The position numbers and the translations under genes are program-made. This document shows positions 1 to 44,954 of a stretch of 44,954 bases of DNA, piece by piece. Within the stretch, counting starts at the first letter, position 1. Each line of letters starts with the position of its first letter. The notes under the pieces were generated by a model. The model did no database searches. It was not told the DNA's origin and saw only the letters and a list, made by a program, of their open reading frames with translations. The DNA comes from Candidatus Nanohaloarchaea archaeon (GTDB taxonomy: Archaea > Nanohalarchaeota > Nanosalinia > Nanosalinales > Nanosalinaceae): NCBI GenBank assembly GCA_042218325.1, contig JBDGRE010000004.1, positions 1-44,954 of the forward strand, in the 5' to 3' direction.

Positions 1-42
1 CGCCCCCTCAGGACTGTGCACCAACAGTTCAGGCAAACAGGG
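1..42 (+). repeat. att-like site copy 1 (tRNA 3'-end core + 30-bp arm)
   Basis: CGCCCCCTCAGG matches the tRNA 3' end (24977-24988) and is followed by ACTGTGCACCAACAGTTCAGGCAAACAGGG; 30/37 identical to copy 2 and 26/37 to copy 3 without gaps. Confidence 0.85.
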
Positions 43-132
43 CGAAAATTCGTATATAATTAAGTGATGATATCACTCCCTACAGTAAAGGTATTAAGTG
101 TGTACGTAACATCTATTGCCGTGGTCACTACA

Positions 133-282
133 ATGCCTGAAGCCGTCAAGAAATCTGATAGAAGTATAGAAGAGTTAATGAAAGGAATGAAAGAAGGAGC
201 GAAAGATATGATTGAGGGAAATACTGAGTCCGATAACTCTAAGATTAGAGATCAGATTGAAAAATTGAGAGAGGATCTCTGA
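133..282 (+). CDS. Small charged protein (49 aa), possible antitoxin
   Basis: ATG at 133 within the 64..282 ORF; convergent with and overlapping the 3' end of the RelE-like gene. Confidence 0.4.
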   Translation: MPEAVKKSDRSIEELMKGMKEGAKDMIEGNTESDNSKIRDQIEKLREDL

Positions 283-583
283 TTTTGCCCGTAAGCTTCT
301 TTGACTCTTTCTTAGTCAATACTCTCCAGCCGTATATAGCATCATCCTCCAGTTCTTCTACATATTCTCCCTCTATAAACCAGGCTCTGTAATCCCTGCC
401 AAGATTCATCTGCAGAACCGGATTCATATTCCCTGAGAGAAACTTGTCGAAAGCCTGTCTCGGTGTAGCACCTAAATCCAGATTCTTTTCAACAGCATCT
501 TTCTTACTCATGTAGGTCTCAACAACCTTATCAGGAAGAGCAGCTAGATCCTTCATAGCCCTCTCAGTTACCTCGATCTCCAT
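245..583 (-). CDS. RelE/ParE-like toxin-fold protein
   Basis: N-terminal MEIEVTERAMKDLAALP and GRDYRAWF resemble RelE-family patterns; 112 aa. Confidence 0.6.
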   Translation of the reverse strand: MEIEVTERAMKDLAALPDKVVETYMSKKDAVEKNLDLGATPRQAFDKFLSGNMNPVLQMNLGRDYRAWFIEGEYVEELEDDAIYGWRVLTKKESKKLTGKIRDPLSIFQSDL

Positions 584-658
584 AATCTGAAATCAGACTA
601 AATCGTTAATATATCAACAGGTAGGCGCCCGGATTTACTAACTATGATTTCATTTAAA

Positions 659-695
659 CCTCAGGCATATGCACCAACAGTATAGGCTAATAGGG
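659..695 (+). repeat. att-like site copy 2 (7-bp core CCTCAGG + arm)
   Basis: CCTCAGG-CATATGCACCAACAGTATAGGCTAATAGGG aligns ungapped with copies 1 and 3. Confidence 0.8.
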
Positions 696-708
696 ATTTC
701 GGCATCAT

Positions 709-2235
709 TTAGTTGAATAGTCCCTTTAGACTTCTTTTTACACCCTCAATCTTGATTAGCAAATGTAAGAGAGCTAAAAGAGGTAACGCTGCAAGTAAAG
801 CAAGCGCCCGGCTTCCTCTACCTTTGTCTTCATCCTCAAGAGTTGCTACCGTTTTCGATAGGGCTGATTCCAGCGAAAGCCTAGAACCACCATATGAAGT
901 AATCTCGCCGGCAGAATTTGATTCGAGTTCTTCAATCGATTTCTCAATGGCTTCCTTATACTCTTTATCTTCTGCTTCAGCCTTCAGATCTTCAAGTTTT
1001 TTCTTGGTTTTATTATCGCCGAGTCTACCAATAACTGTTGGCGCATTTAGCTGGATATATCCCGACTCATCTTTAAGACTTTCCACGAGTTTCGGCATTG
1101 CTTGCGTTACTTCATCACTTGGTATATCATACCGTTTGAAATCAGAAAGCTCACATAACGCACCCAGGGCATTCTCTCTAACCTTTCTATCTTCATCTTT
1201 AAGCCTCTTAACTAGAGGAATGAATACTCCAACATCATCTCTGAACCGAAGTGCAGAAGTTACTGATCTTCTTACCTCCTCGGATTCCTGATCGAGGTTG
1301 TCCAAAAGCACATCGGTCGATGAATCAGTCTCAATTCTCTCAAGTGTAAAGGCGGCTGACGATTTGACCTCCGAACTTTGATCATCCTCTAGAATATCGT
1401 CGAGCTTATTGACTATCTCATCGCTACCGTAGGAAGCCAGCGTCCGTCCGATCGCTCTCCTAACTATCTTACTTTCCTCTGACTTCATGGCGGATAACAA
1501 CTGATCCCTGACATTTTCCTCTTCAAGCCCTTTAAGCGAACAAGCAGAGACTTTTCTCAGCTCCTGAGACTCCGTATGTTCAAGCTGTTCAATTAAAGTC
1601 TCAACCACTGTTTTCCTATCTCCTTTGTAAAGCCTTCTCAGAGATTTAATCAAAGTCAATCGAAGATCGTCGGGAGTAGAGCCATCAGAGATAATCCTAC
1701 TTATAGAGGTAATCGCTCTATCATCGCCTCTTACAGCCAGAAGAAACGCCGCCCTTTTCTTGTCCTGCTTGCCGCCCTTCTCAAGGATATCCAGCAACTC
1801 TTCGTTGTCAAGGTTTTCCCAGGATTCGTGTTCGTCTGGCTCTCTAAGGATAACTTTATCTGGATTTAAGTAAAGTGCGTGCTTCGTCCAGCAGTCAGAT
1901 CTTTCAGTACCTATTTTGTGACCGTTCTTGCATTCTGTATTCTCTCCCTCTAAACCGTCAACACCACAGCAACCTACTACTTTATCGTAATCTAGCCTTG
2001 TATCTTTAGCATCTCTGAGATTGATCACGAAGCAATGTTCCTTATCATCATAGAAATTGTATTTGTCATCTCCTTCAGCCTTGATGAAGAACCCTTCTGG
2101 CAACAAATCCTCTCCATCCGATGCATCCTGAATTCTGTAATTCGGGAGAGTTTCATCCATCAAACCTCTGTCTTCTAATTCAGCTACATCCTTGGAAACC
2201 GGCGCTCCACATTCCTCGCATTTGAATACAGCCAT
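709..2235 (-). CDS. HEAT (PBS-lyase-like) repeat protein with N-terminal Cys/His metal-binding domain and C-terminal hydrophobic anchor
   Basis: CEEC...GCCG...CKNGH...DCW N-terminus; repeated VRxxAAxxLG-type helices; C-terminal ALALLAALPLLALLHLLI. Start placed at MAVFKC (alternative 2259). Confidence 0.8.
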   Translation of the reverse strand: MAVFKCEECGAPVSKDVAELEDRGLMDETLPNYRIQDASDGEDLLPEGFFIKAEGDDKYNFYDDKEHCFVINLRDAKDTRLDYDKVVGCCGVDGLEGENTECKNGHKIGTERSDCWTKHALYLNPDKVILREPDEHESWENLDNEELLDILEKGGKQDKKRAAFLLAVRGDDRAITSISRIISDGSTPDDLRLTLIKSLRRLYKGDRKTVVETLIEQLEHTESQELRKVSACSLKGLEEENVRDQLLSAMKSEESKIVRRAIGRTLASYGSDEIVNKLDDILEDDQSSEVKSSAAFTLERIETDSSTDVLLDNLDQESEEVRRSVTSALRFRDDVGVFIPLVKRLKDEDRKVRENALGALCELSDFKRYDIPSDEVTQAMPKLVESLKDESGYIQLNAPTVIGRLGDNKTKKKLEDLKAEAEDKEYKEAIEKSIEELESNSAGEITSYGGSRLSLESALSKTVATLEDEDKGRGSRALALLAALPLLALLHLLIKIEGVKRSLKGLFN

Positions 2236-2396
2236 TCTGTAAGTAAACTTACATCGCATCTTTTTGTACCTATAGAAAGCTTCAATCTAAAGGAGTGTAT
2301 TTAGAGGTAAAAAGTCTATTCAAGATTTTTATTAACTTCGTATAAGATTTTGAATATATTTAAGCGTTTATATCCGATATAAAGAGTTTTAAGAGC

Positions 2397-2439
2397 CCGC
2401 CCCCTCAGGGATGTGACCGTTCTGTTCGGGTAATCAGGG
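2397..2439 (+). repeat. att-like site copy 3 (best attR: 16-bp tRNA duplication + arm)
   Basis: CCGCCCCCTCAGGGAT identical to 24976-24991, followed by GTGACCGTTCTGTTCGGGTAATCAGGG. Confidence 0.9.
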
Positions 2440-2442
2440 ATT

Positions 2443-2811
2443 TTACTCTTCCTTCTCTATATTTTCAACTAATCCGTCTAACTTTTCTATTTCTTCTTCA
2501 ATAGATTGTTTCTTTTCAGTTGAAACTTCTTCCTTTAGAGAATGTAGAATATCAATAGCTTCTTCCTCGTCTTCAACCGTCATTAATTCATAGAAAATAT
2601 TTGCAGCTTCTCGTATCTTCACCGCCGCCTCTGTAGGCTTGCTATCATAATCACGCTTTGCTTCCTCGAGTTTAGCTTTGCCCTTCCAGAATCTAGTATC
2701 CGCGTCACTATCTGCTTTATCAGCCGCCTCCCTGAATTTCTTCGCTGCCTCTTTATGTCTGCCTTTATCCTTTAGTTTTTCTGCTTCTTTATAGACATCT
2801 TGATCGCTCAT
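2443..2811 (-). CDS. Small TPR-like helical protein
   Basis: KEAEKL...AAKKFREAADKADSD helical repeats; paralogous to 14778..15068. Confidence 0.7.
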   Translation of the reverse strand: MSDQDVYKEAEKLKDKGRHKEAAKKFREAADKADSDADTRFWKGKAKLEEAKRDYDSKPTEAAVKIREAANIFYELMTVEDEEEAIDILHSLKEEVSTEKKQSIEEEIEKLDGLVENIEKEE

Positions 2812-2910
2812 AATCCAGAACTTGTAATGGAACTATTTATTGTGTGGGCTATTCTCCATCAAATAGTATTTCAATTAGATTTTCATGACTGGAAAACAAA
2901 TACTGTATAC

Positions 2911-3051
2911 ATGTCTGAAGAAGATTCAGGACGGAATGAGTGTAAAGGTGTTGGCCCTAAATCACCTATTATCAGACATTATAGGAAAGCACTGAATCCT
3001 CCAGAGTCCTGGCAAGAAGAAAATAGAAAGTGGTGGAAAGAAAAAGATTGA
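2911..3051 (+). CDS. Small hypothetical protein (46 aa)
   Basis: ATG at 2911 within the 2800..3051 ORF; charged composition; no motif recognised. Confidence 0.3.
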   Translation: MSEEDSGRNECKGVGPKSPIIRHYRKALNPPESWQEENRKWWKEKD

Positions 3052-3070
3052 ATTTTACACCTTAGTTACT

Positions 3071-3298
3071 CTATAACGCCGTTATGTCTAGTCCAAACTC
3101 TTGGTTCATCCAGGTTACTGGAGCAGTTATCTCTGTTCCGAAATCGCCTGCTGCCAATATTATACGGGGTTTATTGTCAAGTTCAAATTCAGCTTAGCCG
3201 TCTTCACCGATTGTTACTTCCTTTCCGGATCCACTTAGGTGCTCTCGGAATTTTTTGCCTACCTCCTCCGGCTGAAGTCCATGTACCTTTATCCATAG
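3071..3298 (-). pseudogene. Fragment of a NucS/DUF91-like endonuclease-family gene with internal stop
   Basis: Manual translation ...TIGEDG*AEFELDNKPRIILAAGDFGTEITAPVTWMNQEFGLDITAL* resembles the IRMLFVADEIPSELRSIVEFLN segment of 15457..16554; TAA at 3194-3196; no start codon seen. Confidence 0.55.
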
Positions 3299-3299
3299 T

Positions 3300-3617
3300 G
3301 AAGATGAGAGATACAAGATTATAACCTGGGCTGATCTGAAGAAAAGAGAGGTCAAGGAGACGATTTACCCTATAATTGCAGAATTGGCTAACCAGCTGGC
3401 TCTAAAAATAGAGCAGGAGTATGAGGACTCAGAAGATGTTTTCGGCCAAATAAAGGAAGAGACAATAGGTCGATGGTATTATGATAAGAAGAAAGGTCAG
3501 CAGCTACATATCGCCGAGTACCTGGATATGACAGAGATAAACAAGTCATCAGGTCGAACGACGAATTGCTTGAGGAATGCGGATTTAATTCTAGAAATCA
3601 GCTGGACAAGCAGTTAG
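3300..3617 (+). pseudogene. Truncated gene fragment (unknown family)
   Basis: Open frame EDERYKIITWADLKKREVKETIYPIIAELANQLA... has no ATG and starts back-to-back with the previous fragment. Confidence 0.35.
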
Positions 3618-3759
3618 GCAAGATTCAGAGATTACGCGATAAAGTAATGCACGCCAATAGCACGTTAATAAGAGATAAATCCGATATACAGAATCTTCTT
3701 GATCGGGTTAATATGGCTGATAGGATAGTTCGTAATCTCGAGTAGTCCAGTATGGAGAA

Positions 3760-5589
3760 TTACGCCTTTTCAGGCCATCTATCTTTGATTCTGTTTATCA
3801 TGTCTTCCTCTCTGTTCCTTATCTTTTCTTTACTCCATTGGTCGTTTTTGAATACTTTCTCAAGCATCCGGAATTTGGATCCGGCGAAGTTATCTTTCTT
3901 TTCTTCAAAGGTGTCGTTTTGATTGGAGGAGTTATCTTCGGGAGTCATGAGAGCCAAGTTCCCTAACCGGTGAGTATTTTCCTCAATTACTTCTTTCTTT
4001 TCCTCTTCCATGTCTTCTGAAGGTGTTTGTGGCCATATATGTTCGACCGAGAATCTATCATCTTTATTGGTTTTTATCCGCTCTGCATCAAATGGTATGT
4101 CCTCTTTTTCATGCTCTAAGGATGTTTCGTAGGTGTAGAGGAGGAACCTTAGTTCGTCTAGCCTGTTGGAACCAGCATAGTACTCATACACATCCTGATT
4201 CTGTAGCACTTGGTCGATATCATCATTGTCGCAGTATTTACCGATATATTGGTCTAGCTTCTCTACTACGCCCTCAATATCTTTAGGTTCGATATTATCC
4301 GGGACGTTCCTCTTTTGGTTATAGTAAAGCTGTCTTGCTAATGGGTAAGCTCTGGTTCTACCTGTGTCGGCTGATTTCTTCTGGATAATGTAAGTCCTTA
4401 CTATGAATGCCTCGATTCTTTCAAATAATAGGCACAGCTTCTCTCTGCTTATCTGCCCATTCTTGTACTGGTCGTAAGCCGTGATAATTAGAGGATAGAA
4501 GTTGGCTAATCTCCCCGCAACAGATAACTTCTCTAACCTAGTTCTGATTTCTTCATCATCTATCTTCTCAGGGTTAGTGATATCCTTCAATCTATCAAAT
4601 ATAGTTTGGAGTTCGTTTGTGTACCGAAGAATCTCTTCGGGGCTATCTGTACGGCGGAAATAAGTCTTCAAATGGTCTAAATGATCCTGATAATACCTCT
4701 TGTCTCGTCCTGTAGTCCAGTCTGGATTCCACATGATGAAGTGGTACCGCTGGACACTGTCTTCATCTATCTTTTCAGAAACGTCTTCTATAGAGTTGTA
4801 GATTTCTCTGAAATCTTCCTCTATCCTTTCGATTTCTTGTTCTGCATTTTCATCAGATATTAGCGAGATTCTGTGCATAAGGTAGCTTTTCGTTATCTCT
4901 AAATCGGTCAATCTCTTACCTCGGTCGTTCACTGTCTGGAATATGCGGGCTGCTTCGCTCTTAGATTCTACTGCATAGGATAGAAGCGGCAGCTCTTTCA
5001 CAGTTTCAAACAGTTTCTTATAGAAATCCAGCTCGTCTTCTACATCTATGCTTTCAGGAGGTCCTTGAGACAGTTTTTCCCTAAAGAATTCTTTTGTTTC
5101 ATAAAGTCTTCTCTGAGAGGAGGAATCAAAGTTTGCCTTGGACATAGCGTCCTCTTTTCTATTATTCTTATGGTCATACATTACCCCCTCCAATATTATG
5201 TTCTTAAAGAAGACTTTATCGTTACCTAAAAGCTCCAGCTTCTGGCTTCCATAGTCAGTTATATATTGCCCTGTTATTTTCTTGGAGGTAGTTTCATCGC
5301 CTTTCTTCTCGAACTGTCGCTGAAGTTCGAAGAGGAGAATTAGAAGAGTGGTCATCCTTTGTTGACCGTCAATCACTTTCTGTACTTTCTCTCCGTCTTC
5401 CTCGTCTTTATTAAGAAGAAAAGCACCTATGTAGTGATCTCTATCCATTTCAATAGCTTCAATTAAATCGTCCCAAAGATCTTCTCTCTGCTCCTTTTCC
5501 CAAGAATAGTTTCTCTGATACTTCGGAATTTTGAATAAATTGTCTCCCGTTATTAGCTTGCTAAATCTTTGTTTATCCGAAGAAGCCAT
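3760..5589 (-). CDS. GmrSD-family (DUF262 + DUF1524 HNH) type IV restriction endonuclease
   Basis: IPKYQRNYSW, VIDGQQRMTT, IFQTVNDRGKRL (DUF262); EHIWPQ...LGNLALM...N (DUF1524). Confidence 0.92.
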   Translation of the reverse strand: MASSDKQRFSKLITGDNLFKIPKYQRNYSWEKEQREDLWDDLIEAIEMDRDHYIGAFLLNKDEEDGEKVQKVIDGQQRMTTLLILLFELQRQFEKKGDETTSKKITGQYITDYGSQKLELLGNDKVFFKNIILEGVMYDHKNNRKEDAMSKANFDSSSQRRLYETKEFFREKLSQGPPESIDVEDELDFYKKLFETVKELPLLSYAVESKSEAARIFQTVNDRGKRLTDLEITKSYLMHRISLISDENAEQEIERIEEDFREIYNSIEDVSEKIDEDSVQRYHFIMWNPDWTTGRDKRYYQDHLDHLKTYFRRTDSPEEILRYTNELQTIFDRLKDITNPEKIDDEEIRTRLEKLSVAGRLANFYPLIITAYDQYKNGQISREKLCLLFERIEAFIVRTYIIQKKSADTGRTRAYPLARQLYYNQKRNVPDNIEPKDIEGVVEKLDQYIGKYCDNDDIDQVLQNQDVYEYYAGSNRLDELRFLLYTYETSLEHEKEDIPFDAERIKTNKDDRFSVEHIWPQTPSEDMEEEKKEVIEENTHRLGNLALMTPEDNSSNQNDTFEEKKDNFAGSKFRMLEKVFKNDQWSKEKIRNREEDMINRIKDRWPEKA

Positions 5590-5650
5590 GATTTACCGTT
5601 CTCTATAACTCTTTTTAGTCGTTTGGCTACTATTTCTTCTCCAAATTATC

Positions 5651-7243
5651 TTAGTTACTCTGAACAGGTTTCTCCTCTCTGCTTATATCTGAAGATGCGA
5701 GTTTGATAGTTTTCCCTTCTTCAATTTCAGGTTGATTATAGGTTAATTTCCTGAACCAGTCCGGTTTCTCTGTATGGATTGCGAGGAGAGAGCTTGGATT
5801 AATCTCCTCTATCATTTCTTTGATTTCTTTCTGTGACATGTGTCCCGAGGCGTGGGCTTTACGCATCTGAAGGTTGAAGTGGTTCAGCCAGTTGTGGACG
5901 CGTCGCTGTTCTATTTCCATTTCCTGGTTGAACGGCTCTGTCCTCGACCATAAGTACATGCCTCGTTCCGGTTTGAGGTCTATTAAGTCCTTTAGGCGGT
6001 AGTAATCGGTGTATAAAACGTAGTTTTCGAGGTTGTCGCAGATGTCCAGCGGCGTCACAGTATCGTCCCGCATCACCAGCTCTCTTTCCCATCCACTTCT
6101 GTAATCCTTCTTGACTAATCCATCATGGTTGGAGTCGTCGATATCGATTTCATCCAGACGTTTCCATTCGCCGCTCGGAGTTCTAAACTTGTGCATCAGC
6201 ATACCCCATCCTTTCTGGGGTGCAAGTATCCGTATATGAGGGCTGTCAACAGATAGGTCGTCCCAGGGCAGTAACCCGTTTTCCTCTAGTTCCTTAAGCA
6301 TATGTGCCTGCCAGGTTCGCACAACATACTGGCGGTCGTTGCCTTTCGCAGCTCTCACAACAGACCGCATCCTCTCTAGATCCAGGCGCGGGTGGTTGAC
6401 AAATACTCCGTCATTTTCCTCTCCTATATACCACTGTAGCTTCTCTCTCACCTTTTCTTCTGGAGGAATCTCTTCCGAGTTCCCGACATTGGTTCCTTCT
6501 GTGATCAGATAGTCGGGTTCGAAATTTCTCGATGCCTCAATAAAATTCTCTGTGTGATGGCTTTGGTAGCCGTGTAGACGCAAATCTCCTGTATAGGCTA
6601 TACAGTTCTGAGGTGTTTCAATATGGAATCCGGCCGCTCCCGGTAAGGAGTGGTTGACTCTGTAACATGTTACCTCTGTGTCTCCTATGGATACAGTCTC
6701 CTCGTTTCCTATAGTGTTTATATCCCGTTGCTTGTAGATACTTCTATCAATAGACTTGATGTCACGGTCGAACTTGGTCAGTTCATCCTTTCTGGACTTC
6801 CTCCTGAGATGGAACGATTCCTTCATTTCCACGAACTCGTCGAAGGTATAGCTGCCGGTATCCTGGACAACATCCATCATGGTCGCGGTTGTAGGAGTGC
6901 AGTAAATCGGTATATCGCTTCGGAGAAAGTGGACATATCCGATGTGATCCATGTGGGCATGCGTAAGGAAGACAGCATCAAAAGCAGGTTCCTCCTGAAC
7001 ATCTTTTCCAAGGTGCTTGAGGTAATCCTTTCTGTATAGCCCTTTGATGTCAGGTAAGAGCCCTAGCTCCAGGAAGTCTTCGATACCGTGAGCCTTTCTG
7101 GGATTCAAGAACTCAGAGAAATAATCGCTTTCTGCGCCAAAATTCTTACCGAAATCAAACAGAAGACGGGCATTATCTGTTTCTAAATCGATTATATTCC
7201 CGCCTATCTCCCTGACGCCGCCGTAGAAAGTGATGTTCTCCAT
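5651..7243 (-). CDS. MBL/beta-CASP metallo-hydrolase, RNase J-like
   Basis: GGVREIGGN, THAHMDH, HSLPG, YTGDLRLHG, HASGH and IHTE motifs. Confidence 0.88.
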   Translation of the reverse strand: MENITFYGGVREIGGNIIDLETDNARLLFDFGKNFGAESDYFSEFLNPRKAHGIEDFLELGLLPDIKGLYRKDYLKHLGKDVQEEPAFDAVFLTHAHMDHIGYVHFLRSDIPIYCTPTTATMMDVVQDTGSYTFDEFVEMKESFHLRRKSRKDELTKFDRDIKSIDRSIYKQRDINTIGNEETVSIGDTEVTCYRVNHSLPGAAGFHIETPQNCIAYTGDLRLHGYQSHHTENFIEASRNFEPDYLITEGTNVGNSEEIPPEEKVREKLQWYIGEENDGVFVNHPRLDLERMRSVVRAAKGNDRQYVVRTWQAHMLKELEENGLLPWDDLSVDSPHIRILAPQKGWGMLMHKFRTPSGEWKRLDEIDIDDSNHDGLVKKDYRSGWERELVMRDDTVTPLDICDNLENYVLYTDYYRLKDLIDLKPERGMYLWSRTEPFNQEMEIEQRRVHNWLNHFNLQMRKAHASGHMSQKEIKEMIEEINPSSLLAIHTEKPDWFRKLTYNQPEIEEGKTIKLASSDISREEKPVQSN

Positions 7244-7300
7244 TAAAGAAAAGTTCGAACAGGTGCTGTAAAAAATGACCGATAGATTAAATCTAAAGAT

Positions 7301-10300
7301 TTACTTCTCTTCTATAGCCATCCAGCAAATCAGCTGAATTTCTTCCTTATCTATAGGATCTAGAGGTTCTGGGGGTTCAAATGGTTGAAGTCCCAACTCC
7401 TCGATTTTATCCAATAGCTCTTCAGATTTCTCCATGTTTCCTAGATTTTCATCTTCGTATATATCCCTCAGTTCTCTTTCATATCGACGTCCATACGGTG
7501 CTTCTACTGAATCTATTGCTCTCTCCAGCTCAGACTGACTAATATCTTCAGGAGGATTCTCTCTAAGATGCTCGGCAACCTGACGGAACAAAGGTCTAAT
7601 CTCGGGTTGTCTGTTTCTAGGGTCTGTTTGTTCCTGCCAATCTTCATAGATATCGTCTCTCGCCTTCTTCCAAGCATCATATATTCTCTCTCGGCTTTCA
7701 CCATCTAGGCTTCTATCTGTTTCTTCATCGCACTCGATATTCTGTAGACAGGTTAGTGTATCTGATACAATCTCGCCATCGGATTTTGGTATAAATCGAG
7801 TGAAAAAGTTGTCTTCACCTACTTTAGCAGCGAAGAAGTATCCCGGATTCTCTCCTTTATATCCTGATCCTGCTGCCCAAGGCAGGGATTTAATATCATC
7901 TTCTCTTTCCTGTAATCCTTTTCTTAACTCTTGCCTATATTCTTCTCCCGAATAGGTGGCTGAGTCCTTATCCTTGTCAAACGCTTCCTCTTCTTCCTCT
8001 CTAATCTTCTCTATTTGTTCTCTTTTCTCAGCAAAATTTTGTTCTACAGTATCAGAATCTGGTATTACTTCATTTTCTAACCCAACAGATTTAGCAGCTC
8101 TAGTTATCTTTTTCCTTACCCTATTCTCTAGAGTCAGTAGCTCATCTAATCTATCTTCTGGAAAAAATGTATGTGCGAATATTTGTGAGTGCGGAGAATT
8201 GATTCTATCGATTCGACCGTTTCTCTGGACCACTCTCATTGGATTCCAAGGCAGATCATAGTTCATTACATGTCTTGCATCTTGTAGATTAGCTCCTTGG
8301 CCTAACACATCTGTAGCTACTAAGATATCGAATTTGTCATCTCCTGTCGGAGAATCTGTTGACTCAGGCGCGAACCCTTGTACAGCTTCTTTTTTGGTGC
8401 TTGCGTCTCCTTTAGCTTCATTACTAGTTATGCCTGCTATTCTATCTTTGTACCACTTTAGCTCCTCTTCGCTTTCTACAGCAGTTTCTAGATAATCTAT
8501 AATTCTATCAACTGTGTCTTCAAAGTAAGAGAAAATCAGTATTTTTCTATTTTGTCTAAATTCTTTATCTCCGGAAGCATCTTCTTCAGCCTCCTTGACA
8601 ATATCCTTTAGTTTCTCCTTCATTTTTTCTAGTTTGCAGTCTTCTTCCAGAGATACGCTTTCTGCTCTGTTTCTCCATCTTCTCAGAATTTCTAAATCGT
8701 TCTCTAGATCATCCTTAAGTCTTGATTTATCTACGTTATCTCCTAGTTCTCTCACTTCTTCCTCGCCGAATACTTCTTCAAATGCTTCGTCGCTATCTGC
8801 CTCAATCCATTCATCTATAGCGTTTGGATCGGGGAACTTCCCATTTTCCAGAAGCTCTAATGAAGCGTTATACTGATCTATCATGCCTTCAACCGTATTT
8901 ATGAAGGCGTCAAGTGATGATTCAAATCTCTTGAGAAGACCAGTTCTCAGGAGCCCTGCCAGAGCAATTTCAGAGTGGTCAATCTCCTTATCTTTCCTGT
9001 ATTTAGAGGGCATATAACGGGCCAGCGACAGCTCCGGATCTTCTCTTTCCCCAGCTGCTAAACCATCTGCAACATCTTCGAAGAATTCATCGCTGATAAT
9101 TCCTTCAAAGTCATAATCTACTCTTTCCGGATTCGTTTCCGGGAACTTTATTCGTATAGTATTTCCATTAACCTCTATCTGTTCATTCTGATAATTTTTC
9201 TTGACAAAACTACGTGTTCTCCTTACTGTCGTCTTATCCAAGACATCGAATAACATCTCTGGACTTAAGTCAGAAGGATCCTCGGATTGTGCTTCCTTGA
9301 ATTTCTCCTTAAGTGAAGGTATTCCTTCATTAGCGAATTTGGCATCATTCTTGACAAAGTAATTTAGCTGGTAGTATAGATCCCAGAGAGAGTTGTTTAC
9401 AGGGGTAGCAGTTATTAGAACTAAATCTTTTGGAGGATCCCCTCTTAGAAGGGTTCTTAGTGCATGGGCTTGATCTGTTCCTGGATTTCTGAAGGCATGA
9501 GCTTCATCAACTATTACGAGCTGATATTCTTCCTTATCCCTGTTGAGATATTCTCTTTCACCTCCTAGTTGTTTTTCGTTTCGTAGTTCAGCATAGGAAA
9601 TAGTGTCAAATTGGACTTGCCATTCTGACCTTTTCTTTTCCCACATTCCTTCTTTGAGATAAGCCGGAGCTATTACTAGAGCTTTCTGTCGGTGTTCATC
9701 TACTGCTTCTCGAATAAGATCTCCTGCGATATAGGTTTTTCCTAACCCTACACTGTCTGCCAGTATAACGCCGTTATGCTCATCAAGGAATTTCTTGGCT
9801 CGAAACTTACCATCATTTTGGAAAGTTGTTAGTTCTATCTTATCTCCTCTCTGTTCCTCCTCATCCCTAATTTCATCCTTATACCGTTCCCACAAGACTC
9901 TAAGATAAATCAAGTAAGGATCATACGGCTCGAATCTCTCCTCATACAGCGAAGCTAAATCATATGGCTCGCTCCTCTCCCATAAGTCTTCGAACCAATC
10001 TCTTACCTCTCTAGTTACTCTTGGGTCGTATTGCCCTAGATTAAGTTCTAAATTTGTATTGAGACCTCCTCCTGTAAAATTGGATGATCCTGCTATGACA
10101 CCTTCTTCTACATTACTGAAAAGGTAAGCTTTTCCGTGAAGAAACTCTTCTTCAAATCTCCGTACTTCTACTTTATCGCTTCTTAAAACCTTAAGCATAT
10201 GTTTTAGGTTACTTTCAACTTCTTCTGAAAATCCTAGAAGATCTCTATCCTCTTCTAAGTCCTGGTCTAATTTCTGAAGTTGATCCTCTATCTTTTCAGC

Positions 10301-10579
10301 TTTGTATCTATCATCTCTCGGTTCACCTGGTTTCCTCCATCTTCTACGATCTTTATTCTCTGGTGTGGCTCCAATCAAAATCCGGACTTTATCCAATTTA
10401 TCTAAACTCTGAGCTATAGAGAAAAATCCCTCTGGGTTGAAGTAACCTGTGGCTATATCGAGTTCCGGCGGCTCCTCCAGTCTATCATCAAGATATTCGA
10501 TATACTCATTTAACGCATTCGCCAAAGTGTTCCCTTCTTGGTTATCTACGAAAGTCGGTTTATCAGATAAATCCGGCAC
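7301..10579 (-). CDS. PLD-nuclease + SNF2-like SF2 helicase fusion
   Basis: PLD LHGKAY...GSSNFT...NLELN; Walker A ADSVGLGKT; DEAH; TATPVNN; QRNGRIDRI. Confidence 0.92.
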   Translation of the reverse strand: MPDLSDKPTFVDNQEGNTLANALNEYIEYLDDRLEEPPELDIATGYFNPEGFFSIAQSLDKLDKVRILIGATPENKDRRRWRKPGEPRDDRYKAEKIEDQLQKLDQDLEEDRDLLGFSEEVESNLKHMLKVLRSDKVEVRRFEEEFLHGKAYLFSNVEEGVIAGSSNFTGGGLNTNLELNLGQYDPRVTREVRDWFEDLWERSEPYDLASLYEERFEPYDPYLIYLRVLWERYKDEIRDEEEQRGDKIELTTFQNDGKFRAKKFLDEHNGVILADSVGLGKTYIAGDLIREAVDEHRQKALVIAPAYLKEGMWEKKRSEWQVQFDTISYAELRNEKQLGGEREYLNRDKEEYQLVIVDEAHAFRNPGTDQAHALRTLLRGDPPKDLVLITATPVNNSLWDLYYQLNYFVKNDAKFANEGIPSLKEKFKEAQSEDPSDLSPEMLFDVLDKTTVRRTRSFVKKNYQNEQIEVNGNTIRIKFPETNPERVDYDFEGIISDEFFEDVADGLAAGEREDPELSLARYMPSKYRKDKEIDHSEIALAGLLRTGLLKRFESSLDAFINTVEGMIDQYNASLELLENGKFPDPNAIDEWIEADSDEAFEEVFGEEEVRELGDNVDKSRLKDDLENDLEILRRWRNRAESVSLEEDCKLEKMKEKLKDIVKEAEEDASGDKEFRQNRKILIFSYFEDTVDRIIDYLETAVESEEELKWYKDRIAGITSNEAKGDASTKKEAVQGFAPESTDSPTGDDKFDILVATDVLGQGANLQDARHVMNYDLPWNPMRVVQRNGRIDRINSPHSQIFAHTFFPEDRLDELLTLENRVRKKITRAAKSVGLENEVIPDSDTVEQNFAEKREQIEKIREEEEEAFDKDKDSATYSGEEYRQELRKGLQEREDDIKSLPWAAGSGYKGENPGYFFAAKVGEDNFFTRFIPKSDGEIVSDTLTCLQNIECDEETDRSLDGESRERIYDAWKKARDDIYEDWQEQTDPRNRQPEIRPLFRQVAEHLRENPPEDISQSELERAIDSVEAPYGRRYERELRDIYEDENLGNMEKSEELLDKIEELGLQPFEPPEPLDPIDKEEIQLICWMAIEEK

Positions 10580-10581
10580 TA

Positions 10582-13500
10582 TTAATTCACCTCAACTTCA
10601 TCAAAGAACTCGAGAGTATCATGCTTTTTCGACTCCCAATACTCAGGAGGATTACTAACCTCATGGAATGTGTCAAATATAGCTTCTAAATGTTCTTTTT
10701 TCAAACCGTATAATTTAGCCACTAAGGCGTCTAACTCTCTTATTTTCTCACGCTCCTCTTCCTCCTCTATTGGGCCACATTCGACTCCAACTCTGTTAGC
10801 AAATTCTTCATACTTATCGCTCTTACATGCTAGTCTCGCGGAGAGCTCTGCTATCTCCTGTTTTATTTCAGAATCATCTCCTGGCCTCGGTACAGGGAAT
10901 GCGTTTAGAATAAAGTAATTCAAGTTTGCTTCAACGAACCTCCGCGCATACCAGTCTAGAGGCACAGAATTAAGTATTCCCATTAGATAAGCCATATCAG
11001 TTTCATCTCCTCTAGGCCAAAGGAAGTAAGGTATTGCGTTAGTTATGAACGTATTTTTAGGAATCAGAGAAGATACTACAGAGCGTAAGTTATCTACTCT
11101 AGCGGCATTCCTGACACAAACCCTGTAGTTTTTACATGGAAGCTTACTTCTACTATGTATCCAATTTTGGGAGAAATGAGATTTCATTTTGCGTGATCTC
11201 TCTCTACTTTCCTGAAGATAATCAAGCATTACATCGGGATCAGACCATCCAAATCTTGAACCTCTGTCCATCACCCATAACTCTGTTCCTGGATAATTGG
11301 TTGAAGAACCATCAAATACAGGCCAGTAATCATCCTCTGGTGGTTCTTCTGTAAGATGGATTAGTCGGCCATAGTCATCATCTGTTTTGTCGGTACTCTC
11401 ATCTAGTTCCCTATAAGGCAAAGCTCGCCATTCGCCTTCTTCATCATAATCAAGTTTGGGAACACTATTCAAAATCTCAAATGCTTCCTCCACCGTTTCC
11501 TTGTTATCCAAAAGGACAGGAAGATTGGGGAATGAGTAAACATTTGTCCACTTTTTGGCATCGCTTACCGGAAAACGGTACGGTTCTTTTCTGTTCTCGT
11601 ATTCCTCTTTACTAGTGTAGGGGCCTCTTATAGGGATCTCCGTATTCTCATCAGGTTCTCTCTTCGTGAATGAGGAAAGTGCTGCTGTATAGACAGGGGT
11701 GATGTCAAAGATCCATCTATCCTTGTTTTTCAATATTGTCAGGTCCTCGATTTCTGCTTTTTCCAGTATTTTTTCTCTAAAGTTCTTTGATCCCTTAGCG
11801 AAGAATGCATTTCTTGGTAGAACAACGCCTATTGATGCTTCGGAAGTCGATAAGCTCCAGAATCGCCAATAGAATGCTTTATACATGTCGGGATCTCCGG
11901 TCCCCATTCCTGGGAATGGACCTCCTTTCAATATTTCCCTTCTACGTTCTTGCTCTTCCTTTTCCTCTTCAAATTTTTCTGCTAAGTCAGGTCTTTCCTT
12001 TTTCAGGTTCTCTATTACCTCTCTTTTCTGACCCTCGGGCATGTCAGTAAGGCCTGGCCGATACCTCGTGAAGAACGCATCTTCTTCTGCTATAGTCTCC
12101 TCCCAAGGAGGGTTTCCTAGGATAACATCGAAGCCTTCGCTTTCTCCTCCGAAGATTTCAGGGAATTTTATAGGGAAGTGAAGTTGGTTTGTGGCTTCTA
12201 ATGTTTCCTGAGCTAAACTATACTCTTGAGTGTCTTTCAGATCCTCTATATTCTTATTTCGTATATCATCTGCATTTATTTCGTTATTTACTCTTGAAGC
12301 AGCTAAGATGTCTAAGAGAGCTTTGAAGTCATCAAGCTGTTTTTCTATCTCAGCTTGGGTTTCTCTTGCTTCTACTACTTCCTCTGCATGAGCCTCAGTG
12401 ATACTTCCCAGTTGCTCGACTTTCTCTTTTGCATCCTTTATGTGGTCTTTCTCCTGCCCATAATAAGCTGCTAGTGTATCATCCTTTATCTTGAGGATTT
12501 CTTGAGCCTCTTCCATTGTCCCTATACCCGACAATGAGTCTCCTGTAACTAGATTGTGATTAAGAAATGTTAGAGGAAGACCAGGGACAAAGGTATGAAT
12601 CCACATTGAAAGCCTTGCTAGCTCTGTAGAAAGAGGATTTAGATCTACGCCGTAGACGCATCTACGAGCTATCTGTCTTCTCAGGAGTTGTGATCTTTCT
12701 ATGTCCGGTATGCTTTCTTCGTTTTCGAAGGGTTCCTTTGCTGCTTGTTGTAGGTTGTCTAGTTCTTCTTCTACTTCTGGAAGAGGTCTTTCAGCAAGAT
12801 AAGCTGAGAATTTAGATTCTATTCTGTCTACTGCACCTACTAGGAAGTGGCCTGATCCCATTGCGATGTCTGCTACTCGAAAGTCAAAGAAGTTTTCTGC
12901 TGCTTCTGCGTCACTCATTTCGTCGAGTTCATCTAAGTGTTGTTCGATTGCAGGATCAAGTGAGTGGTCTAGCAGATGTTCGACGAAAATTGATTTCGTA
13001 TAGTAGGTTCCCGTTGCTTTTCTTTCTCCCGACGTACCGTGGAGATATATCTCTCCCTTTTTAATTTCTGCATTCTCTTCGTCTTCTACAGGGACATATT
13101 GCTCTTCTCCATCACTTTCCTGTATCCCGAGATGCTGGTCGGCAACTGATAACTCAGATTCTAGTAGTCCTTGATAAATTGTTCCGAAATCTCTGACTCC
13201 AATATTTCTGAAGTCTACCGGTCCTTGATATCCTTCACTTGTCTTATCAATCAAGAGATTCGCAAGTATAGGTCCAAATATATCGTTACTCAGCTCTAGC
13301 TCAGCGAGTTTTGCGCCAGCTTCAGAAACATCTGGATCGGAAGACAACAGCTGGCCATCATATTCCGGAACTCCCCATTCACTCTGACCGTCATGAATTG
13401 CATTGGCAAGCCTTGTAATGTCTTCCCAATGGCTTGTTGAACCAGGATCAAACCCAGAGCCTTCAGTTCTTATCTGGTTCAGCTCCTTAGCCTTCTCCTT

Positions 13501-14664
13501 TAGTGAACGTCTGTCATATCTCTCATTTCTTTTCCTAGGCAAGTATCCTTCGTCCTCCGCATAAGCGATGAATAATAATCTGTAAAGAAGGATAATTGAC
13601 ATCTCATAAGTCTCATCTAACTCTTCCCTTGACGGATCCTCTAAGTCTCTTGCATCAGCTATTGCCTCTGCGAGATCTGGAACCACATCATCGTAAATTC
13701 GTTCTCGGAGTCTTCCTCCCAGATCTGTTGCGTAGTCCTCTGAGTTCTGTATTATTTGCTCTAGACTTCCTTCGTCTCGTAATGCTTCTGGAGAGAACAT
13801 TAGTGATAGATAGCCGGCGTCTTCTTCTGGAAGTAGAGCCGAATTAACTTCGACATATGTATCTGTTCTACCTCTCGAACCTAGACCCTTGTCAGGATCG
13901 GTTGTGTAGAGGCGTAAAGTTTTTCCTGAACTGGCGATTACCCAATCGACATCTACGGCATCTTCAGCTTTGTTCAGAGCGTAGTTTACGGGAGTATTGT
14001 TACTGAATCTTTCCTGGCTAATTTCAAAATCTTCATCTTCTTCTAGAAAAATTGCGACAGCAGAGTTCCTATGACCGTCCTTCAGGACAAAACCTTTTCC
14101 GTTCTCAAGTCTCTCTACGTCGTAACCTAATTCTTCGATTAGTTCTCTTCCCTCTATTCCTAGTAGTTCTTTAGATTCTTCTGTCGCTGAACTCCAATCG
14201 CTTCGGTTTTTCACACCGGTCTTCAGTTCGTGTGTCGCTACTAATCCTTGATTTCTTATACCAATGAGTTCGTCATCAATTTGTTCTATAACATCCCAGA
14301 GAAAATCCCTAGCAGCATGTCTATTTGGTTTTTCTAGGGCTTCAGTACATATTCTTGTAATTTGATCTGAATCCACAGATTTCCTTATTGGAGGTTCATC
14401 CCCGCTGGCACCGCCTGTAGGACCACAAATAGCTGCCCGATCACCATAAAGAACTACTAATAGAACTGGTGCAGCTCTTCTACCCTTTCTCTCTTTCCAA
14501 ACCTTGGTAAGTTCTTCTTTACGTGGCTCTTCCTCAGATCTTCCGACAGCAACTTCAAGGGCGCTTGAACCCTCTCCTATATAGAAACCTGTCGTATCAA
14601 TATTTCCTTTGCTTACTTCCCATTCTCTCCACGAATCTTGGAATTCAGATAGAAATTCACTCAC
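10582..14664 (-). CDS. Type IIG/Eco57I-like adenine DNA methyltransferase with target-recognition domain
   Basis: RKATGTYYT, DIAMGSGHFL (motif I), YGVDLN, DVILGNPPW (motif IV); C-terminal TRD-like region; 2 bp from the helicase gene. Confidence 0.9.
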   Translation of the reverse strand: MSEFLSEFQDSWREWEVSKGNIDTTGFYIGEGSSALEVAVGRSEEEPRKEELTKVWKERKGRRAAPVLLVVLYGDRAAICGPTGGASGDEPPIRKSVDSDQITRICTEALEKPNRHAARDFLWDVIEQIDDELIGIRNQGLVATHELKTGVKNRSDWSSATEESKELLGIEGRELIEELGYDVERLENGKGFVLKDGHRNSAVAIFLEEDEDFEISQERFSNNTPVNYALNKAEDAVDVDWVIASSGKTLRLYTTDPDKGLGSRGRTDTYVEVNSALLPEEDAGYLSLMFSPEALRDEGSLEQIIQNSEDYATDLGGRLRERIYDDVVPDLAEAIADARDLEDPSREELDETYEMSIILLYRLLFIAYAEDEGYLPRKRNERYDRRSLKEKAKELNQIRTEGSGFDPGSTSHWEDITRLANAIHDGQSEWGVPEYDGQLLSSDPDVSEAGAKLAELELSNDIFGPILANLLIDKTSEGYQGPVDFRNIGVRDFGTIYQGLLESELSVADQHLGIQESDGEEQYVPVEDEENAEIKKGEIYLHGTSGERKATGTYYTKSIFVEHLLDHSLDPAIEQHLDELDEMSDAEAAENFFDFRVADIAMGSGHFLVGAVDRIESKFSAYLAERPLPEVEEELDNLQQAAKEPFENEESIPDIERSQLLRRQIARRCVYGVDLNPLSTELARLSMWIHTFVPGLPLTFLNHNLVTGDSLSGIGTMEEAQEILKIKDDTLAAYYGQEKDHIKDAKEKVEQLGSITEAHAEEVVEARETQAEIEKQLDDFKALLDILAASRVNNEINADDIRNKNIEDLKDTQEYSLAQETLEATNQLHFPIKFPEIFGGESEGFDVILGNPPWEETIAEEDAFFTRYRPGLTDMPEGQKREVIENLKKERPDLAEKFEEEKEEQERRREILKGGPFPGMGTGDPDMYKAFYWRFWSLSTSEASIGVVLPRNAFFAKGSKNFREKILEKAEIEDLTILKNKDRWIFDITPVYTAALSSFTKREPDENTEIPIRGPYTSKEEYENRKEPYRFPVSDAKKWTNVYSFPNLPVLLDNKETVEEAFEILNSVPKLDYDEEGEWRALPYRELDESTDKTDDDYGRLIHLTEEPPEDDYWPVFDGSSTNYPGTELWVMDRGSRFGWSDPDVMLDYLQESRERSRKMKSHFSQNWIHSRSKLPCKNYRVCVRNAARVDNLRSVVSSLIPKNTFITNAIPYFLWPRGDETDMAYLMGILNSVPLDWYARRFVEANLNYFILNAFPVPRPGDDSEIKQEIAELSARLACKSDKYEEFANRVGVECGPIEEEEEREKIRELDALVAKLYGLKKEHLEAIFDTFHEVSNPPEYWESKKHDTLEFFDEVEVN

Positions 14665-14777
14665 GTTGATAGACCCTTTATTTTTACGATCTCGGAGTGA
14701 TTTTTATTTTAGTTTCTATTAGTAGAAAGCCAAAAGTTATAGAGTTTTTTCTTAGAATAGAGTATACAAGAAGCATA

Positions 14778-15068
14778 ATGTCTGTAAAACACCAAGAATC
14801 ACGTAAGGAAGCTGAGAAATTGAGTAGTAACGAGAAATATAGTAAAGCAGCTGATAAGTTCCGAGAAGCTGCAGACCATGCAGAGAGTGATGAAGATAAA
14901 ATATATTATTTCTCCAAAGCTCTTTACGAGGAAGGAGTTCTAGCTAAAAATGAGGGCAGAGCTAAACTTGCTAGACGGAAACTTCAGAACGCTTTAGATA
15001 ATTTCACGTATCTAGAAGTTACAGAAGAGATAAATAAAGCAGAAAAAGCCCTTGAAGAGATTCAATAA
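14778..15068 (+). CDS. Small TPR-like helical protein
   Basis: ATG at 14778; KEAEKL...AADKFREAADHAESD; paralogue of 2443..2811. Confidence 0.7.
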   Translation: MSVKHQESRKEAEKLSSNEKYSKAADKFREAADHAESDEDKIYYFSKALYEEGVLAKNEGRAKLARRKLQNALDNFTYLEVTEEINKAEKALEEIQ

Positions 15069-15096
15069 AGCGAACTTCATTTTTTGTAGTAAAGAG

Positions 15097-15366
15097 TCAG
15101 GAAAATTCCTGCCAGAGTTCTTTACCTTTCTCAGCAATCCTGTAATACCGATTTCGGTTGTCTTCCGGATTCATAATCTCCACTAATTCCTCCTCTTTTA
15201 GGTCAGTAATTCGTCTAGAAACTGTTTCACGTTGAACCTTAATCTCTGATGCTATATCCGTAGGCCTCAAAGCCTCTCCCTCCTTATAGAGTAGTTCTAT
15301 AATCTTCCTTCTAGTCGGTGAGCGATCGATGAATGCCTTTAGCCGATAGAGTTCCTCCTCTTCCAT
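15097..15366 (-). CDS. ArsR/MarR-type winged-HTH regulator
   Basis: SPTRRKIIELL...RPTDIASEI...TVSRRITDLKEEELVE...RYYRI. Confidence 0.85.
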   Translation of the reverse strand: MEEEELYRLKAFIDRSPTRRKIIELLYKEGEALRPTDIASEIKVQRETVSRRITDLKEEELVEIMNPEDNRNRYYRIAEKGKELWQEFS

Positions 15367-15456
15367 GCAACATTTGCGTGCCGAGTTGGATAAGGGAGAG
15401 AATGTAGGGTTGCGTGATTGCTTTAATAATACTTTGAAAGCAAATATTGCTCAAGG

Positions 15457-16554
15457 ATGGATGGAGAAGGCAAAATATTCCTGATACGAGACGGCGAACT
15501 CCGAGAAATGAACGAAGATACGTACGAGGAAGAGTCTCTACTTCAAGAGCAAATTGCGGAGTACAGAAGCCTGCTCGCTGGCGAACAAGTAGACCCTGAA
15601 AATCCTCGTAGATGGCTACTTATCGAACGTGAAATCAGCGTACCCGACAGCGAAGAAAGCGAGGGTAGATGGTCTCTGGACCACTTATTCATCGATCAAG
15701 AGGGAGTTCCAACACTGGTGGAAGTCAAACGTAGCCAGGACACCAGGAGCAGGAGAAGGGTTGTGGCCCAGATGCTTGACTATGCGGCAAACTCGGCAGA
15801 ATACTGGACTCCTGACGGTATAAGAGAACGATTCAAAGTTCAATGCGAGTCGCAGGGAGAAGATCCAGAAGACCAGCTTGCCGAATTCTTACCCGATGAT
15901 AAAACTCCGGAAGAGTTCTGGGAAGAAGTCAAGACCAATCTTGCAGCCGATAAGATACGAATGCTTTTCGTTGCCGACGAAATACCTTCTGAACTCCGCA
16001 GCATAGTAGAGTTCCTGAACCGTGAAATGGAGACAGCGGAAGTACTGGCTGTGGAAATCAAGCACTATACGGGAGAAGGAGAACAGGCGCTAGTACCGAG
16101 AGTTATCGGCCAGACTGAACAGGCCAGGCAAAAGAAGCAGTCAAGCTCACGTCGTAAATGGGATGAAGAATCCTTCTTTGAAGACGCCAGAAAAAAGCTA
16201 TCAGAAGAGGAGTTGACGAAGATTAAGAAGTTATACCAGTTCAGCAGGGAAAATGCCGACACAATTGACTGGGGAACAGGCTCTCAGAACGGCTCTTTCA
16301 ACCCAAAATGGGAAGAACTCTCCGATCGCTCAATTTTCACCGTCTACAGCAATGGGAATATTACACTTAACTTCGGGTGGCTTGTGGAGGATAAGGCTGT
16401 CGAGTTCAAGCAGGAATTTGCTGAAGAGCTAGGTAATGCAGAAATCGATATTGAGGTTCCTGACAGCCTCGACGATTCAATGTCATATCCTATTGACGAA
16501 GATATTGACGGGCTTATCCAATGTCTGGAAAACACACTAAATAGACATTGTTAG
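15457..16554 (+). CDS. NucS/DUF91-like PD-(D/E)XK endonuclease-domain protein
   Basis: EESLLQ, IERE, SLDHLFID, LVEVKR, QMLDYA motifs. Confidence 0.8.
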   Translation: MDGEGKIFLIRDGELREMNEDTYEEESLLQEQIAEYRSLLAGEQVDPENPRRWLLIEREISVPDSEESEGRWSLDHLFIDQEGVPTLVEVKRSQDTRSRRRVVAQMLDYAANSAEYWTPDGIRERFKVQCESQGEDPEDQLAEFLPDDKTPEEFWEEVKTNLAADKIRMLFVADEIPSELRSIVEFLNREMETAEVLAVEIKHYTGEGEQALVPRVIGQTEQARQKKQSSSRRKWDEESFFEDARKKLSEEELTKIKKLYQFSRENADTIDWGTGSQNGSFNPKWEELSDRSIFTVYSNGNITLNFGWLVEDKAVEFKQEFAEELGNAEIDIEVPDSLDDSMSYPIDEDIDGLIQCLENTLNRHC

Positions 16555-18107
16555 AGCCCTCGCTCCTCTCTCATCCGCTCTCTAAACCTCTTCTTGAACG
16601 GGTTTTCAGGTTCTTTGTTCCGCCCTATATCGCTCGTCAGGTCGTTATCAGATTTCTGAGAGGCAAACAGTTCTCCCATTTCGATGTCCAGGACTGCTGG
16701 TTTTCCTGCTCTCATTTCCTCGGCTCCGTGTAGTGCGAAGCAGAGCGAGTCAGCATGGTCAGGGCTCTTGGATGGATCGACTATCCGCATCTTACCTCTA
16801 GAGGTATACTCATGCTTCATAGAAAGTAGCTGGTGCTCCAGTTCATCTGAGTCCGGAATACTTATCCTGCCATTCTCGAATAGTTCTCGAATCCTCCAGT
16901 AGTACTGGGTCTTCCTGTTCAGGAATCTCTCCTTCTCACGGGTCGGCTGCTTATGCACTTTCAGAAGTTCAACGTTGTGTCCTCGCTCCTTCAGGGCGTC
17001 TCCCACACCTTTTCCTATACCTATAGCATCTATCATTATACGTTCATCCTTCTCCTTCAAGGATTCAACATTGGAAACCGTCTGCATCGTGTCCTCCTCC
17101 CTCCAAGACTCCTGCCATACCACGCGGTGACGAACAGAATCATCGGTGGAAATCCTTTCCACCTTTGTAAGCACATTCATGTCCTCCCCGCCCTCAGCAA
17201 CATCCAGACCATACACAGTACTACTTGATGCATCCTGTTCTGGATTGAACTTCCGTTTTATGGCGTCTTCGACCCAGTCCGCTCGAAGTAGCCCGCCATC
17301 TATTTCATCAGGGTAACGTGCTTCATACCAGATCTCGAATTCCGCCTTCGACATCTCCTCACGCTGCTCCTCAATAAAATCCCTTTCCAGCCGTCCTTCC
17401 TGGACAGCATCTTCCCAGCCAATCCTGCGGTTATACCATCTATCCACGTCTTTCTTCTCATACATGAATCCGCGTTCATCAGGAAAGGTAGGGTTGGATA
17501 CTAGCAGTAGCTGGGCGTTCGAACGCTCGCCCACCATACGCAGAATCTTGTTTCTAATCAGCTCCGAAGGTATCCTTTCAGCCTCGTCAACGATGACTAT
17601 GCTTCCGCCTTTACCCAGTAGTGACCGTCCTCCCGAGTCTACAGATGCGGTAAGCACCGAGATTTCCGACCCGTTCTCAAAGGTTATCTTCTCCTTGCTA
17701 AGCTCTTTCCTCAGGTCCTTCACGGATCTACCTCCTGTAGCGGACAGCGATTCCACTATTGTCTCGTGGTCAGAGAGATGGTCTAGTATGTAGTCCATGA
17801 TTATCTTGGCGTGGTCCTTTGTCGGGCCGATAAGCCTTATCTTCTCTCCTGGACGCATCACTGCAGACAGTATCGCACCTATCGCAAGGGCAAACGACTT
17901 TCCGGACCGTGTGGCAGCCCAGATAAGCTGGCGTTTCGGATGCTTCTTCAACAGGGAAAGCACTATCTCCGCCTGATAATCGGTAAGTTCCAGAGGATTA
18001 CCCTCCTCGTCCACGAACAGGGTCTTACAAAAATGCTGGACGCCTTTTTCTGTACCCAGAACCTCTTTCAACTCCTCTTTACTCAAATCCTCTAAGTCCT
18101 TCATCAT
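16551..18107 (-). CDS. terL: Terminase large subunit
   Basis: LTDYQ, Walker A ATRSGKS, Walker B IVIVDEAE, coupling motif SNP, RNase H-like nuclease GLDVAEGGED / IDAIGIGKGVGD / SPDHADSL. Confidence 0.92.
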   Translation of the reverse strand: MMKDLEDLSKEELKEVLGTEKGVQHFCKTLFVDEEGNPLELTDYQAEIVLSLLKKHPKRQLIWAATRSGKSFALAIGAILSAVMRPGEKIRLIGPTKDHAKIIMDYILDHLSDHETIVESLSATGGRSVKDLRKELSKEKITFENGSEISVLTASVDSGGRSLLGKGGSIVIVDEAERIPSELIRNKILRMVGERSNAQLLLVSNPTFPDERGFMYEKKDVDRWYNRRIGWEDAVQEGRLERDFIEEQREEMSKAEFEIWYEARYPDEIDGGLLRADWVEDAIKRKFNPEQDASSSTVYGLDVAEGGEDMNVLTKVERISTDDSVRHRVVWQESWREEDTMQTVSNVESLKEKDERIMIDAIGIGKGVGDALKERGHNVELLKVHKQPTREKERFLNRKTQYYWRIRELFENGRISIPDSDELEHQLLSMKHEYTSRGKMRIVDPSKSPDHADSLCFALHGAEEMRAGKPAVLDIEMGELFASQKSDNDLTSDIGRNKEPENPFKKRFRERMREERGL

Positions 18108-18559
18108 TGTTCTTCCTCCTCGGCCTCTTCCTCCAGTTCGTTTAACGCCTCCACTATAGGCGTCGAGGTAAGCTCTATCTCCTTCTTCTCAGGCTCTTTC
18201 TCCTGAATACCTCGATCTTCAGCCCATGAATTAAGCTTTGAAATAGCCTTTATAGCACCTCTGTAGTCCCCCTCCTCCATCATATTGTTCAGAGCGGCGC
18301 GGAAACCCAGCTCGGAGATGATATTCAGTTCCTTGCCCTGGTTCTCTCCGATGTATTCTTTGAGTCTGTCAATGTCTTGGGAGATCTGTCCCTGGCTGCA
18401 GTCGTATCTCTGGGCGAGTTTAGTCTGGTTAATATTCTGGAAGGTTCCAGCCTTTAACGCCATCTGGAGTATTTCGGCTCTGCGTTCCGTCCAGTGGTAG
18501 TTTAACGGTTTCTTGTCTCCTGGTACAACGACGTTATAGTAGTCCACATCATTAGCCAT
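18104..18559 (-). CDS. HTH protein, probable terminase small subunit
   Basis: RRAEIL...NQTKLAQRYDCSQGQISQDI HTH; immediately upstream of terL with a 4-bp overlap. Confidence 0.65.
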   Translation of the reverse strand: MANDVDYYNVVVPGDKKPLNYHWTERRAEILQMALKAGTFQNINQTKLAQRYDCSQGQISQDIDRLKEYIGENQGKELNIISELGFRAALNNMMEEGDYRGAIKAISKLNSWAEDRGIQEKEPEKKEIELTSTPIVEALNELEEEAEEEEQ

Positions 18560-19523
18560 TATTACCAGCCTCCAAGACCTCTTCCTTCAGGGTTTCAGCT
18601 ATAGCCTCCATCTGCTTCGGCATAACAGCATTCCCCAGCTGATTCCACCTCTCCGTGAAGCTTCCCGACAGCTCAAAATCGTCAGGGAACGAACATATCC
18701 GCTTCAGCTCAGGAATAGTAAGGTATCGATCCTCCTCAGGATGTAGCAGTCCAGCACATCCAGGACTGAACGTCTTGGTAACGGTCCGACAGGGCGCGGA
18801 CCACTTGACTCGGGCGAGGTTGAAGTAGCTGCCATTCGGATGATAATCTCTACCTCGCTCACATTGTCCCATACGACGGGCAAGCTTCCTGGCACGGGCT
18901 TTAGGACGCCTTATCTCACTGGCTTTAGGCACGCCCTTCAAGGCAGCTTTAACCGTTGGAACAGTGCCATCGGGCTCGGGAAACACGGGTTCAGCATCAA
19001 TATCTTCTCTTACTCCTATCCAGAACAGGCGTTCACGTGACTGCGGGACACCGTAGTACTTGGCATTCAGCTTCTTGCACCGCACCTGGTAGCCGAGACC
19101 TTTCAGCTCCGTCATTATCTCCTTGAACCTCCCCTTCATCTCGCCCTGGACCAGACCAGTAACATTCTCCATTACCAAGACTTTCGGCTGGAGTTCATCC
19201 GCTATCCTGACATACTCCTTGAAAAGATCGTTTCTATCATCGTCAACCTCCCGCTTGCCTGAAAGCGAGAAGCCCTGGCATGGCGGGCTGCCATCCAGAA
19301 CATCCAGCTCGCCTTCCTCCAATCCCGTGGCCTCCTTAATTTCTTCTCCCGTAACCGTGGAAATGTCTCTGTTCCATACCTCAGTGTCGAAGTTCTCGGA
19401 CAGGGTGTCGGTGGCGGTATCGTTCCAGTCGATGGCCAGAAGTTCTTCGAAGCCAGCATGTTCGTACCCGAGACTGCTTCCTCCGCATCCCGCGAACGTC
19501 GAGATTACCGTTGGAGCTGTCAT
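18552..19523 (-). CDS. C5-cytosine DNA methyltransferase
   Basis: FAGCGG, GSPPCQGFS, ENV, QSRERL, QLGNAV. Start placed at MTAPTV. Confidence 0.95.
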   Translation of the reverse strand: MTAPTVISTFAGCGGSSLGYEHAGFEELLAIDWNDTATDTLSENFDTEVWNRDISTVTGEEIKEATGLEEGELDVLDGSPPCQGFSLSGKREVDDDRNDLFKEYVRIADELQPKVLVMENVTGLVQGEMKGRFKEIMTELKGLGYQVRCKKLNAKYYGVPQSRERLFWIGVREDIDAEPVFPEPDGTVPTVKAALKGVPKASEIRRPKARARKLARRMGQCERGRDYHPNGSYFNLARVKWSAPCRTVTKTFSPGCAGLLHPEEDRYLTIPELKRICSFPDDFELSGSFTERWNQLGNAVMPKQMEAIAETLKEEVLEAGNNG

Positions 19524-19525
19524 GG

Positions 19526-20038
19526 TCACCACTCGTACCCGCAATTAGGGCATTCATTCTCGTACTCCATCTCTTCCTCGTCGAATTCCTCCTCGTCAAT
19601 ATCGTCGGATTTTAACTCCTCAGCGATGTCTATATAGTCGTCTATCTCCTCCTGACCGAAGCCTGTCGGAAGTTCCTGGTCCTTGCTGGTGAGTTCCTCC
19701 AGTTCCTGTGCCAGTAGCTCGTCGTTCCAAGAGCTCTCCGAGGTTCTGTTGTCGGCAATACGAGCACCCTTGACTTCCGCCTCGGTGAGGTCGTCCCTCT
19801 GTATGACGGGGACTTTCTCCAGCCCTAGTTTCTTGGCTGCCTGTAACCTGCCGTGACCTTTGATAACTTCGTAGTCCTCGGTAACGACTAATGGAACGTC
19901 CCAGCCGTAGTTCTTGATGCTGCTGGCAATCCTGTCAATCTGTTCCTCAGGGTGTTCCTTCGGGTTATTCACGTAGGGCAACAGTTCATCGACGGATACG
20001 AGCTGAACTTCCTCCTCAAGTACCACGTCCGGACTCAT
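19526..20038 (-). CDS. ParB/Srx-like N-terminal domain protein with C-terminal CPxCG
   Basis: PYVNNPKEH, IASSIKNYGW, GHGRLQAA, IADNR; typical viral ParB-MTase module upstream of a terminase. Confidence 0.88.
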   Translation of the reverse strand: MSPDVVLEEEVQLVSVDELLPYVNNPKEHPEEQIDRIASSIKNYGWDVPLVVTEDYEVIKGHGRLQAAKKLGLEKVPVIQRDDLTEAEVKGARIADNRTSESSWNDELLAQELEELTSKDQELPTGFGQEEIDDYIDIAEELKSDDIDEEEFDEEEMEYENECPNCGYEW

Positions 20039-20229
20039 TTCTCGCCTCCAGAGCTTACCGTTTTAACTTTCAGCTCCAGTTTTGCCCCACAGTTGCCGCA
20101 ATCTCCGTATGCTGCCTCGGGTAAGGTGAGTCCGAATCCACACTCAGGGCAAGGTATACCGGGGATTTCATGGTGGTCGTCTAACCATATATCTTTGAGA
20201 TCCTTAGTTTCCAGTTTCATTTTTAGCAC
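20035..20229 (-). CDS. Small Zn-finger protein
   Basis: CPECG...CGNCG; 4-bp overlap with the ParB gene. Confidence 0.7.
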   Translation of the reverse strand: MLKMKLETKDLKDIWLDDHHEIPGIPCPECGFGLTLPEAAYGDCGNCGAKLELKVKTVSSGGEK

Positions 20230-20232
20230 CTC

Positions 20233-20439
20233 CTAGTATCTCATCTCCATACTATCTATAATCTTATCTACAGCTTCTAGTCTGAGGAAGCGTTCCAGTC
20301 TAACAATCTCGGAGCTGTGGCATATTGGACATTTGGAAACTACATTCCCTACAGAGTCCTTCTTCCACCGGACTCTTTTCCGAGGAATAGCAGTTCCACA
20401 TCCCAGGCAAATCTTAGGGAAAGTCTCCGTATCTATCAT
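20233..20439 (-). CDS. Small Zn-finger protein
   Basis: CLGCG...CPICH; tightly packed in the operon. Confidence 0.7.
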   Translation of the reverse strand: MIDTETFPKICLGCGTAIPRKRVRWKKDSVGNVVSKCPICHSSEIVRLERFLRLEAVDKIIDSMEMRY

Positions 20440-20615
20440 TCTTTCACCTCAACAACGTGGTAGGCTAGGCCATCTTCAATTACCGCTTCCGTCCTGAGAT
20501 GTTCCATCTGCTGACAGATTTTGACGATTTTGATCCTTTCAAGACACACTTCATCTATAAGACGGGGAAGTGGCGTCTGACCGTTTTCTTCAACGTAATT
20601 ATATACAGGGTTCAA
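20436..20615 (-). CDS. Small hypothetical protein (59 aa, not in ORF track)
   Basis: TTG start overlaps the helicase stop and the TGA overlaps the next ATG; MNPVYNYVEENGQTPLPRLIDEV... Confidence 0.6.
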   Translation of the reverse strand: MNPVYNYVEENGQTPLPRLIDEVCLERIKIVKICQQMEHLRTEAVIEDGLAYHVVEVKE

Positions 20616-22621
20616 AGCCGCTTCACCTTACCGGGCTTAGTATGAAAGATTTCTCCCTCTTGTTTCAACATATCCAGGTAATCTTGGGTCTTCTCAGGGT
20701 CTAAATCGTGCTCCTCCTGTATCTCTTCTATAATATACTGTTCTTCTTCCCCTTCTCCTTCCTCAGGGACGAGTTCCTTAACTTTCTGGAGCACTCCTGT
20801 AGGAACTGATGTACTTGATGTACCTGATGTACTTTCTGCACTGTCAGGTACATTAGGTACACTAAGTACATCGGCTTTCACATACTGATCGAACTTCTGG
20901 AGATCCGAAACCCGAAACATAGTCTCTCCTTCAACATCAGATATTTCTATCCCTAGCAAACTCCGTAGCATTTCTCTTTTGCTTCCCGCAGACCCCTCTA
21001 TATGGGTTCTAATCCGTGCAAATTTCCTGTACTGCTTCGCCATATCGTCTGTAACTATATCATCCTTTATTGCCAAGAAGCTCTCTCGCACGTGGTTTAA
21101 CGGATAGAACTCGCCCTCATCTAGAGGATTTTTCTGATGTTTAGATATAACACCGTACGCGAACAATCTCATGTAGACGGGTTCCAAACCCGCCAAATCC
21201 TTCCTTGCCACCGATTCGAGCTTGGACTGGTCTATCATGCTACTGATGTTTCGGAAGCTTTCACGATTTTCGTCTGTCAGACGAGAGAAATAATCGTCTG
21301 CAGTCTCCAGTATTTCCTCAACATCATACTCTTCTGCCACCAAACTGGACAGGTGGTCGATACAGGCGTTACGAAGTGCATGACCTCGTGCGTGTTTCCC
21401 TGCCTTCAGGTGTTCAAGCCAAAACTTTCGAACCTCGGTCAAGGCTATGTCTTCATCAGCTCGTTTCTTGATCTCTTCTTCGTAACGCTCTGGAAAGCCC
21501 TGGTTCAACCACTTCTGTACTTCTTCCTCTTTTACAAGCCTGCTGAACGGTTCGGCTGCTAGCTGGAATATTGTCTTAACGACCTTCCCTGCATTCTGGT
21601 GCCTCTCACGGTCTCCTGCCTTATCTTGAACAGGTTCAAAATCCTCACCGTACTGTATCAGACCGATTCTACTTCCTAGAGCTCCATAGTTGTCGGAGAG
21701 CTTTGAGAGGTTATCTCGGAAGCGTGTAACGAGATCGTCGCTGGTTTCTGACTCTTTAGGGTTCGACATGAAGACCAGAGGCGCCCAGGTCCTCGTAGCG
21801 ACTCCTTGTCCCTGTGCTGCTTTGTAATTTCCGTCTCTCATCAGAGGTAGGAAGCCTCGTGATAGAAGGTTTCCATCGCTATTTCCCTCATTCAGTTCGT
21901 CTATTCCGAGTGCTTCCGTCATATCGTGTAGCGTTCCTGTCTCGTTTTTCTCGGCACCGGACCAGCCTAATACTTTTGCTGGTGTAGCGTAGTCCACCTT
22001 GACGCCGATACGTCCGAAGGTTGTTGACTTCCCGACGTAAGGGTTTGTATAGATTATCGCATGAGGGTTAGAGGGCATAGCCTGCTCGGGAACTATGGTA
22101 TCTTGGTCATATCTGAAGAGGTAAGGCCTCAGGGAGAACAGAAGCCTGTCGTCTAGCTCTACCGCTCCGGCCCCTTTCAGATAAATGTCAATGAGTTCCC
22201 GTATTTCCTCCCCATCCAGTTCCGACAAGAAATCTCGCACATCTGACGGGTTTGCCGGGTAGCCCAGTGTGAAGCATTCAGGAGCTATCGGAGAATCCTC
22301 ACCTTCCAGAATTTTCTTAGCCACAAATTCTCCTCTTTCATCCAACTCCCAGTCATCATAGTCAGCCTTTTCAAGGAAAAGTTTCTGTTCTCCCGTTCTC
22401 ACAGGCCTGTTGGAATCCACGAAGAGTAACTGCGGTGGATGACCGCGTCCTTTTTCCCATTGATAAACATCGAACAGCTCCTCGTAGTCTGTGTACCCGT
22501 CCCGCTCCTTCATCTGTTCATACACCTTGCCCTTCACATTAACAGGGACTTCAGTGTTCAACTCCACTTCCTGCTCCTTGAAAACAAATTCAGTCACCGT
22601 TATCTCCCCCATGCGATTCAT
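20612..22621 (-). CDS. Divergent MCM-like AAA+ replicative helicase
   Basis: Walker A NPYVGKST, Walker B GIDE, sensor-1 VFMSNP, ALGSRI (cf. MCM ALLSRF), C-terminal winged helix EGEIFHTKPGKVKRL. Start may be the GTG at 22597. Confidence 0.72.
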   Translation of the reverse strand: MNRMGEITVTEFVFKEQEVELNTEVPVNVKGKVYEQMKERDGYTDYEELFDVYQWEKGRGHPPQLLFVDSNRPVRTGEQKLFLEKADYDDWELDERGEFVAKKILEGEDSPIAPECFTLGYPANPSDVRDFLSELDGEEIRELIDIYLKGAGAVELDDRLLFSLRPYLFRYDQDTIVPEQAMPSNPHAIIYTNPYVGKSTTFGRIGVKVDYATPAKVLGWSGAEKNETGTLHDMTEALGIDELNEGNSDGNLLSRGFLPLMRDGNYKAAQGQGVATRTWAPLVFMSNPKESETSDDLVTRFRDNLSKLSDNYGALGSRIGLIQYGEDFEPVQDKAGDRERHQNAGKVVKTIFQLAAEPFSRLVKEEEVQKWLNQGFPERYEEEIKKRADEDIALTEVRKFWLEHLKAGKHARGHALRNACIDHLSSLVAEEYDVEEILETADDYFSRLTDENRESFRNISSMIDQSKLESVARKDLAGLEPVYMRLFAYGVISKHQKNPLDEGEFYPLNHVRESFLAIKDDIVTDDMAKQYRKFARIRTHIEGSAGSKREMLRSLLGIEISDVEGETMFRVSDLQKFDQYVKADVLSVPNVPDSAESTSGTSSTSVPTGVLQKVKELVPEEGEGEEEQYIIEEIQEEHDLDPEKTQDYLDMLKQEGEIFHTKPGKVKRL
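20806..20874. repeat. Iteron-like array: three direct + three inverted 9-bp repeats (candidate origin)
   Basis: CTGATGTAC-TTGATGTAC-CTGATGTAC, 15-bp spacer, GTACATTAG-GTACACTAA-GTACATCGG. Confidence 0.7.
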
Positions 22622-22784
22622 CCTGTTTCAGGTCTACATCATCGCGAACTCGTGAAAACTGGTACCGATACGCCGGAGGTAGCTGTCGTATTAACTCTAT
22701 ATCGACCTCCTTCGCCTCTAGAACCAGCTGGGCGACCTCCGACTGTTCTCGGAAAATCCCTGCAGATATCCCTGCGTCAGTCAT
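22590..22784 (-). CDS. Small hypothetical protein (64 aa)
   Basis: GGAGG SD-like sequence upstream; overlaps both neighbours in the operon. Confidence 0.55.
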   Translation of the reverse strand: MTDAGISAGIFREQSEVAQLVLEAKEVDIELIRQLPPAYRYQFSRVRDDVDLKQDESHGGDNGD

Positions 22785-22941
22785 TAACTCCTCCCTCTTC
22801 GAGTCTTTGAACAGCTTGAACGCAGCCTTGGCGGGCTACTTCCGCAATGCTGAGGCCGTTCCTGTCGGCCACTCGTCGCAGCCTCGATTTGAACTCGTTG
22901 TCGGTTTTGAATTTGACGGTGGCCGTTCTTCGTCCTGACAT
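22777..22941 (-). CDS. Ribbon-helix-helix (CopG-like) regulator, 54 aa (not in ORF track)
   Basis: MSGRRTATVKFKTDNEFKSRLRRVADRNGLSIAEVARQGC has an RHH strand-helix-helix pattern; first gene of the leftward operon. Confidence 0.75.
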   Translation of the reverse strand: MSGRRTATVKFKTDNEFKSRLRRVADRNGLSIAEVARQGCVQAVQRLEEGGVND

Positions 22942-22954
22942 GTGCCCAGCTTGG

Positions 22955-22996
22955 GTTGTAATTTATAAAGATTACAACTGTAATCAGTACTATTAC
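22955..22996. promoter_or_regulatory. Bidirectional promoter with palindromic operators
   Basis: GTTGTAAT/ATTACAAC inverted repeat around the self-complementary TTTATAAA, plus a second GTAAT...ATTAC pair, between divergent RHH and wHTH genes. Confidence 0.7.
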
Positions 22997-23632
22997 ATGG
23001 TTCTAGACTCTCATCTGGCATACGATATCTGCCGGATACTACATGAAGAGGAAGATTATCCTGCAAATATAGCGAAGAGATTAGGTTATGGTAAAGATGA
23101 TTCTGGCAGAAGAAAGACGCACAGCGTAAGAAACGCTATAAGCGATCTTGTGGAGAACTCCCTATTAGAAACGACTAGAAAAGGAAAATACAATCGACAG
23201 TACTATCAACTTGACATCGAGGGATTGATGTCTAGATGGGCCGAACTCTGGTTTGAACGGTATCAGGCCGCTCAAGAAGTATATGATTCAGATCTTGAGG
23301 AATATGAGAACCCTGAAGAGTTACTATCCGGCCTCGGGGACGACTTCGAGTCCTTTCTACGTAACAGATATATCCCGGTTTACCTGGGCAGAGTAGAAGA
23401 CTCTAACCTCGGAAATATGCTCGGAGAGGATTTCATTGATAACATGACTGCCTGCACCAGCTACATCTCTATGTACAAAGGGGCTCCCGATGCGGATGAG
23501 GAACCACGCAACTGGATGGAAGAAGCGCAGAGAAAGCTGATGGAGTGGCACTCAGCAGGAAGAGAACCACGAAAATCTGTTGCATTACAGGTAATACCTA
23601 CTTGGCGAGAACTAGGATTTTCGAGAGATTAA
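22997..23632 (+). CDS. Winged-HTH repressor-like protein
   Basis: ATG at 22997; YPANIAKRLG...SVRNAISDLVENSLL...RQYYQL wHTH; divergent from the replication operon. Confidence 0.75.
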   Translation: MVLDSHLAYDICRILHEEEDYPANIAKRLGYGKDDSGRRKTHSVRNAISDLVENSLLETTRKGKYNRQYYQLDIEGLMSRWAELWFERYQAAQEVYDSDLEEYENPEELLSGLGDDFESFLRNRYIPVYLGRVEDSNLGNMLGEDFIDNMTACTSYISMYKGAPDADEEPRNWMEEAQRKLMEWHSAGREPRKSVALQVIPTWRELGFSRD

Positions 23633-23640
23633 GAGAACTA

Positions 23641-24915
23641 TTATTCTTTAGCCATCTGCCGCTGTATCTCTTCCTGGATGAATTCCTGCGGGTTCTCCAG
23701 TATGTCAATGTTCTGCTCTATCTTCTCCAGCTTCTGCTCATCAACCTGCGAGAGGCGATCTGCTATACTTTTCACTTTCTTCATCTTCTCGGATTTCGCC
23801 ACGTTAAGCGGTCGGTGGCATTTTTTACACTCAATTCTTTCGGGATCGTTCCTAGCGTTGCAGTTCTCGCATACGATCCATTTCTGGCTTTCCTCTGACT
23901 CGCCTTTGAAGCGTTCCTTTACCATGTTCCGCAGCTTCTCGTTGTTGATGGAGATATAGGACTGCGCCTGAGAACTTCCTGGTTGCCATCGTGCGAAGTT
24001 GTTCAGCTGTTCATATCCTACCTCGGGAGCTAAGCGTGTCAGCATCGACTTACGTAGATATTTGGCCTTTACATCCCGTTCGATGTCGGAGTTCTGAACT
24101 GCCTTCTTGAACGCCTTGTTCATGGTCCTGTACCCTACAGCTGCCGCCTCATCGGCCTCGAAGCTGTCACAGGACTCCATGTTTCCGTTGATGTGGGCGG
24201 TCTGGCTTTCACCGCAGTTTTTGCAGTCTATTCCTCCGCTCTTGACCCAGAGAGGTTCCTCGCTCGTAGTGGAGAACGGATCATCTACTGCAGGATGCAT
24301 CTTCAGGTATTCTCGCAGGTAGTTGACGCCCTCGCTGTGTAGCTCCATGGTCTGTGATCTGTGGTTCTTGTTTCCTCGGACGTAGATTGTCTCCTCTGTG
24401 AGGTCAACATCCTTCAACTTGCCTTGCAGTAGCTCTCCTGGAGTGGCTGCAACTTCGTACATTACCCGTATATACGCCTTTGTCCTGATAGTCTGGGCAC
24501 TGTTTACTATGGACTGCACTTCTGGAGGGCTCAGTATCATGTCGGGTTCGACTGTGGTTCCGCTTGCTCCTCCTGCTGAAACTGTGAAGGAGTCGGTGAG
24601 TTCGTAATATTCTCCTCCTTTATAGACTCCATAGAATTTCTTCACGGATTTGAGCCAGGATTTCATCGTGGAAGGGTTATCTTTCTCCTTCTGGATGTTG
24701 TTGGCAAGGTCTAGAATTTCATCCTTGGACGGTTCTGAAAGCTGGAAACCGTCGGGAGCACATGTCTGTAGAATGTTGTTGAGTCGGGAGAGGTAGTCGT
24801 ATGTGGTTGAATTTGCTATGTCGGCTTCTCTCCTGAACTGCTTCAGCGCCTCCCAGTTCTCCTCGGATATGTCGTCCTGGATGTTTTCCAGGTATTGGTC
24901 GGGGTCGTCGCCCAT
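23641..24915 (-). CDS. int: Tyrosine recombinase/integrase (atypical active site, Zn-finger insertion, C-terminal Zn ribbon)
   Basis: LSPPEVQSIV, MYEVAATPGELL (box I), GNK, KYLRKS (box II), RWQPGS...SY, CENC...CKKC; adjacent to the tRNA. Confidence 0.85.
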   Translation of the reverse strand: MGDDPDQYLENIQDDISEENWEALKQFRREADIANSTTYDYLSRLNNILQTCAPDGFQLSEPSKDEILDLANNIQKEKDNPSTMKSWLKSVKKFYGVYKGGEYYELTDSFTVSAGGASGTTVEPDMILSPPEVQSIVNSAQTIRTKAYIRVMYEVAATPGELLQGKLKDVDLTEETIYVRGNKNHRSQTMELHSEGVNYLREYLKMHPAVDDPFSTTSEEPLWVKSGGIDCKNCGESQTAHINGNMESCDSFEADEAAAVGYRTMNKAFKKAVQNSDIERDVKAKYLRKSMLTRLAPEVGYEQLNNFARWQPGSSQAQSYISINNEKLRNMVKERFKGESEESQKWIVCENCNARNDPERIECKKCHRPLNVAKSEKMKKVKSIADRLSQVDEQKLEKIEQNIDILENPQEFIQEEIQRQMAKE

Positions 24916-24947
24916 ATAAGGTATATGTGCATCTAGGCTTTTTATTT

Positions 24948-24991
24948 ATCCCCATTAGGGTGAACTGAAATGGGGCCGCCCCCTCAGGGAT
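24948..24991 (-). repeat. attL: tRNA 3' core plus inverted copy of the att arm
   Basis: Minus strand TTCAGTTCACCCTAATGGGGAT resembles the plus-strand arms (ACAGTTCAGG; AGGCTAATAGGGAT; TTCTGTTC). Confidence 0.7.
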
Positions 24992-25122
24992 TTGAACCCT
25001 GGATCTGCACCTATCTGCACCCAACTTCTGCAAGCCGCTGGAGGGCGGAACGCGGTTTCTGGTGATCGGACTTCCAGAAGTTCGGTCCGCAAGGTGCCGT
25101 CTTTCCACTAGACCAAAGGGGC
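24977..25122 (-). tRNA. tRNA-Arg(GCG) with a 74-nt intron at 37/38 (25013-25086)
   Basis: Acceptor GCCCCTT/AGGGGGC, D-arm GTCT/AGAC, anticodon stem GCACC/GGTGC with spliced loop TTGCGGA, T-arm CAGGG-TTCAAAT-CCCTG; BHB-like junction; CCA not encoded. Confidence 0.92.
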
Positions 25123-25206
25123 CTGTAGAAAGGCAGGTGGTGCGAGTTTTAAAAAATACTCAGAGAGCTGTATGGGTTTTTAACTCTTGTTTTCCCGGAG
25201 ATAGTT

Positions 25207-25371
25207 ATGGAAAACGAAGAGTGTACGAGCTGCGGCCGCAACCTGAAGGCGGCGGAGACGTTCGTGGAGTTCGGCTGCCCGGAGTGCGGCGAGACGATCT
25301 CCCGGTGCGGCAAGTGCAAGAAACTGGCAAGAGAATACGAGTGCCCGGAATGCGGGTTCACGGGGCCTTGA
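25207..25371 (+). CDS. Zn-ribbon protein (DUF1610/HVO_2753-like), 54 aa (not in ORF track)
   Basis: MENEECTSCG...FGCPECGE...RCGKCKK...YECPECGFTGP; usual archaeal position upstream of EF-1beta. Confidence 0.88.
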   Translation: MENEECTSCGRNLKAAETFVEFGCPECGETISRCGKCKKLAREYECPECGFTGP

Positions 25372-25375
25372 TAAG

Positions 25376-25630
25376 ATGGGAAAGATAGCAGTCGTTCTAC
25401 GCATCATGCCTGAAAACGCCGAGACAGACCTCGACGATCTTGAGGAACGTGTAAGAGATAGGATAGATGTGGATGAGGCGCAGCGCGAGGAGGTGGCGTT
25501 CGGCCTCCAGGCCCTGATGGTGTCGACCCAGACCACGGATGAGGAAGGCGGCACCGACTACCTTGAGAACCAGCTGGAGGACCTTGAAGGCGTCCAGAGC
25601 ATCGAGGTAGAGAAGTTCAACAAGATGTAA
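25376..25630 (+). CDS. ef1b: Translation elongation factor 1-beta
   Basis: MGKIAVVLRIMP...EEVAFGLQAL...EGGTDYLE...GVQSIEV. Confidence 0.93.
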   Translation: MGKIAVVLRIMPENAETDLDDLEERVRDRIDVDEAQREEVAFGLQALMVSTQTTDEEGGTDYLENQLEDLEGVQSIEVEKFNKM

Positions 25631-25676
25631 GTAGGAGCGCGCCCCAGAAATTCATCATGAAGAAGCCGTCGCCCTC

Positions 25677-26117
25677 GTGATATACAGGAGCGGTGAAAAG
25701 AAGCAGATTTTGAGCGTTCTCAGGCCTGAAGACGATGAGGACCACCCCGGTATGTGGGGTATGCCGGCGACTTCTCTCGAGGAAGACGAGTCATGGGGGG
25801 AAGCGGTTATCCGGGCCGGCAGAGAAAAGCTCGGCGTCGAGGTCGAGATAAAAGACCTGCTGAGCGAGGGCCGCCAGGAAAGGGAAGATTACGATATCGT
25901 TCTCAGGAACTACGAGGTCGATGTAGCCGCAGGGGAACCTGACGTTGACCAAGACACGGAAGGGACGACCTACGTGGACTGGGGCTGGAGGCCTGTGGAG
26001 GAGGTCATGGAGACTGCGTCAGAGGGAGACAGTCTCTGCACCAGCCTGCTGCTCAACCTGCATGGCCTGAAGTTCGACGTACCGGACAATATTATTTCTA
26101 TGGAGCACTTTGACTGA
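25677..26117 (+). CDS. NUDIX-family hydrolase
   Basis: PGMWGMPA...ESWGEAVIRAGREKLGV, a degenerate Nudix box. Confidence 0.75.
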   Translation: MIYRSGEKKQILSVLRPEDDEDHPGMWGMPATSLEEDESWGEAVIRAGREKLGVEVEIKDLLSEGRQEREDYDIVLRNYEVDVAAGEPDVDQDTEGTTYVDWGWRPVEEVMETASEGDSLCTSLLLNLHGLKFDVPDNIISMEHFD

Positions 26118-26258
26118 TCACTCCATCCTCCTGCCGCCCTTGCAGACGTCGCAGCCGTAGTCACGGTCGTGCTCCTCGCACACTTTGGCGCCGCAGAGCT
26201 CGCAGGTCGTGACCGCGGGCCTCCGGCTGCAGTACTCGCACGGGGCTGTCGTCTCCAT
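26118..26258 (-). CDS. Small Cys-rich Zn-finger protein, 46 aa (not in ORF track)
   Basis: METTAPCEYC...CELCGAKVCEEH...GCDVCKGG. Confidence 0.75.
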   Translation of the reverse strand: METTAPCEYCSRRPAVTTCELCGAKVCEEHDRDYGCDVCKGGRRME

Positions 26259-26361
26259 GACACTGTTTTAATCTCGCCCCTGTAAAACGTGTGTCGTTCC
26301 TGTCCACCACAGCTGTCACCCGGGGACGGTTGTTTAAGCCTGGGCTCGCAAAAGGCGATTC

Positions 26362-27381
26362 ATGGGAGTCGACCTCGGCGAGCTGGTGGAGCCGGAACGC
26401 ATCGAATGGGAGGACCTTCACGATAAAGAGCTCGCCATAGACGCGATGAACACGCTGTACCAGTTCCTCTCCATCATACGGCAGCGTGACGGCACGCCGC
26501 TGAAGGACTCCTCCGGGAACGTGACCTCCCACCTCTCCGGGCTTTTCTACCGGAACATCAACCTGCTGGAGAAAGAGATACGGCCGGTCTACGTCTTCGA
26601 CGGGGAGACGCCTGACCTCAAGGAGAAGGAGAGCTCCCGCAGGAAGAAGAAGCGGGAGGAGGCCCGCGAGGAGTGGAAGCGCCTGAAGGAAGAGGGCAAG
26701 GTCGAGGAGGCTTACTCCAAGGCGACCCAGTCATCGCGGATGACCGGCGACATGATAAAGGAGGCCAAGAAGCTGCTCGACGCGATGGGTATCCCCTACG
26801 TCCAGGCGCCGAGCGAGGGCGAGGCCCAGGCGGCCTACATGACACATAATCAGGTGTATGCAGTCGGCTCACAGGACTGGGACTGCCTGCTGTTCGGCGC
26901 GGAGCGCATGGTGCGGAACCTTACGACGCGTAAAAAGAGGAAGACATCCAGCGGCGGCGAGAAAAAGGTCTCCGTGGAGAGTATAGAGCTTGAAGACGTC
27001 CTTGAAGAACTGGATATTCCCCGGGAAAAGCTTGTCTGGATGGGTGTAATGATGGGGACTGATTTCAACCCGGACGGGATCAAGGGTATCGGCCCGAAGA
27101 CCGCCCTCAAGCTCGTAAGGGAGTACGACAGCTTCGACGGGCTGATGGAAGACGAGAAAGTGGACTGGCAGTCCGACAACGACCCGGAAACTATACGGGA
27201 CTTCTTCCTCGACCCGCCTGTCGAGGACATAGACTACAGCTTCGGTGAACCGGACGGGGAGCGGATAAAGGAGATACTGGTAGACCGGCACGATTTCTCG
27301 GAAAAGCGAGTGGACTCGGGCCTGGAGAAGCTGGAGAAAGCGCTCGAATCCCGGCAGTCAGGTCTCGGGAGCTTCACCTGA
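26362..27381 (+). CDS. fen1: Flap endonuclease 1
   Basis: MGV start, IDAMNTLYQFLSIIRQRDG, YVFDG, APSEGEAQAA, SQDWD, GTDFN, GIGPKTA, C-terminal PIP-like QSGLGSF. Confidence 0.97.
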   Translation: MGVDLGELVEPERIEWEDLHDKELAIDAMNTLYQFLSIIRQRDGTPLKDSSGNVTSHLSGLFYRNINLLEKEIRPVYVFDGETPDLKEKESSRRKKKREEAREEWKRLKEEGKVEEAYSKATQSSRMTGDMIKEAKKLLDAMGIPYVQAPSEGEAQAAYMTHNQVYAVGSQDWDCLLFGAERMVRNLTTRKKRKTSSGGEKKVSVESIELEDVLEELDIPREKLVWMGVMMGTDFNPDGIKGIGPKTALKLVREYDSFDGLMEDEKVDWQSDNDPETIRDFFLDPPVEDIDYSFGEPDGERIKEILVDRHDFSEKRVDSGLEKLEKALESRQSGLGSFT

Positions 27382-27437
27382 CAGCCTCGGGAGGAAAGCT
27401 GGCAGAGAAAATCCCCTGTATCGACCCTTGATATCCG

Positions 27438-28835
27438 TTACCGGGTCTCGCGCAGTTCTTTCAGCACCAGCTTTGTTATCTCTCCTATCTCCTGGTAACC
27501 TTCTCGCAGCTCCTCTATCTCGTCCTGCTGTCGCTCTATCTCCTCCACAAGGACTTCGACGCTATCATCTCCACGGGTTTCCAGCTCCTCGACACGGGAC
27601 TCAAGCCTCTCGATGCGTTCTTCGCCGCCCGAACTGCCCACGAGCTCAGATAGGTTCCTGTTTATCTCCTCCAGTACCTCCGCTGTAGAGCTTTCTTCCT
27701 GCTCCTGCAGTTCCTCGTACTCGTCCCGTGACAGCAGTTTCAGCTGGGCGAGGTCGTCGAAGTCGTTGAAAAGCCACTTGAAGTCCGCGACGATGGCCTT
27801 GAGCTTTTCTACATCCTCCCTGAGCTCCGCGGGCTGACTGTCGTCGATCTCGGCCTGGAGCTGTTCTATCCTCTTGTTTAGGTTGGCGACATCCGTGCGG
27901 AGCTGCTCTACGTCGTCGCCACCCATCTCTTCTATCTTCTCTTCGTGGGCTTCAAGACGTTCGTCGTGCTCGTCCAGTCGTTCCTCGAGCGGTTCGCCTT
28001 CCTGTATCCTTTCTTCGAGCTGCTCCAGCCGGGATTCGATATCATCTGCCTGCTCTGTGAGGCTGTCCCGGACCTCTGTGATGAGGTCTGATTTCTCCGC
28101 GAGCCTGTCCTTGACCTCCTGGAGCTCCGTCTCGAGCTCTCCTATCTCTTCGCGTTCTTCGAGCTCCTTTACGGTGGACTGGAGCTGCTCGAGGCGGGCA
28201 TCGAGCCTTTCCTCGATGTCCTGCACCTTCTGTTCGAGGCCCTCATCCGGCTGTTCGGGCATGGCTTCCTCGAGCTCCTCCACTTTTTCGACCTGGTCCG
28301 CGAGAGAGTTTACCTCGTCCCGCAGCGACTCCATATCGAGCTCCTCGAGTTCCGCGACCCGGTCCTCTACTTCTCCCGATTCAGCGGTTTCAAGCCGTTC
28401 CTCCAGCTCCTCGATCCGTTGCTCTATATCTTCGATATCCTCTTCACTTATCGCCGGTTCACCGGTCGTAGAAACGTGGCCTGTATCGCTCCCTTCTTCG
28501 TCTTCCTCGCTATCTCCGTCATCTTCTGTGGTCTCTTCGACCTGCTCTTCATCCTGTCCATCTTCGTCCCCGAAAAGAGCCGTCTCGCCGGCATCATCCG
28601 CTTCTTCCCCGTCTACCGGTTCTTCCTCAGTGAAGGATGTGCCGCCTTCCGGGTCTTCATCTTCCCCGAACAGCGCCTCTTCCTCATCGGCACCGTCTTC
28701 AGCGCCTGAGTCTCCGGCCTCGCCAGCCTGTTCTTCATCTTCTTCGCCGAAAAGCACGTCCTGCTTTGACTCTTCTTCCTCTTCCTCATCTTCGCCGAAT
28801 ATAACGTCGTCAGCCATCTTGCTCGCCTTTAACAC
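27438..28835 (-). CDS. Very acidic coiled-coil protein with repeated (I/L)FG(E/D) motifs
   Basis: Glu/Asp-rich N-terminus followed by long heptad repeats. Confidence 0.75.
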   Translation of the reverse strand: MLKASKMADDVIFGEDEEEEEESKQDVLFGEEDEEQAGEAGDSGAEDGADEEEALFGEDEDPEGGTSFTEEEPVDGEEADDAGETALFGDEDGQDEEQVEETTEDDGDSEEDEEGSDTGHVSTTGEPAISEEDIEDIEQRIEELEERLETAESGEVEDRVAELEELDMESLRDEVNSLADQVEKVEELEEAMPEQPDEGLEQKVQDIEERLDARLEQLQSTVKELEEREEIGELETELQEVKDRLAEKSDLITEVRDSLTEQADDIESRLEQLEERIQEGEPLEERLDEHDERLEAHEEKIEEMGGDDVEQLRTDVANLNKRIEQLQAEIDDSQPAELREDVEKLKAIVADFKWLFNDFDDLAQLKLLSRDEYEELQEQEESSTAEVLEEINRNLSELVGSSGGEERIERLESRVEELETRGDDSVEVLVEEIERQQDEIEELREGYQEIGEITKLVLKELRETR

Positions 28836-28861
28836 CGAGAAGTACTCAAAACATTAAAACT

Positions 28862-30313
28862 CTACTGGTCCATCGCCTGCTTCACGAGCTCCGACAGCTC
28901 CAGTACCGTGGCGAGCAGGTCCTCTACCTCTGCCTCGTTCTCGTGCACCCCGTTCTCCATCGTCGCGAGTTCGTTGTCGACCGCCTCCCAGAGCTGCTCG
29001 ACCTTCCCGTCGACCTCTTCTATTTCTTCCCCTATGCTCTCGTCCCGTTCACGGGTTTCCTCGTCAAGGCTCTGCAGGTCGGCCCGGAGCCCTTCCACTG
29101 CATCCCGCAGCTCGTCCACCGAGCTCCTGAGCTCCTCTTCTATATCTTGCTGGTCCTCGCCCAGCCGCTCTATCTCGGCCTCTATCTTCTCGTTATGGTT
29201 CTCGAACTCCTGCCGCGTATCCTTCAGCTCTTTCTTCAGGCCCTGGCCTATCATGTCGTCTATATGCCGCTCCGGGTTCATGACCACGTCCTCAAGTTCC
29301 GTGAGGCGGTCGTCGATTTCCTGCGGTGTCTTGATGGCCTCAAGCCTGTCCTCCAGCTCTGCGATACGCCGCCTCATGTCGCTCCTGTCCTGCATCTCCA
29401 GCTGTTCGACCCTCTGCTCCAGCTCCTGTATCCTGGCGAGCTCCCGCGACTCCTCGTCCACTATCTTGGCCTCAAGATCTTTCAGCTCATTTTCTATCCG
29501 GCCTCCCTCCGGCCCCGGAATCGGGTCCTGCTCTGTTTCCACGTCTTCTGCACTACTCCCGGCAGTTTCCCCGGAAGGCTCCTCTACAGGCGGTTCGGGT
29601 GATGCCGGCTCCGCAACATGTTCCTCTACCGCATCTTCCCGGTCTCCATCGGGCTCCCCGTCTTCCGCCAAGGGGCCTGGAGCAGGTGCTCTCTCATCGT
29701 TTTCTGCCGCATCTTCATCTTTTCCAGGGCTTACGGACAGCTGCTCTTCTTCTAAGTCCTCCTGCTGGTCCCCGGAACTCTCTCCTGTATCGATATCTGG
29801 AACATCGTTTTCATCTCCGGGGCTGCTATCCCCGGTCCCCGGAACCTCGAGTTCGTCTTCTGGTTCGCCCGCCGGTTCTGCCGGTCCCTCGAGAGGCATG
29901 CCGGGCCCGTCCTGTTCCATATCACCAGGTTCTTCCTCAATGCCGGACCTGAGGCTGTCGAGCGTCTCGTGGCTTCCTATGTCCTCCGGTGCGTCCACGG
30001 TGCGGTCGTCCTCTTCTACGGGAGCATCGTAATCAGGCGCAGGGACTTCCTCTGCTGCGACAGGAGCCGCGGTCGTTTCTTCATCGCTGCTGCCGGAGCG
30101 CGTGAAGAACGATTTTATTCTTGAGACTAGGCCTTCCCTGGTGTCCTCCGAGTCGATCTCTGCCATCCGGTCCTCCAGCTCGCCTATATCGTGTTCGTCC
30201 TCGGTTTCCTCTTCGTCGCCGGGCACGTCAACTACTTCGACTCCTTCCGAGGCCTTCTTGGCGTGTAGTTCCTCGGTGGCCTCCTTTACGCTTTTCTCGA
30301 TGGCAGAAGCCAT
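28862..30313 (-). CDS. Very acidic disordered + coiled-coil protein
   Basis: Pro/Glu/Asp-rich middle and C-terminal heptads; co-oriented with the previous gene. Confidence 0.75.
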   Translation of the reverse strand: MASAIEKSVKEATEELHAKKASEGVEVVDVPGDEEETEDEHDIGELEDRMAEIDSEDTREGLVSRIKSFFTRSGSSDEETTAAPVAAEEVPAPDYDAPVEEDDRTVDAPEDIGSHETLDSLRSGIEEEPGDMEQDGPGMPLEGPAEPAGEPEDELEVPGTGDSSPGDENDVPDIDTGESSGDQQEDLEEEQLSVSPGKDEDAAENDERAPAPGPLAEDGEPDGDREDAVEEHVAEPASPEPPVEEPSGETAGSSAEDVETEQDPIPGPEGGRIENELKDLEAKIVDEESRELARIQELEQRVEQLEMQDRSDMRRRIAELEDRLEAIKTPQEIDDRLTELEDVVMNPERHIDDMIGQGLKKELKDTRQEFENHNEKIEAEIERLGEDQQDIEEELRSSVDELRDAVEGLRADLQSLDEETRERDESIGEEIEEVDGKVEQLWEAVDNELATMENGVHENEAEVEDLLATVLELSELVKQAMDQ

Positions 30314-30438
30314 ACAACTGGAGATTTGGTCGCACCGGTTAATAAAATCGCCCTCCGGGACACCTGGAAAAAACGTATATCGGCAGCATCTTGGCTCTTC
30401 AGGCAGGGTTAAATACAGCGAGGAGAAATGATTGATAT

Positions 30439-31896
30439 ATGCAGCCGACCGTACTTGTAGTAATGGACGGAGTAGGTCTCCGCGAAGAAGAAAAAGGGAA
30501 CGCGTTCAGGCAGGCCGAAACAACGAACATAGACTCTCTGATGGAGGACGGGTTCGAGGAGCTACAGGCTTACGGGCCCGCGGTCGGGCTGCCGGAGGGC
30601 TACCAGGGCAACAGCGAGGTCGGCCACCTGCACCTTGGCGCGGGCAGAAGGATACCCCAGCGACTGAAACGTATCAACGACGCCGCGAAGAGCGGAGAGC
30701 TCGGGGAGAAAAAAGCACTCGTGGAGGCACTGGAGCGCGCCGAGGAGAACGGGACAGCGGTCCACTTCGCCGGCATAATCAGCGACGGAGGCATCCACGG
30801 CCATATGAACCACCTCGCGGCCCTGCTCGAGATAACGTCTCGATATGGTATCGAGGATGTCTACGTCCACTGCTTCACCGACGGCCGGGACGCGGCCCCT
30901 AAGAGCGCTGGAAAGTTCCTGTCACAGGTCGAGGACTGGTGCGACGAGTACGGCGCGGAGATAGCGACCGTGGAAGGAAGGTACTACGCTATGGACCGGG
31001 ACCACAACTGGGATAGAACCGAGAAGGCGTACCGGGCGATGGCTCTCGGCGACGGCTTCGAGTTCTCGGAGCCCGCGGAAGCTGTGGAAAAAACATATCG
31101 TGAAGGCGACTACGACTACTTCGTCCAGCCGTCTGTGAACGAGCGCTACGAAGGGATGGAAAACGGCGATGAACTCATTTTCTACAACTACCGGGCCGAC
31201 AGGGAGGTCCAGATAGCCAGCGCATTCCTGGAAGAAGGTTTCCAGGAATTCGAGAACCCGGTCAGGCCGAACTTCACCTCGATGTTCCTTTACGAGCACG
31301 ACTTCGATAACCCTGTGATGTTCGAGAAGCAGGTGGTGGAGGACACGCTCGGCGAGAAGATAGAGCGCGCGGGTATGAGCCAGCTACGTATCACTGAGTC
31401 GCAGAAGATACCGCACGTCACCTACTTCTTCAACGGCCAGCGCGAGCTGGAGTTCGAGAACGAGCAGCGGGATTTCGTGGAGTCCGACAAGATAAAGGCC
31501 TACGACCAGAAACCAGAGATGCACGCCGACGACATAACACATATACTGGTCGAGTCCATACAGAACGGCGAGCACGAGTTCATAATGCTGAACTTCCCGA
31601 ACTGCGACCTTGTCGGCCACACAGGCGACCTGGACGCCGCGGTAACCGCGGTCGAGACCGTTGACCGGAACATCGGCCGTATAGTCGAGGCCGTCGGTGG
31701 AACTGATTACGCGCTCGTCGTGACCGCGGACCACGGCAACTGCGAGGACGTCGGCTCAGAGGAGGACCCGAACACCTCCCACACCCTGAACGATGTCCCG
31801 CTGATGGTCTACAACGCCTCGCCAGGTTTCAGCTTCGAGAAGAACGAGCTCTGGGAGACCGAGAAACTGGTCGAGGATCTGCTGGATCTGGACTAA
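30439..31896 (+). CDS. gpmI: 2,3-bisphosphoglycerate-independent phosphoglycerate mutase
   Basis: MDGVG, GNSEVGH, SDGGIHGH, TDGRD, GRYYAMDRD, HVTYFFNG, DLVGHTG, TADHGN. Confidence 0.95.
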   Translation: MQPTVLVVMDGVGLREEEKGNAFRQAETTNIDSLMEDGFEELQAYGPAVGLPEGYQGNSEVGHLHLGAGRRIPQRLKRINDAAKSGELGEKKALVEALERAEENGTAVHFAGIISDGGIHGHMNHLAALLEITSRYGIEDVYVHCFTDGRDAAPKSAGKFLSQVEDWCDEYGAEIATVEGRYYAMDRDHNWDRTEKAYRAMALGDGFEFSEPAEAVEKTYREGDYDYFVQPSVNERYEGMENGDELIFYNYRADREVQIASAFLEEGFQEFENPVRPNFTSMFLYEHDFDNPVMFEKQVVEDTLGEKIERAGMSQLRITESQKIPHVTYFFNGQRELEFENEQRDFVESDKIKAYDQKPEMHADDITHILVESIQNGEHEFIMLNFPNCDLVGHTGDLDAAVTAVETVDRNIGRIVEAVGGTDYALVVTADHGNCEDVGSEEDPNTSHTLNDVPLMVYNASPGFSFEKNELWETEKLVEDLLDLD

Positions 31897-32144
31897 GAAC
31901 AGGCTATATTGACGTTACATCCGTTGCTGGAAGCCTTCGCCTTCTTGCTCTGGCACTGGGCCACGTCGCCTCTTTCAGCAGCAGACCTGGCCTGACTCTT
32001 GAGAAGGTTGCACTGGGCGCTGTCGGTCTGGCTGCCGAGGAAGTCACCGATATCGCTAGACTGGCCCTGCACCATGAAGACCACTATCGTCCCTGTTATG
32101 ATGGCGACGGTGGCGACAAGTATCAGCTGGACTGAAAGCTCCAT
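31893..32144 (-). CDS. Pilin-like protein
   Basis: N-terminal hydrophobic helix and four Cys; lacks an in-frame KG leader (see findings). Confidence 0.65.
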   Translation of the reverse strand: MELSVQLILVATVAIITGTIVVFMVQGQSSDIGDFLGSQTDSAQCNLLKSQARSAAERGDVAQCQSKKAKASSNGCNVNIACS

Positions 32145-32182
32145 GCTTTAGTCTTCACCGGCCTTGTTTAAACGATTGGCGC

Positions 32183-32470
32183 TTACCGCTGCTTGCTGCA
32201 GGTCACCTGACCGCTGGGCCCTATCTGGTGACCGTTCACAGTCTGGCCGAGGAGTCCGGCTCTCTCGCAGCTTGCAGGGGCCTGAAAACTGGTCTGGCCT
32301 GATGCCACGCTACACTTCGAGGTTATGGTGGAAACACAGCTCTGGCGGTTGGATCCCGAGAAAACGTCCTGAAGGCTTCCCTGTGTCATGAATATCACGG
32401 TCAGCGCGGTCATCATCAGTACGCTGGCGGCGACGATGAGTGCCAGCGTCTGGGACATCCCCTTGTTCAT
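32183..32470 (-). CDS. Type IV pilin-like protein (class III signal peptide)
   Basis: MNKG|MSQTLALIVAASVLMM; four Cys. Confidence 0.8.
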   Translation of the reverse strand: MNKGMSQTLALIVAASVLMMTALTVIFMTQGSLQDVFSGSNRQSCVSTITSKCSVASGQTSFQAPASCERAGLLGQTVNGHQIGPSGQVTCSKQR

Positions 32471-32556
32471 AGTGAAAAGTTTCTTCTGGTGGTATAAAAA
32501 TATGCGGAGGTTCTCCCGGTGAAAAGAAAAAGAGCAATGGGACGGGAGAGCGCCCG

Positions 32557-32835
32557 TCACTGCGAGAGGTCTATCTGGATGGAGGATACATCCAGTTCCT
32601 CGCCTTCATCGGTGTCTATCTGGTCGGTGTCGATGGTGATGTCGTCGACTTCTGCGTCCTCCACGAACTTCCTCTTCACCATCTCTGCGACGTCCACTGC
32701 CCGTGAAATCGCTTTCCCGCGTGCCTTTACGTGTACTGTGTCCTGTCCCTCGTTGAACTGGGTCACTACTGCAAGTACGTAGCTCATAGCGGGTTTAGAG
32801 CCTACGTATACCGTGTTGTCGTCTTCTTCTACCAC
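32557..32835 (-). CDS. albA: DNA/RNA-binding protein Alba
   Basis: [37 protein letters not shown]. Confidence 0.96.
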
Positions 32836-32889
32836 TGTCAGTTCACCTGAGCAACCCTTGAGAACCCACTGATTTATACGTTGCGGCTT

Positions 32890-33891
32890 CTACCGCGTGA
32901 ATTCGTGGACGTAGACCGAGGTCAGGTTCAGGTGCTTCCATCCCGATTCCACAGGTATCGTGTACCGGTCGTCCTCGTAGAAATCGGAGACAACAAGCTT
33001 CTCGTAGAAGTAGCTGTAGGAGGCGTCGCCCCTGTAACATGTGGAGCGTGTCCCCGGGCAACATTCGTCGGCGTCGGATGAAAGCGGAGACTTGTGTCTT
33101 ATGCTCCGGGATGCGATGAGCTGTATGGTGCGAGTCATCTCGTCGAGGTTTGGTACGTCGCGGCCTGCGTTCACCACGTTGTTCTCTATCGCGTCGAGCC
33201 TGTTCACCGCCTTCCTGCGGGCGTCGTCAAGTGCTGCCTGTTCCGCCGCGCTTGCTGACGAGTAGCCGCAGGTGGCGTCACCGTCCGTGGTACCAGGGTT
33301 GATCTGTCTCTCCGCTTCCTGCTTCATGGCCCTGAAGACGTTCTCCGTGTTCTCCGCGATGTTCAGTATCCTGTTGCCGTAGACCGTCCCCGTGGTCTCC
33401 TCGCGAGGTGTGACGTACCGGACCTCCGTACCTGAGCTTTTACATGTGGTCGAGGCGAGAGGTGAGCCGGAGGATACCGTTACCGAGGCGTTTTCACCGT
33501 TGTCCTCAACCGACAGCGCGACTTCCGGTATGGAGACCTGGCAGGTAATTGAGCCTGGTTTCCCGAGATAGCTGGATTCGAGGTAGCTCTCCGCGGAACC
33601 GTTCAGCCTCGCCGTTATGTTTTCCTTCACTTCGTCCGCCTGGTTCTTGTAGTAATCCTTCTTCTCCAGCTCTACCGAGGCCTGGTCCGTCGAGTAGGCC
33701 GCAGCCATGGGGATGTAATCGTAGACGACGAAGTCCGTTCTCGTCTCCGCGTCCGATACTACCTGGAGGTCGTTGACGTTGTTCTGGAGGACCCTCGGAA
33801 GACTCGAGGTCGACTGCAGCGCCAGGACTCCGGCGAACATCGTCAGGGTGATTATCGAGAACATCACTATGATCGTTCCCTGTCCTTTCAT
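32890..33891 (-). CDS. Large pilin-like protein
   Basis: MKG|QGTIIVMFSII... class III signal; Cys-containing ectodomain. Confidence 0.75.
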   Translation of the reverse strand: MKGQGTIIVMFSIITLTMFAGVLALQSTSSLPRVLQNNVNDLQVVSDAETRTDFVVYDYIPMAAAYSTDQASVELEKKDYYKNQADEVKENITARLNGSAESYLESSYLGKPGSITCQVSIPEVALSVEDNGENASVTVSSGSPLASTTCKSSGTEVRYVTPREETTGTVYGNRILNIAENTENVFRAMKQEAERQINPGTTDGDATCGYSSASAAEQAALDDARRKAVNRLDAIENNVVNAGRDVPNLDEMTRTIQLIASRSIRHKSPLSSDADECCPGTRSTCYRGDASYSYFYEKLVVSDFYEDDRYTIPVESGWKHLNLTSVYVHEFTR

Positions 33892-34322
33892 CCGAGCACC
33901 TCGTAGTCAGCTATCAGCCTCACAGTTTCGCCTCCCCTGGCGGGTAGTTCGACGCCGTAGGTGCCTCCCTTCCTCCTTCCGGTCTTCGTACCTCTCTCGA
34001 ATATGTTCTCCACATCCTGGCCATCCCGGGTCTTCACCGCAAAATAGGGGAAGTTGGCAGCGATAAGTTCGACCTGCCGGCTGTCGATGGGTTTCTGCCG
34101 GCCCGAGGCAGTGTAAGATATCCTGTCGTAGTTGTTCATGACTCCATTCTCCGCCTTCATGGCTGCCGAGAGGGCTGCCTGGGCCTCTGTCGCGGATGTC
34201 TCGGCCCTGGTCACCTGCGTGGCGTCGACCGTCATCTGAGGGACGAAGAAGACTATTATTATCGCGAGGAAGGCCACTATCAGCGCGGTTATCGGCCAGA
34301 AAAGCACCTCGGACGGGTTCAT
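33888..34322 (-). CDS. Membrane-anchored pilin-like protein
   Basis: MNPSEVLFWPITALIVAFLAIII; ATGA overlaps on both sides. Confidence 0.7.
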   Translation of the reverse strand: MNPSEVLFWPITALIVAFLAIIIVFFVPQMTVDATQVTRAETSATEAQAALSAAMKAENGVMNNYDRISYTASGRQKPIDSRQVELIAANFPYFAVKTRDGQDVENIFERGTKTGRRKGGTYGVELPARGGETVRLIADYEVLG

Positions 34323-34723
34323 CCTGCCTTCACCTCCCTGCTGAATATCTCGCGCATGCCCGAGTTCTCGACCCATATCGGCAGCGCCGTGCCGAGCGTC
34401 GTGCGGACGCAGTCGTTCCCTCCGCCGTTAACCTCGCTGTTCAGGAAGAACTTCCTGCTCTCTACTCCCTCTATCATGCAGTCGTTCCTCTCCAGTTTTC
34501 GCAGCATCTCCCGTGACGCCACCGAGTTCTCGCCCGTGGAGACAGCCCTGTAGCTGTAGACCGTGGACTCGTATTCATCGTAGTTGCCCTCTATGTTGTG
34601 GACGCTCACTCTTACGGTGTAGTCGAGTACGAACACCGGTATCAGCGAGAGCATTATGCCGAGCGTGAGTCCGGCTACCGGTACTATGAGCTGCGACTGG
34701 CCCTTAGCAGTCACCGCTTCCAC
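34319..34723 (-). CDS. Pilin-like protein
   Basis: AKG|QSQLIVPVAGLTLGIML. Confidence 0.72.
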   Translation of the reverse strand: MEAVTAKGQSQLIVPVAGLTLGIMLSLIPVFVLDYTVRVSVHNIEGNYDEYESTVYSYRAVSTGENSVASREMLRKLERNDCMIEGVESRKFFLNSEVNGGGNDCVRTTLGTALPIWVENSGMREIFSREVKAG

Positions 34724-35075
34724 CTCCTGTCACCTTCGCGCCGCCCGGTACGCGCGAGAGACAGAACTCTTTCGACGTGAATGACTGCCCCTGGATGTTC
34801 ACGGGTGAGTCCTTCGCCACGGTCCTCTGCTCATAGGAAAGGTTGAAGCCCCGGTCCGTCGGCTGAAACTCGTAGCTGCCGCCGAGGCCGGTCTTCACGT
34901 AGCCGTCGCTGAAGTTGGATACAAGCAGGATATCTTCCTGCAGCTGCTCGGCGCGGAGCGACAGCGATTCCTCCCGGAGCTCGTCCTGGATGTTGACCGT
35001 GCTGTGGAAACCGAGTATCAGTGTCGCGATGACGGAGGCCAGGAGGAACGTGACGGTGTGGTCGCTGAGAGTCAC
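34704..35075 (-). CDS. Pilin-like membrane-anchored protein
   Basis: N-terminal hydrophobic helix TVTFLLASVIATLILG; operon overlap. Confidence 0.65.
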   Translation of the reverse strand: MTLSDHTVTFLLASVIATLILGFHSTVNIQDELREESLSLRAEQLQEDILLVSNFSDGYVKTGLGGSYEFQPTDRGFNLSYEQRTVAKDSPVNIQGQSFTSKEFCLSRVPGGAKVTGGGSGDC

Positions 35076-35506
35076 TTTTCATCCACCCTTACGGTGACCT
35101 CTCCGCTGTCCTTGACCATCGAGAACCTGTAAAGGCCTGACTGGAACTCGCCGTCCATCGAGTAACTGCAGGTATCCCCGAAGAACACCTTTCTCGTGGT
35201 CTTGCCGTAGTCGAGGCACACCGCCTTTTTGCCCTGTACCTCGCATATGTAGCCTCTTTCAAGCCCCCTGAACTCGCGTTCGTAAAAGTTTCCCTGTTCT
35301 GGCGGCAGCCGGTCAAGGGTGGAATCCGTGCAGAGTCTTTCGGCCTTCGTGACGACGTTCTCCCTGATCCAGTTCGCGTCGCTTTCCGCCCTTGAAGTAC
35401 TGGAAAACGGTTTCATGAACATGCCGGAGGCGACACCTGTCGCCACGACCACGAGTGCTGTTGTCGAGATGAAGAAGATGACGACGTTTATCGTGTCTCC
35501 TTTCAA
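35072..35506 (-). CDS. Pilin-like protein
   Basis: TTG start: MKG|DTINVVIFFISTTALVVVA. Confidence 0.7.
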   Translation of the reverse strand: MKGDTINVVIFFISTTALVVVATGVASGMFMKPFSSTSRAESDANWIRENVVTKAERLCTDSTLDRLPPEQGNFYEREFRGLERGYICEVQGKKAVCLDYGKTTRKVFFGDTCSYSMDGEFQSGLYRFSMVKDSGEVTVRVDEK

Positions 35507-35742
35507 CCCTCTCCACACCTTGACCTGCAGGACTGCAGCCTCGAGCTGCCGACCGGGTACTCGGAAAGGCAGTCGGCCCGGCACGCAGCAGCGCTTATGT
35601 TGTCCTGTGTGTTTCCACGGGAGTCACTGTTCACGTCTTGGGCCTTTGCCAGGAACTGCTGGGCGGCCTGGAACACGAGGAACACCGACACCATCACCAC
35701 TACGGCAGCGACCAGTACGTTCCTGCTCATTTCACCTTTCAC
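35503..35742 (-). CDS. Small pilin-like protein
   Basis: MKG|EMSRNVLVAAVVVMV; CxxxC...CxxxC C-terminus. Confidence 0.72.
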   Translation of the reverse strand: MKGEMSRNVLVAAVVVMVSVFLVFQAAQQFLAKAQDVNSDSRGNTQDNISAAACRADCLSEYPVGSSRLQSCRSRCGEG

Positions 35743-35882
35743 TGGATGAACACCTCCATCATGCCTGTGAAACCCAGGCTCCTGCTTACCTGGCCGTTAA
35801 GCACTGATATCACCACGACTACGGCCACGAGTGCCACGAGCATACCGACCAGGTACGACAGCGTCAGGTTGAATCCCTTCAA
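35739..35882 (-). CDS. Mini-pilin (47 aa, not in ORF track)
   Basis: TTG start after GGTGA: MKG|FNLTLSYLVGMLVALVAVVVVISV... Confidence 0.7.
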   Translation of the reverse strand: MKGFNLTLSYLVGMLVALVAVVVVISVLNGQVSRSLGFTGMMEVFIQ

Positions 35883-35886
35883 GCTT

Positions 35887-36033
35887 TCACCCTATGTTGG
35901 CCAGCTGCATGGCCATGTCGGCGCCCGCTTGTAGTTCCCCCTCGATTATCGTGTACACGAGGGCGACCCCGAGGGCGGCGAGCACGAGACCCGCCACGAT
36001 ATAAAGTGGCCTTGACTGGCCTTTTTTCCGCAT
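35887..36033 (-). CDS. Mini-pilin (48 aa)
   Basis: MRKKG|QSRPLYIVAGLVLAALGVALV. Confidence 0.75.
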   Translation of the reverse strand: MRKKGQSRPLYIVAGLVLAALGVALVYTIIEGELQAGADMAMQLANIG

Positions 36034-36077
36034 AGGAAGACATGGGCCTTCGCTCTTTAAACAAATTGGCGACTTCT

Positions 36078-37679
36078 CTATGAAACCTCTACCCAGTTGG
36101 CCTCCCCGTCGTCCTTGAAGTTGTCCGAGACCTCGCACCTGTACTGCGTCCCGTCGACGGTTATACGGCCGTCCTCGTCGTTGGAGTTGAAGTTGGTCCC
36201 GCATTTCACCCACTGGACGACGCTTTCGTCCTGGCCGGGAGCGCTGTAGTCGGCGCAAACCAGCTCTCCTTCGGGCCGGGCCATGAACCTGTTGCTCTGC
36301 AGTTCACCGTCGCTGGAGGCGAAGTACCTCTCCGTTGCCACGCTGGAATCTCCCTTGCTGTTCCTCCGGATACCGGACTGCAGGGTGTCGAAGGACGAGA
36401 AAATCAGGGATGATTCGCCGGTGGCTCCGCCGCTGCCGCTCCAGGAGCCTTTCTGCAGCACCACTGTACCCACTTTTATCCTGTCCTGCATGAGCTCCAC
36501 CTCCTGCTCGGAGATCGGTCCTTCCTGGGTTATCATGTGGCCTTTCTCGAATATGACGTCGTGACCGCCCGCGTCGCCGTCGTTCGTATGGACTATGCAG
36601 GAGCCATCCGGACCCCCGGCTGCAAGGTTCATGCTGAGGAGGGGATGCGAGCTTCCGCCGAGGTTGCCGTCAGCGAAACCGGTCTGGTCTCCGCCCCACT
36701 GGTCGGTCACACTGCCCTTGTCCTCTATGCCGAAGTTGAAGGTCTTCCCGTGCCACGGAGACGATTGGCCGTTGAAGACGTCGCCGTCGTCGAGCCCTAT
36801 GGCAGATTCCTGACAGGGGTTCTTGGTTATGACTATGAACGGGTGTACCCAGTTGTCCTTCTCTCCGCGCTCCCTGTTCTCGCCCGGCGGGTTGCTCTCG
36901 GTGTAGTCATGATCTCCCGGCCTCCCGGTGTTGGTCTGTATGTATCCCTGGGCGCCGTCGCAGAGCCTGAAGGTGTACGTTTCCATCCCCTGGCCACCTG
37001 TGTACATCGAGTAGCTTCCCTGGTAGTCCGCCGGTACGGTATACGTGACGCGTTCAGTGGTTTTCCCGTAGTTGACCCTGCTCTTCATCAGGACCGTCAG
37101 AGACACCAAGTTGCCGGGGCTTGGTACCTGTCCGTTACCGCTGTACCCTATACTGACTGCATTCGGCACAAACGTGCTAGTCGGCTCGCCGGACTGGGGA
37201 ACTATCACGAGCGGCTTTGGGTTCCCGAGGCTGAAAGGTGCTCCTGAAAGAGTGATATCGCTTCCGCCGGTATCGATGACGAATTCTTTCCTTGAGTGCT
37301 CGCCCTCTTGATCGTTCCGCCACACCTTCTTTACGCCCGGCACGAAGTTCTCCACGGGTGAACCTGTGAGCGGGGTTGTTATCCCGGTGCCCTTGCATTC
37401 CAGCTTCGAGCCGGCCTCCTGCAGCTTGCTGAAGTCGTTGACGCGCTTGTACTCGGCCCATGAAGGCATGACGGTTCCCCCTCCGCCTTCTGTATCACAG
37501 TTGTAAGCTATCAGGGTGTCGTAGTAGACGAGCTGCTGCAGCGTTTCCTTGTCGCCTATCTTCAGCCTTCCTATATCCTCCGGCTTTGATTGCCCGAGCA
37601 GCGTGGAAGCGACGCCGTAAAGTATCCCTGCGACCAGGAATGCGAGCACGATGTACATCATGGCCTTGGCAAGATCCAT
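36078..37679 (-). CDS. Large membrane-anchored surface protein (possible adhesin)
   Basis: N-terminal TM segment; Gly/Ser/Thr/Asp-rich ectodomain with several Cys; 533 aa. Confidence 0.7.
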   Translation of the reverse strand: MDLAKAMMYIVLAFLVAGILYGVASTLLGQSKPEDIGRLKIGDKETLQQLVYYDTLIAYNCDTEGGGGTVMPSWAEYKRVNDFSKLQEAGSKLECKGTGITTPLTGSPVENFVPGVKKVWRNDQEGEHSRKEFVIDTGGSDITLSGAPFSLGNPKPLVIVPQSGEPTSTFVPNAVSIGYSGNGQVPSPGNLVSLTVLMKSRVNYGKTTERVTYTVPADYQGSYSMYTGGQGMETYTFRLCDGAQGYIQTNTGRPGDHDYTESNPPGENRERGEKDNWVHPFIVITKNPCQESAIGLDDGDVFNGQSSPWHGKTFNFGIEDKGSVTDQWGGDQTGFADGNLGGSSHPLLSMNLAAGGPDGSCIVHTNDGDAGGHDVIFEKGHMITQEGPISEQEVELMQDRIKVGTVVLQKGSWSGSGGATGESSLIFSSFDTLQSGIRRNSKGDSSVATERYFASSDGELQSNRFMARPEGELVCADYSAPGQDESVVQWVKCGTNFNSNDEDGRITVDGTQYRCEVSDNFKDDGEANWVEVS

Positions 37680-37876
37680 TACTGCACCTTCCTCCCTATC
37701 AGGTCGGAGACGAGGCTGCCGAAGCCAGGGTCTCCCTGGCCCAGTCTTGTGAGCACTATCGAGACTATCGCGGCCGCTATGAATATGCCGACGACCATCT
37801 TGACGACCATATCGATCTCCCTGTCCACGGAACCCTTTCGCCTCTCGAGCATCAGACGAACTGTGTCAGCTATCAT
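37679..37876 (-). CDS. Mini-pilin
   Basis: RRKG|SVDREIDMVVKMVVGIFIAAAIV. Confidence 0.7.
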   Translation of the reverse strand: MIADTVRLMLERRKGSVDREIDMVVKMVVGIFIAAAIVSIVLTRLGQGDPGFGSLVSDLIGRKVQ

Positions 37877-37989
37877 GTGAACTGCTTGACACCTACCGCG
37901 ACCATGACTGCGCCGACCCCGAGGGCGGCGGCTATCGCCAGTATCTCGTCGAGGGCTATACCCTTTCTCCGGTTTTTAAGAACATCCAT
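37873..37989 (-). CDS. Mini-pilin (38 aa)
   Basis: MDVLKNRRKG|IALDEILAIAAALGVGAVMV; this is the C-terminal tip of the 554-aa shadow ORF. Confidence 0.72.
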   Translation of the reverse strand: MDVLKNRRKGIALDEILAIAAALGVGAVMVAVGVKQFT

Positions 37990-37991
37990 GT

Positions 37992-40157
37992 TCACACACC
38001 TGTGGATATACCGCTCACGATACCGCCGAACAGCAGGCCTACTATCACGAGCGTTATAGTGTAGAAGAACATGCCCGAAATAAGTACTTTTCCGACGAAC
38101 ATGTTCCGGTACGTCTTGTTTTCGCCCTCCGTTATCTTCATGTAGAACGTGGCGAGGATGTAGAGCAGCTGGATAAGGTAGATGCCGACCACGAACTGCA
38201 GCAGCTCGGGCGGTATCGCGGAGTCCAGGTTGCCGAGTATGCCGGCGAACTGTGTTCCCTGTGCACCATTCCTCGGCAGCGAGGACTGACTCTCCTGGAA
38301 GGACTGGCCGAGCTTGAACATCGCAGTTATGATGGTCTGCGACATGCCGACCGCGACCCCGGACACGACGGGTGCGAGCAGGTAGGCCAGCATCTCTATA
38401 GTCGTCGTGGTTTCCTCCATGAGGTCGTTGAGCTTTTCCTGTGTCTCGTGGATGTTCTCCAGGTAACGGGAGATGGTGGTCATCGCCATCGCCGCCATGT
38501 TGGTGCCTTTCTCGGATGATTCGAGGATGGCCTGCATCACGGTCTGTATCATCTGGCTGGGGAACTGGTACAGCGCCCCGTACTTCTCGTTGAAGACGGC
38601 CTCCTCGAACGTCATGCCCATGTCGCGGATGTTGCGGGAGGCGGTCCTGAACAGGTCGGATATCTCGAGGTCGCTTGTGGCATCTGCAGCGTCCTCCAGT
38701 GCCAGCTCTATGGGCGTTCCACCGGATATCTTGTTGCCGAGCTGGAAAAGCGCGGTCGGGAACTGCCGCTCGATGTTCCTCAGGTGTTCCTCCGCGTCCC
38801 TGCGCTCGATGTTGCCGAGTAGCTTGGTGACGCCTATACCCCATCCGAGGCCGAGGGTTATGGATACGCTTCTCATCAGCATCGGCAGGGGTGCGAGCGA
38901 GTCGCCGCTGCGGAAGATGGAAGGCACCATGTTCAGGTTGACCTCCTGGACCGGGTAGAAGAACGGTGCCGCCACGTATCCAGCGAGCCCGAACAGCCCG
39001 ACCACGAAGAAGACCAGGATGCCGAAAGGCCAGGCCGGGACGTCGTAGCTGTTTCCGAACAGTTCCAGCGTGTAGCGGCCGCGGCTTGGCAGCGCATCCG
39101 TGCTGACAGGGTCTGACGAAACAGTCGGCGGCCTTGAGCTGAGTATGCGCTGCATGAACCAGTAGAGGAAGCCCGGAAGCATGAAGTTGAACAGCAGGAT
39201 GAGATGCATCGGCCTTATCACACCTCCCATGAATACGGAAATCAGCGGCAGCATTATCATGCCGAGCACGGGCAGCATCGCCCCCATCGCGTTGAGTATC
39301 ATGACAGGGGTCTTCAGCGACTGCGCGTAATGTTTCATCTTCTCCCGCGTCCCGTCGAGTATGCGGTCGATGGAGTCCTGCAGTAGTTTTTCCCTCCTGT
39401 CGCTGTTGGGGTCGTTCATCGCGGCCTGCAGGAGCTGGAGTGACTCGAGGTAGTCGTCGTTGTAGCCCTTCCACCGTCTTGTGTACTCCTCTAGGGCCTC
39501 TTCGATACGGTTGTAGTTGCCGACCTCGAGATCCCATAGCACTCCCTTGAGGTCGTCGGATATAGGGCCGTCGAGGTTCAGTGCCGCGAAACGGACCGCG
39601 CCCTCTAGGTTCGGGGATGAACGCATGTAGACCACCATGTAAAGTATCGACAGTATCATCTCGCCCGAGCTGCGTATGACCTTGTTCTTGGCCTCGTACA
39701 CCGGGTGGTAGTAAGTGTAGACGCCCGCGGCCAGCGGTATCACCAGCGAGAGCAGCATGATGGATACGGGGATGAAAGAGCCGAGGGCGAAGTTCAGGAT
39801 GAAAAGCAGGAACCAGCCCACGAACGACAGGAAGCCGACACCTACCGCGGCTGATAGGACCATCCCGGGCGTCACGTCCCAGTCCAGCAGCCTCAGGGGT
39901 CGCGTAAGCGTCTCCTGCGTCCTCTCGCCCGCCTTCATGTTGAGAGCAGACCCCATCTTGATGCAGAGCTGCTCGAACCGGTTGTTCTCCTGCTCCCGGA
40001 TCTCCTCCTCCCTGTACTCCTTGTATTCACGGGAGTAGCCCTCACGGGAGTCGTTGTCGTAGGGTGGCTGCTGGACGTCCCTGTTGAGGTCGTCGACTAT
40101 GTCTCTCAGCCTGTCCTTCTCGTCATCGTCCAGCCCGTCGTGTTCATCGCCTGGCAT
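37992..40157 (-). CDS. Type IV pilus/T2SS-F (TadB/TadC/FlaJ-like) multi-pass platform protein
   Basis: Multiple TM helices; two T2SS-F-like repeats (SSPNLEGAVRFAA; QFPTALFQLG...GTPIELAL); directly downstream of the ATPase. Confidence 0.85.
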   Translation of the reverse strand: MPGDEHDGLDDDEKDRLRDIVDDLNRDVQQPPYDNDSREGYSREYKEYREEEIREQENNRFEQLCIKMGSALNMKAGERTQETLTRPLRLLDWDVTPGMVLSAAVGVGFLSFVGWFLLFILNFALGSFIPVSIMLLSLVIPLAAGVYTYYHPVYEAKNKVIRSSGEMILSILYMVVYMRSSPNLEGAVRFAALNLDGPISDDLKGVLWDLEVGNYNRIEEALEEYTRRWKGYNDDYLESLQLLQAAMNDPNSDRREKLLQDSIDRILDGTREKMKHYAQSLKTPVMILNAMGAMLPVLGMIMLPLISVFMGGVIRPMHLILLFNFMLPGFLYWFMQRILSSRPPTVSSDPVSTDALPSRGRYTLELFGNSYDVPAWPFGILVFFVVGLFGLAGYVAAPFFYPVQEVNLNMVPSIFRSGDSLAPLPMLMRSVSITLGLGWGIGVTKLLGNIERRDAEEHLRNIERQFPTALFQLGNKISGGTPIELALEDAADATSDLEISDLFRTASRNIRDMGMTFEEAVFNEKYGALYQFPSQMIQTVMQAILESSEKGTNMAAMAMTTISRYLENIHETQEKLNDLMEETTTTIEMLAYLLAPVVSGVAVGMSQTIITAMFKLGQSFQESQSSLPRNGAQGTQFAGILGNLDSAIPPELLQFVVGIYLIQLLYILATFYMKITEGENKTYRNMFVGKVLISGMFFYTITLVIVGLLFGGIVSGISTGV

Positions 40158-40169
40158 GGGCCCTCCCTC

Positions 40170-42437
40170 TTATACCTGCTGGTCGAACCACTCCTTCCAC
40201 CTCGCGAATATCCTTTCCGGGTCCTGCTCACCGTATTCCTCGCCGACGCGTTCCGCGAGTATGTGGTACCTCTGGTTCGCCCTCACGATGAAGTCGGATT
40301 CGAGAAGCTCGGGCCTGTTCTCCTCGTTCGCCGTCTCCACTATCTCCTCGCGTATGTCCTTCCTGAGCTGCACGTTGTTCCAGACAGCCTCCCAGTCGTT
40401 CTTCCATTCACGTACGTTCTCCGCTATACGGTTCAGGACCAGGGATTCACCGTTGAGAAGCGTGTCGGTGGGTACCAGCTCGTCTTTGTTGGAGTCATAA
40501 CGCATCAAATCGACGAACGCGTTCTCGTCCATAGGGTCTTCGCTCCACTCCTTCCTGACCTCCGTGATGCCTGTCACCCGCCTGTAAGTCGAAAGGCCGT
40601 CCGGGCTCTTTATCTTGTTGACGCTGACCACGATATCCGTGGCCTTGAAGGAGGTCTTCGGCACGCCGAGATCGTTCACGACGCGGTCGTAGACAGCGTA
40701 GGGCGATTCGCCGTGGATAGTACCTCCTACAAAGTTGGCGACGGCGCCGACACGCATCGCCTCGTACAGCGTCTTGGCCTCATCCGAACGCACCTCTCCT
40801 ATGACGAGCGCGGAGTCACCGAGACGCAGGGAGGTGCGGATGGCCTCGTCGGCACCCATCTCGTTCTCGACCTGTGTTATGACCGAGCGGGATTTCATCC
40901 TTTCAACGTTGTAGCCGAGGTCCTTCATCTCGTCCACCGGGAGTTCGAGGGTGTCCTCGATGGTGACGATACGGGTCTTCTTCAGCAGCTCCAGCATCGA
41001 TGCGCCGAGCAGCGAGGTCTTACCTGCGCCACGGGTACCGGCGAACAGCACCGAACGGTTGCCATCTACTATGAATGATAGCAGGGCGGCGCCAAGCGGA
41101 TTGATGAAGCCCTCATCGATGAACAGCGGGAGTGTCCACGCCCGTGAACGGTGCCGCCGGAACGCGAACGCGAGGCCCTCCGGCGACAGGTTCTCCTGTA
41201 TTATCGCGACACGGGCCCGGCCTCCCGGCACCTGCGTATCGGTGTCGAGCACCGGGTTGGCCTCGTCGAGCGGGCGACCGGACTGGATGCGGAAACGGGT
41301 TGCCCATGACTCTGCCTCCTCCTTCGTAGGTATCAGGTTGGTCTTGCATTCCTCGTACTCCTCATGGGATATGAATATCGGCGCACTGCCGACGGGCGAG
41401 TTGATGAACACGTCCTGTATCTTCGGGTCGCTCAGCAAGAGCTCCAGCACACCAAGCCCCGAGGTGTACCGGTTCAGTATCGATGTAAGGTTGTCGAGCT
41501 CGTCGCCCGAGAGGGAAACGTTCATCTGCTGGGCTATATCCCGCAGCATGTCCCGGCCTATATTTTCGAACACCTGCCGCATCCTCTCCGGCCTCGCGAA
41601 CTCCCCGGAGTCCGGCTGGTGGGAGGCCATGAACCTCCTTGCGGCGTCAAGCAGCTGGTATTTTTCCTCGCTGAGGTTGAATTCCGGCGGGTTGACGTGG
41701 TAGACAGGCTGCACCTGGTCCGGCACGTCGTAGATCGACACCTCGATGTCGTTCCTGACCGTGTACCTGTCGATCTCCTCTCCGCGCTCCGGCGGCAGCG
41801 ACATGAACTTGGTAAGCATGAAGTTCGGGCGGACGAGAGGGTGGAAGAACTCCCGGTAAACTTCACGGTCGCCGACGTGATGCCCCGTTATGAAGTCCTG
41901 CTCCCTCGCCCTGTCTATCAGCTGCGTCTCCTCCAGCCTCTCCTTTATCGGCTTCACGACGTCGTTGATGAAGTACTTCAGGCACCGCTTCCGCTGCGGG
42001 TAGTCATCGCTCATCTCCTGTCTCAGGTGCCTCTCCTTCCGTATAAGCTCTACGTAGGCCCCGATAGGGTCTCTTCGCAAACGGTCTATGACGAGCTGCT
42101 GTACCTCCGGCAGTTCATCGCTGTACAGGGACTGGCATTTCTCGTTGCCCTGCTGGGACAGGTATCCCTGCGACGAGATGTCCTGTATGGCGTCCGCCAC
42201 CTCTTTCAGCAGCACCACCTGCTCATCGTCGTACTCGTAGTCCCGTGACTCTGAAAGCACGACCGAGGAGGCGTCCGGCACCTCCTGGAGTATGTTTATG
42301 ACCCGGGACATGACCTCGGGGTAGTCCTCTATCGACGCGCCGTAGATGGATCCGAGCGTATTGACCTCTACCGTCCCGGTCTCGTCGTCGTACTCGTAGT
42401 CGAAAACATCCAGATCTCTTACAGACATACCCAGCAT
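40170..42437 (-). CDS. VirB11/TadA/FlaI-family pilus assembly ATPase
   Basis: GTRGAGKT, TIEDTLEL, VIGEVR, GTIHG. Confidence 0.93.
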   Translation of the reverse strand: MLGMSVRDLDVFDYEYDDETGTVEVNTLGSIYGASIEDYPEVMSRVINILQEVPDASSVVLSESRDYEYDDEQVVLLKEVADAIQDISSQGYLSQQGNEKCQSLYSDELPEVQQLVIDRLRRDPIGAYVELIRKERHLRQEMSDDYPQRKRCLKYFINDVVKPIKERLEETQLIDRAREQDFITGHHVGDREVYREFFHPLVRPNFMLTKFMSLPPERGEEIDRYTVRNDIEVSIYDVPDQVQPVYHVNPPEFNLSEEKYQLLDAARRFMASHQPDSGEFARPERMRQVFENIGRDMLRDIAQQMNVSLSGDELDNLTSILNRYTSGLGVLELLLSDPKIQDVFINSPVGSAPIFISHEEYEECKTNLIPTKEEAESWATRFRIQSGRPLDEANPVLDTDTQVPGGRARVAIIQENLSPEGLAFAFRRHRSRAWTLPLFIDEGFINPLGAALLSFIVDGNRSVLFAGTRGAGKTSLLGASMLELLKKTRIVTIEDTLELPVDEMKDLGYNVERMKSRSVITQVENEMGADEAIRTSLRLGDSALVIGEVRSDEAKTLYEAMRVGAVANFVGGTIHGESPYAVYDRVVNDLGVPKTSFKATDIVVSVNKIKSPDGLSTYRRVTGITEVRKEWSEDPMDENAFVDLMRYDSNKDELVPTDTLLNGESLVLNRIAENVREWKNDWEAVWNNVQLRKDIREEIVETANEENRPELLESDFIVRANQRYHILAERVGEEYGEQDPERIFARWKEWFDQQV

Positions 42438-42470
42438 TATTATTCCCGCGACTGTTCAATAAAAGATGGG

Positions 42471-42926
42471 ATGCCTCGACAGGACACGCTGAACCAGGTG
42501 GTCAACCGGGTCAACGATTTCAACCGCCGGGTGCGGGACCTGGAGGAGAAGATAAGGAATATCAACGCCCGGGTCAACACCCTGGACGACACCCTGCTGA
42601 ACAAGACGAAGAGCCTCTCGCAGGACATACAGGACCTCGAGGACGATATCTCCGAGATAAGAGACCGGCTGGCGAATATGGAGGTCGACATCAAGGAGAT
42701 AAACCGCGAGAAACGGAACTTCGTGTCATCACAGGAGCTGGACGAGATAGAGAACTACATGGAGCTGATGAACCCCATCAACTCCTCGTTCGCGACCAAG
42801 AAGGAGGTCCACGAGATAGTGAAAAAGGAGTCCTCCGGGCTTTCGAAGCAGGAAATCGAGCAGATCATCGACAGAAAGATAAAAAGCATGGAAAACCAAT
42901 CTTCTGACGAGGAAGATAAAAAGTGA
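42471..42926 (+). CDS. Coiled-coil protein
   Basis: Heptad repeats RVRDLEEKIRNINARVNTL; divergent from the ATPase. Confidence 0.75.
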   Translation: MPRQDTLNQVVNRVNDFNRRVRDLEEKIRNINARVNTLDDTLLNKTKSLSQDIQDLEDDISEIRDRLANMEVDIKEINREKRNFVSSQELDEIENYMELMNPINSSFATKKEVHEIVKKESSGLSKQEIEQIIDRKIKSMENQSSDEEDKK

Positions 42927-42978
42927 CCCGAAACCCTGAGATTTTCTGCGCCATGCAGGAAACGCAGGTAGTCTACGG

Positions 42979-43830
42979 ATGAAATTCCAGCTCTTCGGCC
43001 GGCTCAGGGATGACGAAGACAGCGATGGAGGCACCCCGGGTCAGCCGCAACAACAGCAACAGGGCCCGGGACTCGGGAACGACGCTGCACTGGGTGGAGG
43101 ACTTGAGAACACCGTAGAAAACATGTTTTCACAGGGTTACTCGGAGGAAGAGATAAAGCAGGAGCTGCAGGGCCAGTACCCGCCCGAACAGGTAGAGCAG
43201 GCCCTGAACAACGCGGTCGCGAACACCGCTACCGGGGGTACAGGAGCCGATGGACCAGAGCCTATGACGCCATACCAGGGCGAGAGGGACGCGGTCAGTC
43301 CTGTGGACGAAGGTTTCTCGAATGAAGGAAACGATACTATGAACAAACAACCACAGCAAGACATGACAGAACCAGGGAACCCGCAGGCAACCCAGCAACC
43401 CCAACAGCAGCCTCAGCAATCCGGGCAGAGCCGGGCATCTGGCGATGTCGAGGAGCTCGTGGAGACCATAGTCGCGGAGAACCTGGACCGCGTGGAGACG
43501 GAGTTCGAGAACGTGTACGAGGAAATCGACGAGCTGCGGGACCACGCAGAAGACCTAGAACGGCGTGTGCATGACCTTGAAGTGCGTGAGGAAGAGGACA
43601 ACCAGGAGTTCATACAGAAGGTCGACGAGATGGAGGAGCATATCGACTCATACCAGTCCCGCATAGGAGGTCTGGAGAAGGCCTTCCAGCAGGTACTGCC
43701 GTCGCTGGTCGACAACGTCCGTGACCTGACCGAGCTGGTGCAGGAGATCAAGACAGAACGTGGTATCGAGACGGACAAGAACGTTTCCAGCGACGACATC
43801 GACGATATCGACATGGAGGACTGGGATTAA
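42979..43830 (+). CDS. Acidic Gln/Pro-rich protein with C-terminal coiled coil
   Basis: QPQQQ tracts; ELVETIVAE...RIGGLEKAFQQVLPSLV. Confidence 0.75.
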   Translation: MKFQLFGRLRDDEDSDGGTPGQPQQQQQGPGLGNDAALGGGLENTVENMFSQGYSEEEIKQELQGQYPPEQVEQALNNAVANTATGGTGADGPEPMTPYQGERDAVSPVDEGFSNEGNDTMNKQPQQDMTEPGNPQATQQPQQQPQQSGQSRASGDVEELVETIVAENLDRVETEFENVYEEIDELRDHAEDLERRVHDLEVREEEDNQEFIQKVDEMEEHIDSYQSRIGGLEKAFQQVLPSLVDNVRDLTELVQEIKTERGIETDKNVSSDDIDDIDMEDWD

Positions 43831-44333
43831 TCTCCGCCCGAGTCAGCCACCGCACCTATCACTATGATCAGGAACACCAGGACGAGTATCGGCATCACTA
43901 TGTCGTCGAAGACGTTTCCGACTCCACTCGTTAACGCGGAGATGTCAGCTGTGAAGGCGAATGCGCCGAGGAAGGAGAGCAGTACTAGAACTATGGCAGC
44001 TACCGCCGGTAGCTCGTTCTTTCCCATCTCCTCGGACACGTCGACTCCGGCTACTGCCATCAGTATCAGGAATCCCAGAAGTCCGAATATCGAGAAGGTC
44101 AGGCCAGCAGCAAAGCTTGTCAGTATGCCCTGGGGCAGGAAGTAGTAGGCTCCACCGATGGAGAAAAAGGCCACCGAGAGAGCTATCACGCCGTTTACCT
44201 GCGAGTCCTCGCTGAATACACTGTACTTCTCCATCACGCCGTAGGTTATCGATAAAACCAGCAGCCATGGGAAGAACAGCCGGAACACATCCATCCCGGC
44301 CATCGCCTCGACTATCTTCGCAAATGCGCCCAT
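43827..44333 (-). CDS. Multi-pass membrane protein
   Basis: About five TM helices; FFPWLLVLSITYGVM; similar layout to the neighbour. Confidence 0.8.
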   Translation of the reverse strand: MGAFAKIVEAMAGMDVFRLFFPWLLVLSITYGVMEKYSVFSEDSQVNGVIALSVAFFSIGGAYYFLPQGILTSFAAGLTFSIFGLLGFLILMAVAGVDVSEEMGKNELPAVAAIVLVLLSFLGAFAFTADISALTSGVGNVFDDIVMPILVLVFLIIVIGAVADSGGD

Positions 44334-44341
44334 AGGACCAC

Positions 44342-44935
44342 CTATCTATTGTCCCTCCCCATGGCGCGCTCCATCGCGCCGAGCAGGGTGCTATCGTATT
44401 CATCCTCATCGACGCCGGATACTGTCCAGTACATGAACCCGCCTATCAGGAGTATGTATATCAGACCGGAGTCGAACAGTACGGCGTAAATTTCGGCCGC
44501 GCTGAGCCCCAGTATAAGTGACCTGCTCGGCAGGAAGGCGTAGATACCTCCTGAAAGGGTGAAGGCTCCGATTATCCCGGCCACAATCAGGAATATTATC
44601 ACCGGCACGGCGCTCTCCAGTATATCCGTGAACCCGAACATTCCGAGCAGGAACAGGAAGCCGAGGATTCCCACCGCCCCTATAGCTATACGGCCTATGT
44701 AGCCCGCGAAGAAGCCCTGGTAAACCGGGTTCTGTACCAGGAACCATGCCACGAAGAAGGACATTATAAGCGCCAGGATATTCTGGGTGCGCTCGCTGTC
44801 CAGAAGGTCAAGCCTGCTTGCTGCAGCCTGGAAAACCACGAATGATAGCAGGAAGGGAAGCAGGACAGTGAACCCATCAACCGCCGCAAAACCCTCTAGG
44901 AAACTGCTGAAAGAGAAGGCGGTGTGTTGCACCAC
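44342..44935 (-). CDS. Multi-pass membrane protein (probable paralogue of the previous gene)
   Basis: About five TM helices; LLPFLLSFVVF...NILALIMSFF. Confidence 0.8.
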   Translation of the reverse strand: MVQHTAFSFSSFLEGFAAVDGFTVLLPFLLSFVVFQAAASRLDLLDSERTQNILALIMSFFVAWFLVQNPVYQGFFAGYIGRIAIGAVGILGFLFLLGMFGFTDILESAVPVIIFLIVAGIIGAFTLSGGIYAFLPSRSLILGLSAAEIYAVLFDSGLIYILLIGGFMYWTVSGVDEDEYDSTLLGAMERAMGRDNR

Positions 44936-44954
44936 TCAGCTATTCACCTTCTTC

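Follow-up and report, generated by a model that had tools for sequence, protein, structure and literature searches.

At the left end of this contig, three similar repeats cut off short gene segments beside an integrase-bearing element, which raises the question of whether the repeats belong to a new cassette system or are the borders of integrated elements lying one behind the other. The window analyzed here (44,954 nucleotides) is the whole of contig C30 of genome G000, a nanohaloarchaeon-like genome of 1.07 Mb from a salt-lake metagenome with a single tRNA-Arg(GCG) gene. An earlier note on this DNA had proposed an integron-like array, with single-gene cassettes being deposited, captured, or shuffled by the integrase next to it. 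We consider it probable, at roughly 80%, that the array is instead a stack of elements of one att family that were inserted successively into the 3' end of the tRNA-Arg gene.

Repeat units and the tRNA-Arg gene

A repeat search of the window identified three 42-nt copies of one family on the plus strand, c1 (1-42), c2 (654-695), and c3 (2398-2439), spaced 653 and 1744 bp apart. Over 37 nt, the pairwise identities were 30/37 for c1 and c2, 26/37 for c1 and c3, and 22/37 for c2 and c3; the two values previously given for comparison with the first copy were reproduced on recomputation. The best unrelated match to any unit was 26/42 in an ungapped scan of both strands of the 35 contigs that make up the 1.07-Mb genome. 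Nine further CCTCAGG sites in the window matched the units at 13-20 of 37 positions, and the heptamer by itself was not enriched (12 observed vs. 8.3 expected, with at least 12 in 13 of 100 shuffles). A PWM built from four units, these three and one from a relative described below, detected no weaker extra units in the window.

The integration target, tRNA-Arg(GCG), lies at 24977-25122 on the minus strand and contains a 74-nt intron after position 37. ARAGORN missed this gene at default settings, while Rfam identified a tRNA at this position (48.2 bits) and intron-aware ARAGORN called tRNA-Arg(GCG). The units begin with sequence from its 3' end, as had been stated. In each unit, this tRNA-derived core comes first (CCTCAGG, up to 16 nt) and is followed by an element-side arm. 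Unit c1 has a 12-nt core from the tRNA-Arg 3' end (CGCCCCCTCAGG) and a 30-nt arm and forms the distal attL-type junction of segment E1. In c2, the core is reduced to the 7 nt of CCTCAGG, with TTAAA in place of CGCCC, and the arm is identical to that of c1 at 23/30 positions. Both erosion and the insertion of a small element into an existing attL are possible origins of this short core. Unit c3 shares 15 nt with the tRNA 3' end, or 16 nt with one flank base (unit then 2397-2439). Its 16-nt CCGCCCCCTCAGGGAT (2397-2412) is an exact repeat of the attR-type, tRNA-proximal copy at 24976-24991 on the plus strand, and the unit forms the distal attL-type junction of E3.

At every junction, the arm is found on the side of the element. 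It is common to c1, c2, c3, and the unit of the relative G008, and repeats of the CAGG type occur in it at columns 4, 25, and 33. A consensus fold of the four units (RNAalifold) contained four pairs (CCCT/AGGG; -1.25 kcal/mol) with 0 compensatory changes and no attC-like hairpin. The units are attL-type junctions derived from the tRNA-Arg 3' end.

The segments between the junctions

The units delimit tandem segments of 653 and 1744 bp (E1 and E2) beside an integrase-bearing element (E3), as had been described. GC content was 0.40 in E1, 0.42 in E2, and 0.45 in E3, compared to 0.58 in the remainder of the contig. E3 (2398-24976, 22.6 kb) has a tyrosine integrase at its edge beside the tRNA, the exact 16-nt repeat of the tRNA 3' end at its borders, and a foreign GC content, and it is not present in G001, a genome of the same genus. 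By these sequence features, E3 is classified as a complete tRNA-targeting, tyrosine-integrase integrative element. Its cargo half (2440-15100, GC 0.41) encodes, on the minus strand, a TPR-like protein of 122 aa (2443-2811), GmrSD (3760-5589), a metallo-beta-lactamase-fold nuclease-like protein (5651-7243), a PLD-SNF2 helicase (7301-10579), and an Eco57I-type methylase/type IIG-like protein (10582-14664), followed on the plus strand by a 123-aa paralogue of the TPR-like gene (14697-15068). The core half (15101-23640, GC 0.49) encodes unknown proteins of 365 aa (15457-16554) and 261 aa (22847-23632) on the plus strand. Between these, on the minus strand, are a terminase-large-subunit-like protein (16551-18107; phrog_2, 4.8e-33), an HTH protein (18104-18559), a C5 DNA methylase (18552-19544), a ParB-N nuclease-like protein (19526-20038), and a 669-aa unknown (20612-22621), of which the C5 island holds a paralogue.

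The integrase (23641-24915, minus strand, 424 aa), whose start and the 3' end of the tRNA lie 61 nt apart, matched PF00589 over residues 129-298 (1.2e-11) and carries a C-terminal CxxC...CxxC zinc ribbon. The alignment showed that the K, R-II, W, and Y residues were kept, with Thr at Arg-I, the position of the first catalytic Arg in relatives and in XerA. Because Thr replaces Arg-I, activity of this enzyme is not assured; the same substitution was found in its two closest relatives. Only three close members occurred in 70 genomes of the class, and no relatives were found in the phage collection, IMG/VR, or JGI metagenomes. Against the integron-integrase models of NCBIfam, TIGR02249 and NF011946, the protein scored 27.2 and 20.2 bits (cut-offs 265 and 435, respectively). 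Its best NCBIfam match was the archaeal XerA-like model, likewise under the cut-off.

E1 (43-653 beyond its unit) encodes a predicted RelE/ParE-fold protein of 112 aa (245-583, minus strand) and a convergent small ORF (64/136-282, plus strand) overlapping the 112-aa gene at its 3' end. The fold prediction was made from an AF2 model (mean pLDDT 79.5), for which the top Foldseek matches in the PDB were nearly all RelE, YoeB, YafQ, HigB, or ParE toxins or RelE-domain proteins. The best of these was 1wmi_A (E 2.3e-3, TM 0.51/0.63), with 0 matches at E <= 0.001. The protein had no Pfam or NCBIfam match, and its RelE-like PHROG match was weak (E 0.008). No cognate antitoxin co-transcribed with the 112-aa gene was identified in E1, where the convergent ORF is the sole neighbor and nothing lies upstream. 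The same gene pair was found in genomes G011 and G020 at 78-80% DNA identity over 151/162-584 only; the similarity ends at the gene borders, and neither genome has a unit, beside the pair or elsewhere.

E2 (696-2397 beyond its unit) has a sole gene (709-2259, minus strand), whose 516-aa product contains HEAT repeats (PF13646, 1.8e-31), a Cys-rich N-terminus, and a hydrophobic C-terminus. No homologues of this protein were found in 49 family genomes or the phage collection. Distances of 13 nt from this gene to its arm and of 3 nt from the first E3 gene to the arm of c3 were correctly given in the earlier note, as was the lack of an integrase in 1-2397. Neither E1 nor E2 contained a trace of an integrase pseudogene or any transfer genes, and when their right ends were aligned with that of E3, nothing in common was seen beyond the core. 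E1 lies between c1 and c2 and E2 between c2 and c3, such that each is flanked by att sites of the neighboring element's family. Judging from this arrangement, both are putative integrase-less leftovers with a CIME-like structure.

A 2.35-kb integrase-less islet was also observed in the same genome (contig C23), with a tRNA-Glu and a roughly 50-nt exact repeat as its borders. This islet holds a paralogue of the E1 RelE-fold gene, and small segments like E1 may therefore be more than debris.

Under successive insertion, elements would enter the single tRNA-Arg(GCG) gene one after another by tyrosine-integrase site-specific recombination. Every integration would restore the tRNA from the core that the element brings in while shifting older material outwards, and at the far border the arm of the element would follow the displaced tRNA end (CCTCAGG, up to 16 nt). 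The three units would then be far-border junctions, and the 30-nt arm would be the one that related attP sites conserve on their integrase side. E3, with its integrase, replication/packaging-like module, and defense cargo, would be the most recent and complete member, and E1 and E2 would be the remains of earlier elements or small integrase-less derivatives, similar in structure to cis-mobilizable elements. We infer this order of insertion events, a crossover within CCTCAGG, a binding role for the arm, and an origin of E1 and E2 by decay from full-size elements. The unshared right ends and the lack of an integrase pseudogene count against the last of these. We regard the array as ordinary tandem accretion at a tRNA, an already known mode of genomic-island growth.

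The left flank and the same tRNA in relatives

The start of the window at a repeat copy had been taken as a sign that the array may continue leftwards. Because the window is a whole contig, this start is a contig end and not a cut. The chromosomal flank was located on contig C25 (DUF192, NMD3, eIF-1A, and RIO genes), which ends in the same 12-nt core, overlapping the window contig, and is syntenic with G001 and G008. Between c1 and the DUF192 gene is another ~700 bp of low-GC DNA (0.38-0.43), which contains a single orphan gene. No recognizable att was found in this stretch, which looks as an older, eroded remnant would.

In the output of two assemblers, both edges of the c1 core (12 nt) are exact contig breakpoints, which indicates that the population varies at this junction, and it is in this variation left of c1 that the suggestion of a leftward continuation holds. 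A 48-nt junction contig at c1 had a depth of 10.7, compared to 17.6 for the main contig; its length fits 2x30-12 if the Logan word length is 31, as we presume. No contigs of the bin overlapped C25 or C30 by 55 nt. Four sequencing runs were compared as assembled contigs, which inform on presence and not on absence; no excision product, whether a cassette-sized deletion or a circle, was seen among them. The second assembler's contig from the probable source run spans 1-20000 of the window with 0 differences, and the other runs (X2-X4) cover the window in patches. The contig is unbroken at c2, c3, and the tRNA, suggesting that the variation at c1 does not arise from E1 or E2 leaving alone. Excision between c1 and c2 was rejected as its source, as the contig would then start at base 6. 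Excision between c1 and c3 or between c1 and the tRNA would be expected to add breaks at 2398-2409 or 24977-24988, which neither assembly has.

The unit pattern was present in 2 of 50 family genomes, and a scan of 185,579 species genomes returned one further record. Across the contig collections, the genome contigs yielded the G008 record only, and the metagenome and viral contigs yielded 0. In G008, which belongs to another genus, the fourth unit (29/37 to c1) lies 1.16 kb from the tRNA-Arg and bounds a single-gene segment whose gene is oriented away from the unit. A two-mismatch match in G023 was attributed to chance: its identity was 24/37, its flank was not tRNA-like, ARAGORN found no tRNA nearby, and it disappeared under a stricter pattern.

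The comparison of relatives at this tRNA, proposed in the earlier note, revealed other elements and scars in addition to the G008 segment. In G001, no unit was found up to 15 kb from the tRNA-Arg and the genes there are different, and synteny is thus broken. The elements of G067 (7.3 kb) and G003 (8.2 kb) have an integrase adjoining the same tRNA, and next to the distal repeat both carry a conserved arm that differs from that of c1-c3. A non-tRNA arm is present in every attL of a related element and does not support the integron-like reading. Gene-less scars of 76, 90, 102, and 161 bp occur at the same tRNA in relatives, and these fit decay rather than cassette capture. Segment sizes between tRNA-3' repeats form a continuum from these 76-161 bp through 0.65, 1.16, 1.74, 7.3, and 8.2 kb to 22.6 kb. 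A second exact 15-nt core was found on the same contig in 6 of 50 family genomes.

Other readings and known systems

Unlikely, in our judgment, is the reading of E1, E2, the tRNA-Glu islet, and the G008 segment as non-autonomous mini-elements of a satellite or CIME-like kind. These would be circles of one or two genes with a minimal attP, moved in trans by the resident integrase, also into an existing attL. Exactly CCTCAGG is common to all junctions, and a typical tyrosine-recombinase overlap region is as long as this heptamer. By the same reasoning, c2 would be the left half-site of E1 joined to the arm of E2, and no damage to the tRNA is needed if E1 entered the attL of E2. The RelE-fold paralogue in the tRNA-Glu islet, which likewise has no integrase and is bounded by a long exact repeat of the tRNA, also favors mini-elements, and the breaks at both edges of the c1 core, with the 48-nt junction contig, indicate alternative partners at this site in the sampled population. 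However, the E1 gene pair occurs without a unit in G011 and G020 with similarity confined to the genes, the right ends of E1, E2, and E3 are unrelated, and the units are restricted to 2 of 50 family genomes. The unbroken contig at c2, c3, and the tRNA also argues against E1 or E2 leaving alone, and the gene-less scars indicate that plain decay occurs at tRNA-Arg. We are doubtful that such att-bounded modules of one or two genes are an active trans-mobilized class in nanohaloarchaea, inserted into tRNA ends or existing attL sites by the unusual integrase clade that lacks Arg-I. If they were, genes would be captured at the tRNA-Arg with a slow turnover, and the break in the assembly graph at c1 would reflect ongoing exchange.

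The integron-like platform of the earlier note, with each captured gene carrying its own site, is very improbable. It draws on segments of one or two genes bounded by similar sites, genes ending 3 and 13 nt from an arm, and a toxin-like gene in one segment. Against it, the integrase scored far below the integron-integrase cut-offs, the units lack an attC-like fold, and the E1 pair occurs elsewhere without a site. Gene orientation is mixed: E1 has genes on both strands, the E2 gene is on the minus strand, and the G008 gene faces away from its unit. Only one unit beyond these three was found in the collections scanned, and an ordinary attP arm accounts for the arm of the units, given that G067 and G003 have their own. 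That the units are chance similarity or an assembly artifact, as the unenriched heptamer and the contig start at a unit might suggest, has a negligible probability given identities far above the best genome-wide chance match, a fourth unit at the same tRNA in another genus, and an identical contig from the other assembler over 1-20000.

Read as stacked insertions, the locus illustrates the uptake of defense genes and other foreign DNA by a 1-Mb symbiont-type archaeal genome, the incoming genes being predicted to encode GmrSD, a type IIG-like methylase, a PLD-SNF2 helicase, and a RelE-fold toxin. Elements have used the same tRNA-Arg gene repeatedly as a target in more than one genus, and earlier insertions have left scars in it, which accounts for the breaks of many family assemblies at this tRNA. 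Stacked att junctions are expected to appear as a repeated tRNA fragment followed by a conserved arm foreign to the tRNA, and such a pattern does not warrant the proposal of a new cassette system unless independent movement is demonstrated. Of note are the Thr at Arg-I in this integrase clade and the polymorphic junction at c1.

Among known systems, integrons resemble this locus in having short gene segments between similar sites beside a tyrosine recombinase, and toxin-antitoxin-type genes are among the cargo of chromosomal integrons. Here, in contrast, there is no IntI, attC hairpin, or uniform orientation, the sites derive from a tRNA, and one gene pair occurs elsewhere without a site. Archaeal tRNA-integrating elements and proviruses with non-partitioning integrases (pNOB8-type) have an intact integrase beside the tRNA, the 3' part of which is directly repeated. 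E3 shares both features, whereas its integrase clade differs in having Thr at Arg-I and a C-terminal zinc ribbon.

Streptococcal ICEs and IMEs are described as decaying to CIMEs (att-flanked and integrase-less) followed by accretion (PMC5704250). E1 and E2 are similarly att-flanked without an integrase and might be cis-mobilized; unlike the streptococcal elements described there, no conjugation genes are present and the right-hand core of E1 is down to 7 nt. In Dehalococcoides, tandem islands have been described downstream of ssrA, each bounded by a ~20-bp repeat of the small-RNA 3' end, with a conserved non-target motif beside every repeat and some islands without an integration module that were proposed to be cis-mobilizable (PMC3146451). 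Tandem placement at a small-RNA gene, a non-target motif by the repeats, and integrase-less members are common to both, although the islands in that account are bacterial and use tmRNA and a serine recombinase, and those here are archaeal (DPANN-like) and use tRNA-Arg and a tyrosine recombinase. The tycheposons of Prochlorococcus use a tyrosine recombinase at tRNA genes, with a partial tRNA alone separating neighbors; newcomers displace older elements outwards, and the islands contain degenerate remnants, extra partial tRNAs, and defense-type cargo (10.1101/2020.12.28.424599). The tRNA target, tyrosine recombinase, partial-tRNA separators, remnants, and defense cargo all recur here in another host domain, with mobility that was demonstrated by experiment for tycheposons and is predicted from sequence here.

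Repeat units as probable integration junctions at a tRNA-Arg

The window is a complete contig (C30) of the 1.07 Mb, 35-contig assembly of its genome (G000), and the sequencing runs that contain it are labelled salt lake metagenome. A repeat search of the window returned a single family of three 42-nt copies with starts at 1, 654 and 2398 (c1, 1–42; c2, 654–695; c3, 2398–2439). Pairwise identities over the 37 nt compared in the earlier note were 30, 26 and 22 of 37, and the best unrelated match to any of the three units on either strand of all 35 contigs was 26/42, so the units reported there are real. The nine remaining CCTCAGG sites in the window reached only 13–20/37 against a unit, and the heptamer alone was not enriched.

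The putative target lies on the minus strand at 24977–25122 (48.2 bits, Rfam), at a boundary between GC 0.40–0.49 (1–24976) and GC 0.58 (25123–44954). ARAGORN called it tRNA-Arg(gcg) with a 74-nt intron when introns were allowed and missed it by default. Long predicted introns (48–143 nt) were also seen in many other ARAGORN-predicted tRNA genes of this genome; as default tRNA finders miss such genes, integration targets can stay hidden. Elsewhere in the assembly, positions 763–918 of contig C3 (13.7 kb, low GC of 0.45) hold two adjacent intron-less tRNA-Arg genes (tcg, tct); this contig may be a viral or plasmid sequence that was binned with the genome.

Given the minus-strand orientation of the tRNA, recombination with its 3' end would place an element to its left and would leave a rebuilt tRNA at the element's right and the displaced tRNA end plus the element's own attP arm at its left. 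All three units consist of tRNA letters followed by a 30-nt arm belonging to the right-hand segment. Since every unit shows this layout, we read the three arms as those that related attP sites contribute on the element side. The reading of the units as att sites in a tandem arrangement, as in the earlier note, is supported. The tRNA contributes 12 nt to c1, 15 nt to c3 (16 including one flank base) and no more than 7 nt to c2. Positions invariant across four units (CCTCAGG..T..G..C.....GT...GG..A..AGGG) form three CAGG-type repeats, which are probably protein-binding sites.

The integrase-bearing element and other islands

The largest segment, E3 (2398–24976), has an exact 16-nt repeat at both borders. 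It encodes a 424-aa tyrosine recombinase (23641–24915; PF00589, E 1.2e-11) that starts 61 nt from the tRNA 3' end and points away from the tRNA. Its other genes include one for a 669-aa protein, a paralogue of which lies in a second island of this genome, and those for a ParB-N nuclease-like protein, a C5 methylase, an HTH protein and a terminase-large-subunit-like protein, while a defence-type half carries GmrSD, a metallo-beta-lactamase-fold protein, a PLD-SNF2 helicase and an Eco57I-type methylase. The element looks like a mosaic. Within 2440–24976 the GC content shows a step near 15.1 kb, from 0.41 to 0.49, and the 122-aa gene at the left end of E3 has a paralogue at 14697–15068. In a run from another study (X3), pieces from 2.0–14.5 kb were identical to the window, and pieces from 15.3–19.0 kb differed by 10–23 letters per ~260–360 nt.

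The window integrase forms a clade with a paralogue in the same genome (G000:C5:863-2143, 46% identical) and a copy in G027 (L007, G027:C101; 62% identical, one internal stop). All three carry Thr at the first catalytic Arg position, the Arg-I region reading TPGELL in this clade vs. ARPGELL or LRVSEL in more distant relatives and XerA. They also show YxRKS in place of the RH[ST] of more distant relatives, with Lys replacing His after the second Arg. Cys-rich inserts and a C-terminal zinc ribbon were present in the window integrase and its two closest relatives.

The paralogous integrase belongs to an island of ~17.2 kb with GC ~0.40 (G000:C5:1-17436, L047), with tRNA-Ala(tgc) at one border and, near C5 positions 45–58, a 14-nt repeat of the tRNA's 3' end at the other. 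This integrase sits at the end distant from the tRNA, the reverse of the E3 layout. A low-GC islet of 2.35 kb without an integrase (G000:C23:15160-17586, L049) lies between tRNA-Glu(ttc) and an exact repeat, roughly 50 nt long, of the tRNA's 3' part. It encodes a 362-aa membrane protein as well as a RelE-fold paralogue (59% identical) of the gene in the 653-bp segment of the window described below, the paralogue too being accompanied by its small convergent ORF.

Small segments and the assembly break at unit 1

Segment E1 (653 bp, right of c1) encodes a 112-aa protein whose AF2 model (mean pLDDT 79.5) matched in the PDB almost only RelE, YoeB, YafQ, HigB and ParE toxins or RelE-domain proteins, with weak E-values (best 2.3e-3). 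A small convergent ORF overlaps the 3' end of the gene, a layout that differs from the usual toxin-antitoxin operon. The gene is present in 10/50 genomes. Segment E2 (1744 bp, right of c2) encodes a single HEAT-repeat protein without a homologue in 49 family genomes or the phage collection.

The window begins at a unit because contig C30 itself begins there. The first 12 bases of the window reappear, reverse-complemented, at the start of contig C25, whose genes (DUF192, NMD3, eIF-1A, RIO kinase) are syntenic with the tRNA-Arg neighbourhood in G001 and G008; together these give a main assembly order of chromosome, c1, E1, c2, E2, c3, E3, tRNA. The ~700 bp of C25 that adjoin the core (G000:C25:1-750, L048), between the DUF192 gene and c1, have a low GC of 0.38–0.43 and hold an orphan 120-aa membrane-protein gene. 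No recognisable att was found at the far side of this stretch, which is plausibly an older, eroded remnant.

The C25/C30 overlap is the 12-nt core alone, whereas other contig overlaps in the assembly are 55 nt, except C7/C2. The starts of the latter pair overlap by 17 nt in inverted orientation, the sole other overlap under 55 nt, and may mark another recombination or inversion junction. A 12-nt overlap would be expected in a de Bruijn graph for a site with two left and two right alternative partners. In the probable source run (X1), assembled with another assembler, one contig spans base 1 to >20000 with zero differences; as X1 may be the source sample itself, the agreement is one between assemblers rather than between samples. 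That contig also ends exactly at base 1 and by its length would extend to ~25013. A 48-nt contig at base 1 had a depth of 10.7 vs. 17.6 for the main contig and added 18 letters leftward. Because the contig is unbroken at c2, c3 and the tRNA, the variable partner at unit 1 lies outside C30; most simply, it would be an extra att-flanked segment in part of the population.

This polymorphism of unit 1 also speaks in favour of E1 and E2 being small elements that the integrase still mobilises rather than inert debris. Further points for mobility are that the core common to all is exactly CCTCAGG, that c2 is readable as a half-site belonging to E1 next to the arm of E2, and that the integrase-less tRNA-Glu islet holds the E1-gene paralogue. 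We nevertheless consider continued mobility unlikely. The integron-like mechanism of the earlier note, in which the adjacent integrase captures and shuffles single-gene cassettes, failed each defining test run: the integrase scored far below integron-integrase model cut-offs, consensus folding of the units gave no attC-like fold, and, against a cassette moving with its site, the DNA similarity to E1 in G011 and G020 was limited to the gene pair, with no unit in either genome.

The tRNA-Arg site in relatives and known systems

The unit pattern occurred in 2/50 family genomes (three times in G000, once in G008). The species-genome collection contained it once more, as the G008 record, and the JGI and IMG/VR scans gave zero matches. 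The G008 unit is separated from tRNA-Arg by 1.16 kb containing one amidohydrolase-family gene (L031, G008:C30, 3291-4346), whose stop codon directly abuts the tRNA 3' end; this genome (81% complete) had no match to the window integrase at E <= 0.001. G001, of the same genus, has other genes at tRNA-Arg and lacks a unit over the 15 kb examined there. Elements of 7.3 kb (G067) and 8.2 kb (G003) occupy the same tRNA, with the integrase adjoining it in both; next to the distal repeat they have a conserved arm in common, different from that in the window. Two exact 15-nt cores occurred on one contig in 6/50 genomes. In G002, G063, G003 and G035 a second exact core lay 76, 90, 102 and 161 bp, respectively, from the first, leaving no room for a gene. 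Contigs start or end inside or at tRNA-Arg in many family assemblies (e.g. G014:C11, G023:C54, G021:C23, G067:C81, G070:C104), which suggests population-level variation at this site in many lineages.

The array fits accretion, a well-described process in which an element integrates at a tRNA and decays before integration takes place anew. In the literature on nanohaloarchaea, integrases and tRNAs, the available text of the top match, on viruses and satellites, contained no such arrays. Accretion has been reported for Prochlorococcus tycheposons (10.1101/2020.12.28.424599), streptococcal ICE/IME/CIME tandems (PMC5704250) and Dehalococcoides ssrA islands (PMC3146451), and the present array is a further case in a poorly studied host. 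The Dehalococcoides islands are described as having a conserved non-target motif beside each repeat, like the arm here, and some lack an integration module, like E1 and E2 (PMC3146451).

Follow-up and report, generated by a model that had tools for sequence, protein, structure and literature searches.

An integrated nanohaloarchaeal element with an intact terminase and no recognisable head or tail genes: a candidate archaeal virus satellite

Gene content and integration site

The window that we analyzed is a stretch of 44,954 nucleotides from a Candidatus Nanohaloarchaea archaeon (GCA_042218325.1). It contains an element at 2397-24995 (22.6 kb) bounded by 20-nt direct repeats, which are identical at 19 of 20 positions and spaced by 22,579 nt. 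The original prediction had placed a terminase-only, capsid-less element at 15457-24991; that extent was too narrow, and the att-bounded element is real. The repeat at 24976-24995 coincides with the 3' end of a tRNA-Arg(GCG), which is the integration target of the element. ARAGORN at default settings found no tRNA in the window. The ends are as follows.

2397..2416, attR, 20-nt direct repeat (repeat family D13)
24976..24995, attL, 20-nt direct repeat (repeat family D13, 95% identical to 2397-2416)
24977..25122, (-) strand, tRNA-Arg(GCG) with a 74-nt intron (Rfam RF00005, 48.2 bits; ARAGORN with introns)

The assembly that carries the element is 1.07 Mb in 35 contigs and 96% complete; the phylum set comprises 70 genomes of ~0.5 to 1.7 Mb. 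The sequencing runs containing the element are salt-lake metagenomes, with no RNA run among those listed, and the host is consistent with a nanohaloarchaeon-like member of the DPANN. At 24977, loose ends in runs X1, X3, and X5 lead from the tRNA into other sequence. Because this tRNA is common to many community members, these ends were not taken as the empty site.

From the tRNA inward, the element carries an integrase, a probable divergent regulator, and an operon that ends at the terminase.

23641..24915, (-) strand, tyrosine integrase, 424 aa (PF00589, 1.2e-11)
22847..23632, (+) strand, divergent 261-aa ORF (orf261), probable wHTH regulator by sequence reading, likely start near 22998
22942..22997, putative divergent control region, 56 bp (palindrome around a TATA-like core, read from sequence)
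22777..22941, (-) strand, 54-aa ORF, operon gene 1 (phrog_19583, function unknown, 1.9e-5; RHH-like by pattern only)
22590..22784, (-) strand, 64-aa ORF (ORF call; no family)
20612..22621, (-) strand, divergent MCM-like AAA+ helicase, 669 aa, with a C-terminal MCM-type winged helix (hhalign, C-terminal match)
20035..20615, (-) strand, three small ORFs of 59, 68, and 64 aa (ORF call; CxxC pairs in two)
19526..20038, (-) strand, ParB N-domain protein (PF02195, 3.3e-9; phrog_620, 5.4e-49)
18552..19544, (-) strand, C5 cytosine DNA methyltransferase (PF00145, 6e-63)
18104..18559, (-) strand, TerS-like HTH protein (phrog_15023, function unknown, 1.5e-42; HTH_11, 1.3e-4)
16551..18107, (-) strand, TerL, large terminase subunit (phrog_2, 4.8e-33; Terminase_6N, 5.3e-7, above cut-off)

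This operon is tightly coupled, with overlaps of 4 to 32 nt or 3-nt gaps at its junctions, and its ORFs lie where they had first been placed; the integrase, ParB, C5 methyltransferase, and TerL are assigned by family match. All 12 operon genes are intact, none being broken. The 54-aa ORF had been called an RHH protein: the ORF is present, but that identity is unconfirmed, with no Pfam match and only phrog_19583 among the PHROGs. For orf261, no family scan gave a match, and it showed no similarity to the regulators of two other integrated loci (G051:C101 and G049:C40). A scan of the sequence for sigma-70 promoters and terminators yielded chance-level signals only, and its tandem repeats are unremarkable.

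The other side of TerL holds ~14 kb of defense cargo, in which five defense-type genes abut TerL.

15457..16554, (+) strand, PDC-S11-like protein, 365 aa, convergent to TerL (PADLOC PDC-S11, 2e-16; stops overlap by 4 bp)
15097..15366, (-) strand, wHTH regulator, 89 aa (HTH_24, 1e-6, and other HTH families)
10582..14664, (-) strand, type IIG restriction-modification enzyme, DrmMI-like (PADLOC REase_MTase_IIG, 2.3e-231; Eco57I, 1.2e-19)
7301..10579, (-) strand, PLD nuclease and SNF2 helicase (PADLOC HKD+Snf2, 3.3e-55, and DrmD, 3e-36; PLDc_2, SNF2-rel_dom, Helicase_C)
5651..7243, (-) strand, beta-CASP metallo-beta-lactamase-fold nuclease (Lactamase_B_2, 2e-13; RNase J-type beta-CASP, 2.4e-29, below cut-off)
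3760..5589, (-) strand, GmrSD-type restriction endonuclease (GmrSD_N, 7.6e-37; GmrSD_C, 1.1e-19; HEC-06, 4.7e-69)

The GC content of the cargo is 0.34 to 0.47, compared with 0.43 to 0.54 in the part from the integrase to TerL.

Terminase and neighboring packaging genes

TerL had been described as keeping its ATPase and nuclease motifs, and this was borne out. Profiles of its ATPase matched a solved structure (4znj, 1.5e-10) and T4 gp17, and those of its nuclease matched 8dkr (solved; 2e-10) and Sf6 gp2; the Terminase_6C match in Pfam, at 21.9 bits, fell just below the cut-off of 22.6. Across 24 relatives, G68, K69, and D173 of the ATPase are invariant, as are D301, D359, D449, and D452 of the RNase H-like nuclease, and E174 of the ATPase is nearly so. 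The C-terminal NPF-like tail is common to relatives 49 to 52% identical, and the gene is therefore not truncated. Thus, as predicted from its sequence, TerL is a real, intact terminase. Its origin is in a tailed virus. A single-protein scan of IMG/VR with TerL gave no match, a TerL alignment (A2) found nothing closer than 41% in IMG/VR and a single weak bacterial match (26%) among the genome contigs, and the 90% clusters of TerL, the helicase, the TerS-like protein, ParB, the PDC-S11-like protein, and the integrase contain this element only.

The TerS-like gene overlaps terL by 4 nt and lies directly upstream of it, as it does in three other loci (L003, L004, and L014); in HCTV-2 the homologue is 2.4 kb upstream of terL and not adjacent. 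The protein is ~40% identical to proteins of phiH, PhiCh1, and HCTV-2 (gene 15 in the last). No solved or named TerS matched it among PDB sequences, Foldseek of its model (pLDDT 72) found no PDB match at an E value of 0.001 and so no solved fold, and in BFVD the matches were unnamed haloarchaeal-virus homologues only. The assignment as TerS is thus positional, from a small HTH protein beside terL. The predicted complex of this protein with TerL scored 0.55 (best control, 0.00). Of 80 solved complexes, 58 reached our mark, 7 of them at 0.60 or less; of 110 mismatches, 2 did so, both in that same low range. Runs agreed on at least 74% of contacts, with a partner pLDDT of at least 68. This prediction weakly supports binding of the TerS-like protein to TerL. 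The C5 methyltransferase is matched by that of a viral contig, L013 (phmmer, 1e-107).

Helicase and integrase

The label "MCM-like" for the helicase found support in remote evidence and none in family models. In hhalign, the helicase matched the host MCM with a probability of 89.5% (E, 1.9e-6) from Walker A to sensor 1. Its residues ~599 to 668 (70 aa) match the C termini of host MCM-type proteins in more than 20 genomes, one of which carries PF00493 (2e-93) and MCM_WH_arc, and the archaeal MCM winged-helix feature is present at the helicase C terminus. Searches of Pfam (including PF00493), PHROG, NCBIfam, and PDB profiles gave no match. VIA matches of its AlphaFold model (3f8t_A, Z 7.4, rmsd 7.8, 222 residues aligned) are weak, the model itself being of low quality (pLDDT 53, and below 30 in the ATPase core). 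The ESM Atlas offered leads only, namely PF27228 clusters and MCM/BrxL-like models at a TM of 0.36 to 0.48.

There are 481 related helicase clusters, and 13 of 26 sampled relatives carry a DnaG-type primase in fusion with the helicase. The IMG/VR scan, INPHARED, and PLSDB gave no match to this helicase family, which adjoins integrases in integrated elements free of head genes (contig C5 of the same assembly, G049:C40, and G049:C33). The integrase is 46% identical to the one on contig C5. The backbone of integrase and helicase thus looks nonviral.

Search for head and tail genes

As had been claimed, no portal, capsid, or tail gene is recognisable between the att sites. Pfam on 22 ORFs and PHROGs on 16 ORFs and 4 further window ORFs returned none. 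For remnants of head genes, 19 portal (10), protease, and major capsid protein (MCP) queries from relatives were compared with the window by tblastn, and nothing fell below an E value of 0.08; tail genes were covered by the family scans. The operon ends at TerL as first described, its stop sharing 4 bp with the stop of the convergent gene.

Could the element still be a complete virus, its structural genes being unrecognisable, encoded at another site of the genome, or missing from the assembly? The assembly is in pieces, archaeal virus genes often go unannotated, and seven ORFs between the att sites are without a family in Pfam and PHROGs (orf122, orf123, orf261, orf64a, and the three small ORFs, whose sole match in Pfam is a weak LysW zinc ribbon at 0.009). 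However, the element is bounded by att sites, each ORF of more than 300 aa inside it is confidently nonstructural, and the family-less ORFs, at 59 to 261 aa, are too few and too small for a portal, an HK97 capsid, and a tail. The homology and family searches of the assembly described next gave no structural match either, and we regard a complete virus as very improbable. The same 19 queries, used against the 1.07-Mb assembly in search of a helper, found no match, and 45 ORFs on seven low-GC contigs included no head, packaging, or tail family.

Relatives of TerL

In all 12 loci whose downstream ORFs were scanned for families, with TerL identities of up to 47%, a portal gene follows terL. Where 2.5 kb or more lies 3' of terL (111 loci), phmmer detected a downstream portal in 80. 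A protease and an MCP are often also present in these distant relatives. The nearest relative with context (L085; TerL, 47% identical) has its portal after terL, and in a quick tree the TerL of the element falls within a clade that includes L085 (SH-aLRT 97). The order ParB, methyltransferase, TerS, TerL is common to the IMG/VR viral contigs L009 and L013, in which portal, protease, and MCP then follow. Given these portals, TerL descends from a complete virus, and the simplest explanation is a deletion. The element would then be what is left of a temperate tailed virus: a provirus of ~35 to 40 kb in which a defense island has taken the place of all that came after terL, and in which TerS and TerL have no present role; the lower GC content of the cargo fits this history as well.

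Several observations count against such a relic. No head gene fragments are left, the operon is wholly intact, and the helicase backbone was not found in the viral collections scanned. A second case, which speaks for the satellite reading set out below, is the locus G051:C101. Its integrase and that of the element are 62% identical; its TerL belongs to another clade and has first a 149-aa gene and then a convergent gene after it, and the 1.3 kb up to the contig end shows no portal. No second full-length example of the architecture was found.

Variants in other studies and selection on TerL

Contigs of two other studies contain pieces of the integrase-to-TerL region that are ~87 to 95% identical at the nucleotide level. 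One of them, from run X3 (depth 10.3, ~16393-16664), bridges the junction of TerL and the PDC-S11-like gene with both stop codons unchanged. The original prediction would have given way to simple deletion if close relatives carried portal and capsid genes after terL: distant relatives do, whereas this contig of a near variant bridges a portal-less junction.

Purifying selection on TerL had been proposed as a check. Among the 40 listed of 1,055 differences, which come from short metagenome contigs at 85% likeness, 22 fall in TerL and 18 of these are synonymous, against a chance expectation of ~28% (binomial P = 2e-7). The listed differences contain no frame-breaking indel in TerL. Within this subset, the changes look like those of a gene under purifying selection and are unexpected in a functionless one. 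Two or more variants occur in run X3 (records 21 and 22), so that its junction contig may stem from another element than the TerL pieces. Taken together, the portal-less junction and the synonymous TerL changes in near variants speak for a terminase that has been maintained rather than for a recent deletion. We consider the relic provirus unlikely, although it is the main rival of the satellite reading set out below.

The junction contig also bears on whether a virus fragment and a defense island were fused at the terL end by assembly. The window is a metagenome-assembled contig, and its GC content changes near the junction. However, the contig that bridges the junction is from a different study, and when the probable source run was assembled independently, one contig of 25,013 nt extended across 5450-25013 with zero differences. 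A chimera is thus scarcely credible. Coverage in the other runs was partial: run X5 had near-zero cover over 5450-16100 and X3 had none in several cargo bins, neither being readable as absence of the cargo, and X4, X6, X7, and X8 held small shares of the element.

Discussion

Since the element has its own terminase and defense genes and lacks shell genes, it most likely rides in the capsids of another virus. Our main reading, to which we give a probability of roughly 0.45, is a satellite-like hitchhiker, a chimeric integrative element whose own terminase would package it into helper capsids. The gene content bears out in part the original prediction of a possible satellite with its own packaging motor; excision, replication, packaging, and a helper are what we infer. 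A backbone of integrase and MCM-like helicase would have gained the morphogenesis front end of a tailed virus (ParB, C5 methylase, TerS-like protein, and TerL). The element would sit in the tRNA-Arg under the divergent regulator switch until infection by a tailed helper, or derepression, led the integrase to excise a 22.6-kb circle. The helicase might recruit the host replisome, and the methylase might mark the DNA. The TerS-like protein could then select the element's own DNA, and TerL could dock on the helper portal and pump the element into helper procapsids, so that the defense genes would spread at a cost borne by the helper.

A different role for the maintained terminase would be antiviral, with tailed viruses that invade the cell having their DNA or procapsids cut or drawn away by a competitor, or would lie in processing the element's own replication products. 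The five defense-type genes beside TerL (PDC-S11-like, type IIG RM, PLD-SNF2, beta-CASP nuclease, and GmrSD) make this thinkable, and purifying selection implies a function and does not say which. A bacterial defense against packaging exists (TERi), which in the available account acts via a small protein and not a terminase. No PADLOC model matches TerL, the TerL and TerS-like genes are within the replication operon and apart from the cargo, and our literature search found no precedent for a terminase as a defense protein. We hold such a role to be improbable.

Somewhat more tentatively than for the satellite reading of this one element, it may represent a class of archaeal virus satellites so far unrecognised: plasmid-like integrative elements with a complete terminase (TerS and TerL) captured from tailed viruses, which would load them into helper procapsids and so ferry defense islands between cells. 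This element would then be the first of its class in DPANN, persisting as a lineage that diverges across several salt lakes. Nanohaloarchaea live attached to haloarchaea. Because of this attachment, and because the TerS-like protein resembles haloarchaeal myovirus proteins (~40% identity), a bolder extension is that the capsids used need not stem from a virus of the element's own host lineage.

In bacteria, PICIs typically redirect packaging with TerS (or Rpp) alone and take TerL from the helper, whereas cf-PICIs bring their own head module of capsid, portal, protease, and connector genes. The element resembles both in its integrase, switch-like regulators, replication module, packaging genes, defense cargo, and site-specific integration. 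It differs from PICIs in having an intact TerL beside the TerS-like gene, from cf-PICIs in lacking capsid, portal, protease, and connector genes, and from both in being archaeal and larger. Both types are known as phage satellites (de Sousa et al. 2023, PMC10085698; Alqurainy et al., preprint). In the viral loci L009, L013, and HCTV-2 (KC292028), portal/MuF, protease, and MCP genes follow, where the element instead meets a convergent defense gene.

The closest published case, judged from the available text of its source, is NitKor-E1, a cryptic integrated element of Ca. Nitrosopumilus koreensis AR1 whose terminase was called "enigmatic, likely a relic" (Krupovic et al. 2019, PMC6563490), a judgment that speaks for the relic history here too. 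As described in that text, it is likewise integrated, with a tyrosine integrase and TerS directly upstream of TerL; these two are its only packaging or structural genes, and its cargo is of the mobile-element type, including a restriction endonuclease. It belongs to another phylum and has VapBC, and the available text does not name a replication helicase, ParB, or C5 methylase. The likeness is one of gene content, to which the present element adds, relative to that text, a first hint of selection and of a conserved junction.

Zhou et al. (2025, 10.1101/2025.02.15.638363) name pSSVx and pSSVi as the only two archaeal satellites known earlier; according to the accessible part of that paper, these and the SRCEs, some of them assigned to nanohaloarchaea, are plasmid-derived satellites of spindle-shaped viruses, the only viruses for which archaeal satellites had been described up to early 2025. 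On that account they share with the element a nonviral-looking replication backbone and a partial morphogenesis module that includes a packaging-type ATPase. They are free circles of 2.7 to 9 kb with a spindle-shaped helper, in contrast to an integrated 22.6-kb element with a proposed tailed helper, and they have an AAA+ ATPase or MCP in place of a terminase. A 2026 preprint adds a single putative satellite, plasmid-like and lacking a terminase, that depends on a tailed Asgard virus.

If the satellite reading is true, a whole motor without a shell would be a parasitic strategy distinct from those of PICIs (TerS only) and cf-PICIs (whole head), and the puzzling terminase of NitKor-E1 would have an explanation. 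The element would, in addition, show a route by which large defense islands (type IIG RM, PLD-SNF2, GmrSD, and others) pass from one genome-reduced DPANN cell to another.

Borders and integration site

The window is one entire contig (44,954 nt) of a host genome of 1.07 Mb in 35 contigs that is 96% complete. Its GC content is about 0.40 at 1-15 kb, 0.45 to 0.53 at 15-25 kb, and 0.54 to 0.61 further on. Two copies of a 20-nt direct repeat, differing at one position, lie at 2397-2416 and 24976-24995 (spacing, 22,579 nt), and the second copy is the 3' end of a minus-strand tRNA gene at 24977-25122 (Rfam). ARAGORN with introns identified this gene as tRNA-Arg(GCG) and placed a 74-nt intron in it. 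Because the repeats and the tRNA 3' end set the borders, the element runs from 2397 to 24995, and the range in the original prediction, 15457-24991, was too narrow.

The tRNA intron occupies 25012-25085; in community contigs from four runs the same tRNA is intronless or of another size (joints 25011-25018 to 25082-25087). Three 42-nt att-like copies (1-42, 654-695, and 2398-2439) are 71 to 74% alike, and each ends with the tRNA 3' motif, which suggests that earlier insertions into this tRNA-Arg built up a tandem array. The contig begins within one copy, and two of the copies flank a HEAT-repeat gene (709-2259). A 112-aa open reading frame (ORF) at 245-583 has a close paralogue on another contig of the same genome (C23, 17002-17439; phmmer, 9e-40).

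Gene content of the element

Genes of the element in minus-strand order, starting from the tRNA
First gene from the tRNA: tyrosine integrase
After the integrase, divergent: 261-aa ORF, no family match
Operon gene 1: 54-aa ORF, RHH-like by pattern only
Operon gene 2: 64-aa ORF
Operon gene 3, 20612-22621: 669-aa ATPase
Operon, between the 669-aa ATPase and ParB: three small ORFs
Operon: ParB (phrog_620, 5e-49)
Operon: C5-methylase (PF00145, 6e-63)
Operon, 18104-18559, minus strand: TerS-like 151-aa HTH protein (phrog_15023, 1.5e-42, a family with no assigned function)
Last operon gene, 16551-18107, minus strand: TerL, large terminase subunit (phrog_2, 4.8e-33)
15457-16554, plus strand: PDC-S11-like cargo gene, convergent with TerL
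Cargo, other 13 kb: wHTH regulator, type IIG restriction-modification enzyme (PADLOC, 2.3e-231), PLD-SNF2 protein, beta-CASP nuclease, GmrSD nuclease

ORF positions confirmed a tightly coupled operon that closes at TerL: its genes overlap by 4 to 32 nt or are separated by 3-nt gaps, and the stops of TerL and the convergent PDC-S11-like gene have 4 bp in common. The predicted absence of portal, capsid, and tail genes between the att sites also held. Family scans matched no element gene to a portal, capsid, protease, or tail family, and 19 structural proteins from relatives, searched against the window by tblastn, gave no match below an E value of 0.08; a hidden complete virus is very unlikely. 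Judged by its predicted genes, the element is chimeric: an integrative backbone (integrase and MCM-like helicase) is joined to four genes from the start of a tailed-virus morphogenesis operon and to a defense island.

The divergent regulator and the operon are separated by 56 bp (22942-22997) with a palindrome around a TATA-like core, a region that is a candidate for both an operator and a bidirectional promoter. In the cargo, three adjacent genes (5651-14664) encode the type IIG/DrmMI-like enzyme, the PLD-SNF2 (DrmD-like) protein, and the beta-CASP nuclease; by gene content, the row is similar to a DISARM-type system, partial or variant, that lacks DrmA and DrmB.

The terminase pair

TerL has kept its ATPase and nuclease motifs, as originally predicted. 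In an alignment of 24 sequences, Walker A (G68 and K69), Walker B (D173), and the nuclease residues D301, D359, D449, and D452 are conserved, and the TerL profile matches solved TerL ATPase (4znj; 1.5e-10) and nuclease (8dkr; 2e-10) domains. The long C-terminal tail closes with an NPF-like motif that is also present in relatives 49 to 52% identical, and therefore the junction has not cut the gene short.

The TerS-like protein is about 40% identical to proteins of phiH, PhiCh1, HCTV-2, and HHTV-2 and matched no solved TerS in sequence and structure searches. We infer its name from position and the HTH, since the HCTV-2 homologue sits 2.4 kb upstream of terL. A predicted TerL/TerS-like complex scored 0.55 (best control, 0.00), with runs agreeing in at least 74% of contacts and a partner pLDDT of at least 68. 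Among solved complexes 58 of 80 passed the mark, as did 2 of 110 mismatches; passing scores of 0.60 or lower came from only 7 of the 80 solved complexes and from both passing mismatches. The prediction weakly supports formation of the complex.

Such a pair would package the element into the procapsids of a helper. Because self-packaging in helper procapsids best fits the TerS-TerL pair, we tentatively favor a satellite-like element that packages itself in this way (probability, roughly 0.45); another role for the terminase is quite unlikely. No helper virus was found in the assembly, where the 19 structural queries had no match, and 45 ORFs from seven low-GC contigs contained no head, packaging, or tail family.

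Relatives of the packaging genes

The closest TerL proteins are metagenome sequences of 46 to 52% identity. In all 12 annotated IMG/VR loci (TerL, 35 to 43% identical), terL is followed by a portal, and most also have a head-morphogenesis protein, protease, and major capsid protein downstream. Two loci (L009 and L013) have the order ParB, C5-methylase, small protein, and TerL, as in the element, and then a portal. The nearest relative with context (L085; TerL, 47%), which groups with the window TerL in an eight-row clade of a quick tree (SH-aLRT, 97), has a 774-aa portal 46 nt past terL. By phmmer, a portal is detectable in 80 of the 111 TerL loci that extend 2.5 kb or more past terL, the locus sets overlapping (e.g., L006 is L087). 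Among the other 31, 10 were viewed and 11 downstream ORFs from 9 of these 10 were scanned, and 4 ORFs matched other portal families. On one 4.7-kb metagenome contig (L106; TerL, 36% identical), the gene after terL is a convergent SNF2-type helicase and not a portal.

A relic provirus that has lost its head genes would be the simplest history, and it is the published reading of NitKor-E1 in the available text of PMC6563490; we consider it rather unlikely here. The original prediction had asked whether relatives consistently lack a portal: the annotated distant relatives have one after terL, but the portal-less junction recurs in a near variant.

Near variants and selection

The probable source run contains a single 25,013-nt contig identical over 5450-25013, and another run of the source study contains identical fragments of both cargo and backbone; an assembly artefact is extremely improbable. 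Salt lake metagenome runs from two other studies (X3 and X5) contain pieces 87 to 95% identical over the integrase, ParB, methylase, TerS-like, and TerL genes. In X3, pieces also cover the PDC-S11-like (15431-15906) and PLD-SNF2 (7469-7909) genes, and the integrase region occurs in at least two variants. A contig from X3 (depth, 10.3) bridges the TerL/PDC-S11 junction, because its differences at 16511 to 16558 sit 106 to 130 letters from its ends, and both stop codons are unchanged.

The variant contigs are short and were placed at 85% likeness, and only 40 of 1,055 differences are listed. Within this subset, 18 of the 22 TerL differences are synonymous and 4 are not (28% synonymous by chance; binomial P = 2e-7), which agrees with purifying selection, originally proposed as a test of TerL. 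Of eight listed differences in each, 2 are synonymous in the PDC-S11 tail and 4 in the beta-CASP gene. The listed indels either stay in frame or are compensated, and none falls in TerL, save a possible 75-nt in-frame skip in the interdomain linker. The conserved junction and the synonymous bias in TerL argue that the terminase has been kept by selection in a capsid-less element.

Terminases in the phylum and in the literature

Protein and profile searches agreed on TerL in 4 of the 70 phylum genomes. Portal follows terL in two (G067:C1 and G016:C10) and not in this element. The fourth, a 4.9-kb contig (G051:C101), has no portal in the 1.3 kb from terL to the contig end and carries an integrase 62% identical to that of the element, 1.2 kb from TerL. 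Downstream of its TerL, which is of a different clade (26% identity; phrog_2, 2.9e-32), lie a 149-aa gene and then a convergent one; by this layout, the contig may hold a second terminase-only element.

The available text of Zhou et al. (2025; 10.1101/2025.02.15.638363) describes tailed nanohaloarchaeal viruses and TerL transfer between haloarchaeal and nanohaloarchaeal viruses, treats satellites of spindle-shaped viruses only, and names pSSVx and pSSVi as the only archaeal satellites described previously. A 2026 preprint, as far as its available text goes, presents a plasmid-like element that has no terminase as the putative satellite of a tailed Asgard virus. In the main texts of the literature searched, we found no terminase-only archaeal satellite besides NitKor-E1, which is terminase-only like our element and is classed as a cryptic element.

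The helicase backbone

The 669-aa protein had no Pfam, PHROG, NCBIfam, or PDB-sequence match. Its last ~70 residues match the C termini of ~670-aa host proteins in more than 20 genomes, and one of these proteins is a true MCM that has the archaeal MCM winged helix. When its profile was compared with those of host MCMs, the stretch from Walker A to sensor 1 of the 669-aa protein aligned (89.5% probability; E value, 1.9e-6), and a fold search with a poor model (pLDDT, 53) placed MCMs on top with a middling match (3f8t_A; Z, 7.4; rmsd, 7.8; 222 aligned). With its relatives it forms 481 representative clusters whose ATPase part has no Pfam model; of 26 clusters sampled, 13 have a DnaG-type primase at the N terminus, and one has a Prim-Pol. 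Because of these matches and the primase fusions, we assign the protein, from its sequence, as a replicative MCM-like helicase module.

The family had no match in the IMG/VR scan, INPHARED, or PLSDB; neighbors in the ESM Atlas bear mostly viral labels (a lead only). Among the 70 phylum genomes, only G049 (at two places) and the window's own genome (contig C5) have full-length relatives, all of which adjoin integrases, with no head genes in the available sequence. In G049:C40 the helicase is the last gene of its operon.

Contig C5 (1-17000) of the window's own genome carries a second integrative element with a GC content of about 0.40 and no terminase. It encodes an integrase 46% identical to that of the element, a MarR-type regulator, a second integrase, a 751-aa helicase paralogue (29%), a clamp-loader small subunit, a phrog_24372 protein, and metabolic cargo (NUDIX, HAD, methyltransferase, and EamA).
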